A stretch of DNA of 64,000 nt from an uncultured delta proteobacterium. Its GTDB lineage: Bacteria > Desulfobacterota > Binatia > UBA9968. The DNA lies in NCBI GenBank assembly GCA_963745035.1, contig CAVUVW010000014.1:704001-768000 (forward strand), read 5' to 3'. Below, piece by piece: positions 1-64,000 of the stretch. The position numbers and the translations under genes are program-made. A model generated the notes under the pieces. The model was not told the DNA's origin. It did not search any database and saw only the letters and a list, made by a program, of their open reading frames with translations. The number at the start of each line of letters is the position of its first letter. Within the stretch, counting starts at the first letter, position 1.

Positions 1-2
1 AT

Positions 3-278
3 GCGCGCTACCGCGACACGCCGCGGCCGCAGTATCCGGAGAGCGCGCGGCGCGAAGGGCGCGAAGGCCGGGTGCTCCTCCGCGTTTTGATCGACGATCA
101 AGGGCGAGCCAAAACGGTCGAGATCAACACGAGCTCCGGCAGCCAGGTCTTGGATCGCGCCGCGGCCGAAGCGATCCAACGTTGGCGCTTCCATCCAGCG
201 CGCTACGGCGACCAGCCGGTCGAAAGCTGGTTGCGCGTCCCGATAGAGTTCCGGCTCGCGGATGTAAAATCGTGGTGA
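3..278 (+). CDS. tonB: TonB family energy transducer, C-terminal domain (5'-truncated by the window edge)
   Basis: Frame 3 reads ARYRDTPRPQYPESARREGREGRV..SSG..LDRAAAEAIQRWRFHPA..VPIEF, the TonB_C pattern; it lies just upstream of a TonB-dependent receptor. Confidence 0.9.
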   Translation, partial: ARYRDTPRPQYPESARREGREGRVLLRVLIDDQGRAKTVEINTSSGSQVLDRAAAEAIQRWRFHPARYGDQPVESWLRVPIEFRLADVKSW

Positions 279-342
279 GCATTAAAGGAGGTTCACAAGT
301 CAGATCTCATTAACCGCAAACGGATGCAAGGGAAAGGGGTGA

Positions 343-423
343 CTCCGAAAAGGATAAAGGCAGAAGGCAAAAGGATGAATGAAAGTTTCATCCTTTATCC
401 CTTATCCTTTTAGCCTTTCAGAG
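343..423. repeat. Heptamer-repeat inverted repeat inserted in the riboswitch
   Basis: AAGGATA-AAGGCAG-AAGGCAA-AAGGATG is followed by the complementary arm TTCATCCTT-TATCCCT-TATCCTT-TTAGCCT. Confidence 0.85.
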
Positions 424-486
424 AATTCCCCTGCTGCCCCGCAACTGTAGGAGCTACGAAAGCCGCAAGTAAGCCACTGCTCAACT

Positions 487-549
487 GATTTGAGTCTAGG
501 TTTTTGAATTTGGCCGCAATCCAAAATCGAAAATCTAAAATCCAAAATC
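487..549. repeat. Second heptamer-repeat imperfect hairpin inside the riboswitch
   Basis: TCCAAAA-TCGAAAA-TCTAAAA-TCCAAAA (520-547) faces the degenerate arm GATTTGAGTCTAGGTTTTTGAATTTGG. Confidence 0.8.
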
Positions 550-648
550 ACGTAGGTGGGAAGGCGCGGTGAGTAGGTTCGAAGCTCGAGCCAGGAGACC
601 TGTCCGTTTGTCCCAACAACTCCCCTTTCGCGGGAAAAGGAGATGGTC

Positions 649-2605
649 ATGAAGTTTTTTCTCAGTTTGGTTCCTTGTATTTTGTTTTGGGTGGATGCCG
701 GCTTTCGCGGCGCAACCGCCGGAAGCAACTCTGCCGCCCGTGTTCGTGACCTCGACACGCACCGAGACTCCGCTCGAGCAGGTCACCACATCGGCGACCG
801 TCATCACCGCCAAGGATATTGAAGACCAGCAGGCCGAGACGGTGCTTGAAGTCTTGCGCCAGGTCCCCGGCTTTGACGTCGTGCAGACCGGATCCCGGGG
901 CACCGGCACGTCCGTATTCATTCGTGGCTCGGAGGCCGATCAGGTTTTGGTTCTAATCGACGGCGTGGAAGTTAACAGTACCACTACCGGCGCTTTCAAT
1001 TTTGCCCATCTGACGACGGAAAACATCGAGCGCATCGAAATTATTCGCGGCGCCGGCGGAACCCTTTACGGCTCCCAGGCGATCGGCGGCGTCATCAACA
1101 TCCTTACCAAGAGAGGACGCGGCCCGGCGGAATTCGGCCTGTCCGCCGAAGGCGGCAATGGTTGGACCAACCGCCAAACGCTCAGCCTGAGCGGCGAAGC
1201 TGGGCAAGCTCGGCTACTCGTTCAGCGGCGCGCGCATCGAGACCGACGGTTTCCGACCGTTTCAACGACGATTATCGAAATCTGGCGACATCGGCGCGCT
1301 TGGACTACAAAGTTACCGAAGACGCTGCGCTCAAAGGGATTTTTCGTTTCAACAAGACCGATGTCGGGCTATTCAACAGCAACAACTTCGTGCCCGGCGG
1401 GCGCGATCCCAACTCGCGCGAGGCGGTGACTCAATATCTCGGCAAAGTCGAATGGGAGCAGCGGCATCCTGAAGGAGTGGGACTATCGGATTGCTGGTTC
1501 GATCTTCAAAGAACACATCAAAGATAGCGACGATCCCGACCCACTCGAGGATTGTCAGTTTTTCGGCTTTCCCTGCGACAGCCGGACGCGCAGCCGCTTT
1601 CGGCCGCAAATCAGCAGCGCGGAGTTTCAAACCAACTATCGTTTCGGCGACTGGAGCACGACCACTTTCGGAACGGAATTCAAACGCCGCAAGGCGAGCA
1701 CTTCGAGCAGCTCCGATGGCTTTTCTCTCGGCGAGATCAACAAGGCGATCCGCAACATGGGCTACTATTTGGAGGAGCAAATCAAACTCTTCGGCGACCG
1801 GCTAATCATGATTCCCGGCATTCGTCTAGATGATCACCAGACGTTCGGCTCCGAGTGGAGCCCTTCGTTCTCTTCCTCTTATTTGTTCCGCGAAACCGGC
1901 ACGAGAGTCAAAACCGGCTATGCTGAAGGGTTTAGGGCGCCCACATTAAATGAATTGTTTTTTCCTCCCGGCTTCGGCTGTGCCGCGTTTGGCAATCCCG
2001 ATCTAGGTCCGGAAAAAAGCTGGGAGCTCAACGCCGGCGTGGAACAGACTCTGTTCGGCGACCGAATCACCGTCGGCGCGACTTTTTTTCATCGTGAGGT
2101 GAGCGACTTGATCGGCACCGGACCGACCCCAGATCCGACCGACCCGGCCTTTTGCGTACGCGCGGAAAACCTCGGCAAGGCGCGCTTCGACGGCGTCGAG
2201 TGGACAATGAATATCAAACTGCTCTCGTTCCTAGCGCTCGGCGCCAATTACACGTATCTCGATTGGGACACGGAAGACGGGCGCCTCAACCGCCGTCCAC
2301 ACCATCGCGGCAACGTGAGCTTGAATTATTTTTATGATCGCTTTCGCCTCAACTTCGACGCGCATCTGGTCGGCAAACGCGATGACATCGACTCGGTCAC
2401 GGGCGGGAACATCAAAAAAGGAAGTTACGCCAGATTCGACCTAGCGGGCTCCTATCGATTGCCCGTGAAAATCACTTTGGTGAAGGACGTCAGTCTTTTC
2501 GGCAAGATCGAGAATCTGTTCAACCGGAAGTACGAAGAAGCGGACGGCTTCCGCGCTCGGCCGTTGAACTTCTTGCTCGGCATTCGCGCTGCTTTTGGCA
2601 GCTAG
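649..2605 (+). CDS. btuB: TonB-dependent cobalamin receptor (several frameshifts)
   Basis: ATG 649 follows the SD and begins a hydrophobic leader. It has a plug domain (VFIRG..VLVLIDGV; IERIEIIRG..LYGSQAIGGVINI) and barrel motifs (GFRAPTLNEL, NPDLGPEKS, ENLFNRKYEE). Stitched from ORFs 695-1429, 1162-1527 and 1757-2605; it is riboswitch-controlled. Confidence 0.88.
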
Positions 2606-2627
2606 CGACACAGCAATTGTAAATCCG

Positions 2628-2936
2628 ATGCATCGCGTTACGGTGACCATTGACTTTGGACCGGCGGGAAAACCAGGATTCGAGACGATGGTCACCGTGC
2701 CGGAAAAGAGTACGGTTCTCGAGGCCCTATCGATGTCCGTTGCAGTCGTCACCTCACCCCGTTACGGCATGGATCACTTCGTCGAAGCGATCGACGGGAT
2801 TGAGAACGACTTGACCGGCGACCGCGGTTGGCGCTTCGAGGTCAACGGCCGCGGCTCCAACGTTCCCGCCGAGCGCTATCTCGTGAAGGACGGCGATTGG
2901 ATCAAGTGGCTCTACTTCGCCGGCGGCTGCTCGTAA
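2628..2936 (+). CDS. DUF4430 / transcobalamin C-terminal-like domain protein
   Basis: TVLEAL..FVEAIDGIEND..GWRFEVNG..ERYLVKDGDWIKWLY matches the DUF4430 pattern; it lies in a B12 operon. Confidence 0.75.
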   Translation: MHRVTVTIDFGPAGKPGFETMVTVPEKSTVLEALSMSVAVVTSPRYGMDHFVEAIDGIENDLTGDRGWRFEVNGRGSNVPAERYLVKDGDWIKWLYFAGGCS

Positions 2937-2940
2937 CAAA

Positions 2941-4536
2941 ATGAACGGAAGTCACCGCAAGAATGCTTTGATGATCCTCGGGACGGCTTCGCACGTCGGC
3001 AAGTCGGTCATCACGGCGGGCTTGGGGCGTTTGTTCGCCGACGATCGCTATCGTGTGGCGCCGTTCAAGGCGCAGAACATGTCGCTCAACTCCGCCGCCA
3101 CTTTGGACGGCGGCGAGATCGGCCGTGCTCAGGCGCTGCAAGCCGAGGCGTGTCGAGTCCTGCCGCGCGTCGAAATGAATCCGGTCTTACTCAAGCCTTC
3201 GACGGATACCGGCGCCCAAGTGATTCTGCTGGGAAAAATCTGGGGGCAGGTTTCGGCCGCGGATTATCACACACGGCGGGTCGAACAGCTCTTTCCCCAA
3301 GTGATGTCCGCCTATCGCCGGCTGGCGGTGGAGCACGATCTGATGCTGCTCGAAGGCGCCGGCTCGCCGGCGGAGATCAACCTGCGCGAACACGACATCG
3401 TCAACATGCGCATGGCCCATGCCGCCGACGCGGCTTGCATGCTCGTATGCGACATCGATCGCGGCGGCGCCTTCGCCTCGCTGCTCGGCACGATGGAGCT
3501 GCTCCAACCCGAAGACCGCGCGCGCATTCACGGCTTCATCATCAATAAATTTCGCGGCGACGAAACGCTGCTGCGGCCGGGTCTGGCCATGATCGAGCAG
3601 CGCATTGGCTTGTCTTGCGTCGGCGTCGTACCTTTTCTGCACGATCTCGGCCTCGACGAAGAGGACGGCGTCGTCCTTGAAGACCGCGCTTCGGCTGCGC
3701 GACGCTGGAAGAATCTCGAATCCGGACCATCGCGAACGCTCCGCGTCGGCGTCATCGCCGTGCCGCATATGGCGAATTTCACCGACTTCGATGCCTTGGC
3801 GTCGGAGCCGTCGGTCTCCTTGGCGTTCATCGAACAGCCGGAAGAAATGGCCGCGGCCGATCTGGTAATTTTACCCGGCACCAAACAGACCCTCGACGAT
3901 CTAGGTTGGCTCGAGCAGCGCGGCCTTGCGCGGGAGCTCTATCGACTGGCCGAAACAGGCGTACCGATCGTCGGCATCTGCGGTGGCTTTCAAATGCTTG
4001 GCTTATCCATCGAAGATCCGCACGGTGTCGAGAACCACGGCGAGCCCTGTAGTCGCGCGGCTCTGGGTCTGCTGCCGATCCGCACTGTGCTCCACCCGGA
4101 AAAAATGGTTCGGCGCGTTCATGGTTGCCTGCGAGGCGACCTTTTCCAGAAAAATTCTTCGCCGCCGCTAGATTTCGCCGGTTACGAGATCCACGTAGGC
4201 GAAACCTTTTACGAAACCGGCGCGCGACCTTTGGCCGATATTGAGCGGCACGGCGAAGCAAAGTCCGTAGCCGACGGTGCTGTGAGCGAGTCGGGCCGCA
4301 TTTTCGGTACCTACGTGCACGGCTTTTTCGACAACGATGATTTTCGCCATCGATTCATTCGAGCCGCCCGCGCAGCGGTCCAGCTGGCTCCGGCGGCAGC
4401 ATGGGTCCATATTACGAAAGAGCGCGAGGCGCGCATAGATCGCCTGGCGCATCACCTGAGAAGTTTTTTGGACGTCAAGCGCATCAGGAGCTGGATCATT
4501 GAACCGGCCACGTCGCCAGAAAGGCAAGCAAGTTGA
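2941..4536 (+). CDS. cobQ: Cobyric acid synthase
   Basis: Motifs GTASHVGKS, PFKAQNMSLNS, EGAGSPAEINL, GICGGFQMLG and GTYVHGFFDN. Confidence 0.96.
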   Translation: MNGSHRKNALMILGTASHVGKSVITAGLGRLFADDRYRVAPFKAQNMSLNSAATLDGGEIGRAQALQAEACRVLPRVEMNPVLLKPSTDTGAQVILLGKIWGQVSAADYHTRRVEQLFPQVMSAYRRLAVEHDLMLLEGAGSPAEINLREHDIVNMRMAHAADAACMLVCDIDRGGAFASLLGTMELLQPEDRARIHGFIINKFRGDETLLRPGLAMIEQRIGLSCVGVVPFLHDLGLDEEDGVVLEDRASAARRWKNLESGPSRTLRVGVIAVPHMANFTDFDALASEPSVSLAFIEQPEEMAAADLVILPGTKQTLDDLGWLEQRGLARELYRLAETGVPIVGICGGFQMLGLSIEDPHGVENHGEPCSRAALGLLPIRTVLHPEKMVRRVHGCLRGDLFQKNSSPPLDFAGYEIHVGETFYETGARPLADIERHGEAKSVADGAVSESGRIFGTYVHGFFDNDDFRHRFIRAARAAVQLAPAAAWVHITKEREARIDRLAHHLRSFLDVKRIRSWIIEPATSPERQAS

Positions 4537-5261
4537 CCAGCGTTACGCCTTCGACAAGCGAGTCGTATACAGTTCACGTCGGCCGGAAAGCCCTGGTGGT
4601 AAGCTTCCCAGCATCGGCACGAGTGCTGAGTTGGGCGCTGGTGAACGGCGGTTTTTGTCATGGCGATCATATCGTCAATCATTGGGTGCACTGCGATGAT
4701 CCCTGGTTTATCGCCCGGCCGCGGCAATGGCTGAAGCGGGCTGCGATGAATTTGGGGCTGCAAGGAACCGTTGTCGCGATGGCTACCGCCGTCGAGATGA
4801 AAAATCTCGTCCGAGTTTCATTCTCTCGAGCCAGCGCAGAGGTAACGTGCTTTGCCACGGTCGGCTGCAGCAACGCTCTTTCTGTCGGAGATCCGGCGTC
4901 AGTGGAGATGATGGACTCAACGGTGCCGCCTCACACCATCAACATGATTTTGATCGTTCAGCCAACGCTCACTGACGAAGCATTGGTGGAGGCGATTCAA
5001 ATCGCGACCGAGGGGCGGGTGCGCGCCCTGTACGAGGCCCGAGTTCAGAGCTCGGTCTCGAGTCTCGCCGCGAGCGGCACAGGGACCGACTGCATCGCGA
5101 TTGCTTCGCTCGGCGGCGGAGCTGGCGCACCCTATTGCGGCAAGCACACCGAGTTAGGCGAACTGATCGGCCGCGCCGCTTACGAGGCCGTGAAAAATGG
5201 GCTGGAGCGCATCTCGAGACGAGATAACGCTGTGCCCAAACAGGAAACGCAGAACCAATAA
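4533..5261 (+). CDS. cbiZ: Adenosylcobinamide amidohydrolase
   Basis: Motifs LSWALVNGG, ATVGCSNA, HTINMIL, ASGTGTDCIAI and YCGKHTELGELIG. Confidence 0.88.
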   Translation: MTSVTPSTSESYTVHVGRKALVVSFPASARVLSWALVNGGFCHGDHIVNHWVHCDDPWFIARPRQWLKRAAMNLGLQGTVVAMATAVEMKNLVRVSFSRASAEVTCFATVGCSNALSVGDPASVEMMDSTVPPHTINMILIVQPTLTDEALVEAIQIATEGRVRALYEARVQSSVSSLAASGTGTDCIAIASLGGGAGAPYCGKHTELGELIGRAAYEAVKNGLERISRRDNAVPKQETQNQ

Positions 5262-5416
5262 GAGTTCGGCCAGCAACGCGACATCTGTCGGAGTCGTTGC
5301 CGGCTACTCATGCATGAATTGTCCGGAATACTTCGCAATCAGATCAAGCTTCAAACCGACGATTGGCTCGATGTGTAGTCGTGGTGAATCTTGGTATGCT
5401 GCTCGCTGCCGAACAT

Positions 5417-6385
5417 ATGGATTGGCAACTTATTCTAAGCTCCTCGGCGGCGCTCCTGATCGGCGCCTTTGTCTTGGATCTCGCCGTCGGCGATCCGCGC
5501 TGGCTGCCCCATCCAGTCGTTCTGATGGGCAAGGTCATTTCACATGGCGAACGACTGTTGCATTGCGGCCGTTCTCGCAGCGACTTTCTCTCAGGCATCG
5601 CACTGTCACTTTTGCTGATTACGCTCTCCGCTGTAGCTGCATGGACACTCATCGCTCTCTTTCATCGGCTTCCTCTCTGGGTTTCGTTCATCGCCACTGC
5701 GGCTTTGGCTTCCACCACTCTGGCAACCCGCGGCTTGCTCGACGCGGTGAAGCGGATCGAAGCGCCGCTCCGCGCCGGCAATCTCATCGGCGCGCGCGAA
5801 AAACTCGCCCACATCGTCGGGCGAGAAACATCAAAGCTGGACCAGGACAAAGTGTTGCGCGCGAGTCTCGAATCTCTGTCGGAGAGCACCTGCGACGGCA
5901 TCGTCGCGCCGCTCTTCTATCTTTTTCTCGGCGGAGTTCCACTGGCCATGGCCTATAAGGCTGTGAGCACCTTGGATTCCATGATCGGCTACCGAACGGA
6001 AAGATATTTTTATTTCGGCAAGTTCGCCGCACGCCTCGACGACGCGATGAATTTTATCCCCGCGCGGCTGACCGCTTTGTTTATCGTCATCGCGGCCATG
6101 GCGCTGCGATGGAATCCACTTCGCGCGTTGGAGGTTGCATGGCGCGATCATGGCCATCATTTGAGCCCCAATGCGGGCTATCCTGAGGCGGCGCTGGCCG
6201 GTGCCTTTGGCGTCCGTCTCGGCGGTCCCAGCATTTACTTGGGCCAGGAAGTCTATAAACCTTACATCGGGGACGATTTGAAGCCGGTCGAAATCGAGAT
6301 GTTGAAGAAAGGACGTGCCTTATGCCTGGTCACGGCGATGCTCTCGCTTGCGACTTTCGTGCTGCTGTCGATCACCATCGCGTAG
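5417..6385 (+). CDS. cbiB: Adenosylcobinamide-phosphate synthase
   Basis: Motifs LDLAVGDPRWLPHPV, IVGRET, DGIVAPLFY, TLDSMIGY, DDAMNFIPARL and SPNAGYPEAA. Confidence 0.95.
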   Translation: MDWQLILSSSAALLIGAFVLDLAVGDPRWLPHPVVLMGKVISHGERLLHCGRSRSDFLSGIALSLLLITLSAVAAWTLIALFHRLPLWVSFIATAALASTTLATRGLLDAVKRIEAPLRAGNLIGAREKLAHIVGRETSKLDQDKVLRASLESLSESTCDGIVAPLFYLFLGGVPLAMAYKAVSTLDSMIGYRTERYFYFGKFAARLDDAMNFIPARLTALFIVIAAMALRWNPLRALEVAWRDHGHHLSPNAGYPEAALAGAFGVRLGGPSIYLGQEVYKPYIGDDLKPVEIEMLKKGRALCLVTAMLSLATFVLLSITIA

Positions 6386-7491
6386 AACCGGACGTCGACC
6401 GAAAGCACGGCGGCGATGTCGACGCGTGGGCGCAAAGCGCCGGCTTCGAAGCCGCGGAGATGATCGACTTCAGCGCCAGCATCAATCCGCTCGGACCGCC
6501 GCCTGCGGCGCGCCGGGCCTTTCTCAAGAGCTACGGCGAGATCTCGCGTTATCCTGATCCTTACGGAGACAAACTCAAAGCGGCTTTGGCTGAGCGGCAC
6601 GGGTTGAGCCCAAGCGAAGTGCTGCTCGGCAACGGCTCGACGCAACTCATCTATCTCTTGTGCGCGGCGCTGCGACCCGCGAAGTGCCTTGATCGTCGGC
6701 CCGGCGTTCGCTGAATACGCGAACGCTCTAACGCTTTGCGGGGCGACGGTTCGCCGATTGTCTCTCTCCTCCGACGACGGCTTTCAGTTCTCGACGCCGC
6801 GGTTTATCGCGGCATGGGACCAAGACTGCGACATCGTCGTTCTGACCACGCCTAACAGCGTTACCGGTCGATTGATCCCGAAAGTGGATTTGGAAAATAT
6901 CGCTCGCATCGCTTCGACGAGAAAATGCTTCCTTGTCGTCGACGAGGCATTCATCGATTTTACCGAGGCCGAATCCGTGAAGCTTCTCGTGCGCCATAAC
7001 GCTTATTTAATCGTGTTGCGGTCGCTGACCAAGTACTATGCTTTGCCGGGACTTCGGCTCGGCTATCTGCTGGCCGAGACTGGCCTTGCGGCTCGCCTTG
7101 CCATCTATCAGGAACCTTGGTCTGTCAACGCCCCAGCCTTGAACGTCGGGTTAGCTTGTCTCAATGACGCGGCCTTTGGAACGAGAACCAACCGCTGGCT
7201 TGGCAGGGAAAGAACGTTCTTGACGCGGAGACTGGCCGCGGTCACAGGCTTTAGTCCATTCCCGTCGGAAGCTAATTTTCTGTTGGTCAAACTCGACCCA
7301 ACCGGCTCCCGACGCATTGCACCTTCGTTCCTTTCTTGGCGAGAAGAAAAATCCTCATCCGCGCGTGCGATTCTTTCGCCGAGCTGGGCGCGCGGTATTT
7401 TCGCGTCGCCGTGAAGCGTCGACGAGATAATTTGCGGTTGCTTGCGGCGCTCGCCGAATGGAGCGCATCGAAAGAACGAATACCGTCGTGA
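6322..7491 (+). CDS. cobD: L-threonine-O-3-phosphate decarboxylase (two frameshifts; start uncertain)
   Basis: Motifs HGGD, DFSASINPLGPP, YPDP, GNGSTQLI, VDEAFIDF and RSLTKYYALPGLRLGY. The C-terminus ILIRACDSF..YFRVAV ends at TGA 7491. Confidence 0.88.
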
Positions 7492-8024
7492 ACAAGCAAA
7501 TCATTTTGATCACCGGCGGAGCGCGCTCAGGAAAGAGCCGCTACGCCGAAGAGCGCGCGGTCGCCTTGGGCGAGCGGCGGCTTTACGTTGCCACGGCCGA
7601 ATCCAAAGACGAAGAGATGGCGCAACGCATCGCCGCGCATCGAAAACGCCGTGGCGGCGCATGGATCACGATCGAGGAACCGGTGGAACTCTCTGTCGCG
7701 CTGCTCGCCCAGCGCGGCCAGACCGACTGCGCGCTGGTCGATTGCCTCACTTTGTGGCTGAGTAATATTTTGCTGCGGCGCGATGCCGAATACGCCGAAG
7801 AGAAAGTCAAGGAACTGGTCGAGACGATGCCATCCCTCGATTTCCATATTGTCTTGGTGACCAATGAGGTCGGCTCGGGCATCGTGCCGGACAACGCGCT
7901 CGCGCGACAGTTTCGCGATCTTGTGGGTTGGGCCAATCAGCAGCTCGCTGCTATCGCGAGCGAAGTCGTGCTCACAGTTGCCGGGCTTCCGATGATCGTA
8001 AAGAAGACGAACCCATGTCTCTAG
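7488..8024 (+). CDS. cobU: Adenosylcobinamide kinase / phosphate guanylyltransferase
   Basis: Motifs ITGGARSGKS, YVATA, VDCLTLWLSN, VTNEVGSGIVP and FRDLVG; GTGA overlap with cobD. Confidence 0.95.
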   Translation: MNKQIILITGGARSGKSRYAEERAVALGERRLYVATAESKDEEMAQRIAAHRKRRGGAWITIEEPVELSVALLAQRGQTDCALVDCLTLWLSNILLRRDAEYAEEKVKELVETMPSLDFHIVLVTNEVGSGIVPDNALARQFRDLVGWANQQLAAIASEVVLTVAGLPMIVKKTNPCL

Positions 8025-9067
8025 ACGAAACCCTCAAACGAATCGTTCCGTTGGATCGAGCAATGGAGCGCACAGCCCAACAGCGGCTGGACTCTCTCAC
8101 CAAACCGCAGGGAAGTCTGGGGAAGCTGGAAGAGTTCGCGCGCCGCATCGCCGTCATTCAGGGAAAAGTGCCGCCGAGACTCGGACGAAAACTGTTGTTC
8201 GTATTCGCCGCTGACCACGGAATCACCGACGAGAGAGTCAGCGCTTACCCGAAAGAGGTAACGGCGCAGATGACTTACAACTTTCTCACCGGCGGCGCGG
8301 CCATTAACGTTCTGGCACGCCACTATGGCATCGACACCGAAGTGATTGATGCCGGCGTCGACTATGACTTTCACGCACCGCGCGGTTTGCGCGAATGCAA
8401 AATCCGCCGCGCTACGGCGAATTTCGCCCGCGGGCCAGCGATGACCCGCGCGGAAGCTTTGCGCTCGGTCGAATTGGGTATTGAGCTCGTCCGCGAAGCC
8501 GCTGGTAATATTTTTCTTCTCGGCGCAGGCGACATGGGCATCGGCAACACCAGCAGCGCCACAGCGACTCTATGCGCGCTAACCGGCCTGCCGCCCGCCG
8601 ACGTCGTCGGACGCGGCACCGGCATCGACGACGCCACTCTCGCAAGAAAAATAGCCGCGATCGAACGAGGTCTCGAGATCAACCGGCCCGACGCCGACGA
8701 TCCGATCGACGTTCTCGCCAAAGTCGGTGGTTTGGAAATCGGCGCCATCGCCGGCGTGATTTTGGGGGCTGCGGAGCTTCGCGTGCCCATGGTGCTGGAC
8801 GGATTCATTTCCGGGGCGGCGGCGCTCCTCGCGCAGAGATTTTCTCCGCACGTGCGGGACATCCTGTTCGCTTCGCACCTCTCCGCGGAAAAGGGGCATC
8901 GCTTGTTGCTCGATGAGCTGAACCTTGCACCGGTGCTGGACTTGCAAATGCGCCTTGGCGAGGGCACCGGCGCCTGCCTGCTCATGGGTTTGATCGAGGC
9001 ATCGGTGAAAATCATGGGCGAGATGGCGACGTTCGAATCCGCCGGTGTAGGAGAGAAGACGCAGTGA
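8015..9067 (+). CDS. cobT: Nicotinate-nucleotide-dimethylbenzimidazole phosphoribosyltransferase
   Basis: Motifs LTKPQGSLGKLE, FAADHG, GDMGIGNT and MRLGEGTGA. Confidence 0.96.
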   Translation: MSLDETLKRIVPLDRAMERTAQQRLDSLTKPQGSLGKLEEFARRIAVIQGKVPPRLGRKLLFVFAADHGITDERVSAYPKEVTAQMTYNFLTGGAAINVLARHYGIDTEVIDAGVDYDFHAPRGLRECKIRRATANFARGPAMTRAEALRSVELGIELVREAAGNIFLLGAGDMGIGNTSSATATLCALTGLPPADVVGRGTGIDDATLARKIAAIERGLEINRPDADDPIDVLAKVGGLEIGAIAGVILGAAELRVPMVLDGFISGAAALLAQRFSPHVRDILFASHLSAEKGHRLLLDELNLAPVLDLQMRLGEGTGACLLMGLIEASVKIMGEMATFESAGVGEKTQ

Positions 9068-9798
9068 GCTCTTTTCTTGCCGCGCTTCAGTTCTTGACGA
9101 TTTTTCCCTGGCCCAGGACCAGAGACTACTCGGCCGATGAATTGGGAGGCGCCGCAATCTTCTTTCCCGTCATCGGCTTTTTGCTGGGATTGATTTTGGT
9201 ACTGGCGAACGCTTTGTTGGAACCGGTCGCGAGCGCCGGATTGTCGAGCGTGGCGCTCGTCGCACTCTCTGGCGTTTTTGACACGCGGCCTGCACCTCGA
9301 CGGCCTCGGCGACACCTTCGACGGCTTGGGCGCAGGCGGCGACCGAGAACGAATGCTGCGGGTCATGGATGATAGCCACACCGGTGCGTTCGGTTTGATC
9401 GCGATCGTCTTGCTGCTGTTTTTCAAGATTCACGCCATCGAAAGCATCGAGACCGAACGTTGGCGCGCTCTCTTGGCCGCGCCGGTCCTCGGCCGCTGGG
9501 CGATGGTTTTGCTCGGCCATCATTCGCAAGCGGCAAAGCCGGGACTGGGATCGAGCTTAGTTGATCACTTGAAAACTAAACACGTTGTGTCTTCGCCACG
9601 TTCATCACGTTGATTCTTGTCGCCGCAATTCTGCGCGAGGTCGGCGTGGCATTGATGATATGGATCGCGGCATTCAGCCTAGCGAGCAAAGCATTCTTTC
9701 ACCGCCGACTGGGCGGCGTCACCGGCGACACTTTCGGAGCGGTCGGCGAGCTAAGCGAGGCGTCCGTTCTCGTCATTCTCGCTCTGGGGCCGCGATGA
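9064..9798 (+). CDS. cobS: Cobalamin 5'-phosphate synthase (two frameshifts)
   Basis: Motifs ALQFLT, GLHLDGLGDTFDG, MDDSHTGAFG and GGVTGDTFGA across ORFs 9064-9372, 9278-9613 and 9610-9798. Confidence 0.9.
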
Positions 9799-10682
9799 AC
9801 TGCTCACGACGATTTCTTGCCCTGAGTCTGCTGCTCGTTGTCTCGATAATTGCAGCGGCGCACGTTGTCATCGCGTACGCCGCCTCCACACCCGCCTCAC
9901 GGCGGATCGTGTCGCTGGCACCGAGTGTCACCGAGACGCTCTTTGCCCTCGGTTTCGGCAGCCGGCTGGTGGGCGTGACCACGCATTGCGATTACCCTGC
10001 CGAAGCGCGGAAGATCGCGAAGATCGGCGGCTTCACGAGCCCAAGCCTCGAAGTGATCGTCGCCAAACGGCCGGATCTGGTGATCGGCGTGAGCAGCGCC
10101 ACCGATCCGGTCAAGGCGAGGGAGATGGAACGTCTTGGTCTCAAGGTGACTTTACTTTCGCTGGCGACGGTCGGCGACATTTTGAATTCGATGAGAACGA
10201 TCGCCCGCTTGTTGGGCGATCAGCAAGCCGGTGAAAAACTCGTGAACAAAATCACCGGCCAATTCGATCAAGTAAAAAGCCGGATCGCGGGAGCGCCGCG
10301 CCGCACAACACTGCTGGCGGTGGGGCTCCGCCCATTGGTGGCTGTCGGCGGCAACAACTTCATCGATGAGCTCATCACGTTGGCCGGAGGTGAAAACATC
10401 GCCGGCAACGCCTCTCAGCCCTGGCTCAATCTCCCTGATGAGTATGTGGTCGCCAAAGCGCCACAGGTCATTATCGAAGCCGGCATGGGATCGGAGCGCA
10501 GCGACTCCACGAAGCACTGGATGGATCTCAAGTCCATCCCTGCTGTGAAGGAGTCGCGCGTTTATACCTACCCATCCGATAAAATACTTCGGCCGGGCCC
10601 GCGGATCGGCGAGGGATTGGAGGAGATCGCCCGCCTGGTGCATCCCGAGTGCTTCACAAACTTCAAAGGACGCGGATGTTGA
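9795..10682 (+). CDS. btuF: Cobalamin ABC transporter substrate-binding protein
   Basis: Signal peptide plus RIVSLAPSVTETLFALG, CDYPAEA and RPGPRI; ATGA overlap with cobS. Confidence 0.9.
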   Translation: MNCSRRFLALSLLLVVSIIAAAHVVIAYAASTPASRRIVSLAPSVTETLFALGFGSRLVGVTTHCDYPAEARKIAKIGGFTSPSLEVIVAKRPDLVIGVSSATDPVKAREMERLGLKVTLLSLATVGDILNSMRTIARLLGDQQAGEKLVNKITGQFDQVKSRIAGAPRRTTLLAVGLRPLVAVGGNNFIDELITLAGGENIAGNASQPWLNLPDEYVVAKAPQVIIEAGMGSERSDSTKHWMDLKSIPAVKESRVYTYPSDKILRPGPRIGEGLEEIARLVHPECFTNFKGRGC

Positions 10683-11710
10683 AGGTCCTCGACCGCAGGA
10701 AAATGATTCTGATCAACAGCGCCTTGTTGATCTTGCTGGCGCTGTCTATCGTTGGCTGTGCGCTGCTCGGGCCGGTGCGACTCGACCTTTCGCAAGCCCT
10801 GCACAATCTGGCTTCCGCGGACGCCGAGATATTTTTTCGCGCGCGCCTGCCGCGGGTTCTCTTGGGCGTCGCCATCGGTGGCGGCATGGCGACGTGCGGC
10901 GTCGTGCTTCAAGCGCTGCTCGGTAACCCGCTTGCCTGCCCGCAGATGCTCGGCGTGTCCGGTGGCGCTTCTCTGGGCGGCATTCTGGGGCTGATTTTTT
11001 TTCCGAACTGGCTCCTGCCTGTCGCCGGCGGACTCCTCGGCGAAATCTCCTGGATACCCTTGGCGGCGTTTCTCGGCGCCTTGCTGAGCATGATGTTGGT
11101 TTATCGCTTTTCGCTATTTCATGGACGGCTTCACCCTTATCACCTGCTGCTCTCCGGGGTGATCTTCAATTCCTTCATCGCGGCCATCATCATGTTTCTC
11201 AATTCCATCGTCGATTTCTACCAGGCGCAGGGACTGCTCTTCTGGCTGATGGGCAGCCTATCGACCCGCGCTTATCTCACCGTCGCGTTCATCTGGGCCT
11301 ACATCCTCTTCGGTTTTCTCTGGTTGTGGGCGAAAGGCCTCTCCCTCAATCTGATCACCTTGGGCGAAGAAGCCGCGATGCAACTTGGCGTGGAAACCGG
11401 CGCCTTGCAGCGTCAGGTCTTTGTCGCTTCGTCGCTGATGATCGGCGCCATGGTTTCCGTGAGCGGCATGATCGGCTTTGTCGGACTGATGGTGCCCCAT
11501 GTCATGCGCCTGGTCATCGGCAGCGATCATCGCTTGTTGCTGCCGGCCTCGTTTCTTGCAGGTGGAATTTTCCTCTGCTGGGCGGACACACTGGCCCGTG
11601 TTCTCCTCGCGCCCGCCGAACTGCCCGTGGGCATCGTCACCGCATTTCTCGGTGGCCCGTTTTTTCTTTTTCTGCTCTATCGCGAAGGCAGACGAAAGCT
11701 GGCTCTATGA
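10676..11710 (+). CDS. btuC: Cobalamin ABC transporter permease (FecCD family)
   Basis: Motifs RLPRVLL, NPLA, LGEEAAMQLGV, GFVGLMVPH and ELPVGIVT. Confidence 0.9.
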   Translation: MLKVLDRRKMILINSALLILLALSIVGCALLGPVRLDLSQALHNLASADAEIFFRARLPRVLLGVAIGGGMATCGVVLQALLGNPLACPQMLGVSGGASLGGILGLIFFPNWLLPVAGGLLGEISWIPLAAFLGALLSMMLVYRFSLFHGRLHPYHLLLSGVIFNSFIAAIIMFLNSIVDFYQAQGLLFWLMGSLSTRAYLTVAFIWAYILFGFLWLWAKGLSLNLITLGEEAAMQLGVETGALQRQVFVASSLMIGAMVSVSGMIGFVGLMVPHVMRLVIGSDHRLLLPASFLAGGIFLCWADTLARVLLAPAELPVGIVTAFLGGPFFLFLLYREGRRKLAL

Positions 11711-12489
11711 CTGCGGCCATTCAAACCCGCGACCTGTCGTTCTCCTATAAAGACCGCGCGGTGCTCCACGAGATATCACTCTCGGTCGCAAGCGGCGAGA
11801 TGATCGGCATCGTCGGCCCCAACGGCTCGGGCAAGACCACCTTCCTCAAGATTCTATCGGCGGTCCTACGTGGGCAGGGCGAGGTCGTAATCAATGGCAG
11901 AAATATTGAAAGCTACGGTAGGCGGGAATTGAGCAAGCTCTTCGCCGTCGTGCAGCAAGAACCCCGTGTCAACTTTCCGTTCACCGCAGCGGAAATCGTG
12001 CTCATGGGAAGGGCGAGCCATCACAGCGTTTTCTCCCTCGAAGGAAGGAGAGATCTCGAAGTAGCTCACGCGAGCATGGACCTGACCGATTCTTTCTCGC
12101 TTGCCAATCGTTATCTCCATGAGCTCAGCGGCGGCGAAAAACAGCGCGTGATGATCGCCCGCGCCCTGGCGCAGGAGCCGGAGATTTTCTTGCTCGACGA
12201 GCCTTCCGCCTTCCTCGATCTCAAGCACCAAGTCCAGGTCTTCGAGCTTTTACGCCGGCTCAACCGCGAACGCAGCCTGACCATCGTCGCGGCCCTGCAC
12301 GATCTCAACCTCGCCGCGCTGTTTTTCCCGCGCCTGATTGTCCTGCGCAACGGGCAGATCTACCGCGACGGATCGCCGACTGAAGTTCTCACTGAGGAGA
12401 CCATCGAAGAAGTCTACGGCATTCGGGTCCGCATCGACCGCGATCCCGTCAGCTCAAAACCACAGCTATTTCTAACACTCGCATCCTAA
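11707..12489 (+). CDS. btuD: Cobalamin ABC transporter ATP-binding protein
   Basis: Motifs GPNGSGKT, LSGGEKQR, LLDEPS and HDLNLA; ATGA overlap with btuC. Confidence 0.9.
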   Translation: MTAAIQTRDLSFSYKDRAVLHEISLSVASGEMIGIVGPNGSGKTTFLKILSAVLRGQGEVVINGRNIESYGRRELSKLFAVVQQEPRVNFPFTAAEIVLMGRASHHSVFSLEGRRDLEVAHASMDLTDSFSLANRYLHELSGGEKQRVMIARALAQEPEIFLLDEPSAFLDLKHQVQVFELLRRLNRERSLTIVAALHDLNLAALFFPRLIVLRNGQIYRDGSPTEVLTEETIEEVYGIRVRIDRDPVSSKPQLFLTLAS

Positions 12490-12498
12490 ATCACCCGG

Positions 12499-13650
12499 CT
12501 AACGGTTCGCCTTGCGATACCCCAAAGCGTCCTGGGCGATGATCATCTTCTGCACGTTCGAGGAGCCTTCGACGATCTGGTAGGACTTGGCGTCGCGGTA
12601 GTAGCGCTCGACGGGAAACTCGGTCGAGTAGCCGTAGGCGCCGAGAATTTTCATCGCGGCGTCGGCGGCGAAGTTGGCGGCTTCAGCGGCCGTGTATTTG
12701 GCGATGGAAGTTTCGAGGTTATTCGGTTTTTTTTGATCCGCCAGCCAAGCGGCGCGGTAGACGAGCAGCCGCGCCGCTTCTTCGTGGACGATCATCTGCG
12801 CGATGAGATCCTGATTCATCTGAAACTCGCCGATTTTCTGCCCGAACTGCGCGCGCTGATTGCAATAATTCACGGCCGCTTCCTTGGCCGCGCGCGCCAC
12901 TCCCAGTGCTCCGGCGGCGCAGTTGAGCCGCGTTTGATTGAGCTGCCACATGCAGACCTTGAATCCGTCGCCTTCGTTGCCGAGGCGATTCGCCGCCGGA
13001 ATGCGAAAATTCTCGAAGGTCAGTTCGCCCAGCGGCGAGCAGTGTGCGCCCATGGTTTCAAGCGTCCTGCGGGTCAAGCCCGGCTCCTTCCAATCGGCAA
13101 AGAACGCGCTCATGCCGCGATGCTTCTGGGTCTTATCGGTGTAGGCATAAACCAGCCCGCCGTTTGTTACCGGACCGTTGGAGATCCAGAGCTTGCCGCC
13201 GTTCAGCAGATAGTTATCGCCGCTCCGCGTCGCCGTCGTGCGCATGGCCGCAACGTCGGAGCCGGCGTCGGATTCCGTGATCGCGAAGCATCCGATGGTT
13301 TCTCCGGAAACCAATCCCGGGATGAATTTCTTTTTTTGTTCCTCCGTACCGAACTGAAGCACGGTCACCGCCGGCCCGATCTGCATGTTGATCGCCACGC
13401 GCATGGCGCTGTGTGCCCGCGCGATCTCTTCGGTGACCAGCACCATGGCGAGAAAGCCGAGGCCGTTGCCGCCGTAACTTTCCGGAATCATGGTGCCGTA
13501 GAAACCCAGTTCGCCCATCTTCTTGACCAGATCGGCGCGGAAGTTTTTCTCCTTGTCGTCTTTCGCCGCGCTCGGCGCGATTTCCTTCTCGGCGAACTCC
13601 CGCGCCACGTCGCGCACCGCGATCAACTCTTCCGATAGCTCAAAGTCCAT
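12499..13650 (-). CDS. Acyl-CoA dehydrogenase resembling non-decarboxylating glutaryl-CoA dehydrogenase (Acd)
   Basis: ACAD motifs (FAITESDAGSD, QFGQKIGEFQMNQD, LGAYGYSTE, VEGSSN) and the C-terminus LGYRKANR recall Desulfococcus multivorans Acd (comparison from memory). Confidence 0.8.
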   Translation of the reverse strand: MDFELSEELIAVRDVAREFAEKEIAPSAAKDDKEKNFRADLVKKMGELGFYGTMIPESYGGNGLGFLAMVLVTEEIARAHSAMRVAINMQIGPAVTVLQFGTEEQKKKFIPGLVSGETIGCFAITESDAGSDVAAMRTTATRSGDNYLLNGGKLWISNGPVTNGGLVYAYTDKTQKHRGMSAFFADWKEPGLTRRTLETMGAHCSPLGELTFENFRIPAANRLGNEGDGFKVCMWQLNQTRLNCAAGALGVARAAKEAAVNYCNQRAQFGQKIGEFQMNQDLIAQMIVHEEAARLLVYRAAWLADQKKPNNLETSIAKYTAAEAANFAADAAMKILGAYGYSTEFPVERYYRDAKSYQIVEGSSNVQKMIIAQDALGYRKANR

Positions 13651-13705
13651 TCTACCCCCAAGGAGGTAATAGGCACGCGCCAACGCGCATCAGTACCGAT
13701 TTTCG

Positions 13706-13733
13706 CTGTTGCCTATTGCCTGTTGCCTGTTGC
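13706..13733. repeat. Heptamer tandem repeat (CTRTTGC)x4
   Basis: CTGTTGC-CTATTGC-CTGTTGC-CTGTTGC overlaps the stop codon of the adjacent ACAD. Confidence 0.75.
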
Positions 13734-14885
13734 CTTCAGCAATTCCCGCGCAATGATCACCTTCTGAATTTCCGAGGTGCCTTCGTAAATGCGCAAAGCG
13801 CGCACGTCGCGGTAGAGCCGTTCCATGATGCTGCCCGCGACCAAACCGGCGGCGCCGTGAATTTGCAGCGCCTGGTCGACGATGCGCTGCGCCGCTTCGG
13901 TCGCGTAGAGCTTCGCCATCGATGATGCCAGTTTGGCCTTCGCTGCCGGCGCAATCGAGCGCCCACGCCGCTTGATAGACCAACAAGCGTGCCGCTTCCA
14001 ATTCCGTGGCCATCTCGGCGAGCTTGAATTCGATGCCTTGAAACTCGCCGATCGCGCGGCCAAATTGACGTCGGGTCCGGCTGCGACCAATCGCCTCGTC
14101 GAGCGCGCGCTGGGCCAAGCCGACGGCCGCCGCGCCCACCGTGCATCGCAAAAGATCGAGTGTGGCAAAAGCGATCTGCAACCCCGCCCCTTCCGCGCCG
14201 AGTAAGGCGTCGCTCTCGATGATGCAGTCGGTAAATTCAATCACGCCTATCGGATGCGGCGAAAGCAATTCCGTATTCTCTTTGATCGTCATGCCTGGCG
14301 TGCCGGCTTGTAGCAAAAATGCGCTGATGCCTTTTCCCTTCCTTTCAGGGGCGGTCGAGGCGAAGACAACGTAGAAATCCGCGATGCCCGCGTTGGAAAT
14401 GAAACATTTGATCCCGCTCATCGAAAAACTCGCCGTCGCGCCGCATCGCGCGCGTTTGCATCGACGCCGCGTCCGAGCCGGCTTCCGGCTCGGTGAGCGC
14501 AAACGCCGCGATCGCCGCCCCGCTCGCCGCATCGCCCAGATAGCGGCGCTTTTGCGCGGCGCTGCCGAAACGCGCGATCGGATAGCCGCCCAACGCCTGG
14601 AGGGCCAACATCGTATCCGCCAAGGCATCGCCGCGCGCGAGCTCTTCGCGCAGAATGCACAGATCGCGCGCTTGAATCGCGTCGCGCGCGCCGCCGAATT
14701 GCCGTGGCACGACGAATTTAAGAAACTCTGCCGCGCCCAAGTCGCGGACGAGCTCGAACCGCGCGCCGCTCGACCGGCTTTTCAGGATTAGCCGGAGCAA
14801 AAAGATTCTCCTCGGCCCATTTGCGCGCGCGCGCACGTAAAGCGGCATGATCGTCATCGAAGAAGGGCGGCATGCGGTGGGCCAT
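13713..14885 (-). CDS. Acyl-CoA dehydrogenase (frameshifted)
   Basis: Starts [13 protein letters not shown] directly after the hydratase TAA. Motifs [25 protein letters not shown] and [19 protein letters not shown] are spread over several frames. Confidence 0.85.
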
Positions 14886-15681
14886 TTACGGCTGGTTGAA
14901 CTTCGGTGCGCGCTTCTCGACAAAAGCGCGGTAACCTTCCTGAAAATCCGCCGACTGCATCAGGCGGGCTTGCTCGGCGGCTTCCAGATCCAGAGCCTGG
15001 AGCAAATCCATGTCGGCTTCGCGATCGAGGAGGTCTTTGGTAATGCCCAACGCTTGAAGCGGTCCGTTTTTGAGCTTGCGCGCGAGGGCGTAACATTCAT
15101 CGATCAGCTTGTCGTGCGGCAAAACGCGGTTGGCGAGACCGATGCGCAGGCACTCCGCCGCATCGATTGTGTCCCCGGTAAAGAGCAGCTCCGCGGCCCG
15201 GCCTTGGCCGACGATCCGAGGCAATAAGTAACAAGCGCCCATGTCCGCCCCGGACAGACCGACCTTGGCGAAGAGAAAAGCGAACTTGGCGCGATCGGAA
15301 AGAATGCGGATATCGCTCGCGAGCGCGAGCATCGCGCCCGCGCCCGCGGCGATGCCGTTGACCGCCGCGATGATCGGTTTTTTGAGACTGCGCATGTTCC
15401 TCACGACATCGCAGGTCAGCCGGGTAAAGCGCTGCTGTTCTTCGGGGTTCATCGCGATCAATTTACCGATGATCTCGTGGACGCTGCCGCCGGAGCAAAA
15501 ACCCTTGCCGGTGCCGGTGAGCACGATTACTTTAGCCGCGGAATCGTTCGCCAGCACCGCGAAAACCCGTTCCAATTCGGCGTAGGTCTCGAACGTAAGC
15601 GCATTCAAACGATCCGGATCATTGAGCCGAATCGTCGCGACGCCGTCGCTCAACCTCATAAATGAAACTCCGATAGTCCAT
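14886..15681 (-). CDS. Enoyl-CoA hydratase / isomerase (one frameshift near the start)
   Basis: Motifs RLNALTFETY, FCSGG, AAVNGIAAGAG, GLSGADMGA and AFVEKRAP. Confidence 0.9.
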
Positions 15682-15723
15682 TATCAAACTTTTCGCCGCA
15701 CCGTTCGAACGCTGCGACTTAGA

Positions 15724-15756
15724 TCACTCCAACACTCCAGTAATACATTACTCCAT
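15724..15756. repeat. Short intergenic repeat with an ACTCCA core
   Basis: CACTCCAA-CACTCCAG..TACTCCA. Confidence 0.5.
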
Positions 15757-15761
15757 TCGGA

Positions 15762-16544
15762 TCATGCCATCACCGCCCCGCCGTCGACGTGGACTGCCTG
15801 ACCGGTCATACCGGCGAGTTTTTCAGAGGCAATCAGCAGTGCAAGCGACGCTACTTCGTCGGTTCCAATCAAACGATTCTGCGGCGCGCTGGCGGCAAAT
15901 AATTTGATGATATCTGCAACACTCTTGGCGGTTTTCGCCGCCATGATCTTGGCGTTCTCGTAGGTGCGCTCGTCGTCGATATAGCCCGGACAAACCGCAT
16001 TGACGGTAATGCCATCGCGCGCGGTCTCCAAGCGCCAGCGCACGCGTAAGCCCTAACAGCCCATGCTTCGAGGCGGTGTACGCGGTCGCATGGCGGTAGC
16101 CGACTTTCGCTGCGGTCGATGCGATGTTGATGATCCTTCCCCATTTTGCTTGCACCATCGCCGGCAAGAAGACTTTGCAGCAATTGTAAGCGCCGGTCAG
16201 GTTTACTGCCAAAGTCTCGTCCCAAAGATCGTCCGGCATGTCAGAAAAGCTTACAGCCCGGGCGATACCGGCGTTGTTGATGAGAATCTGCACATCGCCC
16301 CAGCGCGCTTTTATCTCTTCGCCGAGACTCCGCACTTGATCTCGGCGAGAGATATCATACGGCAAGGCAAGCACCTGCGCGCCGTTTTCACCTATCTTTT
16401 CAGCCGCGGCGTCGAGTCTGTTTCGGTCGCGCGCGGTGATCACGACCCGGCTGTTCTGCCCGGGCAAACGCCTCGGCGAGCGCTTGCACCGAGACCGCCG
16501 CTCCCCCCGGTGATCAGCACAATTTTGTGCCGCAGATCGATCAT
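15762..16544 (-). CDS. SDR family oxidoreductase (frameshifted)
   Basis: Motifs MIDLRHKIVLITGGSGGLG, NNAGI, YTASKHG, VNAVCPGYID and VDGG. Confidence 0.88.
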
Positions 16545-16658
16545 CGGCAAAAAGAATATCATATCCCCAGCGCGAAAACGCAATCGCCGGAGCAGAGCGC
16601 TTGCTTCCCGATGAACTTTTCGGTAAAGGGAGCGCAGCTTTTTTCCTGGAGGCCTACT

Positions 16659-17733
16659 GTGAAGTTCTCAGCGGCCGTGCTGATGAGCTGTCTGGCGCTC
16701 TTGCCTGCGGCGCTGCGCCGCCCAAGAAAAGACCATCGCCCCATCGTCGTTTACCTGGCGAGACGCGCTACCGGAGGCAGGGGACACGGAGCTTGACCGG
16801 CTCAATCGAGCTTTCGTCCAACTTGCCAATCACTCACGGCCGGCCATCGTGCAAATTCGCACGACAGGTCCGGAATCGAAAAGCGCAGCGGTGCCGGCGC
16901 TCGGCAGCCGCGGTTCCGGGTTCATCATCGATCCTCGGGGCTACATCCTGACCGCGCATCACGTCATCGACAAAGCCAAAGAGATCGAGATCAGACTCGC
17001 GGACACCCGGCGGATGGCCGCGCACGTCGTTGCCGCGGACGCCCAGATCGATCTGGCCATTCTTCGAATTCACGCCGAGCGTGAACTGCCTGTCCTATCG
17101 TTGGGCGACTCCGATGCGATCCGCGTCGGCGATCTAGCGTTGGTTTTCGGCTATCCGTTCGGCCGCGAAAGCTCGATGAATATGGGCATCGTTAGCCGCG
17201 CGGGTCGATCCTTCCCCGACTCGGCAAGTTTTGAGTTCATTCAAACCGATGCCGGCGGCTATCCCGGAGGGAGCGGCGGCCCACTGCTCAACAGCAAGGG
17301 GCACGTCATCGGCATGATCACCATGGCGTCGGAGCGCGGCAATATGGGCTTTGCAACGCCGATCAACGTGATCAAGCGCATCGTACCCCGTCTGGCGAAC
17401 GGCGAAAAATTCGCCTGGGGATGGCTTGGCGTGCAGATGTCCGACATTTCCATCGAGCAGGCTACCAGTCTCGGGATCTTTCCAGTGAAGGGCGTTGTCG
17501 TCAGCTCGGTTTTGCCGGGCCAGCCGGCGGCCCGCGGCGGCGTGCAGAAACAAGACGTCATTCTCTCGGTGAACGACACTCAGGTCGACAGCCCGCGCGA
17601 TGTCACGCGCATGATCGGCGGCTTGGAGGCCGGCAAAGTGGTGCAGCTGACGATTCTGCGCAAAGGGAAAACCGTGCAGCTTTCGGTGCCGCTCGGCGCC
17701 AAGCCGGAATCCACCAAGGCTCGCGAAGGCTAA
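16659..17733 (+). CDS. HtrA family trypsin-like protease with one PDZ domain (N-terminus frameshifted)
   Basis: GTG follows GGAGG. Motifs GSGFII, LTAHHV, DLAIL and TDAGGYPGGSGGPL, then a PDZ (WLGV..GQPAARGG). Confidence 0.85.
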
Positions 17734-20197
17734 GGAGCGCGCTCGGGCGCATTCGAGTTTCTTGACTCCGCATTGGCGCCGGCGATTTTTTTCTGCTGCT
17801 CAGTGAATTGCCGGAGTTTTTGTTCGACCCGCTCATTGACCGATCCTTCGGCGTATTTGCCAGCCTCATCACGTTTGCCCGCCGGAATGCCGGTCAAAAT
17901 CTCAATCCCCTCATCGATTGTGCCGACGGCATAGACGCGAAATTTGCCGGCCTTGACGGCTTCGACGACGTCCGGGCGCAGCATGAGATTTCGCGTGTTG
18001 GCGCGCGGGATCATGACGCCCTGGGCGCCGTTCAAACCTTTGAGTCGGCAGACATCGTAATGCCCTTCGATCTTTTGGTTGACGCCGCCGATCGCCTGTA
18101 CTTCGCCGTTTTGATTGACCGAGCCTGTGACTGCGATCCCCTGCTTGATCGGGATTTCCGAGAGGCTCGACAAAATCGCGTAGAGCTCCGTGGAGGACGC
18201 GCTATCGCCGTCGACGCCGTCATAGGATTGCTCGAAACAGACGGTGCTCGAAAGTGAAAGCGGGCTCTCCTGGGCGTACTTGCCGCCGAGGTAGCCGCCG
18301 AGAATCAACACGCCTTTGTCGTGGCTCTTGCCGCTCATTTTAGATTCGCGCTCGATGTTGACGATGCCGCCGCGTCCCATGAAAGTTTTCGCGGTGATGC
18401 GCGACGGTTTGCCGAAGCTGAAATCGCCCATTTGATACACCGCCAACCCGTTCACCTGCCCGACGGTCGCGCCGTCGACGTCGACCAGGATGGTTCCTTC
18501 GGCAATGAGTTCTTGCAGGTGCTTTTCGATCAGGTTGAGCCGAAAGGTTTTTTCGACGACCGCGCGCTCGACATGCCTTCCTGAAACCAGTTCGGCCTTT
18601 TCCTTTTCCGCCCAGTAATTCGACTCGATCAGCAAGTCGACCATCTCGCTGAAGCGCGCCGAGAACTTGTTTTGATCTTCTACCTTTCGCGCGCCCTGCT
18701 CGATGATGCGCGCTACCGCTTCCGTATCGAAATGACGCAACCCTTCGCGATTGCAGTAGTCGCTGATGAAACAAGCTAACGCAGTGATATTTTCTTCTGT
18801 CCGGTCGATCTCAAAGTTGAAATCGGCTTTGACTTTGAAAGTCTCGCGGAAATCGGGATCCACGGCTGCCAAGGTTCGATAGAGATTCGGATCGCCGATC
18901 ATAATGACTTTGGTGTCGGTAGGGATCGGTTCCGGACGAAGCCCCTGGGGCGGCACAAAGCCGAAGAACGCCCCGGGCTCCTCGATGCGCAGCTCGCGGT
19001 TCTTGATGACGCGCTGCAGCGCCTCCCAGACTCCCGAGTTGGAAAGCACGTCGCGATCGTAGAGCACCAGATAGCCGCCGTTGGCGCGGCTGATGGAACC
19101 GGCTTTGATCAGCGTGAAGTCCGTCACGTAACCGCCGACGATCGGCTTCTTTTCGATCACGCCGAACAAATTGTGATAGGTGGGATTGGTTTCGACGATA
19201 ATCGGCGGCCCCTGCGTGTCGCTGTTGTCGACGAACACGTTGACTCGGTACGGCAAAAACGGATCGCCCGGCGGCTCGCCGCCCGGCATCGGTCCCATCG
19301 GCGTCATCACCGGCGCCGCTTCGGCGCCCTTGAAGCGCTGGAGATTTTTCAGAATGTGGTCGCGCACGCCGTCGAGATAGGCGAGCACCTTCGGATAATC
19401 GCCGTATTTTTCTTTCAAGTCCGTTAAGGGTATGCGAACGAGGTAATCCGCCGCCCGGGTCTCCGCGGCTTCGAGTTTCTCGGCGATCTCGCGCTCGAGC
19501 TTTTTACCGTCGCGCAAAGTGGCTTCGACTTTTTTCTCGAGCTCGGCGCGGCGGTCCTCCAATTGTTTCTTGTCCGCTTCCGCCAGAGCCAGGTAGTCCG
19601 CCTCTTGCATCGGCTTGCCGTCTTTGGTCGGCAGCAGCACGATGCCCGAGGGCGTCATGCGCAAGCGCGAAGCCGTTCTCGGCTCGCTTCCCGCATTAAG
19701 CCTTCCATCATCTCCTGTTGTTCTTTTTGCAGGCGTTCGACCATTTCCTTGCGCTGCTCGGCGTAATCATCGCTCTCGAACATCTTTTTCGCTTCGCGCA
19801 AAAGGTTCTGAACCAGCTGCTCCATGTCCGCCTTGAGAACTTTGCCCCACCCCCGGCGGATCTTGAGCGCTTGCGGGCGATCGGCATCGGTAAAATTGTA
19901 AACGTAACACCAGTCTTCGGGCGTCGGCGAGTCGGCGTCGGCGGCGGCTTGCGCGCTGGTGATTTTCTTGAGAAATGCTTTGATGATGCTGGTCTTGCCG
20001 GTCCCGGTAAGGCCGGTGACGAAAATATTGAAGCCGGGTTTGTTCACGCCGAGGCCGAATTCGATGGCGCGGATCGCCCGTTCCTGGCCGATGAAATCTT
20101 CGAGCGGCGTCATTTCCGCCGTACAGGTAAACGGCAGATAGGACAGATCGCAGCGCCAAGCGAGCTTGTCGTGCGGCACTTCGAACGGATGGCTCAT
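17730..20197 (-). CDS. Lon-like protease, LonB/LonC type (frameshift near 19670)
   Basis: Motifs IGQERA, GLTGTGKT and KAGSISRANGG, with the Ser-Lys dyad DGDSAS / GGVNQKIEG. Confidence 0.9.
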
Positions 20198-20284
20198 CGC
20201 GAAACCTCTCGTAAATTGAGTTAGGGCAGAGAATAGGGTCTCGCTCGCGGCGCGTCAACTCCTGAAGCTCGCAAGAACGCGCTA

Positions 20285-20313
20285 TTGAACGCCCGGTACG
20301 CGCTCTCTATAAT
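20285..20313 (+). promoter_or_regulatory. Sigma70-type promoter, probably leaderless
   Basis: TTGAAC-17 nt-TATAAT, ending 6 nt before ATG 20320, with no SD. Confidence 0.65.
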
Positions 20314-20319
20314 CTCCCA

Positions 20320-21747
20320 ATGATACCCCTCCGCGCGTCGCGCAAGCGCTGGCTCGTTTGCGCTGCGTTTGTTCTTGTCGTGGCGATCTTTTTCGCGAGC
20401 TGCAGCTCGAGTACGCCGAGCCTGCCGGCCTTGCCGGGAATCAGCCCGCCGAGTGAGGACGAGGAAAGCCGAATCAGTCGCGAATTCCGCCGCGAGGCGA
20501 GAAAGCACCTCAAGTTTGTCAATCATCCGGAAGTCGAGCGTTACGTCGATCGCATCGGGCGGCGGATTCTCGGCGCCACAGGGCCGCAGGCGTTCGACTA
20601 CCGCTTCTTTGTCGTGGAAGACAACCAACTCAATGCCTTTGCCGTGCCCGGCGGCTCGATTTATCTCTTCTCCGGATTGATCGAGCGCGCCAAAACCACC
20701 GATGAGCTCGCCGGCGTTTTGGGACATGAAATCGTTCACGTGAAAGCGCGCCACATGGCGCGCTCATCGGGCCCGGACGCAATCTCGGTTCTGAGTCTTT
20801 TGGGCATGGTTCTGCTGGCGCGCAGCGGCGACGGCGCCCAGGCGGCCGGAATGGTCGGCCAAGCGGTCGCCGCCACTCGCCAGGCCGCCTACAGTCGCCA
20901 ATTGGAAATGGAAGCCGATACTTTGGGCGCGCGCTACATGACTTCGGCCGGCTATGATCCGAAAGGGGCGGTTGCCTTTCTCAAAACCCTCGACCAGGAG
21001 CGCGCGCTTAATCCGATCGATGTGCCCGCCTACATTATGAGCCATCCGATCACGCAGGAACGGGTGGCCAATGCCGAGCTCGTGATCCGCTCTCTCGGGC
21101 CTAGCCAGCTTAGACCGGAGAGTTCGGAGTCACTCAAAAAAATCCAGATGATCATTCGCATGGATCGGCCCGACCGGCACGGCATCGTGGCTGAAATGGA
21201 AAAATCCGTTCGCCAAAATCCGGACAATCCGGAGCAGCGTCATCTGCTCGGCTTTGCTCAGCAGCTTCACGGAAACTTGACGGAGGCGCAACGAAATTTC
21301 GAGGAGGCCCGAAAGGCGCGACCCGACAATCCCGCTCTGCAGCGCGACTTGGGCCGCCTCTATGGCCAAACGGGCGACTTCGTGAACGCGCGCCAGGCGT
21401 TCGATCGAGCCTTAGCGCTGGAGCCCAACGAGCCGCTCACGTACCTTTACTTGGGGGAAATGTTGGAAACCTCTGGAGATCTTAAAAGCGCTGTCGGCGC
21501 CTATCTCAACGCCCACAATCTTGCGCCGCTGTGGGAGCGCCCGCCGCAAAAACTCGGCATGGTTTACGGTAAGCTCGATCGACGGGGCGACGGTTACTAC
21601 TACTTAGCTCGCGCCCATGCGCTTCAGGATGACGATGTCAGGGCGATCGCCGACTACGAGCGCGCAATAAAGATCATCGGCGAGAACTCGCCGCGCGGAC
21701 AGTCAGTCAGGGAAGAGCTGAAAATCCTACGAAATCGCAGGCGGTAG
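20320..21747 (+). CDS. M48 metalloprotease with TPR repeats (BepA-like lipoprotein)
   Basis: Lipobox-like FASC, then NAFAVPGG, HEIVH, YSRQLEMEAD, SHP and C-terminal TPRs. Confidence 0.9.
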   Translation: MIPLRASRKRWLVCAAFVLVVAIFFASCSSSTPSLPALPGISPPSEDEESRISREFRREARKHLKFVNHPEVERYVDRIGRRILGATGPQAFDYRFFVVEDNQLNAFAVPGGSIYLFSGLIERAKTTDELAGVLGHEIVHVKARHMARSSGPDAISVLSLLGMVLLARSGDGAQAAGMVGQAVAATRQAAYSRQLEMEADTLGARYMTSAGYDPKGAVAFLKTLDQERALNPIDVPAYIMSHPITQERVANAELVIRSLGPSQLRPESSESLKKIQMIIRMDRPDRHGIVAEMEKSVRQNPDNPEQRHLLGFAQQLHGNLTEAQRNFEEARKARPDNPALQRDLGRLYGQTGDFVNARQAFDRALALEPNEPLTYLYLGEMLETSGDLKSAVGAYLNAHNLAPLWERPPQKLGMVYGKLDRRGDGYYYLARAHALQDDDVRAIADYERAIKIIGENSPRGQSVREELKILRNRRR

Positions 21748-21748
21748 G

Positions 21749-22123
21749 CTAGTGTTGCCCGGCCATGGCGGCCAGCGAGAGCACTCGTTCGCGCTCCGGC
21801 TTGGTATACCGATTTTCCCGTTTTAGCAGCACTTCGCGCAGATACCCAGGGTCAAAACCCAACAAATCGCAGATGTTTGTAAAGGAAAAAAGCCAATTGG
21901 TATCGGTATCTTCCACCCATTCGATGGCGTTCAGGTACTGGCATTGACCAGTGCTGGTGCGGGATCCGCGGTATTTCTCCAGGCACTCAACGGCATCCTT
22001 CAAGACGGCGATCATGAGGCGCTTTTCGCCCTCCAGTTTCCGTGATAACCCAGCCGAACCATAAAACTGGGAAGGCAAGAAAACATCCGGCTCGAGAATC
22101 CTTGCTAGAAAATCGTCGTACAT
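21749..22123 (-). CDS. Uncharacterised protein, paralogue of 29361-29831
   Basis: Preceded by SD GAGGAG; EPDVFLPSQF..EKRLMIAVLKDAVEC..FSFTNICDLLGFDPGYLR is shared with the paralogue. Confidence 0.8.
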   Translation of the reverse strand: MYDDFLARILEPDVFLPSQFYGSAGLSRKLEGEKRLMIAVLKDAVECLEKYRGSRTSTGQCQYLNAIEWVEDTDTNWLFSFTNICDLLGFDPGYLREVLLKRENRYTKPERERVLSLAAMAGQH

Positions 22124-22340
22124 GTCGTGAACAACTCTCCTCAGTGGCTTGAAGCTAAGCCTATAACACAGGCTCTAGGGGCGGTGCAATAAAAAAACCT
22201 CTAGCCTTAGATCGCTGTAAAATAGCACACTTACGAGCCATCACGAGTGTTGGAGTACGGAAATTCCTACAACACCCAGACAGCGTGGCGGCGACTTAGG
22301 GCCTGCCGTCGCCGTGTTGGCGCGGTACTGGGTTGAGGCG

Positions 22341-23051
22341 TTAGATACCGGCCATGAGACCGGCCAGTGCCGTTTTTGCGACGTTATGATCCCAGACCTT
22401 TTGCACGACGGAATCTTTGCGCCGCTGCTTCATCACCCGTTGCGTTTCGTCTTCGTTGTAGACCATGACCGGACCGAGCAACGAAGCTTTGTAGAATCGC
22501 GAAGCGGCTTCCTCCAAATCGACACATCCGGCGAATACCCATTCTATAGAGTGAGCCACAACCATCGAACCATGGCCGCGTAGCATGACGGCATCTGCCT
22601 TGCCCAAAGCTTTTGCCACGGCGTCACCCTGCTCGATCGTGTGGATCAGCGCCGGATCCATGTATTTGGGCAACGGGCCCGGGCCGAAAAAGGCGCCGGG
22701 ATTGGAAGATGCCGGATAGAACGGTTTATCAACCATCGAGAGGGTCGCGACCATGTGATTATGCAAATGCGCAACGCTTTGAATATCGCTGCGCGCTTTG
22801 TACGCCCGCGCGTGCATATTGACCTCGGAAGGCGCCTTGTAATTGCCCTCGATCAGCTTGCCTTCGAAATCGGTAATCACCATATCATCCGGCTTCACCG
22901 TGGCGCGGCTTACAGGATGGGGCAAAATAACAAGATGATCCGAACCGGGAATACGCGCGCTGATATGCCCGCTGTAATCCACCAATCCGGCGTTGAACAA
23001 CATGCGCGATGACATGGCGAGTTTCGTTTTAAGCTCTCCTAATTCAGACAA
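22341..23051 (-). CDS. Class II aldolase / adducin family protein
   Basis: TTG follows GGAGGAG; motifs GHISAR, PSEVNMH, HLH and LRGHG. Confidence 0.88.
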   Translation of the reverse strand: MSELGELKTKLAMSSRMLFNAGLVDYSGHISARIPGSDHLVILPHPVSRATVKPDDMVITDFEGKLIEGNYKAPSEVNMHARAYKARSDIQSVAHLHNHMVATLSMVDKPFYPASSNPGAFFGPGPLPKYMDPALIHTIEQGDAVAKALGKADAVMLRGHGSMVVAHSIEWVFAGCVDLEEAASRFYKASLLGPVMVYNEDETQRVMKQRRKDSVVQKVWDHNVAKTALAGLMAGI

Positions 23052-23172
23052 GATCGTGCTCCTCCCTAACCAACGAGTTTTTTGTGCTATATCTTCCATT
23101 GAAGCTTAGTTCAACCGCTCGCATCCTGGAGGGCACAGATCTCGCGCCTCTAGGGAAGGAAAGCCGTTCAAG

Positions 23173-24960
23173 ATGAGTACAAACAGCGCCGCGGGAATCC
23201 GCTGGGATTTGCGCGATCTTTTCGCGGGTCACGATGATCCGCGTATCGACGCGACGTTGCGGGAATGTTGCGGTCGTGCTGAAAAATTTGCCGAAAAGTT
23301 TCGTCCGCTGCTGGAAAATTCGCAGACGCTCACCGCGGATGCTGTGTTCGACGCTTTGCAGGAGTTGGAAAGCATCTATGAACCTCTCGGCCGAGTCGGC
23401 AGCTATGCCGGCCTGCTTTATGCCGCAGACACTGCGAGACCCGAGTATCAGGACTTGGAGCAGCAAGTCGAGCAGCGCTCCACGGAGATCCGCAACCTGC
23501 TGCTCTTTTTTGAGCTCGAATGGCTCAAGCTCGATGATGCGCTAGCGAACAGAATCATGGCTGATCCCTCGCTCAAGCCCTACAGCCATTATCTCGCGAG
23601 CCTACGCCGCTACCGGCCGCATACGCTCACCGAACCGGAAGAGAAAATTCTCAATGAACGAGACAACACGGGCCGCAACGCCTTCGGCCGCCTCTTTTCC
23701 GAGCTCACCTCGTCGCTTTCATTTCCCTTCGAAAGGGACGGCCAAACGGAACAACTCAACTTGAGCCAGATTCTCTCGCTGCTGCACGAGCCGGACAGGG
23801 CACAACGCCAGCGCGCCATGGAAACGCTTTATCAGGGACTTGCGGAGCACGGCCAGGTGCTGACGTTCGTCTACGACACGCTCATTCAAGACAATTTGAC
23901 CATGGATCGGCTGCGCAGTTATTCCGGGCCGATGGCGCAGCGCCACTTGTCCAATGAAATCGACGGCGAAGCCGTGCGCACGATGATGGCCGTAACCGAA
24001 GAGAATTACGGCTTGGCGCACGATTACTTCCGCCTCAAGGCGCAGTTGCTGCAACTTCCCCGCCTCGCGCTTTACGATCAGTACGCGCCGGTAGGCAAGG
24101 AAGTACGGCCTTTCCCGTACGATCAAGCGCAGCAGGTGATTCTCGATGCGTTCGAGGCTTTCGATCCGAGGTTTCGGCAAATCGCCGATGAATTTTTTGC
24201 CAAGAATTGGATCGACGCCGAGATTCGCAAAGGCAAACGCGGCGGCGCCTTCTGCGCGTCGCCGTCGCCGCAGCTCCATCCCTACATACTTTGCAACTAC
24301 GACGACAACCTGCGCGACGTCATGACCGTCGCCCATGAGCTCGGCCATGGCCTGCACGGTTGCTTGAGTCGGAAACAGAATTACTTCAACTACGACACGC
24401 CGCTCACCACCGCGGAGACAGCGTCGGTGTTCGGCGAGATGCTCGTCTTTGACCATTTGCTGGCTAAACAAACCGATCCGCAGGTGCAGATCGCCCTGCT
24501 CGCCGGCAAAATCGAAGACATCTTCGCCACCGTGTTTCGTCAAAACGTGCTCACACGATTTGAAGAACTGGCGTTTGCGGCAAGAAAGGAAAAGCGGCTA
24601 ACTCCCGAAACTCTAGGAAACCTGTGGCTCGATGCGAACGGCAAATATTACGGCGATGCCGTCGACATGCCCGACGGCTACCGCTGGGGCTGGTCGTACA
24701 TCCCCCACTTCATCCACTCACGCTTTTACTGTTACAGCTACGTCTTCGGCCAGCTTCTCGTCCTCGCCTTGTACCGCATGTACAAAGACGAAGGCAAAAG
24801 TTTCGTGCCGAAGTATCTCGCTCTGCTCGAAGCTGGCGGTTCGGATTCCCCCGACGCGCTGCTCAAACCGCTCGGCGTGGACATTCACGACCCCTCGTTC
24901 TGGCAGAAAGGGTTCGAGGAGATCACAGGATTGGTGACTCGATTACGCGCTTTGATTTGA
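23173..24960 (+). CDS. pepF: Oligoendopeptidase F (M3B)
   Basis: Motifs WDLRDLF, GKRGGAFC, HELGH, AETASVFGE and WSYIPHF. Confidence 0.93.
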   Translation: MSTNSAAGIRWDLRDLFAGHDDPRIDATLRECCGRAEKFAEKFRPLLENSQTLTADAVFDALQELESIYEPLGRVGSYAGLLYAADTARPEYQDLEQQVEQRSTEIRNLLLFFELEWLKLDDALANRIMADPSLKPYSHYLASLRRYRPHTLTEPEEKILNERDNTGRNAFGRLFSELTSSLSFPFERDGQTEQLNLSQILSLLHEPDRAQRQRAMETLYQGLAEHGQVLTFVYDTLIQDNLTMDRLRSYSGPMAQRHLSNEIDGEAVRTMMAVTEENYGLAHDYFRLKAQLLQLPRLALYDQYAPVGKEVRPFPYDQAQQVILDAFEAFDPRFRQIADEFFAKNWIDAEIRKGKRGGAFCASPSPQLHPYILCNYDDNLRDVMTVAHELGHGLHGCLSRKQNYFNYDTPLTTAETASVFGEMLVFDHLLAKQTDPQVQIALLAGKIEDIFATVFRQNVLTRFEELAFAARKEKRLTPETLGNLWLDANGKYYGDAVDMPDGYRWGWSYIPHFIHSRFYCYSYVFGQLLVLALYRMYKDEGKSFVPKYLALLEAGGSDSPDALLKPLGVDIHDPSFWQKGFEEITGLVTRLRALI

Positions 24961-25027
24961 TCGGACAGCACAATAGGTGCTATCCGAAGAAAGGCCGATC
25001 GACTTTCTAATCTCTTCTGGCGATTTA

Positions 25028-26470
25028 TCATTTCATCCTAAAACTCGGCGGCACGACTTCGTCGATCGGCTTGCCGGTCCAGTGCCATTTCGCCACGCTG
25101 TCCCAGACCTGATCCCCTTTGGCTTGGACTTTTTCCAGCAGATCTTCTTCGTTCAGGCGCAGATAGTTGCCGTTGTCGACCAGCGTTTCACCGTCGACGA
25201 TGACGGTACGCACGTCGCGGCTGACCGCCGTTTCCATCAGCGAGCGGATCGGGTCGCGCACGGCGCCGAAGGCGATGTCGCGCAGGTTGACGATCGTGAT
25301 GTCCGCCTTGGCGCCTTTTTGCAGCCGCCCTAGGTCGTCGCGGCCGAGCATTTTCGCGCCTCCTAAAGTGATTGCGTTGAACACGTCGCGCGGGTGGCCG
25401 GAGAGAAAACTCTTGTCGGCGACGCGCGAGGCGATCGCCGCGTAGCGCATGTCGGAGAGAATGTCTTTGGGAAACGTATCCGTGCCGATGCCCATGTTGA
25501 TGCCGGCCTGGCGATATTTATCGAAGGACTCCATGACGATGCCGAGCTTTAAATACTTGAGCGGGCTGTAGGCGACCGAAGCGCCGGAGTCGGCGATGAT
25601 CTTTAGATCGTCGCCATAGGGGTATGCAAGCCAACTATGGCCGCTGATAAAAATGCAGTGCGAGAGCGAAACGTCCGGATCGAGAAAACCGATCTTTTTG
25701 AGCAGCTCGATGGGCGTGCAGCGTTCGCGCTGCATGACGGTGTGAAACTCGAACAAGTTGATCGTCGCGTGAATCTGAATCCCCACGCCGGCATCTTTGG
25801 CCGCTTTCTTCGTATCCTTGAGGAGCGCGGGAGTGCACGAATCAACGTGGCCGGGAAAGAGCATCGCCGTCATGCGGCCACTGCACGCGCCGTTGAATTT
25901 TTTTGCAAAGTCGACTGCCGTTCTCAGTCCTTTGCTGCCGCGCTCATCATCCCAGTCGTATTCCAAACGGCCTTCCCGGTCGTGGAAGAAGCTCACGTTC
26001 TTGTAACTCGGTCCGGCGACGCAGCGGATGCCCACTTGATCGATCATGTCGACGTAGCGGTCCGGTTCTCCGCCTGCGCCACCGATATCAAAGGTAGTGG
26101 TCACGCCGCTTTTCAAAACATGAATCAGCGAAAATCGCTGCCCCACGTCGACGTCTTTCAAATGCGCCGAGTGCGCCCCTTCGCGCGTCGGGCCGCCGTG
26201 GGCCAAATAGTTGGACGCGAAAAAATCCGTCTTGGTGGAGTCGGCGAGAATGTAATCGCTGGCATTGATGCCGGAATGAAAATGGGTATCGATAAAGCCC
26301 GGCGAAACCAGACAGCCCCCGGCGTCGATTTTTTTGTCGACCGGCTGCGCATAATCTTTGCCGACAAACTCGACGCGATTCCCGTCGAAAACAACGACTC
26401 CGTCTTTGATAATTTCATGCTCCTTGCCGTCAAACCCGACGACAAAACCGCCTTGGATGAGTGTTTTCAT
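25028..26470 (-). CDS. Amidohydrolase (chlorohydrolase / deaminase-like)
   Basis: Motifs PGFIDTHFH, QIH, GIGTD and GRLQKGAKAD. Confidence 0.88.
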   Translation of the reverse strand: MKTLIQGGFVVGFDGKEHEIIKDGVVVFDGNRVEFVGKDYAQPVDKKIDAGGCLVSPGFIDTHFHSGINASDYILADSTKTDFFASNYLAHGGPTREGAHSAHLKDVDVGQRFSLIHVLKSGVTTTFDIGGAGGEPDRYVDMIDQVGIRCVAGPSYKNVSFFHDREGRLEYDWDDERGSKGLRTAVDFAKKFNGACSGRMTAMLFPGHVDSCTPALLKDTKKAAKDAGVGIQIHATINLFEFHTVMQRERCTPIELLKKIGFLDPDVSLSHCIFISGHSWLAYPYGDDLKIIADSGASVAYSPLKYLKLGIVMESFDKYRQAGINMGIGTDTFPKDILSDMRYAAIASRVADKSFLSGHPRDVFNAITLGGAKMLGRDDLGRLQKGAKADITIVNLRDIAFGAVRDPIRSLMETAVSRDVRTVIVDGETLVDNGNYLRLNEEDLLEKVQAKGDQVWDSVAKWHWTGKPIDEVVPPSFRMK

Positions 26471-26623
26471 CTCGCGAGCCTTTCCGTGTTGGTTGGAACA
26501 GACGCAGGACTAACAAAACAGTCAAAACAAGACAAGCAGAGAGGAAAAACGAGTGGGCGGGATCGCGAGCAACCGCCGCAGCAGCCAATCATGTCAGCGG
26601 AGCAAAAAACTGTCGATGGCGCA

Positions 26624-27658
26624 CTAAACAGCAAAACGGAAGTGAATAATGTCGCCGTCTTTGACGAGGTACTCCTTGCCTTCCAGGCGGAGCTTGCCGG
26701 CCTCTTTGCACTTGGCCTCGCTGCCATGAAGGATAAAGTCATCGTACGCGACAACCTCGGCGCGGATGAAGCCGCGTTCGATGTCGCTATGAATTCTTCC
26801 GGCTGCCTTTCGCGCGACGGTTCCTTTCGTGATGGTCCAGGCCCGAACCTCATCTTCGCCGGTCGTAAAGAAGCTGATGAGATCCAACAACGCGTAGGCG
26901 GCTCGAATGAATCGCTCCCGGGCCGGCTCTTGGATGCCGATCTCCTTGAGGAACGCAGCTCGATCGCTTTCGTCGAGCTGGGCGATTTCCATTTCAACCT
27001 TGCCGGCAAGCGCCAATCCCTCGAGCCCGCGGCGGGTTAATTCTTCCTGATTCGCAGCCTCCAGTGGAACTCCGGCTTTGTCCTCGGCGCGATTAAAAAT
27101 CACCAGCACGGGCTTGCGGCTTAGAAAACCGAACCCCGACGCAAGATTTTCTTCATCGGCGCTAAACTCGATATTTCTCAGGCTCTCTTCATTCTCCAGG
27201 GCCGCGGCGCACCGTTCGAGCAACGCCTCTTCCTGCGGCCGGGCCTTTTCCTTTTTCAGGCGTCCCCGGCGATTTTCCACCACGGTAAGATCGGCCAAGA
27301 TCATCTCGGTGAGGAGCGCGTTTAGTTCTTTCATCGGATTGGCGCCCGGCTCGAAATCCCGCAGCACCAGCGTGATGGCGTCGACTTCGCGCATTTGCGT
27401 CACCAACGCGCTATTGGATTTGAGATCCTCTTCGCCTTGGCTCGGAGGAAAATCGGTAAAACGAATTTCCGCGTAGGTGGTTTTTTTTGGCTTAAAAATC
27501 GCCGAGAGCTTATCGATGCGCCCGTCGGGAACTTTGATCACGCCGAGGTGCACCTCTTCTTTGCTCCCGAAGCCGCCGACCTGCGCCTGCAATCCTGTGA
27601 GCATGTTGAAGATCGTTGTCTTCCCCGCGCCCCGATGGCCGATGAGTCCCACTTTCAT
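26624..27658 (-). CDS. ychF: YchF family ATPase
   Basis: Motifs GKTTIFN, VPDGRID, FFTTGEDEVRAW, IHSDIERGFIRAE and EGKEYLVKDGD. Confidence 0.93.
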   Translation of the reverse strand: MKVGLIGHRGAGKTTIFNMLTGLQAQVGGFGSKEEVHLGVIKVPDGRIDKLSAIFKPKKTTYAEIRFTDFPPSQGEEDLKSNSALVTQMREVDAITLVLRDFEPGANPMKELNALLTEMILADLTVVENRRGRLKKEKARPQEEALLERCAAALENEESLRNIEFSADEENLASGFGFLSRKPVLVIFNRAEDKAGVPLEAANQEELTRRGLEGLALAGKVEMEIAQLDESDRAAFLKEIGIQEPARERFIRAAYALLDLISFFTTGEDEVRAWTITKGTVARKAAGRIHSDIERGFIRAEVVAYDDFILHGSEAKCKEAGKLRLEGKEYLVKDGDIIHFRFAV

Positions 27659-27745
27659 TGAATTCTCCGGAATCTTCGATCAGGGCAATCTATCAGGAAA
27701 AGTTCGGCGAATAAATTGAGAACAGACTGGCAGCCGCGCGAGGCG

Positions 27746-27793
27746 AAAAAAAGCCGCTCAGCTCGGGGGAGGCAACGTCGAGCTGAGCGGCTT
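27746..27793 (-). terminator. Intrinsic terminator after degP
   Basis: Minus strand reads AAGCCGCTCAGCTCG-loop-CGAGCTGAGCGGC followed by a T run. Confidence 0.8.
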
Positions 27794-27813
27794 GGGCTCT
27801 GGCGCGAAACCGG

Positions 27814-29289
27814 TTAGCGCTTCAATGCCAAGAACACGCTGGATTCTCCCCGGCGCACGAGAAAAAGCATGGATTTGCCTTTCTCGCTGCGTGAAATTTC
27901 GCGGTTGTAGTCCGCCAAATTTTTCACTGGGCGCCGGTTGACCTGCGTGATCACATCGCCGGAGCGCAATCCAGCCTCGTCCGCCGCGCTGCCCGGCTTG
28001 ACGGAGGCAACGACAAGCCCTTCGGCGCGCTCGAGCCCCAAACTCTGCGCCATCTCCGGTGTCAGCGGCTGGACCGCTAGGCCCAACTCACCCTCTTGAC
28101 CGGCAGGGGCCGCAACTTCATTGTCCTTTAGTTCGCCGACCGTGATCGGCAGCGAGATCTGTTTGCCGTCGCGCGCAATTTTGAGCTGCACCGAGGTCCC
28201 CGGCGCAACCCGTGCCACAGCGGCAGGAAGATCGGATGAGTCCTTGATTTCTTTCTTGTCGAACTCAACGATCACATCGCCTGCCTTGAGACCGGCCTTT
28301 TCCGCCGGTCCGCCCTGCACTACGTCCGCCACCAACGCGCCCTCGCGCTGCTTCAGTCCGAGCGAATCGGCGATCTCGGGCGTGATCTTCTGCACCGTCG
28401 TGCCCAAGTAGCCGCGCACGACCCTGCCCTTATCCCTCAACTGCGGCAGCAGATCCTTTACCGAGTTGGTCGGGATCGCGAAGCCGATGCCGATGTTTCC
28501 GCCCGTCTGGCTGAAAATGGCGGTATTGATGCCGACGACCTCGCCGCGCAGGTTGAGCAGCGGCCCGCCGGAGTTGCCCGGATTGATCGACGCATCGGTT
28601 TGAATGAAGTTGTCGTACGGCCCGGCGCCGATCTGCCTGCCCTTGGCGCTGACGATGCCGGAAGTGATCGTGTGATCCAGGCCGAAGGGATTGCCGATCG
28701 CGATCACCCATTCGCCGACTTCGAGCCGATCGGAGTCGCCGAGAGTCACCGCCGGAAGATCGCGCCCCGCGTCGATTTTGATCACGGCAATATCGGTCTT
28801 TTGATCCTTGCCGATCACTTTGGCGTCGAAATGTTTTCCGTCCGATAGGGTCACGCTGATTTTCTCCGCCTCGCCGACGACGTGATAGTTGGTGAGGATC
28901 GTGCCGTTGGCATCGATAATAAATCCGGAGCCGACGCCGTTTTGCCGTTGCGGCCCACGCGGGATGCGCCCGCCGAAGAAGCGCTCCAGCAGTTCATTGC
29001 GCGGGTCGCCTGGACCGAACGGCGAGGGTTGGCCCTGCGCCGGCCGGCGCACCTGCGTCGTCGAGACGTTCACCACCGACGGCCCGACTCTCTTTGCCAG
29101 CTCGGTAAAGTTCGGCAGGCTGCGAATCGGATCCGCTGCCGCCGCGACAAGTAGGGTTGAATTTTTCGACCCATAATTATTGTCGATCGCGCCGGTGACG
29201 GTTGCTCCGGCAAGCACAGCCACGACGCTGCCAACCACCAGCGACGTAACACTCACGTTTTTTTTGGTTCGCGTCAGTTTTTCAAACAT
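27814..29289 (-). CDS. degP: DegP/DegQ serine endoprotease with two PDZ domains
   Basis: Motifs GSGFII, LTNYHV, DIAVIK and QTDASINPGNSGGPL, plus two PDZ domains. Confidence 0.93.
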   Translation of the reverse strand: MFEKLTRTKKNVSVTSLVVGSVVAVLAGATVTGAIDNNYGSKNSTLLVAAAADPIRSLPNFTELAKRVGPSVVNVSTTQVRRPAQGQPSPFGPGDPRNELLERFFGGRIPRGPQRQNGVGSGFIIDANGTILTNYHVVGEAEKISVTLSDGKHFDAKVIGKDQKTDIAVIKIDAGRDLPAVTLGDSDRLEVGEWVIAIGNPFGLDHTITSGIVSAKGRQIGAGPYDNFIQTDASINPGNSGGPLLNLRGEVVGINTAIFSQTGGNIGIGFAIPTNSVKDLLPQLRDKGRVVRGYLGTTVQKITPEIADSLGLKQREGALVADVVQGGPAEKAGLKAGDVIVEFDKKEIKDSSDLPAAVARVAPGTSVQLKIARDGKQISLPITVGELKDNEVAAPAGQEGELGLAVQPLTPEMAQSLGLERAEGLVVASVKPGSAADEAGLRSGDVITQVNRRPVKNLADYNREISRSEKGKSMLFLVRRGESSVFLALKR

Positions 29290-29360
29290 CGTTGTTCTCT
29301 TTCTTGTTTAAAGAAGGGGCAATACCCGTTTTGAGATTTTGCCGTTCGGTAAGAGCCCAT

Positions 29361-29831
29361 CTACGTACCAACTCTGCCGATGCTCGGCCGCGCGCGCGTT
29401 TTTTCAGTGCGGCTTTCTTGCGCGCTGCGCTTCCAGCGCGCCAATCCTTGGCGCATGTAATCGGCGTCGAAGCCGAGCGCATCGCAGATGTTTGCAAATG
29501 AGAACAAATAGGAGCGATCGGGATTCGCGATCCATTGTTCGGCTTCGTAGTGCATCACCTGTTTGCGCTTACACTTGGCCGCCACATGCTCTTGAAAACA
29601 GCCCACCGCGTCTTGCAGCACCGCGAGCATGAGCACCTTTTCCGGATCGAGATGAAAGCGTCTTTTATGGCTGGCCTGAAATTGAGCGTCGATGAGGATA
29701 TCGGGCTGAAAGATCATCATCGCCTTTTCCTCGATCATCGGACCGCGCGGCGTCGTTCCCTCCTGCAGCCAAAAAGGGATGCGTCCCCGATGATTCGCTG
29801 GCTTCGGCTTTGCTCGTTTCCTGACGATCAT
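29361..29831 (-). CDS. Uncharacterised protein, paralogue of 21749-22123
   Basis: ATG follows GGAGGT; QPDILIDAQF..EKVLMLAVLQDAVGC..FSFANICDALGFDADYMR. Confidence 0.8.
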   Translation of the reverse strand: MIVRKRAKPKPANHRGRIPFWLQEGTTPRGPMIEEKAMMIFQPDILIDAQFQASHKRRFHLDPEKVLMLAVLQDAVGCFQEHVAAKCKRKQVMHYEAEQWIANPDRSYLFSFANICDALGFDADYMRQGLARWKRSAQESRTEKTRARPSIGRVGT

Positions 29832-29893
29832 GACATTACCTCCATGACAATTAGAGCAATCCTTGCGGCGGATTGTTCCAGATTTTTTCGGTT

Positions 29894-29979
29894 CTGAACC
29901 CCCGCCGGGGCATTCGACAAGGCAGGAGCCCCTCCCGGACCATTTTACCGGCTCCTCCAACGCCCCGCGGCGATTTCAG
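29894..29979 (-). other. Candidate structured leader RNA
   Basis: Nested pairings on the minus strand: CTGAA/TTCAG, GGGGCGTT/AATGCCCC and GGAGCC/GGCTCC. Confidence 0.4.
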
Positions 29980-30026
29980 AAAGAAGACCGGCGAATCTGT
30001 TACTGGGACAAGCTGAGAAGAGATCG

Positions 30027-30374
30027 CTAGATCAACAGTATCGAATCGAGCAAATGGAGGGGAACTTTCCGCGTTCGAGGTGTCGCCGGAGGTAAGCTTC
30101 GATGGGCCGGCGCGGCTGACGCGCGAAATCCGCTGGTTTCCCAAGCCCTGCCAAGCACGGGTGCCGGTGGCTGCCCCGACCCGAGCAACAACAGCTCAAA
30201 CCGGAAATCGTCCGGCGCCGCTGCGCTGGCCGGAAAACCGTGCTGCAACCCAGGCGAATAGCCGGAGCTGGTCGGCGCGCTATCGTGAGCCAAGCCGAGC
30301 GCGAAACCGGCAAGGGTGATGGCGACGATTAAGCTGATCGTCGCCACCGCCTTCTTAATTTTACGGATTTTCAT
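30027..30374 (-). CDS. Small exported or membrane protein ending in KVPLHLLDSILLI
   Basis: Signal peptide MKIRKIKKAVATISLIVAITLAGFALGLA, a Pro/Ala-rich linker and a hydrophobic C-terminal motif. Confidence 0.6.
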   Translation of the reverse strand: MKIRKIKKAVATISLIVAITLAGFALGLAHDSAPTSSGYSPGLQHGFPASAAAPDDFRFELLLLGSGQPPAPVLGRAWETSGFRASAAPAHRSLPPATPRTRKVPLHLLDSILLI

Positions 30375-30497
30375 GGATGAGAAAGTTACGCTAGCACCGG
30401 CAAAGCGTAAGTCAAATGCGCTTCGATGCGACCGTGAACCGGGCTTTGGCCGGCATCGCGGTTGACCGCCCAAGTCAAGATGGTACAGTACAGCCCC

Positions 30498-31676
30498 ATG
30501 CCGCTCGCCACGATTGAAGAAGCGATCGCCGAAATTCGCCGCGGTCGTATGGTCATTTTGATGGATGACAAGGACCGCGAAAATGAAGGCGATCTTTGCA
30601 TGGCCGCCGAAAAGGTCACGCCGGCGACGATCAATTTCATGGCGACCTATGGCCGCGGCTTGATCTGCCTGCCGCTCACCGAAGAGCGGGTGCGCCATCT
30701 CGGGTTGTCGATGATGGTTTCGGAAAACACCTCGCCGTTTGGCACCGCGTTTACGGTATCGGTGGACTCCGCGGCGGGAATCACCACCGGCATCTCCGCC
30801 GCGGACCGCGCCAAGACGATTCTCGATGCCATCGCCGACGACGCCAAGCCGCAGGATCTGGTGATCCCCGGACATATTTTTCCGCTCCGTGCCCGCAACG
30901 GCGGGGTTTTGGTGCGCGCCGGTCAGACCGAGGGTTCCGTCGATCTCGCCCGACTCGCGGGGCTTAAACCGGCGGGCGTGATCTGCGAGATCATGAAGGA
31001 CGACGGCACCATGGCGCGCCAGCCCGATCTCATGCGATTTGCCAAGCGCCACAAGCTCAAGGTCGTAACCACCGCCGATCTCATTCAATACCGGCTCAAC
31101 TACGATTCGCTGGTGTATCGCGCTGCGGCAGCGCCGCTGCCCACCCGGGTAGGCGGCATGTTCGAGGCGATCGTCTACAACACCCACGTCGACCAGAGCG
31201 AGCACCTGGCGCTCGTCAAAGGCAAGATATCGCCCAAAGAAGAGACCTTGGTGCGCGTGCACACCAAATACGTGCCCGGCGATGTTTTCGGTTTCGAGCT
31301 GCTCAACACCAACGCGGTGATTCAACGCTCCATGGAAATCATTGCTCAGGCGGACAAAGGCGTCGTTTTATATCTCCGGCCGGAGCTCAGGGGACTGCGC
31401 CCGGCGATGGTGGCTTATCCCAAGCTGGAAGGAAAACAGCAGCGCGGGCTCAACCGTTCGTTCGTGTATCAAGCCGATTTCAAAGAATACGGCATCGGCG
31501 CACAGATCCTGCGTGATCTCGGCGTCGGCAAGATGCGTCTGCTGACCAACAACAAGAAACATTTGGTCGGCCTACGCGGCTACGGCTTGGAAGTCACCGC
31601 CCTCGAACCGATCCCGCGCGATCATCCGCTGCGCGAAGCCGCCAAGCCAAAAAAGCCCCGCGCGCAGCGCGCCTGA
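30498..31676 (+). CDS. ribB: DHBP synthase fused to a degenerate GTP cyclohydrolase II domain (RibBX type)
   Basis: RibB motifs [19 protein letters not shown] and GHIFPL are present. The GCHII half reads [14 protein letters not shown] and lacks the Zn-binding cysteines. Confidence 0.92.
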
Positions 31677-31740
31677 GTCTTTGCAATCCGAGATCGATGC
31701 CCGATCTGAAATTTGAAATTCCGAGCGAAAGCGAGGACAC

Positions 31741-31950
31741 ATGCCGATCTTCGAATACTGCTGCCGCAAGTGCAGCCATCGCTTCGAAACTATCGTTCTC
31801 TCGGCGTCGGAAAAAATCGCCTGCCCCAAGTGCCAAAGCAGCGCTCTTGAAAAGCAGCTCTCGGTCTTTAGCTCGCCGGCTTCGGGTGAGTCCGCCGCCG
31901 GCTCAAGCGGCGGCTGCGCCTGCACGCCGCAGACTTGCGGCTGTCATTAA
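31741..31950 (+). CDS. FmdB family zinc-ribbon protein
   Basis: MPIFEYCCRKCSHRFE..CPKCQS..KQLS with a Cys-rich tail; SD GAGGA. Confidence 0.88.
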   Translation: MPIFEYCCRKCSHRFETIVLSASEKIACPKCQSSALEKQLSVFSSPASGESAAGSSGGCACTPQTCGCH

Positions 31951-31952
31951 CA

Positions 31953-32480
31953 TTACAATTCTTTCGGTGGGGGGAGATAGCGCGGCAGCTCGGCACGAAT
32001 GCGCTTGAGCGCTTCGCCGACGTTGGCGTACACGCGCTCTTCCACGAGCTGTCCGTTGACCCAGTAATCCAGCGACGGCTGGTCGGTAAAATTAATATCC
32101 ACGAAGCGCGCGCCCGCCGGTTCCCCCGTGATGATGATCCGGATCGAATAACCGGCGTCGATGACGAGGCCCCTGGAGTTGGGCGGCAAGGGCAGGCTGC
32201 TCTTGATCTTGGCCAGCTTCTCCGGCGGATAGTTGCCGATTTCCAGCGAGTAGTAGCCCCATTCACCGGGCGCGGCGGCGAGGCCTTGCAAAAGTTTGGC
32301 ATTGATATCGACGAGGTTCTTCGCCGCCTGGTCCTGATTGTAGTTCTTGAGCAGCTCGTAGGCCCACTTCTCGATGATGCCCTTTTCCGGTGTCGCGGTC
32401 TTTTCCCGCTCCTTGACCGCCGGGCCACGGTCGATCCACCATTTGGTTTCGTCGAATGCGGGCGTTTTCTCTTCTGCCAT
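31953..32480 (-). CDS. Hypothetical protein
   Basis: 175-aa ORF with protein-like composition, co-oriented with the upstream gene. Confidence 0.7.
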   Translation of the reverse strand: MAEEKTPAFDETKWWIDRGPAVKEREKTATPEKGIIEKWAYELLKNYNQDQAAKNLVDINAKLLQGLAAAPGEWGYYSLEIGNYPPEKLAKIKSSLPLPPNSRGLVIDAGYSIRIIITGEPAGARFVDINFTDQPSLDYWVNGQLVEERVYANVGEALKRIRAELPRYLPPPKEL

Positions 32481-32513
32481 GGAACTTCACCGGCGCTCGA
32501 GGCTTGCTCGACG

Positions 32514-33506
32514 CTAGATTTTGAATTCCTCCAAGGTGCTCCGCGCAAACAGCGAATCGACTTCCAGCCGCTTGCTGATCAATCCCTGCTCGTGGGTGTA
32601 CTGCACCAGGGTTTCGAGAATATGGCGATTGGCTTCCAATCCGTAGGCCCAAGGATCCGGCCCGAGCGCTTCGCGTTCCTTTTCCATCTCATCGATCGAC
32701 CACGCGAGCATGTATTTCAGCGCCGAGAACTCGTACATCGCCTCCTGGCAGAGCCGCTTGGATTCTTCGAACGCCTTGAACAGGCTCTGCGCGATCCAGG
32801 GATGTTTCTCGTAGACCTCTTCGCGGATGACCATGGTGTGCATGATTGGAAAAATCTTCGTGCGCTTGAAGTAGTCCTGCTCGACTTCGCGAAAATTGGG
32901 AATCAGGCGCTGCACCTTGGGATGGCGGCGCACGAACGGCGACGGCATGTGCGCCGAGATCATGGCGTCGATCTCGCCTTTTTCGAGCATGCCTGAGAGT
33001 GTCTTGTCCGGCGGAATCGCCTGAATATCGATGCTCGGCGGGAGGTTATGTTTGACTTTGTCCTGTCGTCCCGGGTGCTCTTCGCCTCCGGTGAACCATT
33101 TCATTTTCTCCGGCGCCACGCCGTACTCGTGCTGCAGTATGCCGCGCGCCCACGTCGCCATGGTGATTTGATACTCGGGAACGCCCACCCGCTTGCCGAC
33201 CATGTCGGCGGGCTTTTTGATTCTCGAATCGGTATTGATGTAAATGCACGAATGACGAAAAGTTTTCGACGGAAAAACCGGAATCCCGATCAGCCGCGGC
33301 GCGCCTTTATCGCGCGACATCAAGAACGAACCGGTGGACATTTCCGCCACGTCGAATTCGCCGTAGCGTAGCATGCGCCAGAAAGTCTCCTCCACGCGCA
33401 GCGGCAAGTAAGTGAGATCGACTCCCTCGACCTCCACCCGGCCGTCCTGAAGGGCGCGCGTACGGTCGTAATCCCAGCAGGCCAACGTCAACCGGATCTT
33501 CCCCAT
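32514..33506 (-). CDS. 4,5-dihydroxyphthalate decarboxylase-like / substrate-binding-fold protein
   Basis: Motifs LTLACWDYDRTRAL.DGRV, FDVAEMS, PVFPSKTFRH, VGVPEYQIT and FPIMH. Confidence 0.82.
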   Translation of the reverse strand: MGKIRLTLACWDYDRTRALQDGRVEVEGVDLTYLPLRVEETFWRMLRYGEFDVAEMSTGSFLMSRDKGAPRLIGIPVFPSKTFRHSCIYINTDSRIKKPADMVGKRVGVPEYQITMATWARGILQHEYGVAPEKMKWFTGGEEHPGRQDKVKHNLPPSIDIQAIPPDKTLSGMLEKGEIDAMISAHMPSPFVRRHPKVQRLIPNFREVEQDYFKRTKIFPIMHTMVIREEVYEKHPWIAQSLFKAFEESKRLCQEAMYEFSALKYMLAWSIDEMEKEREALGPDPWAYGLEANRHILETLVQYTHEQGLISKRLEVDSLFARSTLEEFKI

Positions 33507-33528
33507 GACTTCTCCTTGATATTTGAAT

Positions 33529-33729
33529 TCAGGATTGAACGCCGGCGAGAAACTGGTTGGCGCTGATGACGAACTGTTCCTTCTCGCCCTCCAACACGAC
33601 GGCCGCTTCGCCCGAAGCCAGCGTGGTGCGCCGCTGCACTCTATACGGTTTGCCTTTAAACCGGACCTGCATACCGGGACAATACTGGCGCAGCCGCTCG
33701 TGATCGTTTTGCGGATCAATCTTTTCCAT
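33529..33729 (-). CDS. Small hypothetical protein (SH3-like beta pattern)
   Basis: 66-aa ORF (PGMQVRFKGKPYRV..) that fills the gap and is co-oriented with the downstream gene. Confidence 0.6.
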   Translation of the reverse strand: MEKIDPQNDHERLRQYCPGMQVRFKGKPYRVQRRTTLASGEAAVVLEGEKEQFVISANQFLAGVQS

Positions 33730-33834
33730 CGCTTGGGTTTCATACCATATCGGTGCACAAAGCTGAAATCGCCCGGGAGTTTGGCGCTTGGATCATCTAC
33801 AATCCGGCACGAGTTCTTAATTGGCGCCGCGAAA

Positions 33835-33863
33835 TTGACATCACCATCACCCGAGAATAAAGT
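33835..33863 (+). promoter_or_regulatory. Sigma70-type promoter of panE
   Basis: TTGACA-17 nt-TAAAGT. Confidence 0.55.
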
Positions 33864-33878
33864 CGCGGCGAGGGAATA

Positions 33879-34815
33879 ATGCGCATTGCCGTGATGGGAA
33901 CCGGCGCGGTGGGCGGCTACTTCGGCGCAAAGCTTGCCGCCGCCGGACACGATCTGGCCTTTATCGCCCGGGGCAAACACCTCGAAGCGATGCTCCACGC
34001 GGGACTTCGAATTAAAAGCCCCAACGGCAATCTCCATATCAGCGATGCCCTTTTTGCCAGGGACCCTGCCGCATACGGCCCAGCGGAACTCGTGCTCTTC
34101 TGCGTCAAGTCTTACGACACCGAAGCTGCGGCAGAAACTCTCGCGCCATTGATCGGCGACGAAACCGCGGTTCTCTCGTTGCAGAACGGCGTCGATAACC
34201 CAGAGAAGATCGCACGACGCTGGGGAACCGGGCGATGTTTGCCCGGCGTTGTCTACCTCGGCGCCCAAGTGGCCGCGCCGGGGCTAGTTCTTCACTCCTC
34301 GGGCGGCAAGATCGTCTTCGGGGCATCATCCGGTCCCCCCGGAACGGCCGCCGAGCACATCGAACAAACCCTTTCGTCGGCGGGCATCCCGTGCTCGATC
34401 AGCGAGAACATCGAGAAGGTTCAATGGTCCAAACTCTTATGGAATGCGCCGTTCTGCGCGATCAGCGCTCTGGCGCGCGCCGACGTGAAACAGATCCTCG
34501 AATGCCAACCGCTCACGACACTCGCCATCGACTGCATGGCGGAAGTGCAAGCGGCAGCGCTCACGCGCGGCGTCGATTTGCCGGGCGCGCTGTTTGAGGA
34601 GACCATCGCTTTTTCAGCCGCCTTAGGCAGCTTTCAAACCTTCCATGCTGCAAGATTTGGAAGCTGGCAAACCGCTCGAATACGAAGCCTTCAACGGGCT
34701 CGTCGTAAAAATATTGCAGCAAGCCGGCCACGCCGCGCCGGTCAATCAAAGCTTCTACGCTTTGCTCCAGCAACTCGACAAAAAACCTCGCGAGGAGGCC
34801 GCGCGCCAGTCATGA
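33879..34815 (+). CDS. panE: 2-dehydropantoate 2-reductase (one frameshift near 34632)
   Basis: Motifs GTGAVGGYFG, VKSYD, SLQNGV and WSKLLWN. After the shift it reads FKPSMLQDLEAGKPLEYEAFNG and ends at TGA 34815. Confidence 0.9.
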
Positions 34816-35723
34816 TCAACGTCATTCGCTCCTTCATCCTTTGCCTGCTTATTTGTGTGGCGGTCAGCGCGCATTTTACCCATGCACTCGGCGCTCAAAC
34901 GGAAGATAAGACCTTGGTTGCCAGGGGGCAGTACATTTTCGCCGTCGCCGGAGGTTGTGCCTGCCACACGGTCCCGAAAGAAACGCTGCACGCCGGCGGC
35001 CGCGCTTTCCCGATCCCCTTCGGCACCGTTTACAGCACCAATATCACCCAAGACAAAGAAACCGGCTTGGGCGCGTGGACCGATCAACAAATCATCGACG
35101 CGATCGTAAAGGGCATTCGGCCGGACGGCAGCCGCTCGTTGCCGGTGATGCCGTACGAAAAATATTCCGGCATGGCCCAGGAAGATTTGAAGGCGCTGGT
35201 CGCTTACCTGCGAACACTCAAGCCGGTGAAGAAAGCCACTCCGCAGCTCAAGACCAAGGCGCCCTTCGTGCGCGGTCTCGGGACGCCGGCGTACTTGAAA
35301 TTGTTCGGCCGTTTCAGCAGCGCGCCGCCGGCACAGGCTCCCAAAGGCGGAGTCGAACGGGGGCGCTACCTCGTCGATCACGTCTCGCTTTGCGGCGACT
35401 GCCATACGCCGCGAAATTTTCTCGGCGTGCCGAAGCAATCGCTCTATATGGCCGGCGCCGGCCAGGACATCGGCCCCTTGGGCGAAGCTGTGCCGAATAT
35501 CACGCCGGATAAAGAAACCGGCATCGGCAGTTGGAAGCGCGAGGAAATCGCCGAGCTGCTCAACTCCGGCACGAAACCGGATTTCGACAACGTCCAGGGC
35601 CTCATGTACGAGGTCATCCAGGGGACGTCGTATGGCTACAAAGACATGACCAAGGAGGATGCCCTGGCGATCGCCGACTATTTAAAAACGATCCCGGCCA
35701 TCGCCAACAAGATCGGCAAATAG
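34812..35723 (+). CDS. Periplasmic diheme c-type cytochrome
   Basis: Signal peptide, then RGQYI..GCACHT, NITQDKETGLG, MPY, RGRYL..CGDCHTP and PNITPD. Confidence 0.88.
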   Translation: MINVIRSFILCLLICVAVSAHFTHALGAQTEDKTLVARGQYIFAVAGGCACHTVPKETLHAGGRAFPIPFGTVYSTNITQDKETGLGAWTDQQIIDAIVKGIRPDGSRSLPVMPYEKYSGMAQEDLKALVAYLRTLKPVKKATPQLKTKAPFVRGLGTPAYLKLFGRFSSAPPAQAPKGGVERGRYLVDHVSLCGDCHTPRNFLGVPKQSLYMAGAGQDIGPLGEAVPNITPDKETGIGSWKREEIAELLNSGTKPDFDNVQGLMYEVIQGTSYGYKDMTKEDALAIADYLKTIPAIANKIGK

Positions 35724-35821
35724 CTCTGGAAACACGTTGGCACACGGCAGCTGCCGATCATCTCTCGGGGAGCGTCGGTATCACTCATTAAAAAATCTGG
35801 CTTCGGGAGAAGCGTAAGTTC

Positions 35822-36069
35822 GTCATGCCCGCGAGGCGGGCATCCAGGTTGATCGCGAATTCCGCAGTCGCACTTGGTTCAGTTCGGCGATCCTGGAGTC
35901 GCGAGACACTCAAGGGCGCAGCCGCAAAGCCTTCTCACGCCTGGCAATTTATCTCCTTCGCTATGGAAGGATGGCGTCCCGCCGGCTCCACCGCGGATTT
36001 CGTGTTGATATGAGGGATGTATGTGAGGCACACACCCTGGATACCTCGCTGGGAGCCTGCGGGAATGAC
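35822..36069. repeat. REP/MITE-like element with palindromic ends
   Basis: GTCATGCCCGCGAGGCGGGCATCCAGG ... CCTGGATACCTCGCTGGGAGCCTGCGGGAATGAC, between convergent genes. Confidence 0.65.
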
Positions 36070-36115
36070 CCGAGTGGGAAATCGACTGCGCGCTTTTGTT
36101 TGGCGAGGGAGCGCG

Positions 36116-37102
36116 TTAATTCCGCGGCACTTGCTTAAGGATCTCGCCGATCACTTGGTCGGTGGTGATATTCTCGGCTTCCGCCTGGAAGTTGAGGATC
36201 AGACGGTGGCGCAAGGCCGAATGTAAAACCCGCTCGACGTCTTCGTAGCTCACGTGCACGCGGTTCTCGGCCAGCGCCTGGCCCTTGGCGCCGAGAATCA
36301 CCGCTTGAGCGCCGCGCGGACTAGCGCCGAATCGGATGTACTGCTTGACCAGCGTTTTCACCCCTCCGCCGTTGCCGGCCTCCGGCTGGGTCGCGTGGAC
36401 CAAGCGCACCACGTAGTCCTCAATTGGCGGCGCGATCATGACTTGGCGCAGGAGCTGCTGCATCTCACCGACCAGGCGGCCGCCGTCTTCGGGCAGCACC
36501 TTGGAAACCTCTCCGGTGGACGTGCCGGTGGTGCGCTTGAGAATCTCCTTGAGCTCGGCCGGCGCCGGCGCCGTCACGAGCAGCTTAAAGAAGAAGCGAT
36601 CCAATTGCGCTTCCGGCAGCGGGTATGTCCCTTCGAGCTCGATCGGGTTTTGGGTGGCGAGCACGATGAACGGCGACTCGAGAATATGGGACTCCCCGAA
36701 AACGGTTACCTGCTTCTCTTCCATCGCTTCGAGCACCGCCGACTGGGTCTTCGGCGTCGCGCGATTGATCTCGTCGGCGAGCACGACGTGGGCGAAAATC
36801 GGCCCGCGCTTGAACTGAAATTCGCGCCGGCCGTTGTTCTCGGTGAGCACCTCGGTGCCGACGATATCTGAGGGCATCAGGTCGGGCGTAAATTGAATGC
36901 GTTTGAAGGACATGCCCAGGGCCTGGCTCAACGATTTCACAAGCAGTGTCTTGCCCAGGCCCGGCACGCCTTCGAGCAGGACATGTCCGCCGGCAAAAAA
37001 GGCGATCAGGATGCGCCGGACGAGGTCACTGTGGCCGACAATGACCTTCTGCACTTCGGTCTCGAGGCGCTTGAACGTTTGCTGAAATTGTTCCGGCTCC
37101 AT
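36116..37102 (-). CDS. MoxR family AAA+ ATPase
   Basis: Motifs EGVPGLGKT, RIQFTPDLMPSD, DEINRA and ATQNPIELEGTYPLPEAQLDRF. Confidence 0.94.
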   Translation of the reverse strand: MEPEQFQQTFKRLETEVQKVIVGHSDLVRRILIAFFAGGHVLLEGVPGLGKTLLVKSLSQALGMSFKRIQFTPDLMPSDIVGTEVLTENNGRREFQFKRGPIFAHVVLADEINRATPKTQSAVLEAMEEKQVTVFGESHILESPFIVLATQNPIELEGTYPLPEAQLDRFFFKLLVTAPAPAELKEILKRTTGTSTGEVSKVLPEDGGRLVGEMQQLLRQVMIAPPIEDYVVRLVHATQPEAGNGGGVKTLVKQYIRFGASPRGAQAVILGAKGQALAENRVHVSYEDVERVLHSALRHRLILNFQAEAENITTDQVIGEILKQVPRN

Positions 37103-37110
37103 GAAGCTCC

Positions 37111-38502
37111 TCAACGAATAATCCCGCGGTACTCGATCGGCACCTGTTGCTTTTCAGTCGGGGCATTCGGCACGTGAGCCGGCAGCGGCGCATTGCTTAC
37201 CGGGACTTGCGATCTCGCCCGTGCGTTCTTCGATTCTTTAGTCGTTCGGCTTTCTCCCTTAGCGTCGGCGACCGTTTCCTCCGGTAGCTGCACCGTAACG
37301 TATCCCTTGCCGGCTAACCCCTCTTTTCCTTCGCCCGGCTTGTAAAAGCGCTCCGCCGGCGATCCGCCCTGGGGCGGCGGCTCTTCCGATGCTTGCTGTT
37401 TGCCGGCGCCTTCTTTGGAACCGCCCGGCGTTTTGCCGGCTTTCTCCTTGGTCGGATCGTTGGTCGGCTGGTTCGGGTCCGGCTGGTTTTGATTGTTCTT
37501 CGTGTCACCCGTCTGGTTCTTTTCCTGTCCCTGCTCCTTCGGGTTTGCCTTCGCCGATTTGCCCTGGTCGAATTCTTCCCGGCCCAACTTCGCGCTCGAC
37601 TCGCCCGTGCCGTCGCCGCTGCCTTGGTTTTGCTTGTTTTCTCCCTCGCCGTCTTGCGGCGCATTGCTTTGAATTCCGCCGCCTTTTTGTTGTTGCTGCT
37701 CGCCTTGCCCGCGCGCCGCCTGCTGCTCCTTTTTCAAACTGCTGATCGCGCTCGCTGCTTCGCCGAGCAAATTGCGGCTTTCGTTTTCCTGCTCTTTTTT
37801 TTGCTGCTCTTCGATCCGCTGTTCCATTTTTTCGATGGCCGCTTGCTTCTCGGCGGGAGGAGCCTTCGGCTCGTCGAGTTTTACCGCCAGCTCTTTAAGC
37901 TCTTGCCCAAGCGCCCGAAGACTTGGCTTCGCGGCCATGCGCTGGACGACGTCCGCCACGCGCTCCTGGGCGCTCACCCGATAAGGGGCAGCCGGAGGGA
38001 TGGGCACAAGGAAATAGATCAGCAGCGCCACAACCAGAGAAACTCCGAGCGACCAATATGCCGAACTCTTGAATCGATACGGAAAGTCGCGGGCGAGCTC
38101 TACTCGATGAACGAACCCTTCGGTTTGCAGGCGCAGCCGCGCGAGAAACGGCGCCGCTTGGCTCGCCGGATCGATGGTTGCCAGCGTGAGAAAATGATCC
38201 TTAGCGCCCGATCTTTGATCGACCAAACCCGCGGCGCCGCGAACGTTTGGCAGCAGCGGCCGGCGCCGCAGCAAAACGGCAACCGTCGTCAGCGCCGCAA
38301 CCACACCGGCGGCGGAAAGCGCGCCGGTGGGCGTCAGCCAACCGGTCCGAAGCAGCAGAGCAACGATAAAAACGCCGGCGGCGGCCGGCGGTCCGAAAAA
38401 CAGCAGGACGTCCCAAAGCGCGTGGCGGCTCAACCGATCGACCAAGCGGTGAACCAGACTCTCCGCTCCGGCGCGGTTGACTTGGCGGGAGAGCACCTGC
38501 AT
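37111..38502 (-). CDS. Membrane protein with coiled-coil and Q/G/K-rich tail (MoxR-associated type)
   Basis: Three hydrophobic segments, a low-complexity tail and the end VPIEYRGIIR, directly upstream of moxR. Confidence 0.75.
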   Translation of the reverse strand: MQVLSRQVNRAGAESLVHRLVDRLSRHALWDVLLFFGPPAAAGVFIVALLLRTGWLTPTGALSAAGVVAALTTVAVLLRRRPLLPNVRGAAGLVDQRSGAKDHFLTLATIDPASQAAPFLARLRLQTEGFVHRVELARDFPYRFKSSAYWSLGVSLVVALLIYFLVPIPPAAPYRVSAQERVADVVQRMAAKPSLRALGQELKELAVKLDEPKAPPAEKQAAIEKMEQRIEEQQKKEQENESRNLLGEAASAISSLKKEQQAARGQGEQQQQKGGGIQSNAPQDGEGENKQNQGSGDGTGESSAKLGREEFDQGKSAKANPKEQGQEKNQTGDTKNNQNQPDPNQPTNDPTKEKAGKTPGGSKEGAGKQQASEEPPPQGGSPAERFYKPGEGKEGLAGKGYVTVQLPEETVADAKGESRTTKESKNARARSQVPVSNAPLPAHVPNAPTEKQQVPIEYRGIIR

Positions 38503-38547
38503 CGGCGCAACTATAACATGTCGAAGAGAGCGGCTTAAACTCGGCGT

Positions 38548-39579
38548 TCAGCGGCGCGACGGCGCTTTGGAACGGCTCGCCGGTTCACGCGCCGGCTGAT
38601 AGGTCTTGACCGCCTGGTTATGCGCCTCGATGGTTTCGGAAAAGAGGTGCGTGCCGTCGTTCCTGGAGACAAAGTAAAGATACGGAACTTGGGCCGGCTG
38701 CAGCGCCGCCCGGATCGAGGAGAGACCCGGATTGCAGATCGGCCCGGGAGGCAAGGCGGTGATTCGATACGTGTTGTAAGGAGTCGGCTCCTGCAAATTT
38801 TTACGCGTCAGGTTGCCGCTAAACTCCTTGATCCCGTAAATTACGGTGGGATCGCTTTGCAGCGGCATTTGCCGTTTCAAGCGATTGTGGAACACCGCCG
38901 AGACCACCGGCCGTTCGGCGTCGATGCCGGTTTCCTTTTCAATGATCGAGGCGAGGGTAAGAATCTCGTGCGGCGTCAGCGCGGTCGCGTTATCGCCTTG
39001 ATTTAACAGCGGCAGCGAAATTTTGCGGAACTGCTCCGTCATCGCGACGATGATATCTTTTTCCGGGGTGGACGGCGTGAAATGGTAGGTGCTCGGAAAC
39101 AAATAGCCTTCGATTCCTTTGCTGCTGAACCCGAGACTTGCTAAAAAACTCGGATCCTTGACCAAGGCGAGAAACTTGTCCTTGTCGGCGATCTGCATTT
39201 TATCGAGCAGCTCAGCGATTTCCTTAACGGTCATGCCTTCGGGAATCGTGATGATTTGAAAGATCCCCCGTCCGGTGATCAGACGGTCGAGAATTTCGCG
39301 CGGCGGCGTAGGCGCGTCGAATCGATACAGACCTTGATGGATTTTCTTTTCGACGCCGCTTACACGCGCCCAGAGGGAGAACAAAAACCCGTTGGCGATG
39401 AGGCGCCGGTCGCGCAGCTTGCGCGACACCGCGGCGAGCGAATCGCCATGCTCGACCCGGATTTCCGCCGGGTAGAGTTCGGGCGCGGGCGTCCAGTGAT
39501 GGATATGATAGAGCAAGACGCCGGCGCTTATGCCCGCGCCCAAAAGCGCGGCCAGGAGAACAATTCGTAATGTTTTCAC
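38548..39579 (-). CDS. mltG: Endolytic transglycosylase
   Basis: Motifs TIPEG, EGYLFPSTY, LASIIEKE, LQSDPT, YNTY and LPPGPICNPG. Confidence 0.94.
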   Translation of the reverse strand: MKTLRIVLLAALLGAGISAGVLLYHIHHWTPAPELYPAEIRVEHGDSLAAVSRKLRDRRLIANGFLFSLWARVSGVEKKIHQGLYRFDAPTPPREILDRLITGRGIFQIITIPEGMTVKEIAELLDKMQIADKDKFLALVKDPSFLASLGFSSKGIEGYLFPSTYHFTPSTPEKDIIVAMTEQFRKISLPLLNQGDNATALTPHEILTLASIIEKETGIDAERPVVSAVFHNRLKRQMPLQSDPTVIYGIKEFSGNLTRKNLQEPTPYNTYRITALPPGPICNPGLSSIRAALQPAQVPYLYFVSRNDGTHLFSETIEAHNQAVKTYQPAREPASRSKAPSRR

Positions 39580-39633
39580 AACAAGGAATTATGACCGGCG
39601 AGCTAGGATCGATTGGGAGAATGCGTGAATCAA

Positions 39634-40203
39634 TCAATTCTCCGTGGTGTTCACTTTGATCCAGCCCTCGATCTGGCGCACGAAGCCGGCGAACGGGTCT
39701 TCGCCCGGAGCGGTGCTGAAATAGGCTTTGCGCGTGTAATCGAGCGCACCGGAATAATACTCGAATTTCTTGGAAAGCTCCTGGTAAAGTAGATAGCCGG
39801 TGCGATAAAGCGAGAGATCGAGCTCGGAAACGGTCCAATATGAGCGGCTGCCTTCTTGAATATAATATTCCAGCGAGCCGATGCCTTCCACGTGCTGGCG
39901 GAACATGCCGCTCATGAAGAGCGCGTAATCGCCCGTATACTTGCGCAAGGAGCGCTCCTTGAGGACCCCGCTTTCGTCGGTCGAAGAGTCGCGCTGTTGC
40001 GCGAGCATTTCCACCATGCTGGCGACCTTACGCCCCTGCCGCCCGCGAAATTTGTAGAGATTATCGGAGCGGGCAAAGTCCGCCAGCACGTCGGCGACAT
40101 ACCCCGCCACCGTGGCGTCGTAGATGCCCAGCTGCCAAAAACTCTGGCGCACGACATCTAGGAAAAACTTCTGCAGCCGATTGTCCGAGGCACTGTTTTC
40201 CAT
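39634..40203 (-). CDS. Conserved hypothetical protein
   Basis: Helical protein with KYTGDYALFMSGMF..YYIQEGSRSY. Confidence 0.75.
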   Translation of the reverse strand: MENSASDNRLQKFFLDVVRQSFWQLGIYDATVAGYVADVLADFARSDNLYKFRGRQGRKVASMVEMLAQQRDSSTDESGVLKERSLRKYTGDYALFMSGMFRQHVEGIGSLEYYIQEGSRSYWTVSELDLSLYRTGYLLYQELSKKFEYYSGALDYTRKAYFSTAPGEDPFAGFVRQIEGWIKVNTTEN

Positions 40204-40237
40204 CCCGTGCACAAAATGATACCAAAGTTACGGTGCC

Positions 40238-41113
40238 GTGAAAAGATTTTCTATTTGCCCGCGCAGCCAAATGCCCCATCCGGCCCACCACCTCTTGCGC
40301 GCGCTTTGGCTGCTCGGATCGGTAGTTATGGCCTACGGCTGCGGCATTGAAAATCGGCTGATTTTTCACCCCAGCGCGTTGATCGAGAGCACGCCGAAGC
40401 ACGCCGGTCTGGAATTCGAAGATATTTTTTTCAACGCCCGCGATGGTGTGCGCTTGAACGGCTGGTTCATTCCCCATCGCGAGGCGCGCTCCACGCTGGT
40501 TTGGTTTCATGGCAACGCCGGCAATATTGGCCATCGGGTCGACAACATCAAATTGCTCCACGACCGGGTCAAAGCGAATATCTTTATCTTTGATTATCGC
40601 GGCTACGGCCGCAGTGAAGGTGCGCCGACCGAAGAAGGCACCTATTTGGATGGGGAAGCCGCGCTCGCGCTGATGCGCGAAAAACTCGGCAAGGACGGCG
40701 CCGAGAGCATCGTTTTGTTCGGTCGTTCGTTGGGAGCCGCGGTCGCCGTGGAAATGGCGACTCGTTTTAAATCTCAGGGCTTGATCCTCGAAAGCCCTTT
40801 TCTCTCGATCGCCGAGCTGGCGCGCCTCTTCTTTCCGTTGCTGCCGATCGGCCCCTTCCTGCAAACCCGCTACGATGTTCAGGCGACGATCAAAAAAATC
40901 AAGGTCCCTGTGCTCGTGCTCCACGGCGACCGCGACGCGGTCATCCCATTCGAGCACGGCAAGCTGGTCTTCGCGGCGGCGCCGGACCCGAAAAAATTTT
41001 TTACCATCGCCGACGCCGATCACAACGACGCATACGTGGTCGGCGGGGAGGCTTATTACAAGCAGCTGAAAGACTTTATCGAGTCGACCGGGCGCGCAGC
41101 AAAGGCGAGTTAA
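40238..41113 (+). CDS. Alpha/beta hydrolase
   Basis: Motifs FHGNAGN, DYRGYG, GRSLG, HGDRD and HND. Confidence 0.9.
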   Translation: MKRFSICPRSQMPHPAHHLLRALWLLGSVVMAYGCGIENRLIFHPSALIESTPKHAGLEFEDIFFNARDGVRLNGWFIPHREARSTLVWFHGNAGNIGHRVDNIKLLHDRVKANIFIFDYRGYGRSEGAPTEEGTYLDGEAALALMREKLGKDGAESIVLFGRSLGAAVAVEMATRFKSQGLILESPFLSIAELARLFFPLLPIGPFLQTRYDVQATIKKIKVPVLVLHGDRDAVIPFEHGKLVFAAAPDPKKFFTIADADHNDAYVVGGEAYYKQLKDFIESTGRAAKAS

Positions 41114-42837
41114 TCGAGCGCGCCCATCGGCGCGCCGCCTGCGCCCGCATAGGCATGGCGCACGTACTGCGAAATCATGCGCTGGGTATTGAAAAAAGAG
41201 CCGTTGAGGGCAATCGCCGAGCGCATGACCTGGGTGAATTGATCTGCTTCCTTGTAGTAGAGCGGCAAAATGATCTTCTCGAGTTTTTCATAAAGCGAGG
41301 CCGCCTCGGCGCGCGAATCGTTCTCGGTCTCCTCGACATCGCCGATCGACCACCCCGTCACCCCTTCGACGTGGCCTTCGATCCACCAACCGTCGAGAAC
41401 GCTCAGGCTCGGCACTCCGTTGAGCGCGGCCTTCATGCCGCTGGTCCCGGAAGCCTCCTGCGGCCGTAGCGGCGTGTTGAGCCAGATATCGACCCCGGCA
41501 CAAAGCAATTTGCCCAAAGCCATGTCGTAGTTTTCCAAATAGACCACGCGCATGTCTTTGGCCAAGGCGGCCGCCGCCTCGAAGATTCGGCGGATGATTT
41601 CTTTGCCGCCTTCGTCGCGCGGATGCGCTTTGCCGGCGTAAACGAGCTGGATCGCGCCCGCCTGCCGGGCGACCTGTTTGAGCCGCTCGAGATCGGCAAA
41701 GAGCAAATCACCGCGCTTGTACCCGGTCGCCCGCCGGGCAAAGCCGATGGTAAAAACCTTTTCGTCGAGTTGGCTGCCGGTGAGCCAGCGGACCTGGCGG
41801 AGCAGCTCCTGCTTGGCGAGCTCGTGCGCCTGGCGAATTTCTGCACGCGAGATTCCAATGGCGTAACGCAGATAGCCATTGTCGCCGCGCCACCCCGGCA
41901 AATGTCGGTCGTAGAGCGCAGCCAGGGGAGCGGCCGCCCACGTGGTCGCGTGCACGCCGTTGGTGATAGCGCAAATGCCATGATCGGGAAACATGGCGCG
42001 CGACACCTCCGCATGACGCATCGATACCGCGTTGACGAACCCCGAAAAGCGCAGCGCCAGCTCGGTCATGTTGAGCGCGCCGTTGAGGAGCTGCAACTGC
42101 GCCAGCACGCCGGCGCGCCTCTCGCCCAGAACTTGATATACCAAATCCGCTGGAAAGCGGTCGTGTCCCGCGGGTACAGGGGTATGGGTGGTGAACGCGC
42201 AACGTTGGCGCACCTTCTGGAGCTCGGTCTCCGACAATCGCCTTTCCGATCGTTCACCGCCAATTTCTTCCAGCAGGGCGAGGGTCGCCAACGCGGAGTG
42301 GCCCTCGTTCATATGAAAAACCTGAATATCGACGTAGCCGAGCGCGCGCAGCATCATCACTCCGCCGATCCCAAGAATGGTTTCTTGGCAAAGCCGGTAA
42401 CGCTGGTCGCCGCCGTATAGAAAATCGGTCAGGCCGCGATCCGACGGGCTATTTTCTTCCAGATCGGTGTCTAAGAAAATCAGCGGTACGGCATGGCCGG
42501 TGATGCCCGAAAAGACGCATTGCCACGCGCCCACGCGCACTTCGCGACCTTCGATGGAAACGGAAATCTTCGGCGCCAGGCGTTGGAGCTGGTCTTCCGG
42601 CGACCAGTCGGCCGGGCTTTCCAACTGGTTGCCGTGCGAGTCCAGCCGCTGCTCAAAATAACCCTTGCGGTGAATCAATGAGACCGCGACCATCGGAAGC
42701 TCTAAATCAGCCGCGGACCGCAGCATATCTCCGGCTAAAATACCCAGACCGCCGCTGTAGGTCGGGATTTGCGAATCCACGGCGACGTCCATGGAAAAAT
42801 AGGCGACTGACCCCATCCGGGGAAATGCGGTGCTCAT
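41110..42837 (-). CDS. glgP: Alpha-glucan phosphorylase
   Basis: Motifs YSGGLGILAGD, HMNEGH, FTTHTPVPAGHD, AGKAHP and EASGTSGMKA. Confidence 0.95.
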   Translation of the reverse strand: MSTAFPRMGSVAYFSMDVAVDSQIPTYSGGLGILAGDMLRSAADLELPMVAVSLIHRKGYFEQRLDSHGNQLESPADWSPEDQLQRLAPKISVSIEGREVRVGAWQCVFSGITGHAVPLIFLDTDLEENSPSDRGLTDFLYGGDQRYRLCQETILGIGGVMMLRALGYVDIQVFHMNEGHSALATLALLEEIGGERSERRLSETELQKVRQRCAFTTHTPVPAGHDRFPADLVYQVLGERRAGVLAQLQLLNGALNMTELALRFSGFVNAVSMRHAEVSRAMFPDHGICAITNGVHATTWAAAPLAALYDRHLPGWRGDNGYLRYAIGISRAEIRQAHELAKQELLRQVRWLTGSQLDEKVFTIGFARRATGYKRGDLLFADLERLKQVARQAGAIQLVYAGKAHPRDEGGKEIIRRIFEAAAALAKDMRVVYLENYDMALGKLLCAGVDIWLNTPLRPQEASGTSGMKAALNGVPSLSVLDGWWIEGHVEGVTGWSIGDVEETENDSRAEAASLYEKLEKIILPLYYKEADQFTQVMRSAIALNGSFFNTQRMISQYVRHAYAGAGGAPMGALD

Positions 42838-43102
42838 AAGCTATTCGACGATCTGAGGATTGAATTGATACGTGGGGGGTTTGTGCGCGAACCTGCCGGT
42901 TAGCATTTCTACATTCGGGTTAAGGGAAATTTATATCATAACGCGGTTCACCGGGCAATTAACGACCGCTGCGAAAACCTGCAACAGGCAAGGAAAATGC
43001 CAGCAAAGAACTTCAAGAATTGAGGGATATGAGCAGGAAAATCTGGCCACTTGGCTGCTAGACTTTCCGGCACCTACGCCTGATGCAGCAACGTCCATCC
43101 GG

Positions 43103-43834
43103 TCAATGGGCAAACCAGGGGAAAGCGAAGGCGTTGCAGAGATCGTCCCAGCTCCGATGAACATTTAAGTTGCGCAGCACCGCCAATGTCGGCGGCATCA
43201 TACGAAAGTTGCCGGCTTCGGCTCGCTCAAGGGCCTTAGCCGGAGTAATCCAAAGGCTTTCGGATACTTCTTCGGAGGCATCAAGTGGAATTTGATTGTC
43301 CGGCAAGGCTGCGAGGAAAAACCGCGTATCGAACCGGACCGCGTAGTGTTCCGGGGTGACTCGATGGAAAAAGTAACTCAGCCGCGCCAAGTCGCAACAG
43401 AGCCTCTCAGAGCAGAGCAGTTCCGGCAGCTCGATGTCGCCGCACTGCAGCGCTGGCCGCTTGGCCGCTAAGCGGCGGGATGTTTCCTCAGACAGCGAAT
43501 CCGTCGCCGTCGCGCCGGCTGGAAGGAAAAAATGGATGCCCGCCTCCTCAAAAAGCTCTCGCGCGGCCGCAACCCAGTAGGCCAGGCAAGTCTCGGGTTG
43601 CCAATCGACGCCGAGCTTTTGCTGCGCTTCGATCGCGGTCACCCCGCGAGTAAGCGCGAGCATGGCCGCGGAAGAGTCGCTGTTCTCCAATCTGCCGCCA
43701 GGAAACACATAGACCCCGGCGTAAGTGTCCATCCGATCCGGCCTGCGATTGAGGTAAAGCTCGAAGCCCCCACCGCCGTCGGGTCGGACCAACACTACGG
43801 TCGCGGCGGGCAGAGGAGTTGCGGCTTGCGCCAT
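43103..43834 (-). CDS. NUDIX hydrolase (Nudt19-like)
   Basis: Motifs AATVVL, YVFPGG, AARELFEEAGI, RFDTRFF and MPPT. Confidence 0.88.
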   Translation of the reverse strand: MAQAATPLPAATVVLVRPDGGGGFELYLNRRPDRMDTYAGVYVFPGGRLENSDSSAAMLALTRGVTAIEAQQKLGVDWQPETCLAYWVAAARELFEEAGIHFFLPAGATATDSLSEETSRRLAAKRPALQCGDIELPELLCSERLCCDLARLSYFFHRVTPEHYAVRFDTRFFLAALPDNQIPLDASEEVSESLWITPAKALERAEAGNFRMMPPTLAVLRNLNVHRSWDDLCNAFAFPWFAH

Positions 43835-43905
43835 ATCTACGATCTCGGTGAGTTACAAGTTGCCGGCCGGGTCCGCCGAAATCTCGACGATTGCGGCACA
43901 ACCGC

Positions 43906-44676
43906 TCACAAGCGCGGCGACGGTTTGCCGATATGAATATGCGCCCCCGTCGAGGCTCCGGGAACGGCGTTTCTAAACGCGATGAACGGAATCCCCGCTT
44001 GGCGCAGATGGTTTAGCAGAGAATGCCCTTCCTTGCTGTCCGGGTGGAGCGCCACGTCCATCGCGTCGCGGTGGTCAAAGCGCAAGCGGTCATGCGTCGC
44101 CGTTTGACCCAGTGCACTGATCGGCAAGACGCGGCCGAAAGTCTCCATAAAAAACTTTTCGATTTTCGAAACGTCGCCGAGCTCCCACGACGCTGCGCCG
44201 TTAAACCGCAGCAACATCCGGCTTTCGCTATATCCTCCCGGCGCGAGCTTGGGCAGTCGCAGCAGCTCGCCGAGCATCGCTACTTCGATGATCGCCATGT
44301 CGGTTTCCGCCAGCCAGCGCTTGTCTTCGTCGACCTTGAGCGTGGCTTGCGCCAAGGCATGCTCGGCCTGTACCACATCGTTGCGCGCGATCAAACCCTG
44401 ATCGTAGAGCTCGCGCCGCCGGTGATATTCTTTGGCACGTCGGTCTCGCTCGTTTTCATGTAGCGCCAGCAGTTTTTCCGCTCCGGCGCGAGTCTCCCTC
44501 ATTTTCTCGATCACGTCTGTGCGGAAGCGAGCAAGCTCGGCATCCGTCAAGCTTGTCCGCGGGCTCACCCCGGATCGCGATTGCGCTTGCTTGTCTTGCT
44601 GCTGCGCGCTCGCGCTCGCGCAAGTCAGCACCAGTGCCAAAGCCTTTCCCAAACCTGTCAATGTTAAAAGGCGCAT
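43906..44676 (-). CDS. Secreted coiled-coil protein with putative LAS-type Zn-peptidase domain (paralogue 1)
   Basis: Signal peptide ending ASA|QQQ, a helical hairpin, then DHRDAMDV and STGAHIHIG. Confidence 0.7.
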   Translation of the reverse strand: MRLLTLTGLGKALALVLTCASASAQQQDKQAQSRSGVSPRTSLTDAELARFRTDVIEKMRETRAGAEKLLALHENERDRRAKEYHRRRELYDQGLIARNDVVQAEHALAQATLKVDEDKRWLAETDMAIIEVAMLGELLRLPKLAPGGYSESRMLLRFNGAASWELGDVSKIEKFFMETFGRVLPISALGQTATHDRLRFDHRDAMDVALHPDSKEGHSLLNHLRQAGIPFIAFRNAVPGASTGAHIHIGKPSPRL

Positions 44677-44771
44677 CCCGTGTTTCGGCGTGCCGGTCGT
44701 GCCGCTGCACGAGTGTAAAAAGTATGCTATCTCCGGTCAAGACGACTGCTGGGGGCGGTGATCTGGAAGGG

Positions 44772-44808
44772 TGGGAAAGATACGGGGCGCCGGCTGCGGT
44801 GCCCCGTA
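44772..44808 (-). terminator. Probable terminator after flp
   Basis: Minus strand reads TACGGGGCACC-loop-GGCGCCCCGTA-TCTTT. Confidence 0.5.
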
Positions 44809-44839
44809 GTTTGAATCTCATCGTGTGAGAACGTGACGA

Positions 44840-45028
44840 CTAGGCGGAGCAAGTAAAAGGCGACATCACGCAGTTGGAGACTTTCGCCAGGCTTGCTGCC
44901 AGGCTGTCGCCGATGTTGGTGTCTCGAACCCCCATCCAGAAAACCAACGCGACAAGCAGGACAACAAAGGTATACTCAACAAGGCCTTGTCCATCCTCTT
45001 CATGCCACAACCGTTTGAGCAGGTTCAT
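44840..45028 (-). CDS. flp: Flp/Fap family type IVb pilin
   Basis: LKRLWHEEDG|QGLVEY followed by a hydrophobic helix; SD GAGGAGG. Confidence 0.9.
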   Translation of the reverse strand: MNLLKRLWHEEDGQGLVEYTFVVLLVALVFWMGVRDTNIGDSLAASLAKVSNCVMSPFTCSA

Positions 45029-45095
45029 TCTCTATTCCTCCTAATCTTGAGAGTTGTTAAAAAACATCGTTCACTCAAATCTGACTGGTCGTCAG

Positions 45096-45111
45096 AGCAA
45101 CCGCGATGCCA
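45096..45111 (-). promoter_or_regulatory. Sigma54 (-24/-12) promoter of flp
   Basis: TGGCAT-CGCGG-TTGCT against the consensus TGGCAC-N5-TTGCW, about 70 nt upstream of the ATG. Confidence 0.7.
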
Positions 45112-45353
45112 TGGAGCACGGCGTGAATGGCATCCCCTGACTGGAAAAAGTCCGAGGAGGTGCCTGGCGGATAGTCAAAACAACCTGGATCGAAAACGGA
45201 CAAGAGGGAAGGGCAAAACCGCCCGCGCGCAGATTTGTGCTTCAGGGAGAGATCGGCCGGTTCAATGTCGTCGGCAGATTGCGTTATTGCTCAGCGGCAA
45301 ACACTGCCGGCGTATCCTATTACAGACAATGATAAACGCGGGGTTTTGGTTTC

Positions 45354-46121
45354 CTAGTGCCTGACCCGGGTGGAAGGCTTCCCGATGTGGATATGCGGAC
45401 CGGTAGAAACACCGGGACTGGCGCCGCGAAACGCAATGAAAGGAATGCCGCTTTTGCGCAGATGCTCGATCAGCGCTTTGCCTTCGACACTGTCGGGATG
45501 AAGCGCAACGTCCATCGAATCTCGATGATCGAAACGCAAGCGATTATGGGTCGCGGACTGACCGATCGCCGTGACCGGCAGGCGCCGGCCGAACCTCTGG
45601 GAGAAATACCTCTCGATCCGCGGCGCCTCGCGCAACGACCATTTGAAGTTTCCGTTGAAACGCGCCAGATCGCTTGTCTCGCTGTAACCGTTAACCGGCA
45701 GGGCTGGCAGCCGGTTCACCTTTTCACCCAACACCGCTTCCGTGATCGCGATATCGATCTCCATTACGGAATCGCGCATCGCATGCACGCGTTTGAGCGT
45801 GGCGATGAGCGTTTGTTCAGCCTCGTGAACTTGATCTTTCGAAACCTCGCCTTCCTGATAGAGCTTGCGCCGCTGGATGACTTCAAGCCGCCAACGCGAT
45901 TGCTCCCGCTCCAGAGCGGCGAGCTGCTCGCGCTCCTTGGCAAGCGTTTCTTTCATATCTCCCATGGTATCCAAACTTCCGGAAGCGCCAGGTTTGCCGC
46001 CTGTCCGGAACGGTTCCCCAGGCCATCGCAACGTATTCAACGCAATCATCGCCATCGCCACCAGCGGAAGCAACGCGGCCCCGGCCAACAGGCGCCACGA
46101 TTTCGCCAAATCGGAAAACAT
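45354..46121 (-). CDS. Exported coiled-coil protein with putative LAS-type Zn-peptidase domain (paralogue 2)
   Basis: N-terminal hydrophobic helix, then DHRDSMDV and STGPHIHIG; the C-terminal half is closely similar to 43906-44676. Confidence 0.7.
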   Translation of the reverse strand: MFSDLAKSWRLLAGAALLPLVAMAMIALNTLRWPGEPFRTGGKPGASGSLDTMGDMKETLAKEREQLAALEREQSRWRLEVIQRRKLYQEGEVSKDQVHEAEQTLIATLKRVHAMRDSVMEIDIAITEAVLGEKVNRLPALPVNGYSETSDLARFNGNFKWSLREAPRIERYFSQRFGRRLPVTAIGQSATHNRLRFDHRDSMDVALHPDSVEGKALIEHLRKSGIPFIAFRGASPGVSTGPHIHIGKPSTRVRH

Positions 46122-46130
46122 GAGGCCCGG

Positions 46131-46159
46131 ATTGTAGAGGCTTGAGATTAGCCGGTCAA
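46131..46159 (-). promoter_or_regulatory. Sigma70-type promoter, near-leaderless
   Basis: TTGACC-17 nt-TACAAT, ending 9 nt before ATG 46121. Confidence 0.6.
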
Positions 46160-46164
46160 GGCAA

Positions 46165-46203
46165 CGTCTAGCTCGTAACCGGTGAACCGTTACGAGCTAG
46201 ACG
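46165..46203. terminator. Strong hairpin downstream of the molybdoenzyme operon
   Basis: 15-bp stem CGTCTAGCTCGTAAC / GTTACGAGCTAGACG with only a weak U tract. Confidence 0.55.
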
Positions 46204-46241
46204 CATAGGAGGAAGGCAATCGGCGGCGATCATAGCCGCGG

Positions 46242-47225
46242 CTAGACCGAAGCGAGCAAGCCGCGCTGCACCAGATCTTGGGCCATTTTCACCTTGTAAA
46301 TATTGTCTTTGAGTGGCTTGGCACCCTCGAGCGCGATTTCGCCCGCCTGTACTGCCACGGCCTCATCGAGCTTTTTGCCACGCAAGAATTCTTCCGATTT
46401 TCGCGCGCGCCACGGTATCGGCGCGACGCCGCCGAGCACCACCCGTGCATCGCGCACTACACCTCCGGAGCTTTCGACCACGGTTGCTACCGCGACGATC
46501 GCGTGATCCCACGCCAAGCGTTCGCGCACTTTGTGGTAAAAGCCCTTGCTACCGGGCTTGGGCGTCGGCACGTAAATCTCGGTGACCACCTCGCTGGGAT
46601 TCAGAATATTCTCGCGCTTGTAATCAACCGACGGCAGGACGAAAAACTTTTCCAGCGGAACCGTCTTTTCGTCCGCCGGGCCGGCGACTTTGATTTGCGC
46701 GCCCAGCGCAACCAGTGCCGGCGCGGTATCCGAAGGATGGACAATGAAACTCGGACCACCACCAAGGATAGCGTGGAAACGGCCGTCGCCGGTGACTGTA
46801 TAGCAAACCTGCCCGCCTTTGCGCAGGCAGTTGAAGTTCGAGGAGCGAAAGTACCAACAAAACGGCCGCTGGCAAATATTGCCGGCGATGGTGCCGGCAT
46901 TGCGAATCTGCGGCGATGCCGCGACCCCGGCGGCATCGGAAAGAATAAGCAGCTTTTCCCGGATCGCCGGATGTTCTTCGATGTCGGCGAGCTTGGCCAA
47001 TGCACCGATGCGAAAACCGCCGCGTTCTTCTTTGATAGAATCCAGACCGGGGATAGTTTTTAGGTTAATGAGATAGTCGGGCTCTACGACATGATCTTTC
47101 ATGAGCTGCAGATATTCGCTGCCGCCGCCGACCACCGCCGCGCTTTTCTTTTGCTGCTGAAATTTTTGCAGCAGGCCAATTGCTTCCTTGACGCTTTTCA
47201 CATCGATATTTTCGAACTTATTCAT
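46242..47225 (-). CDS. Xanthine dehydrogenase family FAD-binding subunit (PaoB-like)
   Basis: Motifs VGGGSE, ASPQIRNAGTIAGN, HPSD and LGGVAPIPWR, plus the Cys insert CWYFR..CLRKGG..C. Confidence 0.9.
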   Translation of the reverse strand: MNKFENIDVKSVKEAIGLLQKFQQQKKSAAVVGGGSEYLQLMKDHVVEPDYLINLKTIPGLDSIKEERGGFRIGALAKLADIEEHPAIREKLLILSDAAGVAASPQIRNAGTIAGNICQRPFCWYFRSSNFNCLRKGGQVCYTVTGDGRFHAILGGGPSFIVHPSDTAPALVALGAQIKVAGPADEKTVPLEKFFVLPSVDYKRENILNPSEVVTEIYVPTPKPGSKGFYHKVRERLAWDHAIVAVATVVESSGGVVRDARVVLGGVAPIPWRARKSEEFLRGKKLDEAVAVQAGEIALEGAKPLKDNIYKVKMAQDLVQRGLLASV

Positions 47226-47244
47226 GGGCGCTCCCTTCTCCGTC

Positions 47245-49458
47245 CTAGACGCGAGTCGCGCGAACGATTTTGTCCGGCGTGATCGGCAGTTCTTTGAAGC
47301 GTTTGCCGGTGGCGTTGAAAATGGCATTGGCGATCGTCGCCACCGCCGGCGTGATCGGCGGCTCGCCGACCACTTTTCCGCCGAAAGGACCGTAGGAGTC
47401 ATAATGCTCGATGAAAATAACCTCGATCTCAGGTGATTCCAGATGGGTCGGCACTTTGGCATCACGGTAATTGGGATTGACCGGGATGGCAGTCAACCGG
47501 TCGATGATCAGCTCCTCCGAGAAAGCCATGCCGATGCCCTGCACCACCCCGCCTTTGATTTGGCTTTCCGCCGGCAGGCGATTGATGATCGTGCCGGAAT
47601 CGTGCGCCGCTACGTAGCGTGTGATCGCTACATGCCCCGTCCAGGTGTCGACTTCGACTTCGGCGAAGTGCGCCGCGAAGCTCTTGCCCTCGACGTCTTT
47701 GAACGAGGGATTTGTTGTCGCCCGGCCGATCAGTTCGCCGGCCCGCGCGACCACCCGCGCCAGCGGCAGTTTTTGCCCCGGTGTAGCGCGCACAAAAACT
47801 TCGCTGTCGCGTAAATCCAACTCTTCGGGCTTCACTTTCAGTTGCGGCGCGGCGATATTGAAGATTTGCCGGCGCACATCTTCGGCGGCGGCGATCACCG
47901 CCGGCCCGGTGAACGGCGTTGTGCGGCTGCCGGATTCGCCGACAGAATAAGGTGTCACGTCGGTATCGCCGTTAGTCACCTGAATTTGGCTCAGCGGAAT
48001 CCCCAGCGCCTCCGCCGCGATGATCGCCATCGTCGATTTCGCACCGGTGCCGATATCGGTGACGCCGACGAGAACATGAGCGGTGCCGTCGGGGTTCAGG
48101 CGGATCGTCGCCGCGCCCAGACCGGGGCGAAACGGATAGCCGCCCAACGCCATGCCGATGCCGTGCTTTTTCACTCCGCCCATGGCGCCGGGCTTGTGCC
48201 ACTTCTCGCTCCAGCCGATGCGCTTGGCTCCTTCCGTGATGCACTCCTCCAGATGATTCGAGGTGAATGGCGTTTTGCTTTTGTATTTCTGAATCCGGTT
48301 GCGCATGAACATGTCGACTGGATTGATCTCCATCTCATGCGCGATGTGATCCAGGAACGAAGCGAAACCGAACACCGACTGAGGATAGGCCGGCGCGCGA
48401 TAGTTGGCGCCGACCACGGTATTGGTGTGCACGGGCTTGATGTGTTTTCTGAAGTTGGGGATCTGATAAAAGTCGGTGCCGCTCAAGTTGCCGCTCTGCT
48501 TGCGGTACGCGCCCATGTTGGTGACCGCGTCCAGCGATACCGCGGTAATCGTGCCGTCTTTCTTCACGCCGATCTTGTAGTGCTGCTCGGAGGACCAACG
48601 CCCATGCATGCCGATGTAGTCGTCTTCCCGGGTAAATTCGACTTTCACCGGCTGGGCCGCAACCTTGGCGAGCATGGCGGCCATATAGTCATAGTCCTGA
48701 GCTTGATTTTTGTTGCCGAAGCCGCCGCCCATGTATTTGCACACCACGCGTACCTTGCTCAGCGGCAAGTTAAAATCTTTAGCGATGTCGGTGCGCGCGT
48801 TCGAAACGCCTTGGGTCGAGGCGTAAACGGTCAGTTTACCCGCGTCCCATTTGGCGATGCTCACACGCCGCTCGAGTTGGGCGTTGTTCACATGCTTCGT
48901 GATATAAGTATCTTCGAAAACCCGATCCGCTTCCTTAAAACCTTGGTCCACGTCGCCCCAGATCTCCTCGATAGGCGCGCTAAAATTGCCTTTGCCCACC
49001 GAAAGATTGCCGCTCGGGTTGATCTTTGGCGCATCCGGTTTGAGCGCCTCGTTGGCGTCGAGCACATGGGGCAGCTTCTCGTACTTCACCTCGATCAGCT
49101 TGAGCGCGTCTTCGGCAATATGGCGGTCCGTCGCCGCCACCGCCGCCACCGGATCGCCGACGTAGCGCACTGGGTTATTGAAGATGAACCGCTGATGCGT
49201 GTGACCGCCGCTTGACCAGGGAATTTGTGCGTTGCCGTGATGAATGATCGCTCTCACTCCCGGCAGCTTCTCCGCCTTCGAGACATCGATGCTGACAATC
49301 TTGGCGTGCGGCACCGTGCTGCGCAAAACCCGCGCATAGAGCATGCCGGGAAGCTGGATGTCGCCGGTGTACTGCGCCTGGCCGGTCACTCGTTCGTAGC
49401 CATCGATGCGGGTGATTCTCTTGCCGACAACGGAAAACTCTTTCGATGCTTGTGCCAT
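47245..49458 (-). CDS. Xanthine dehydrogenase family Mo-binding subunit (PaoC-like)
   Basis: Motifs VTGQAQYTGD, MGGGFGNK, YRAP, DIGTG, QIKGGVVQG and KVVGEP. Confidence 0.92.
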   Translation of the reverse strand: MAQASKEFSVVGKRITRIDGYERVTGQAQYTGDIQLPGMLYARVLRSTVPHAKIVSIDVSKAEKLPGVRAIIHHGNAQIPWSSGGHTHQRFIFNNPVRYVGDPVAAVAATDRHIAEDALKLIEVKYEKLPHVLDANEALKPDAPKINPSGNLSVGKGNFSAPIEEIWGDVDQGFKEADRVFEDTYITKHVNNAQLERRVSIAKWDAGKLTVYASTQGVSNARTDIAKDFNLPLSKVRVVCKYMGGGFGNKNQAQDYDYMAAMLAKVAAQPVKVEFTREDDYIGMHGRWSSEQHYKIGVKKDGTITAVSLDAVTNMGAYRKQSGNLSGTDFYQIPNFRKHIKPVHTNTVVGANYRAPAYPQSVFGFASFLDHIAHEMEINPVDMFMRNRIQKYKSKTPFTSNHLEECITEGAKRIGWSEKWHKPGAMGGVKKHGIGMALGGYPFRPGLGAATIRLNPDGTAHVLVGVTDIGTGAKSTMAIIAAEALGIPLSQIQVTNGDTDVTPYSVGESGSRTTPFTGPAVIAAAEDVRRQIFNIAAPQLKVKPEELDLRDSEVFVRATPGQKLPLARVVARAGELIGRATTNPSFKDVEGKSFAAHFAEVEVDTWTGHVAITRYVAAHDSGTIINRLPAESQIKGGVVQGIGMAFSEELIIDRLTAIPVNPNYRDAKVPTHLESPEIEVIFIEHYDSYGPFGGKVVGEPPITPAVATIANAIFNATGKRFKELPITPDKIVRATRV

Positions 49459-49469
49459 AGAGACCTCCC

Positions 49470-50087
49470 TTAGCGGCTCTTTGCGGCCGCGAGCACGGCT
49501 GCAACTTCGCGGTTATAATTGCCGCAGCGGCAGAGATTACCGGATAAGCCGCGGCGCACCTGCGCTTCGTTGGGCTTGGGATTCTTAAGCAGCAACGCCT
49601 TTCCCGACATGATCTGACCCGAGGTGCAAAAACCGCATTGCGGCCCGTCATGCTCGATGAAAGCTTCCTGCACGGGGTCGAGTTTTTCCCCTTTGGCAAG
49701 TCCCTCAATGGTGAGAATATCCTTGCCCTGCATCCATACCGCTAGTTGGCTGCAGGAATACATGTTGCGACTGTCGATGATCACCGTGCAAGCGCCGCAC
49801 TCGCCGCGGTCGCAGCCAATCTTGGTGCCGGTGAGCTGCAGCTGATCGCGCAACACTTCGGCAAGCGTGCTGCGGTGCTCGACCTCCACGCGGTACGTCT
49901 TGCCGTTCACTTTGAGTGCGATCGGCGTCTTGCCCCGGCTCGTGCCGACCGATTCCGCGGAGTACGCCTCGGCCGAATCGGTCTTGGTGAGCCCCGTTGA
50001 AACCACCGCGGTGCCGATCGCGCCCCCGCCCAGCCCTTTCAGAAACGAGCGCCGGGAGAGCTTGTTACTTTTATTTTCCTCTTCCAT
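49470..50087 (-). CDS. 2Fe-2S subunit with Tat signal (PaoA-like)
   Basis: Motifs SRRSFLK, GCDRGECGACT, QCGFCT and NLCRCG. Confidence 0.92.
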   Translation of the reverse strand: MEEENKSNKLSRRSFLKGLGGGAIGTAVVSTGLTKTDSAEAYSAESVGTSRGKTPIALKVNGKTYRVEVEHRSTLAEVLRDQLQLTGTKIGCDRGECGACTVIIDSRNMYSCSQLAVWMQGKDILTIEGLAKGEKLDPVQEAFIEHDGPQCGFCTSGQIMSGKALLLKNPKPNEAQVRRGLSGNLCRCGNYNREVAAVLAAAKSR

Positions 50088-50226
50088 AGTCGCTAACCTC
50101 CTGTTCGGGGCCGATGGTCGAACCCAATCAATTCGGCCCAGGCGTAATATGGATAGCTGCCCGGTGTCAACGCCAAAAATCCGCCTTGTCGCGCCGGGGC
50201 AAAATCGCTAAGCTTCGCCGTAAATC

Positions 50227-51114
50227 ATGGCTGAAAAATCACTGTGCTCCGAGGGTGCCGAGCTCGAGGACGTGCTCGATGAGCTCCAACGCGAGCATCG
50301 AGTCGAAGAAATATCCGGCTGGGACTCCGGCTTTATAAATCTCAATCGTGCCCTGGATGGTATCCGATCTGGCCTCTACCTGCTTATCGGCCCTCCCGGC
50401 ATCGGCAAGACCTCTTTCGCCAGGCAATTGCTCGATCAAATCGCGGAGCGAAATCGCGTCCCGGCAATATTCTTTAGCTTCGTCGAATCGAAAAAGGAGC
50501 TGAGAATAAAAACTTTGGCGCGCTTGAGCGGCCTGGATAACCGTGAGATCCGCCGGGGCAGTGCCTATGTTCTTCATTGGTACGGTGTGCCGCGTTTGGG
50601 TGGCACCGAAGCCGCAGAGTTGCCGCCGAGTTGGGAGAAGCTCAAACGAATGGCCGAAGAAGCGAAAGGCTGGCTCGATTCGGTTTACCTGATTGAATGC
50701 GAACGGAACACGAGCGTGGAGCAAATCGACGCCCAGGTCCGCGAGATATCCGGCGGCGAGCCTCCTTTGGTCGTGATCGACGACTGCCAGCGGCTCGGTT
50801 CTGCCGATCAAGCGGAGGATGCCCGCTTACTTATGGTCGTCGAACAACTGCAGACGCTGGCAAGGAGTTGCAAAACGCCGCTGTTTGCCACCTGGCCGGA
50901 CCTGGATGGAAACGCCGGCTTGGCCGGACGATGGAGCGAAAGAATTCCCGATGCGGACGGTATTTTGGTCATGCAGACGGATCCGGCGCGTACCCAAAAG
51001 CTCATCGAGCCGAATCAGGCGATCGTTGTCCACATCGTGAAAAACCGCGGCGGTGAAAAATGCAAGCTGGCTTTCGACTTTTTTCCCAGCTTCTCGCGCT
51101 TCCAAGAGGCGTAG
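50227..51114 (+). CDS. Stand-alone DnaB-like C-terminal (RecA-fold) ATPase
   Basis: Motifs SGFINLNRALDG, Walker A GPPGIGKT, Walker B VVIDD and KNRGG; no DnaB N-terminal domain. Confidence 0.8.
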   Translation: MAEKSLCSEGAELEDVLDELQREHRVEEISGWDSGFINLNRALDGIRSGLYLLIGPPGIGKTSFARQLLDQIAERNRVPAIFFSFVESKKELRIKTLARLSGLDNREIRRGSAYVLHWYGVPRLGGTEAAELPPSWEKLKRMAEEAKGWLDSVYLIECERNTSVEQIDAQVREISGGEPPLVVIDDCQRLGSADQAEDARLLMVVEQLQTLARSCKTPLFATWPDLDGNAGLAGRWSERIPDADGILVMQTDPARTQKLIEPNQAIVVHIVKNRGGEKCKLAFDFFPSFSRFQEA

Positions 51115-51867
51115 CTACCACCGCCCTTGCCAGCGATAGCAAAGAATTTGCGCGGGTTTGTCTTTGGTCACGAGCGCGGCCTCGTAGCCGTCGCGCAGAG
51201 CCAATTCTTCGAGCGTCCAACCAGCTACCGACGCTTGGATGCGCACCTTGCCGTCGGCGAGCGCAATTTCCACCTCGTCCAATTGCCCCGCCAGACCCGT
51301 GCCCTTGGCCTTTAAGAACGCCTCTTTGCTGGTCCAACATTTATAAAAGGCCTGGCGCCGCAGCGCCGCGGGCAGGGCACGCAACGCCGCCACCTCGCGT
51401 TTGGTAAAAAAGCGGTTCGCGACCGCGAAAATCTCAAAATCGGATTTGACATATTCGATGTCGACGCCGATTTCATGCCGATCGTTCACCGCCACCAGCG
51501 CGGTTTCGTGAGAATGGGATAGATTGAAATCGATGCCGCAAGCGCTAAACTGCGCCGCCAACTTGGGCTTGCCGTTGGCGCCTTCGTTGAATTGCAAATC
51601 GGCCGCGCCCGTATGCGTGTAGCGCGCCAAGATGTCGCGCAACGCGGCATGCGCGATCACGTAGCGCCGCTGATCTCTCGCGAACTTGAATTTCTCGGCT
51701 CGCGCCTGTTCGTCGGGCAAAAGCCGCTCGCGGCAAAAACCGACGTCACATCCGGGATCGTCCAGCTCCACTGCCCAGACATGCGCGTCGCCGCCGAGCG
51801 GCGGAAGCGGATCAGGCGCTGACAACCACCGGCTCATGGATGACTCGCGGAGCCTTTGCCTGGCCAT
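51115..51867 (-). CDS. 4'-phosphopantetheinyl transferase (Sfp type)
   Basis: Motifs GKPKL, FNLSHS, IGVDIE and WTSKEAFLKAKGTG. Confidence 0.93.
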   Translation of the reverse strand: MARQRLRESSMSRWLSAPDPLPPLGGDAHVWAVELDDPGCDVGFCRERLLPDEQARAEKFKFARDQRRYVIAHAALRDILARYTHTGAADLQFNEGANGKPKLAAQFSACGIDFNLSHSHETALVAVNDRHEIGVDIEYVKSDFEIFAVANRFFTKREVAALRALPAALRRQAFYKCWTSKEAFLKAKGTGLAGQLDEVEIALADGKVRIQASVAGWTLEELALRDGYEAALVTKDKPAQILCYRWQGRW

Positions 51868-52219
51868 GCAGTGCGCTATCGAATTTGCGCATATGAGCCG
51901 CGCTCATCAGACGACGGCCTCGCCGCGCAACGCCCGCGACGATGACCCGCTCGCCGTTGCGCGTAATCCGCAGATCGCATCGGCCGGAGAAGAAAATCAT
52001 CGTGCGCGGATGCTCGTAGACCGTGGTTTTGTGCGGCACCTCCTCGACGTAGATATCAAAGAGGCGGCCGGCCGGCAGATTGACGGTCCGGGTATGCATG
52101 AGATCGCCTTCGAAGAAAACTTCGAGCCAATTGCGATTCTCCGTCACAGCGAGGATAATTCCGGCGGCGTTCTTGATTTCCGCGATCAGTTCTTCGCCAC
52201 CGGCTGCTTCCCGTGCCAT
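51812..52219 (-). CDS. Hypothetical beta-rich protein
   Basis: ATG follows AAGGA, 12 nt after the ligase stop; no recognisable family; the 3' end is uncertain. Confidence 0.6.
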   Translation of the reverse strand: MAREAAGGEELIAEIKNAAGIILAVTENRNWLEVFFEGDLMHTRTVNLPAGRLFDIYVEEVPHKTTVYEHPRTMIFFSGRCDLRITRNGERVIVAGVARRGRRLMSAAHMRKFDSALHGQAKAPRVIHEPVVVSA

Positions 52220-52231
52220 GAGTGTCCTTGG

Positions 52232-53762
52232 CTAATTCGCCAGCAACGTCTCCGCGTCGCGAATGGTTTTTCCCGATGAGGTGCGCGGCAGCGCGTCGCG
52301 CACGACGATGCGATCCGGCACCTTGAAATTGGCGAGATTGGCGCGCAGAAACGTCAACAGTTCTTTTTCGTTGACGGCCGCTCCCGGGCGCGGCACCACT
52401 GCAGCGCCGATGACTTGGCCGCGCTTGGCGTCGGGGATGGCAAACACCACCGTCTCCTGCACGCCCGGATAAGTGTAAATCAGGTTTTCCACTTCCGCCG
52501 GATAGACGTTGAGGCCTCCGGTAATAATCATGTCGTCGCGCCGCCCCAAATGATAGTAATAGCCGTCGGCGCCGCGCTTGCCGACGTCGCCGGTGTAAAG
52601 CCAGCCGTCGCGAACGCGCTCGGCGGTCGCCTCGGGCCGGCGAAAGTAGCCTTTCATGACGTGCGGGCCGCGTGTGATGATTTCGCCGGGTTCGTCGTCG
52701 CCGACTTCTTTGCCCCTTTCATCGACGATTTTCACCTCTACGCCCGGAACCGCGCGGCCGATGCTGCCCATTTTCGCCTCGGCTTTGGCCGGCTCGACCA
52801 AGGTAATCATCGGCGAGGTCTCGGTGAGGCCGTAGCCTTGAATGACTCGGATATGCGGCTGCGCGGCTTGAAACGCGCGCAGCAGCGGCAGCGGTATGCT
52901 GGTCCCCATCATCGCGGCGATCTTCACGCTGCTCGTGTCATAGCTCGCGAGATTCTTTACGCCCAGCAAAAGTTGAAAGACGATCGGCACGCTCTCGAAT
53001 ACGTTCACGCGATATTTTTGAATGCCTTCCAGGAGCGTGATCGGGTTGATCTGATCAAAGATCACCAGCGTGTAGCCCTTTTCGGCGAGCTCGTTGCAGA
53101 CGATCGGACCGACGATGTGCGACATCGGCAAAATGCAGCCGCGCATGGTCGACCCGTCGCTGACGCCCATCTCGGTCATCACGCGCGGGTACTGAGCGAG
53201 ATTGCGATACGACAACACCACGCCCTTTGGTTCGCCGGTGGTGCCCGAGGTGTAGAGAATCAGCGCGTCGTCATCGTCATGCAAGCGCGGCGGCGAAACC
53301 TGCGCCGCCGGCACAGCAAATCGCTTTTCGAAGCTTTGCTCCCCGTCCCCATTGACGATCCATACAGGGATCGCGCCCGTCGCTTGAAATATTTCCTCGA
53401 CCTCCGGATACAACTGACTGTGAACGATCAGAAGCTTCAGGTCGGCGTCTTGCAAAACGCCCTCCAGCTCCTTGCCCTTCAGCCGCGCATCGAGAATGAC
53501 GGTAACGGCGCCAAGCTTTTGGCTGGAGTAATAGCTCAGCGGAATGGCGGTGGAATTGGGCAGCAAGACTCCCACGCGGTCACCCTGGCGAAATTCCTTC
53601 CTGCTGCAGGTGTGCCGCCAAAGCATGCACGCGCTGATTGAGCGCCGCGAAGGTCAATTCTTCCTCTTTCGCGATGAGCGCAGTTTTTTGCGGCTGCCGC
53701 GCGGCCGTCTTCGCCAACACCTCGGCTGCGAAAAATCCTATCGAACCGGTATCGTTTGCCAT
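52232..53762 (-). CDS. Acyl-CoA synthetase / AMP-binding enzyme (one frameshift near 53590)
   Basis: Motifs LYTSGTTGEPKG, QGYGLTETSP, YTGDVG, GRRDDMIITGG and PRTSSGK; the N-terminus lies in ORF 53580-53894. Confidence 0.9.
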
Positions 53763-54729
53763 ATCGCAAAAGCCCTCTGAAACGGTTTGTACCAGCGCGA
53801 CAGCTGCGCCAGCTCGCCGCGCTGGAGTTTTAGTTTTCCCTGCTGGGTCGCCAGAAATGCGTCGATCCGGTTGCTGAACACCGCGTTCCACCACTCGGCT
53901 TTGCCGCGATCATGAACTCGCCGCCGTCGCCTTGGGCGAGATCCGCGATCTCGCCGTCGAGAAATCTCACCGTCCATGCTTCTCCGGTCTCGTCGAGCGA
54001 AAGCGTCAACGATGTCGTGAGCCCGGTTTCGGCGCCATGGCTGCGGAACTCCGAATCCCGGTTTGCGCCGTCGACCAATGCCTGCATGTGCTCTTTGGAA
54101 AAAAGCGCATAGCGCTCGCCGCCAACAGAAGACATCGACGGTTCCGGGCGCGCGCCGTTAGCCGCGGCCGTAGCACCGACTCGCTCTTTAAAGAATTGGC
54201 AGTGCACGGCCTCTTCGAGCAGATCGGTGAACAGAAACGCTTCTTGAAAACTCTTGCCGATGGCGACGGTGCCGTGACCTTTGATGATCACCACCGGATG
54301 ATATTTCAGCTCTTCGACGACTTTCTCGGGCTTGGTCACCGTCGGCGTGTCTTGTGCGATGATCGGCACTTCGCCGATAGTGTACTTTTCTTCGAAGCTC
54401 ACCGGCACAAAACTCTCGTGGCCGAGGGAGAACGCCAGAACCATGGGCGGATGGACGTGAACGATCGCCGCAGCCTCAGTGCCGGCATAGACCGCCATGT
54501 GCATCGGCGTTTCGCTGGAGGCGCGCTGATTTTTTTTGATCGGCTTGCCGGCGTGATCGATCCGCACCACATCTTCGGCGGTGAGAAAGCCGAGCGGCGC
54601 GTGCTGCCCGGTGATCAGAAAATCGTTCTTGCCGGCGCGGCAGCTCAGGTTGCCGCCCCAACCGCTGATCAGCCGGCGCTCGAAAAGCCGCCGCCCCCAA
54701 TTGACCATTTCGCGCTCGAGTTTGGTCAT
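53738..54729 (-). CDS. Class II aldolase fused to an SCP2 sterol-carrier-like domain (one frameshift near 53900)
   Basis: Aldolase motifs GGNLS, SSETPMH, HVHP and KGHG. The C-terminus reads LFSKEH..ANRDSEF..WNAVFSNRIDAFLATQQGKLKLQRG. Confidence 0.75.
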
Positions 54730-54735
54730 TGTTCG

Positions 54736-56260
54736 TTAGTTCTTTAGGAAGGCCCAGGGAACAACTTCCGTAGCGATGCGGAAAACATCGGCGCCCGCCG
54801 GACAGAGCTTTCGTCCCAGGAAAGTTCCAGCGTCGCGGTCACGCGTTGGTCCGCGTTCTGCTGCAGCGCTGAACATCTCGACTTCGACGCCGTGGATACG
54901 CGCCAAGCGCACCGCCAATTGCGAGCCACAAATACCTCTCGGCCCTTCTTCGGTCAACGTGTCGTAGAACAAGCAGAGCTTCTTGATCTCGCGCTGCGCG
55001 AATAACGTTCCCATCATGTTGTCGGAAACCAAGGTCACCGCCACGCGCCGCTCGATCAGTTCCGGCACCACAACTTCACTTCCCCAGAGTTCCGGGCGCA
55101 TCTCGGGAATCAACACGCTTTCGGCCTGTTCCGCTTTGAGCGCGCTGGCGAGGAAGGCATACTGGTTTTTTGGCGGCACGCCGTAGACCAGCAAATACTT
55201 GCCGCCGCGCTCTCGCTCGCGCTCCGGCTCCGAACTTTGCTTTTGGTACTTCCGCCGAAAACTTTCCGGCGTGTAAATCTCATCGAAGCCGATGAGCCGG
55301 GTAATCAGCGCCGCCGGGGTCATGTCGAACGCCGGGTAGCGCACCTGCAACATGCCATTGTTCGATCGGACCAACGACTCGCCCTGAAACTTGAGCAATT
55401 CCGCTCCCGGCCTTTCCTCGATCGCCACGTCCGCGCCGCGCTCAAGCGAGCGCGGGTCCTGCACGAGAGCGTAGAAGGGAATGGCAAAATCCTTGGCCAT
55501 CAAAGCCAAAGGATAGGTGCCGACTTTATTGATGATATCGCCGTTTTGCGCCGCACGGTCGGCGCCGACGATTACCGCGTTCACCGCGCCCTGCTGCATG
55601 ACTTGCGCCACAGCGTTGTCCGGGATGATCGACACGGCCACGCCGGCTTGGGCAAGCTCCCAGGCGGTCAGGCGCGTGCCCTGAAGATACGGCCGGGTTT
55701 CGCTCGCGATCACGGAAAACTTTTTCCCCAGCTCTGCGCAGCGCTGCGCCACCGCAACCAATTCACCGCTGACGTTGCAATGGGTCAGCACGCGCGCTGG
55801 ATCAGGCAGCGCGTCAGCCGCGAGTCGGGCGCGCGCGATCCGCCCGCCGACGATCCGCTGGCCGAGCTCCCTCGCCTGCTTGGCGATCGATTCTCCGGCG
55901 ATCACTGCCCGGCGGCAATTCGTCCAAGCCATGTGTCGAAAAAAGCTCCGAGACCGCGAAAATCAAAGGTCGGCCGCGCGGCGCAAAACTGCTCGGTCAT
56001 TTCCGCCAGACGCCGGCGCAGCGTCCGCGGCGTTCTTGTCGGGCGTGCTCGTTGCAGCCAGCGAGCGCGCCGCTGTAAAGAAACGTCAGCACCTGTCCGA
56101 AGGCGCGGGTTTTCATCGCGCGCACCGCGTCGAGCGCCTGCTCGACCTCGCGCACTTCCAGGTACTCGATTTTTTCCGGAATCTGGGTCTCGTCGAGAAT
56201 GCGAAAACCGGCGCCTTGCCAGAGAACCGGCTCGAACAGCGGACTTTGCGCGGCGCTCAT
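54736..56260 (-). CDS. MtnA-like methylthioribose-1-phosphate isomerase with an extra eIF2B-like domain (frameshifted)
   Basis: Motifs ILDETQIP, RPT, LTHCN, ETRPYLQGTRLTAWEL, VGADR..NGDIINKVGT and PAFDMTP, then a second EMRPELWG..TLVSDNMMG unit. Confidence 0.82.
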
Positions 56261-56281
56261 GGTCGCTCCGGCTCAGGTATC

Positions 56282-57017
56282 CTAAAGATAGTGCAGCGCC
56301 TTGCGCGCCACTTCGATGGTCTTCTTCTCGGCTTCGAAGAATTGCGGATCGCGAAAGCCGAACTTGCCGTGCAAACACTCGTCGGACACCGCGAGCACCG
56401 CGCCGGCCTTTTTGCCGCGCACCTGCGCGATCGTCAGAAACGTCGAAGTTACCATGTCGATGCTTGAAATGTTTTGCTCGCTGAGCTGGCCGAATCAGCT
56501 CTGGGGTTTCCTGGAACAGCGCGTCGGTCGTGAAGATCCAGCCAAGATGATAGCGCACTCTCAAGCTGTCAGCGGCTTTCTTGAGGGCATCGACAATCTC
56601 GCCGTGCGCTACGGTGGAAAAATTCTCCGCCACGTAGTAGCGCGACGTGCCGTCGCCGCGCAGCGCACCGGTGACGATCACGAGATCGCCGATCTTGACG
56701 TTTTCCTGGAGCGAGCCGCAGCTGCCGACGCGAATGAGCGCCTGCGCCCCGGCGCCGCAGAGGATTTCCGTCGTGATCGCGGTGTCGGGCGCGTAGCGCC
56801 CGCCGTTGCCGACGGTGACGCGCTTGCCGTCGAGCGCGCCGCTGTGCATCTCGTAGTCGAGAAAGGTAAAATTTTTCTGCGGCGAGTCGAGCAGCTTGAG
56901 CAGCATTTCGCTCCGCTCTCTCGGACCGGGAATCAGCGCGTAGGGACCGAGCGAATCGGCTTTGAGGCCGAGCATGGACAGCATCCGCTGCGGCGTGAAA
57001 TGAGCTTCTTTGAGCAT
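56282..57017 (-). CDS. Nucleoside phosphorylase, Udp/DeoD (PNP_UDP_1) family (one frameshift near 56495)
   Basis: Motifs ALIPG, IRVGSCGSLQ, GDLVI..ALRGDGTSRYY, TTDALF and LAVSD; ends ALHYL at 56282. Confidence 0.85.
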
Positions 57018-57019
57018 AA

Positions 57020-58238
57020 TCAAAGCGCCCGGTGGGTAAACGCCAGCAGATCCTCGAACGGCAAAGCCGCGTCCTTGAGATCGGCGAAGGCGCGCTCGCA
57101 GAGCGCGCTCGACGTGAGCACCAGCTCCGCGCCGCTGGCGACGGCTTCGCGCATCCGGTCCGCGGCGCTCCATTGCGCCAGCTCGGGGTCGGCCTCGGGC
57201 ACTCCGCCGCCGCCGCCGCAGCACCACGACCAGCGCCGGTTCCGCTCCATCTCGACCAGTTGAACGCCGGGAATCGCGCGCAGGATACTGCGCGGATCGT
57301 CAAACACGCCGGCGCCCCGCCCGAGATGGCAGGAGTCGTGATAGACGACCTTTTTTTCGATGCGCCGGGAAAATTTTAATCGGCCCGATTGAATCGCTTG
57401 GTTGACGTACTGCACGCCGTGCAGCGCGGTAAAGTTCGCGCCGCCGGTCTCTGGCGTACTCGCGCCAGATTCTCTGACAGCTGCCGCACGCGGTGACGAC
57501 TGTGGTGATGCCGGCTTTGGCGATGATCGCCAGATTGGCGTCTTTGAGCCGCTCGTACTCGCGGCGAAAGCCGAGATCGAAGGCGTAAAGCCCGCAGCAC
57601 TTCTCCTCGTCCCCGAGAATTACGAAATCCTCTCCGGCTTTTTGCATGATGCCGGCGAGCGCGCGGGCCGCGCTCCGGCCGCTGACGCGGTCCGCCGCGC
57701 ACCCCGCAAAGAGCAAGGTGGGCGCGCTTGTGTCGCGCAGCTTTTTGAGCCCGAGATCACCGGCCCAGGCGCCGCGCCCTTCCTGTGCCTCCGCCCAAGG
57801 ATTATCATGCGCGCGCAAGCCGTCGTAAATCGCGCGGTGCGCTTCGATGGGACCTTCCTTCTCGGTAATTTCCTCGCGCATCGCGACCGTGATGTCCCAC
57901 GGTCCGTAGCCGTCGCCGCGCACGCCGCAAAGCTCCTGGCACATGAGACAGTTGGTGCAGCCGTAGATCACTTCTTTGAGCTCGGGAGTAATCGAATCGA
58001 GCCCATGGAAAACCCGCTGCGCCATCAGCCAGCGCGACTTCGGCGTGTGTCGTTGAAAGCGATAAAACTCGTAGGGCGGACACTTCTCTTTGGGCCCGGG
58101 CGCATCTTCCATCGGATTGGCCGGACCATGCCCGTAGCAAGAGCCGCAGAGAACGCAGCCGCTGCTGCGTTCTTCCAGGCCCTTGGCATAGAGCCATTTT
58201 TCTACGCGCCGAAGGCCGACGGGGAAATCACTTTTCAT
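57020..58238 (-). CDS. 4Fe-4S dicluster and CCG-domain oxidoreductase (HdrD/GlpC-like; one frameshift)
   Basis: Motifs CVLCGSC..CP, CTNCLMCQELC, FAGC, CCG, TACGSC, YHDSCHLGR and CCGGGGG. Confidence 0.88.
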
Positions 58239-58364
58239 GAAATTGACCGTGGGCGAAATCGTTAATGCCTTAACCTTTATAGCTCGCAGCTCATGAGTGT
58301 CAACCAATTCCCGGACAGAGGGATCGAAGGCAAACGACGCGCCACAGAGAACGGCGCTGCCGCA

Positions 58365-58817
58365 CTACTTTGGAGTCGCTTCGGGATTGAGCTTGCGCAG
58401 CAGAGCGGAAAGCTCCTTCTGTTGCGCACCGTCGAGCGCGGTAAAGATTTCCGACACACTTTTCTCGAACAGCGGCAGGGTCGACTTGTAGAGCTTGGCG
58501 CCTTTGTCCGTGAGCACGACGTGCACCACGCGGCGGTCATGCTCGTCGCGTTTGCGCAGCACCAGTTTCTTTTCTTCCAGCCGATCGACGATCCCGGTCA
58601 AGTTGCTCACCGTAACCATCATCTTGGCACCGATATCGCCGAATGGCAGGCCACCAGCGTAGCCGATGGTGGCGAGCACGTAAAATTGCGGCGGCGTGAG
58701 CCCGGCCTTCTGCAAATCGTTGTCCAGTTTTTTGTGGGATTGCAGGCTGAAGCGCAGAAATCGAACCCATAGACTGGTAGTATAAGCGGTGAAGAATGGA
58801 CGTGTATCGCCGCGCAT
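58365..58817 (-). CDS. MarR family transcriptional regulator
   Basis: Motifs GLTPPQFYVL, NLTGIVDRLEEKKLV.R and DRRVVHVVLTDKG. Confidence 0.92.
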   Translation of the reverse strand: MRGDTRPFFTAYTTSLWVRFLRFSLQSHKKLDNDLQKAGLTPPQFYVLATIGYAGGLPFGDIGAKMMVTVSNLTGIVDRLEEKKLVLRKRDEHDRRVVHVVLTDKGAKLYKSTLPLFEKSVSEIFTALDGAQQKELSALLRKLNPEATPK

Positions 58818-58942
58818 TCGGCCAATGTATGCGCCCGCGCTGTTAAAAGCAACTTCGCGCGGCGATTCTGCGTAACCGCATGCATACGGCGCGCGGCGGC
58901 AGCGGCGATGATTCTGCAAGCACGCTCGGAAGGAACCAAGCG

Positions 58943-59677
58943 ATGAAACTCCACGTTCTCGGTTGCGGCGACGCCTTCGGCAGCGGCGGGCGTAATCAAA
59001 GCGGCTATCTCGTCGACGCAGGCGATCGGCTGTTTCTGCTCGATTGCGGCCCGACCACGCTCCTCGCCATGAAGCGGGCCGGATTCGATCCGCGGCGTCT
59101 CGACGCGATCATTCTCAGCCACCTCCACGGCGATCATTTCGGCGGTCTGCCGTTTTTCTTGATCGAGTATCTCTATCGACAACCGCGAGGGTACCCGCTG
59201 ACGATTGCCGGTCCGCAGGGCACCGAAGAGCGCGTCCGGCAGCTTTACGGCGTCATGTACGGCAGCGGCAGTTCTGAACGGGAGTTGCCGCCGGTTGAAT
59301 TTCTCATCCTGCAGCCGGAACAACGGCAAAACGTCGCCGGCATCGACGTATTTTCCTTCGCCGTGCCGCATCAGACCCAGGACGTTTCTCTGGCACTCAA
59401 AGTGTCGTCTCAGGGCAAACAGCTTCTTTTCTCCGGCGATTCGGCGTGGACCGATGTTTTTGTCCGGCACGCCGAGGGAGTCGACCTGTTCCTGTGCGAG
59501 TGCTCGTTTTTTGAGGAGCAGCCTGGCATGCACGTAAATTACCGGGCTTTGCAGGCTAATCTGGCGCGACTGCGATGCAAGAAGCTGATCCTCACTCACC
59601 TTGGCGAAGAGATGCTCGCGCGGCGGGACCAACTGGCGGTACCGACGGCAGAAGACGGAATGGTGATCGAAATTTAA
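58943..59677 (+). CDS. MBL-fold metallo-hydrolase (RNase Z-like)
   Basis: Motifs LGCGDAFGSGG, LDCG, SHLHGDH, FSGD and LTH. Confidence 0.9.
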   Translation: MKLHVLGCGDAFGSGGRNQSGYLVDAGDRLFLLDCGPTTLLAMKRAGFDPRRLDAIILSHLHGDHFGGLPFFLIEYLYRQPRGYPLTIAGPQGTEERVRQLYGVMYGSGSSERELPPVEFLILQPEQRQNVAGIDVFSFAVPHQTQDVSLALKVSSQGKQLLFSGDSAWTDVFVRHAEGVDLFLCECSFFEEQPGMHVNYRALQANLARLRCKKLILTHLGEEMLARRDQLAVPTAEDGMVIEI

Positions 59678-59696
59678 CCTGTAGCTCTGAAAAATT

Positions 59697-60926
59697 TCAG
59701 CTCTGGTCGTCGGCACCCTGGCGCGCCGGCAAGGTCGGTAGGATCAAAGCCCGATGCCCGCTTTTGGTCAGAATGGAATGGGCGGTTTCCTGCGCGGTCG
59801 CCAGTTCGGTATACGGACCGATGCGCACGCGATATCCCGGCTCACCGCGCTGCAACACGGTTTGCTCGATAAATGCGTGGAAGCCTTTGGCGTTCATCTG
59901 CCGGGAGAAAAGCTCGGCTCGTTCCAACTCGCGGAAGGTGGCGATCTGTAAAATATAGCTGTCGGCAATGTGCGCTTGTCTATTCACCTGCGTGGCATCG
60001 ATCATCGCCGGCGCTTCTTCCATCCGCGGCCGGACCTCCTGCTCCATCGTCGGGTTCTTGCCGGTGGCGGGGCTCGTTTTCAAGCTGTCATAGTGATCGA
60101 AGCCGTATTCCAGAAGCCGCTTGGTATCGCCCCACTGGTCGCGCGCGCCGAGGATCGCGATAATCAGAGTCGCGCCGTTGCGTTGCACGGCGCCGACGAA
60201 GCACTTTTGCGCTGCAAAAGTGTAACCGGTCTTGCCGCCGAGCGCTCCGTCGTATCCCCATAACAACCGATTGTGATTGCGCACCGAGATGCGCCGCGGC
60301 ACGGCCTTTTTGCGCACGAACGCGGTCGTGCTCACGGAGCTGAACTTGGTTTGGACGATGTCGCGAAAAGTCGCGTTGTTCATCGCATAGCGAAAAAGGA
60401 TCGCGAGATCTCGAGCGGTCGAGTAGTGGTCGGGCGCGGTTAAGCCATGGGGATTGGTGAAGTGGGTATTGGTGGCACCGAGCTGGTGCGCTTTTTTCGT
60501 CATCTGTTCGGTAAATCGCTGCACGGAGCCGCCGATCCCTTCGGCGAGCACCAGGCTGGCATCGTTCGCCGAGGCCAGCATGATGCCGTAGAGCAATTCC
60601 TCGATGGAGAGCGACTGTCCGGCGCGCAAATACAGCTTGGACGCCGGCACCCGCGTCGCTTCTTTCGAAACCGTCAGTTTTTGGCTGAGACTTCGACCGC
60701 TTTCGAGAGCCAGGATGGCGGTAGCGACTTTGGTCGTGCTGGCGGGCGGCAAACGCAGATCGGGTTCTTTCTGATAGAGAATCTTGCCCGTGGCCGCATC
60801 CATGAGAACCGCGGCGCGCGCCGTAAGGTCCTCATCAGGAGCAAACGCCAAAGCACGATTGACGGAAGCCGAAATGACAAGCAGGGCTAGGATCAAACCA
60901 GCCGAAAGCAGTTTCTGAAGTCTCAG
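59697..60926 (-). CDS. D-alanyl-D-alanine carboxypeptidase (S11) with SPOR domain (start uncertain)
   Basis: Motifs ASTTK, SAND, NPHGL and GKTG, then a C-terminal SPOR (YILQIATF..YRVRIGPY). Confidence 0.9.
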   Translation of the reverse strand: MRLQKLLSAGLILALLVISASVNRALAFAPDEDLTARAAVLMDAATGKILYQKEPDLRLPPASTTKVATAILALESGRSLSQKLTVSKEATRVPASKLYLRAGQSLSIEELLYGIMLASANDASLVLAEGIGGSVQRFTEQMTKKAHQLGATNTHFTNPHGLTAPDHYSTARDLAILFRYAMNNATFRDIVQTKFSSVSTTAFVRKKAVPRRISVRNHNRLLWGYDGALGGKTGYTFAAQKCFVGAVQRNGATLIIAILGARDQWGDTKRLLEYGFDHYDSLKTSPATGKNPTMEQEVRPRMEEAPAMIDATQVNRQAHIADSYILQIATFRELERAELFSRQMNAKGFHAFIEQTVLQRGEPGYRVRIGPYTELATAQETAHSILTKSGHRALILPTLPARQGADDQS

Positions 60927-61316
60927 TGTTGCCGTCCTCCCGCCGCGTGATAAAAAGCTCGTTGACCCTGTCGCAAGGATTTGCGAGTAAATAAAACCAG
61001 ATTCTATCTCGTTTCTTGTAACTTGAAAAGGAAAATTTCCGCAATATTTCCGGAATCCGGGATTCACCACCTTAATGACTCGACCGGCAAGGTTAGTAGA
61101 CGAATTCTCTAGCCGCAAATGAACCCAAAGCAGCATGGCCGTCGCGGAGAGGTGTGAAAGGATTTTGCGGCCGGCTCCGTTGAGTGTCTTCACGACTTCC
61201 GGCTGTGCCCGCGGAACTTAAGCCAAGTCCGACTTAGGGAATCCGGGATGAGTCAGGGGAAAGCTGGAGCACCCGTTCCCGGCTTCAGCCATCCGCGTGC
61301 TGTGACTGCGGCGAGA

Positions 61317-61856
61317 TCAGTTCACGATCTTGATCTGTTTGGGATGTTCAAGAATCACTTCCAGGCCGTACTGCGGGTGATCTTTGACCACGCCGACGAT
61401 TTCCACTTCGCGGTTTTCGAATTGTTTGGGCGGCTGTTTGCCTTTCTCGAAGAGCTCCACCGATGAATTGAAGATCACCGCGGTCAGGGCCTCGCGCGAC
61501 GGTCCGAAGTTGATGAAGTAGGTATTGCTCTTGGCTGAGTGGCCGACACGGAAAACCCGTCCGCGGATGCGCGCCTGCTGCCCGACGTACGAGCGGATCT
61601 TCTCCACGTCGCGCGACACGATGGGGACGAGCTCCGCGGCGCTTGCCTCCGCCATCGGGTTCGGCGGCGAGGGCACGAAAGTTACCCGGAAACTCGGCGC
61701 ATCGACTGCGGGTGAAGAAGTGCTTTCCGTGACTGGCGGTGAATCCTGAATTGCGGGGATAACGGGATTCCACCGCTGGTAGAGCACGTGGGTCATAAAA
61801 CCCGCGCCGAAGGCGAGCACGACCAGAGACAGAATCCCTCCGGATGATCGGGTCAC
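61317..61856 (-). CDS. Membrane-anchored OB-fold protein
   Basis: N-terminal TM helix and Pro-rich linker, then YVGQQARIRGRV..TYFINFG..AVIF..EVEIVGVV; GTGA overlap with the upstream gene. Confidence 0.72.
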   Translation of the reverse strand: MTRSSGGILSLVVLAFGAGFMTHVLYQRWNPVIPAIQDSPPVTESTSSPAVDAPSFRVTFVPSPPNPMAEASAAELVPIVSRDVEKIRSYVGQQARIRGRVFRVGHSAKSNTYFINFGPSREALTAVIFNSSVELFEKGKQPPKQFENREVEIVGVVKDHPQYGLEVILEHPKQIKIVN

Positions 61857-62395
61857 GCCTTGCGCTCCCAGAGACGAACGAAAGTCTTGCGATACTCCTC
61901 GGCAAGCGGATTCGCGTCGCGAAACATCAGCAGGTTTTCATCGTTGCGGTTCTCTGCCGAATGGGTCCAGTTGTAGGAGCCGGTGAAGACTACACGACGA
62001 TCGATTACGGCGAACTTCTGGTGCATCAATCCAGCGTCCTTCTCGCCGGCTTTCGTGACGGCTCCGGTGATCCGGCGCACGGGAATTTTCTGCCCTTCGA
62101 GAAATTTCCCCTTGGAGTTGTCGTTGGCGCGATCGAATTCCCGGTCGACGATCACCTGCACGGTAACGCCTCGTTTCCGTGCTTGCACCAATGCGGCGGC
62201 CAAGTCGTCGCTGGTAAAGGCATAAACCGCGACCAAGAGCTCCTGTTTCGCCGATTCGATTTCCCGGAGAATGTGCGCCGAGCATTTCCCCTGCGGACTG
62301 AAGCAGGTCTGGACCATCATCTCCGCGCCCGCGGCAAAATCGAGCGGCATGACGCTCAACAAAACCAGGCTCGTCGCGATAGCGGTTCGCTTCAT
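61853..62395 (-). CDS. Secreted PLD-family nuclease (Nuc-like, single HKD motif)
   Basis: Signal peptide, then FSP, VAVYAFT, HQKFAVID, TGSYNWT and NDEN. Confidence 0.88.
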   Translation of the reverse strand: MKRTAIATSLVLLSVMPLDFAAGAEMMVQTCFSPQGKCSAHILREIESAKQELLVAVYAFTSDDLAAALVQARKRGVTVQVIVDREFDRANDNSKGKFLEGQKIPVRRITGAVTKAGEKDAGLMHQKFAVIDRRVVFTGSYNWTHSAENRNDENLLMFRDANPLAEEYRKTFVRLWERKA

Positions 62396-63756
62396 ACTCT
62401 GGCACGCTCCCGCCGGGAACCCTCTCTGGCCGCGCCGCCGAGGCACATATCCAGGAAGAGTTTTTCCAGGACGAGCCGCGGTTGGCTGGCGCTCGATTTC
62501 AGGCGCAGATCCGCGTCGAACAAACTCTGCATGAAGGAACTCAGTTCGCCGAGAGAAAAACGTTCAGCGCGTTGAAAGCACATGTAATCACCGAATGGAT
62601 TGCGCCCTCCAAGCGGCGAGCCGCCCTCCGTCAATACGGTTTGCTGAAACTGTTGGTAGGTCATGCCGCGGCGCCAAATTTTCGCCAGGTCACCGGCCAG
62701 CAGTTGACGCGCCGCCAGCAAGCGGCGCGCCTCGGCCACGACGGTTCCGAGAATTTTCAGCGGGTGCTCACCTTGGGCGATCAAGCGCGCCAGTTGACCG
62801 AGGGCGGCAAGGGCATCGCGCTCGCCGAGCGCGCGCGTAAGGTCAAAGATCCAGCCTTCACCGCGGTCGGCAAACATCCGGTCTACATCTTCGGCGCGGA
62901 TGGTGGCGCGGTCGCCGACGGAAAGCAGCAGCTTTTCCAGCTCCTGTTGCAGGCCGCGCAGGTCATCGCCGGCTCTGACGAGAATCATTTCGCGCGCCTG
63001 CGGGTCTAGGTTTTTTCCTGCTTGGCGCAGCCGGCGGCCGATGAACTCCAGCAAAGTATCCCGCGCGATCCTGCCTTTGGCGTCGCGCTCCAAAGCGAGA
63101 TGAAGCACCGCTCCGAGATCTTCGAAGCGCTTGAAGAGCCGCGTGCGGCGATCGACCTGGGCGGCGGTAAGCAAGAGAAAACTCCACTCGGGAAGCCCCT
63201 GGTCCAACAGCGCGCCGAGCCGATTAGCCTCGGCGCCTTTGCGCTTGGCGAAGTCCAGCGAACGGCTCTTGCAGTAGGCGAGCAACGCCAGCGCTGCATC
63301 CTGGTCTTCCCCGCCCTCGGCCCCAAGCACGGTCAATAACGGCGCCGCGCCGTCCAGCCCGTCCCAGCTCTCTTGAGTCCAGCCTTCGACCACCAACAAG
63401 TCGAGGAGCGTCTTGGCGGCATCGTCGCGCTTGCCGTCGCGCCAGAGATCCAGCGCCTTTTCGCCCAACTCGCCGCTCTGCTCGCGGGCGTAAAAATACG
63501 GCGCGCCATCCACCCACAAAAGCTTTTTTCCCGGAAAAAAGGGCGGCGTCATCAACGAAGCTTCGATTTGCTCCCAGGCGGCCGAGCGGCCATCGAAGCG
63601 CTCGAAATTGAAGCCGCGCTGATCCGCTGGCACGAGCCGGTCGAGTATGGCGCTCCGGCTCTCCGCGACCCGCAAGTCGTCGCCAAAAACGAGTAGAATT
63701 TGCGGCCCTTGGCCCGCCGAGAGATCGGTGAGAATGGTTTTTAGATCACGTTTCAC
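62392..63756 (-). CDS. holA: DNA polymerase III subunit delta
   Basis: LLVFGDD, FNFERFDG, PPFFPGKK, ELEKL, IFDLT and ADLRLKSS, with an internal insertion. Confidence 0.85.
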   Translation of the reverse strand: MKRDLKTILTDLSAGQGPQILLVFGDDLRVAESRSAILDRLVPADQRGFNFERFDGRSAAWEQIEASLMTPPFFPGKKLLWVDGAPYFYAREQSGELGEKALDLWRDGKRDDAAKTLLDLLVVEGWTQESWDGLDGAAPLLTVLGAEGGEDQDAALALLAYCKSRSLDFAKRKGAEANRLGALLDQGLPEWSFLLLTAAQVDRRTRLFKRFEDLGAVLHLALERDAKGRIARDTLLEFIGRRLRQAGKNLDPQAREMILVRAGDDLRGLQQELEKLLLSVGDRATIRAEDVDRMFADRGEGWIFDLTRALGERDALAALGQLARLIAQGEHPLKILGTVVAEARRLLAARQLLAGDLAKIWRRGMTYQQFQQTVLTEGGSPLGGRNPFGDYMCFQRAERFSLGELSSFMQSLFDADLRLKSSASQPRLVLEKLFLDMCLGGAAREGSRRERARV

Positions 63757-63824
63757 GGTGGAAGAATGGCTTTGGCATTGCTATTTGGAAGAAGTCCACG
63801 GCGCCGGGAGCAAGACGATGCATG

Positions 63825-64000
63825 TTAGTGCTTTGGCACCCACATCTGGTTCTTTTCACTCCAGGCGTAATCCGACCGCCAGACTTTGAGGCCGATGGTA
63901 TATTTGCCTCCCGATTTGGTGACAAAAATCCGCTCCGTTGAATGTGGAATCTCGGTCCGAGCGATGATCATGACTTTTTTCGAGATCCCTTTGTTGATGA
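63825..64000 (-). CDS. Hypothetical protein, 3' end only
   Basis: Open frame from the window edge reading INKGISKKVMII..MWVPKH-stop. Confidence 0.45.
   Translation of the reverse strand, partial: INKGISKKVMIIARTEIPHSTERIFVTKSGGKYTIGLKVWRSDYAWSEKNQMWVPKH

Follow-up and report, generated by a model that had tools for sequence, protein, structure and literature searches.

The window, a stretch of 64,000 nt from the genome of an uncultured member of the Binatia (G000), carries eight genes at positions 51115-58919, all on the minus strand in a Pfam scan. From high to low coordinates they encode a MarR regulator, a CCG/4Fe-4S protein, a nucleoside phosphorylase, a long MtnA-type isomerase, a class II aldolase fused to an SCP2 domain, a FadD-type acyl-CoA ligase, a small orphan protein and a PPTase. 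Neighbouring genes overlap or lie only 6-21 nt apart, and the co-oriented, tightly spaced run that a sequence-only reading of this DNA had described is real. The start of the ligase gene overlaps the stop of the aldolase gene by 25 nt in the window; in 31 of 34 Binatia loci the overlap is 24 nt. This overlap and the aldolase-SCP2 fusion bear out the earlier proposal that the phosphorylase, isomerase and aldolase are wired to SCP2 and a ligase.

The window copy has at least seven frameshifts, two in the isomerase gene and one each in the genes for the CCG protein, phosphorylase, aldolase, ligase and orphan protein. The orthologues of these broken genes are intact. The sequence-only reading had advised polishing the sequence. 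At the sites shown, contigs built from the short reads of three studies carry the restored frame, so the frameshifts are assembly errors. In DNA reads from three of three runs, one base is added at 53903 in the aldolase gene and one is dropped at 53589/53591 in the ligase gene.

Conservation of the cluster, which the sequence-only reading had proposed to check, extends through the Binatia. Across 39 species loci, counting only contigs that reach far enough, we found marR in 31/32, the CCG gene in 31/34, the phosphorylase in 37/37, the isomerase in 36/37, the aldolase in 35/36 and the ligase in 33/34. Gene order is kept across about 35 Binatia species loci, and the cluster is present in 23 of the 24 genomes of the window's genus. 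Such an arrangement is far beyond chance.

Core enzymes of the cluster

The phosphorylase (56282-57017, frameshift near 56489) has 245 aa in orthologues and is of the hexameric type (NP-I), an intact orthologue scoring 119 bits with Pfam PNP_UDP_1. Among NCBIfam models it scores best with the uridine and DeoD-type phosphorylases (138 bits for uridine phosphorylase against a cut-off of 280), and in the PDB it matches uridine phosphorylase 3qpb (E 1e-25) and S. solfataricus MTAP 1jds (E 6e-23). These comparisons describe a generic UP/DeoD-like enzyme and gave no mark of a lipid pocket. Only two PNP_UDP_1 genes occur in the genome, and the one in the cluster is the sole non-MTAP member.

The isomerase (54736-56260, frameshifts near 56010 and 55906) is a Pfam IF-2B/MtnA protein of 505 aa in orthologues. 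In its C-terminal 160 aa the protein repeats its own Rossmann half in degenerate form (hhalign of extension against core, 95% probability, E 2.4e-8). It passes the cut-off of NCBIfam eIF-2B_rel (196.5 bits against 185.85) and falls under that of salvage_mtnA (236 against 279). Its Cys and Asp align with those of B. subtilis MtnA, and a 7-residue loop following the catalytic Cys is missing. Long MtnA proteins of this kind form 387 clusters in public data. Canonical MtnP and MtnA are encoded elsewhere in the window's genome, so the cluster enzymes constitute a second, diverged set, the two isomerases being 30% identical.

The aldolase-SCP2 protein (53738-54729, frameshift near 53900) has 330-333 aa in orthologues and scores 134 bits with Pfam Aldolase_II. 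It is of the metal-dependent class II type, with a Glu and three His invariant in 21/21 and 19/19 sequences. Pfam does not detect the SCP2 tail in the window's open reading frame; it is encoded in another frame (53741-53902) and matches T. thermophilus SCP2 (2cx7/1wfr, E 2e-4). Pfam SCP2 is found in 19/19 Binatia orthologue tails with a best E of 2.6e-5, below the gathering score, and exceeds that score in 13 of 18 distant relatives of the fusion. At 50% identity the fusion comprises at least 18 clusters, mutually 26-46% identical, and is old. The ligase (52232-53762, AMP-binding and AMP-binding_C, frameshift near 53590) has 509 aa in orthologues. Its score with NCBIfam PRK06187 is 383.6 bits against 476, and it matches 8wev/8weu (E 2e-82) and FadD13 (E 2e-68) in the PDB.

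Accessory genes

The MarR gene (58365-58919) scores 57.8 bits with Pfam MarR and 82% in tblastn against an orthologue. Its true start is probably later than that of the listed open reading frame, as the orthologue alignment spans 58374-58802. A 40% MarR homologue lies upstream of the aldolase-SCP2/ligase pair in two distant loci.

The CCG protein (57020-58307, Pfam CCG and Fer4_8, frameshift near 57450), of 403-413 aa in intact orthologues, combines a 4Fe-4S dicluster with two CCG domains, the architecture of GlcF/GlpC/HdrD/TfrB. Its best NCBIfam match is TfrB, at 134.6 bits against a cut-off of 385. The gene is absent from Binatia family f2 and from 78 of 80 distant metagenome loci. Near the cluster, on the same strand, a three-subunit Mo-hydroxylase of the xanthine dehydrogenase/aldehyde oxidoreductase family (46242-50087) comprises a 2Fe-2S subunit with a TAT-like leader, a MoCo subunit and an FAD subunit. 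All NCBIfam scores are below cut-off (XdhA 536.6 against 780, PaoC 395 against 1180, PaoA 179.9 against 322), and the enzyme adjoins the cluster in 9 of 22 Binatia loci. It is a possible, unproven stand-in for the absent aldehyde dehydrogenase (ALDH). The Mo enzyme, like the CCG protein, is confined to Binatia.

The small orphan gene (51812-52219), extended in the window by a frameshift near 51927, has no match in Pfam, NCBIfam or PDB. Its product has a conserved core of about 95 aa with 25 invariant columns across 14 sequences; its relatives form 784 clusters, none named, and the gene occurs in 18 of 30 Binatia loci and 0 of 80 distant ones. The Sfp/HetI-type PPTase (51115-51867, Pfam ACPS/AASDHPPT_N; HetI model 194.9 bits against 370) is encoded in 20 of 27 Binatia loci at a varying distance from the cluster. 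No carrier-protein (PP-binding) domain was found on the window's 1.06-Mb contig C14: all 14 matches in the genome fall on C13 and C15, and megasynthase-size open frames contain at least six of them. An AcpS-type PPTase does sit within the operon in 7 of 49 distant loci. The link to a PPTase drawn by the sequence-only reading is weak, and the PPTase gene's membership of the operon is doubtful.

A wider operon family and its radical SAM partner

The core is found again, 30-45% identical, in 80 unrelated metagenome loci with a GC content of 31-55%. By tblastn, the isomerase is found in 50 of these, the phosphorylase in 34, the ligase in 31 and the SCP2 tail in 66. Neighbours were counted in the 49 loci that span 7 kb or more: ALDH in 35, a B12-binding radical SAM enzyme in 31, the phosphorylase in 29, the ligase in 23, an HAE3 RND transporter in 21, a LolA-like/DUF1329 protein in 20, DUF1302 in 18, a ketoacyl synthase in 9 and START in 7. 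The isomerase, ALDH, phosphorylase, ligase, HAE3, LolA-like and DUF1302 genes all lie on the aldolase strand, as do 35 of 37 radical SAM genes, and overlaps of 1-8 nt are frequent among co-directional genes. Five loci carry the aldolase-SCP2 gene with Zn-ADH and an LsrF-like gene and without phosphorylase or isomerase (L139, L141 and L154 fully, L093 and L113 in part). A ligase follows in L139, L141 and L154, and exporters are also present in L141 and L154. In these five loci the SCP2-aldolase cannot depend on a nucleoside made available by the operon.

The operon-linked radical SAM enzyme is BchE/HpnJ-like and B12-binding (202 and 156 bits, both under cut-offs), and is immediately upstream of the phosphorylase in 13 distant loci. 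Neither this partner nor the salvage of 5'-deoxyadenosine weighed below had been foreseen by the sequence-only reading. In Binatia the radical SAM gene is unlinked to the cluster and lies elsewhere in the genome; the window's genome has a full-length homologue at up to 42% identity (E 1.6e-147), all 29 matches falling in that family. In 38 of 41 relatives the radical SAM enzyme and the long MtnA are either both present or both absent, a figure that reflects few independent events among kin. The two are jointly missing from G018 of the same genus, from G027 and from 11/11 genomes of family f3; in G025 the radical SAM match is 43% identical with an in-frame stop.

A proposed route and its alternatives

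The cluster in the window is the Binatia form of an operon that is widespread and so far undescribed; its invariant core consists of a phosphorylase, an MtnA-type isomerase with an extra half-domain and a metal-dependent aldolase-SCP2. Our literature search found neither this operon nor a DHAP shunt with a ligase, ALDH, B12-binding radical SAM enzyme or lipid exporters. We tentatively favour, at a probability of roughly 45%, a route that starts from a radical SAM-derived 5'-substituted adenosine with a hydrophobic substituent. The B12-binding radical SAM enzyme would make a 5'-substituted 5'-deoxyadenosine. By homology, the phosphorylase would take off the base to leave a sugar 1-phosphate, the isomerase would convert this to a ketose 1-phosphate, and the aldolase would release DHAP and an aldehyde bearing C4, C5 and the 5' substituent. 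The aldehyde may then be oxidised, by the ALDH whose gene follows the aldolase in most lineages or, in Binatia, by the CCG Fe-S protein or the neighbouring Mo-hydroxylase as candidates. The ligase would form the CoA thioester, a possible ligand of MarR. Within this reading we take the substituent to be a lipid chain, so that the product released or built by the route would be a lipid longer by two ribose carbons. By joining the trio to a lipid-binding domain and a CoA ligase, the operon points to a so far undescribed connection of lipid metabolism with radical-SAM chemistry.

This proposal is supported by the domains and catalytic residues, the Binatia synteny, the old SCP2 fusion, the neighbours and shared strand at distant loci, the loci without phosphorylase and isomerase, the radical SAM co-occurrence and the status of the cluster enzymes as a second, diverged set beside canonical MtnP and MtnA. 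The sequence-only reading's hydrophobic substrate, with an aldehyde oxidised and then CoA-activated, fits the ALDH, FadD-type ligase and hydrophobe exporters of the distant loci. Counting against the proposed route are the unlinked radical SAM gene in Binatia, the lack of ALDH in the Binatia cluster, the absence of HAE3, LolA-like and DUF1302 homologues from the window's genome at E 1e-10, the sub-cut-off Binatia SCP2 tails, the generic phosphorylase and the few independent events behind the co-occurrence. Moreover, B12-binding radical SAM enzymes are known for methylation and rearrangement, in which 5'-deoxyadenosine is a by-product, and are not known to add adenosyl; this is done by HpnH and MqnE, neither of which belongs to the B12-binding class.

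That the class normally releases 5'-deoxyadenosine speaks for the main rival reading, which we consider possible but somewhat less likely than the proposed route: the radical SAM enzyme modifies a lipid and frees one 5'-deoxyadenosine per turnover, which the operon converts to adenine, DHAP and acetaldehyde, and ALDH and the ligase take the latter to acetyl-CoA. This would be a full DHAP shunt inside a lipid gene cluster, with 5'-deoxyadenosine cast as an inhibitor. The position of the radical SAM gene directly upstream of the phosphorylase in the 13 loci suits it. So does the window's genome, where we found no Pfs, no RLP, no MtnB over cut-off and no convincing ARD, making the cluster aldolase the best candidate for any DHAP shunt there. 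The chemistry of the trio is that of the published DHAP shunt/5-deoxyribose disposal, and Bacillus has paralogous sets beside its canonical methionine-salvage set, a pattern like that seen here (PMC6079011). Such salvage leaves unexplained the SCP2-aldolase fusion across 26-46% identity, its persistence at loci without radical SAM enzyme, phosphorylase and isomerase, a ligase that resembles FadD13 and feruloyl-CoA synthetase rather than acetyl-CoA synthetase, and the isomerase's divergence from canonical MtnA and missing loop.

Ordinary nucleoside catabolism, in which ribose 1-phosphate from the UP/DeoD-like phosphorylase passes through ribulose 1-phosphate to DHAP and glycolaldehyde, seems improbable. 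Such a route would amount to a shortened, bacterial form of the haloarchaeal non-carboxylating pentose bisphosphate pathway. We know of no MtnA-family enzyme that accepts ribose 1-phosphate; SCP2, the radical SAM enzyme, the lipid exporters and the FadD-type ligase would have no role, and the CCG protein and Mo enzyme are Binatia-only. In its favour are the best-scoring uridine and DeoD-type models, the status of the phosphorylase as sole non-MTAP gene, the failure to find the phosphopentomutase DeoB in the genome, the nearby GlcF-like protein and xanthine-dehydrogenase-family enzyme, and a documented FucA-like Ru1P aldolase (PMC9700705). We give little weight to a mosaic in which the trio forms a plain DHAP shunt and shares no pathway with its neighbours, the ligase, SCP2, PPTase and Fe-S protein. 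The PPTase, orphan gene, CCG protein and Mo enzyme are indeed lineage-restricted or variably spaced, and a carrier protein is absent nearby, but SCP2 is fused to the aldolase rather than just adjacent, the aldolase and ligase genes overlap in those 31 of 34 Binatia loci, and in 23 of 49 distant loci the aldolase strand also carries a ligase of the same family.

Adenosylhopane, the substrate suggested by the sequence-only reading, would be cleaved to a C32 hopanoid aldehyde or acid. The chemistry would suit the enzyme set, and the relatives come from soil-type metagenomes according to record titles and run labels. The sequence-only reading had proposed to check co-occurrence with shc/hpnH/hpnG. 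Neither HpnH nor Shc was found in the window's genome, judged in an assembly 92.6% complete, and among 41 relatives HpnH is over cut-off in one and Shc present in three, while the cluster is in 23 of 24 genus genomes. With the HpnG model, whose cut-off is 187, the phosphorylase reaches only 25.7 bits, and uptake genes are absent from the Binatia cluster. Adenosylhopane is thus very improbable, and as an endogenous substrate close to refuted.

Comparison with known systems

In the fluorometabolite route of Streptomyces cattleya the aldehyde is further oxidised to an acid. Unlike the operon, that route has no SCP2, ligase or exporter, and no locus map contains fluorinase or chlorinase genes. The Streptomyces route likewise leads from a 5'-modified adenosine to DHAP and a substituted acetaldehyde, 5'-fluoro-5'-deoxyadenosine giving fluoroacetaldehyde via phosphorylase, isomerase and aldolase (PMC6079011, PMC6302742). 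The haloarchaeal pathway also uses a FucA-like class II aldolase to split a nucleoside-derived ketopentose 1-phosphate into DHAP and an aldehyde, but passes through a kinase, R15P isomerase and RuBP phosphatase (PMC9700705); the NCBIfam Ru1P aldolase model gives only 61.6 bits against a cut-off of 300.

Hydrophobe transport sets of the HAE3 RND/DUF1329/DUF1302 type include AmeABCD of Castellaniella defragrans, for which a role in monoterpene efflux has been described. The same three families stand together in 18-21 of the 49 distant loci; they belong to the wider operon family rather than to the window. The hopanoid side-chain route follows the same logic, in which a radical SAM enzyme acts before a PNP-superfamily enzyme and the cluster also encodes an RND lipid exporter: HpnH adenosylates, HpnG removes the base and HpnN exports (PMC13459092). 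The operon differs in its BchE/HpnJ-like, B12-binding enzyme, in a genome lacking detectable HpnH and Shc, and in isomerase, aldolase, ALDH and ligase steps without hopanoid counterpart, the proposed route going on by retro-aldol cleavage.

With the DHAP shunt/5-deoxyribose disposal (MtnP or MtnN+MtnK, MtnA/DrdI, Ald2/DrdA) the cluster has in common three reaction types and protein superfamilies, clustered genes, and a paralogous set beside canonical MtnP/MtnA (PMC6079011). In that paper "CoA" is mentioned 0 times. The cluster departs from the shunt in a phosphorylase that is UP/DeoD-like rather than MtnP, in an isomerase 30% identical to the genome's MtnA with a duplicated half-domain and without the 7-residue loop, and in an SCP2-fused aldolase that matches DrdA 6btd only at E 5.5e-9. 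The cluster also has a ligase as partner, and in other phyla ALDH, a B12-binding radical SAM enzyme and lipid exporters as well.

The gene run and its frameshifts

The gene run under study occupies 51115-58919 of the minus strand of the window. Based on Pfam and NCBIfam, its eight genes encode a MarR protein, a 4Fe-4S/CCG protein, a PNP_UDP_1 phosphorylase, an IF-2B/MtnA isomerase, a class II aldolase, an AMP-binding ligase, the product of an ORF belonging to no family (the orphan protein) and an ACPS-type PPTase. When all three frames are read and intact orthologues are mapped onto the window, single-base frameshifts emerge in the CCG, phosphorylase, aldolase and ligase genes (one each) and in the isomerase gene (two); read data add one more in the small orphan ORF. 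The intact orthologues in related genomes are 407, 245, 505, 332 and 509 aa long, and the window pieces are 64-93% identical to them. The SCP2 tail, which the sequence-only reading had claimed for the aldolase, is real and lies at 53741-53902 in another frame than the aldolase body.

We compared reads with the window at the ligase, aldolase, orphan-ORF and isomerase sites. Contigs from three out of three independent DNA runs show a difference of exactly one base at 53589/53591 in the ligase gene and at 53903 in the aldolase gene, and the frame is restored. The same holds at the orphan-ORF site (51927) in two of the three runs, and one run carries five single-base differences across the isomerase zone. 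Outside the gene run, Pfam profile coordinates reveal split or N-terminally shortened ORFs for a TonB receptor, Lon and one acyl-CoA dehydrogenase, which we read as probable further frame errors. The CCG gene is also frameshifted in a relative's long-read assembly (L015). We rejected the idea that the interrupted genes are pseudogenes: their identity to orthologues is undiminished, probable frame errors occur elsewhere in the window and the reads restore the frame at the ligase, aldolase and orphan-ORF sites. The cluster genes are thus probably not dead, and we read the frameshifts as consensus errors of a long-read assembly.

The RNA run X17 yielded only short contigs over the genes (203-377 nt, 92-99% likeness), none of which bridges a gene pair by at least 31 nt. 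Promoter and terminator scans gave signals not above shuffles, and a search for a conserved operator palindrome found none.

Conservation within Binatia

The conservation on which the sequence-only reading would stand or fall is borne out, with gene order kept across about 35 Binatia species loci. Counts below cover 39 species-level loci, are relative to those whose contig extends far enough, and include one row from a genome flagged as unpublished (G005), on which none of our claims rests. The phosphorylase is present in 37 of 37 loci, the isomerase in 36 of 37, the aldolase in 35 of 36 and the ligase in 33 of 34. Similarly frequent are marR (31/32) and the CCG gene (31/34), and the SCP2 tail is detected in 32 of 36 loci, with a 33rd by alignment. 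The PPTase (20/27), the orphan gene (18/30) and a Mo-hydroxylase (9/22) complete the list. An overlap of 24 nt between the ligase start and the end of aldolase-SCP2 is kept in 31 of 34 loci. Within the genus, aldolase orthologues with the tail are found in 23 of 24 genomes.

A second Binatia family keeps marR-phosphorylase-isomerase-aldolase-ligase without CCG and PPTase, and the SCP2 tail is mostly missing; a third keeps only the phosphorylase and aldolase of the cluster. One Binatia locus (L068, 7259-8330) has an intact phosphorylase and an isomerase stub of the first ~100 residues, with the aldolase and ligase gone; this cluster is decayed. When genomes were drawn evenly from the phylum, the long isomerase turned up in 2 of 401, one of them the genome of the window.

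The window also encodes a stand-alone DnaB_C/KaiC-like P-loop ATPase of 295 aa (50227-51114). Its gene separates the PPTase from the Mo-hydroxylase, runs on the other strand and is found at the same position in 10 of 24 Binatia loci.

Core enzymes

None of the cluster proteins scores above an NCBIfam equivalog cut-off. The phosphorylase belongs to the hexameric type of PNP_UDP_1 and lies near both uridine phosphorylases and the S. solfataricus MTAP; of the NCBIfam models, uridine phosphorylase scores highest (138 bits vs a cut-off of 280). It is not of the MtnP type, and in this genome the MTAP model matches only a gene on another contig, C21.

The isomerase carries the motifs THCN and GADR, which match B. 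subtilis MtnA (2yrf) in alignment and are unchanged in five out of five sequences; their Cys and Asp are presumably the catalytic residues of an MtnA-type isomerase. The protein scores under the mtnA equivalog cut-off (236 vs 279 bits) and over that of the eIF-2B_rel subfamily (196.5 vs 185.85), is without the 7-residue loop after the Cys and shares 30% identity with the canonical MtnA of the same genome. Its C-terminal 160 aa repeat its own Rossmann half in degenerate form (hhalign probability 95%, E 2.4e-8). This long form comprises 387 clusters in public data, named, if at all, 'methylthioribose-1-phosphate isomerase' or 'hypothetical'.

All 21 aligned sequences share the aldolase residues E73, H91, H93 and H152, and the equivalent columns are invariant in 19 of 19 distant fusions. 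By assignment from FucA, we take this Glu and the three His to be the metal ligands of a class II aldolase. The nearest structure is a T. thermophilus 'fuculose-1-phosphate aldolase' (2fk5, E 3.5e-21); DrdA (6btd) is distant (E 5.5e-9) and no orthologue. The Binatia SCP2 tails score 12.6-15.1 bits against Pfam SCP2 (PF02036), below the gathering threshold of 21.3, and all 19 match SCP2 at E up to 10, the best at 2.6e-5. The tail profile matches a solved SCP2 structure (2cx7, E 2e-4) over positions 3-110 of 126. An 801-aa open frame around the aldolase of one relative (G040) was rejected as a high-GC artefact. A second class II aldolase in the window (22341-23099; 252 aa) has no tail; the genome gives 15 aldolase-family matches in total, this one among them. 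The ligase is nearest to feruloyl/fatty acyl-CoA synthetases and FadD13.

CCG protein, orphan protein and PPTase

The CCG protein combines a 4Fe-4S dicluster domain with two CCG domains, the architecture of GlcF/GlpC/HdrD, and stays below the equivalog cut-offs of TfrB (134.6 vs 385) and GlcF (26.9 vs 333). The cluster contains no flavoprotein or membrane partner for it. Together with the nearby Mo-hydroxylase, the CCG protein is a Binatia addition. Neither PDB nor Pfam yields a match for the orphan protein.

The sequence-only reading had made the PPTase part of the pathway. Pfam supports its Sfp/HetI fold (HetI model 194.9 vs 370), but no carrier protein is encoded nearby: the genome has three PPTase-domain genes, and its 14 PP-binding domains all lie on contigs other than the window's. 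We therefore rejected action on a local carrier protein, and the PPTase may well be a general one. Elsewhere in the genome (C11, 313936-315821) an AcpS-type PPTase gene sits directly upstream of canonical MtnA, probably by coincidence, though a PPTase is likewise close to the MtnA-type gene of the window and to those of 7 distant loci.

Genome context and adenosylhopane

The genome (completeness 92.6%) carries a canonical MTAP and a canonical MtnA outside the cluster, and two PNP_UDP_1 genes in all. The cluster is therefore a second, diverged set. The same pattern, a second set beside the canonical one, is described for 5-deoxyribose disposal clusters by Beaudoin et al. (PMC6079011). The canonical MTAP domain (240 positions) opens a 587-aa frame (C21, 311306-313069), either a fusion or a read-through from assembly error. 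Searches of the genome for Pfs, MtnB over cut-off, a convincing ARD, RuBisCO-like protein and DeoB found none.

Adenosylhopane, the speculative substrate of the sequence-only reading, finds no support here. HpnH and Shc have no match in this genome, their model cut-offs are exceeded in 1 and 3 of 41 relatives, respectively, and the HpnG model gives 25.7 bits on the phosphorylase (cut-off 187.1). Because HpnH and Shc are not found in the genome and are rare in relatives, we remove adenosylhopane as an endogenous substrate.

Two further gene groups of the window are recorded here. Beta-oxidation-type genes on the minus strand at 12499-16467 encode two acyl-CoA dehydrogenases (one shortened at the N-terminus, judging from Pfam coordinates), an enoyl-CoA hydratase and an SDR. 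A cobalamin salvage/uptake cluster at 695-12489, 40 kb from the gene run, holds a TonB-dependent receptor (two ORFs), a periplasmic binding protein, an ABC ATPase, CobQ, CbiZ, CbiB, a CobD-type aminotransferase, CobU and CobT; it is of interest solely because the presumed partner of the gene run, described below, is a B12-binding radical SAM enzyme.

Distant relatives of the operon

We searched 1.84 billion representatives with a profile of the SCP2 tail and obtained 85 proteins. At least 18 of these are aldolase-SCP2 fusions of 318-342 aa, sharing 26-46% identity with each other and with the Binatia protein; in 13 of the 18 distant fusions SCP2 scores over the Pfam threshold (21.8-34 bits). 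Two other architectures were rejected. P0339, a public protein of 694 aa joining B12-binding radical SAM, aldolase and SCP2, has both enzyme domains cut off at the joint; we treat it as a likely chimera that at most hints at adjacency. P0315, with a PD-(D/E)XK nuclease N-terminus before the SCP2 tail, is likely an assembly or gene-call chimera.

Aligning six non-Binatia fusions, we retrieved 80 metagenome loci with a GC content of 31-55%. With the Binatia orthologues as queries, the SCP2 tail is found in 66 of them and the isomerase in 50; 34 have the phosphorylase, 31 the ligase and 37 the C-terminal extension of the isomerase, separate or fused.

For the 49 loci that span 7 kb or more, we then grouped every neighbouring gene by clustering and annotated the cluster representatives. 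The most frequent is an aldehyde dehydrogenase (ALDH), mostly directly after the aldolase (35/49), followed by a B12-binding radical SAM enzyme that is BchE/HpnJ-like with scores under cut-offs (31/49), the phosphorylase (29/49) and a FadD-type ligase (23/49). An HAE3 RND transporter (21/49), a LolA-like/DUF1329 protein (20/49) and DUF1302 (18/49) are also common; SDR and Amidohydro_2 (10/49 each), ketoacyl synthase (9/49), START (7/49) and an AcpS-type PPTase between phosphorylase and isomerase (7/49) are rarer. All isomerase, ALDH, phosphorylase, ligase and transporter members, and 35 of 37 radical SAM genes, lie on the aldolase strand, many with 1-8-nt overlaps. A recurrent gene order is ligase, radical SAM, phosphorylase, MtnA, MtnA', aldolase-SCP2, ALDH, HAE3, LolA-like and DUF1302. 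Another type consists of Zn-ADH, an LsrF-like gene, aldolase-SCP2 and ligase, at times with marR upstream, without radical SAM, phosphorylase or MtnA; its ligase is the closest to the Binatia ligase (42-44%).

A presumed radical SAM partner in Binatia

On another contig, the genome of the window encodes a radical SAM enzyme that matches the operon-linked family over its full length (up to 42% identity, E 1.6e-147), and all 29 of its matches fall in that family. Among 41 relatives, 25 have both this radical SAM enzyme and the long isomerase, 13 have neither, and the two disagree in 3, which are incomplete genomes; the match in G025 is weak. The 13 joint absences comprise one genome of the same genus, one of the second family and all 11 of the third. 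Since the 41 genomes are kin, these counts represent few independent events.

The gene lies at 9559-11073 (minus) of the locus L157 (C13, 311000-330999), next to genes for a GlcD-like FAD protein and a TenA/haem-oxygenase-like protein. One idea is that this FAD protein might partner the GlcF-like CCG protein. About 4 kb away are a VTT/DedA protein, then BacA and a PMT-type glycosyltransferase; the VTT/DedA-type protein (46% identity, 5 matches) is the only one shared with the distant operons. Exporter homologues and a close ALDH were not found in the genome.

On the same contig (L158, 1896000-1912000), a class II aldolase of 242 aa neighbours a BNR/YCF48-like protein and two aldehyde:ferredoxin oxidoreductase fragments. 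An LsrF-like gene and a Zn-ADH there are 53-55% identical to the pair preceding aldolase-SCP2 in some distant loci.

Discussion

We derive the three core steps, phosphorolysis, isomerisation and aldol cleavage, from what is known about the enzyme families of the DHAP shunt, and all else from gene context. Two readings compete. On this basis we favour a substrate with a hydrophobic 5' substituent, with a probability of roughly 0.45, somewhat short of even. Our reasons are that the SCP2 fusion is ancient, that its partners are lipid-handling, that the isomerase is strongly diverged and that the SCP2-aldolase persists where nucleoside-making genes are absent. The operon could instead salvage 5'-deoxyadenosine, which would require no new chemistry and would agree with the known activities of B12-binding radical SAM enzymes; nevertheless, SCP2 and the FadD-type ligase would then be left without explanation, and we consider salvage the less likely of the two. 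Ordinary nucleoside catabolism via ribulose 1-phosphate competes less: it suits a UP/DeoD-like phosphorylase and the absent DeoB, and PMC9700705 provides a haloarchaeal precedent, but the lipid context would be wholly unexplained.

If the substituent is hydrophobic, the radical SAM enzyme would attach a lipid to the 5'-deoxyadenosyl radical. The adduct would then undergo phosphorolysis, isomerisation and, through the SCP2-tethered aldolase, retro-aldol cleavage, which would release adenine, DHAP and a lipid aldehyde longer by two ribose carbons. The aldehyde would be oxidised and CoA-activated, and in many phyla the product may be exported by the HAE3/LolA-like/DUF1302 system. Such a lipid pathway, widespread and so far undescribed, would take carbon and not a methyl group from SAM, and this carbon-donating role in lipid metabolism would be categorically new; we regard it as rather unlikely as it stands.

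A literature search, with subscription journals outside its reach, found no published description of this gene set; what it brought up on the transporter families was confined to papers on such transporter sets. In the accessible text of a 2026 review of lipid-modifying radical SAM enzymes (PMC13459092), 'phosphorylase' is mentioned for HpnG only. Were the hydrophobic reading true, this would be the second known case, after hopanoids, of the adenosyl part of SAM being built into a lipid, and the first with most of the ribose recovered as DHAP. It would also give a function to unannotated families from soil and other metagenomes: the 387 long-MtnA clusters, 784 orphan-protein clusters and at least 18 deep aldolase-SCP2 branches. 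Were salvage true, bacteria would place a full line from 5'-deoxyadenosine to acetyl-CoA inside radical-SAM lipid clusters, and the DHAP shunt would gain two steps. Either way, the operon opens to experiment a B12-binding radical SAM family that is uncharacterised, and likewise the metabolism of Binatia, which the collections used hold solely as metagenome-assembled genomes.

Two known systems were compared with the cluster. Of the hopanoid HpnH/HpnG system, HpnH and Shc were not found in this genome, and the phosphorylase scores below the HpnG cut-off. Relative to the DHAP shunt (Drd), the cluster has a PNP_UDP_1 phosphorylase that is not of the MtnP type, an isomerase with the aligned Cys and Asp and an aldolase with the Glu and three His.
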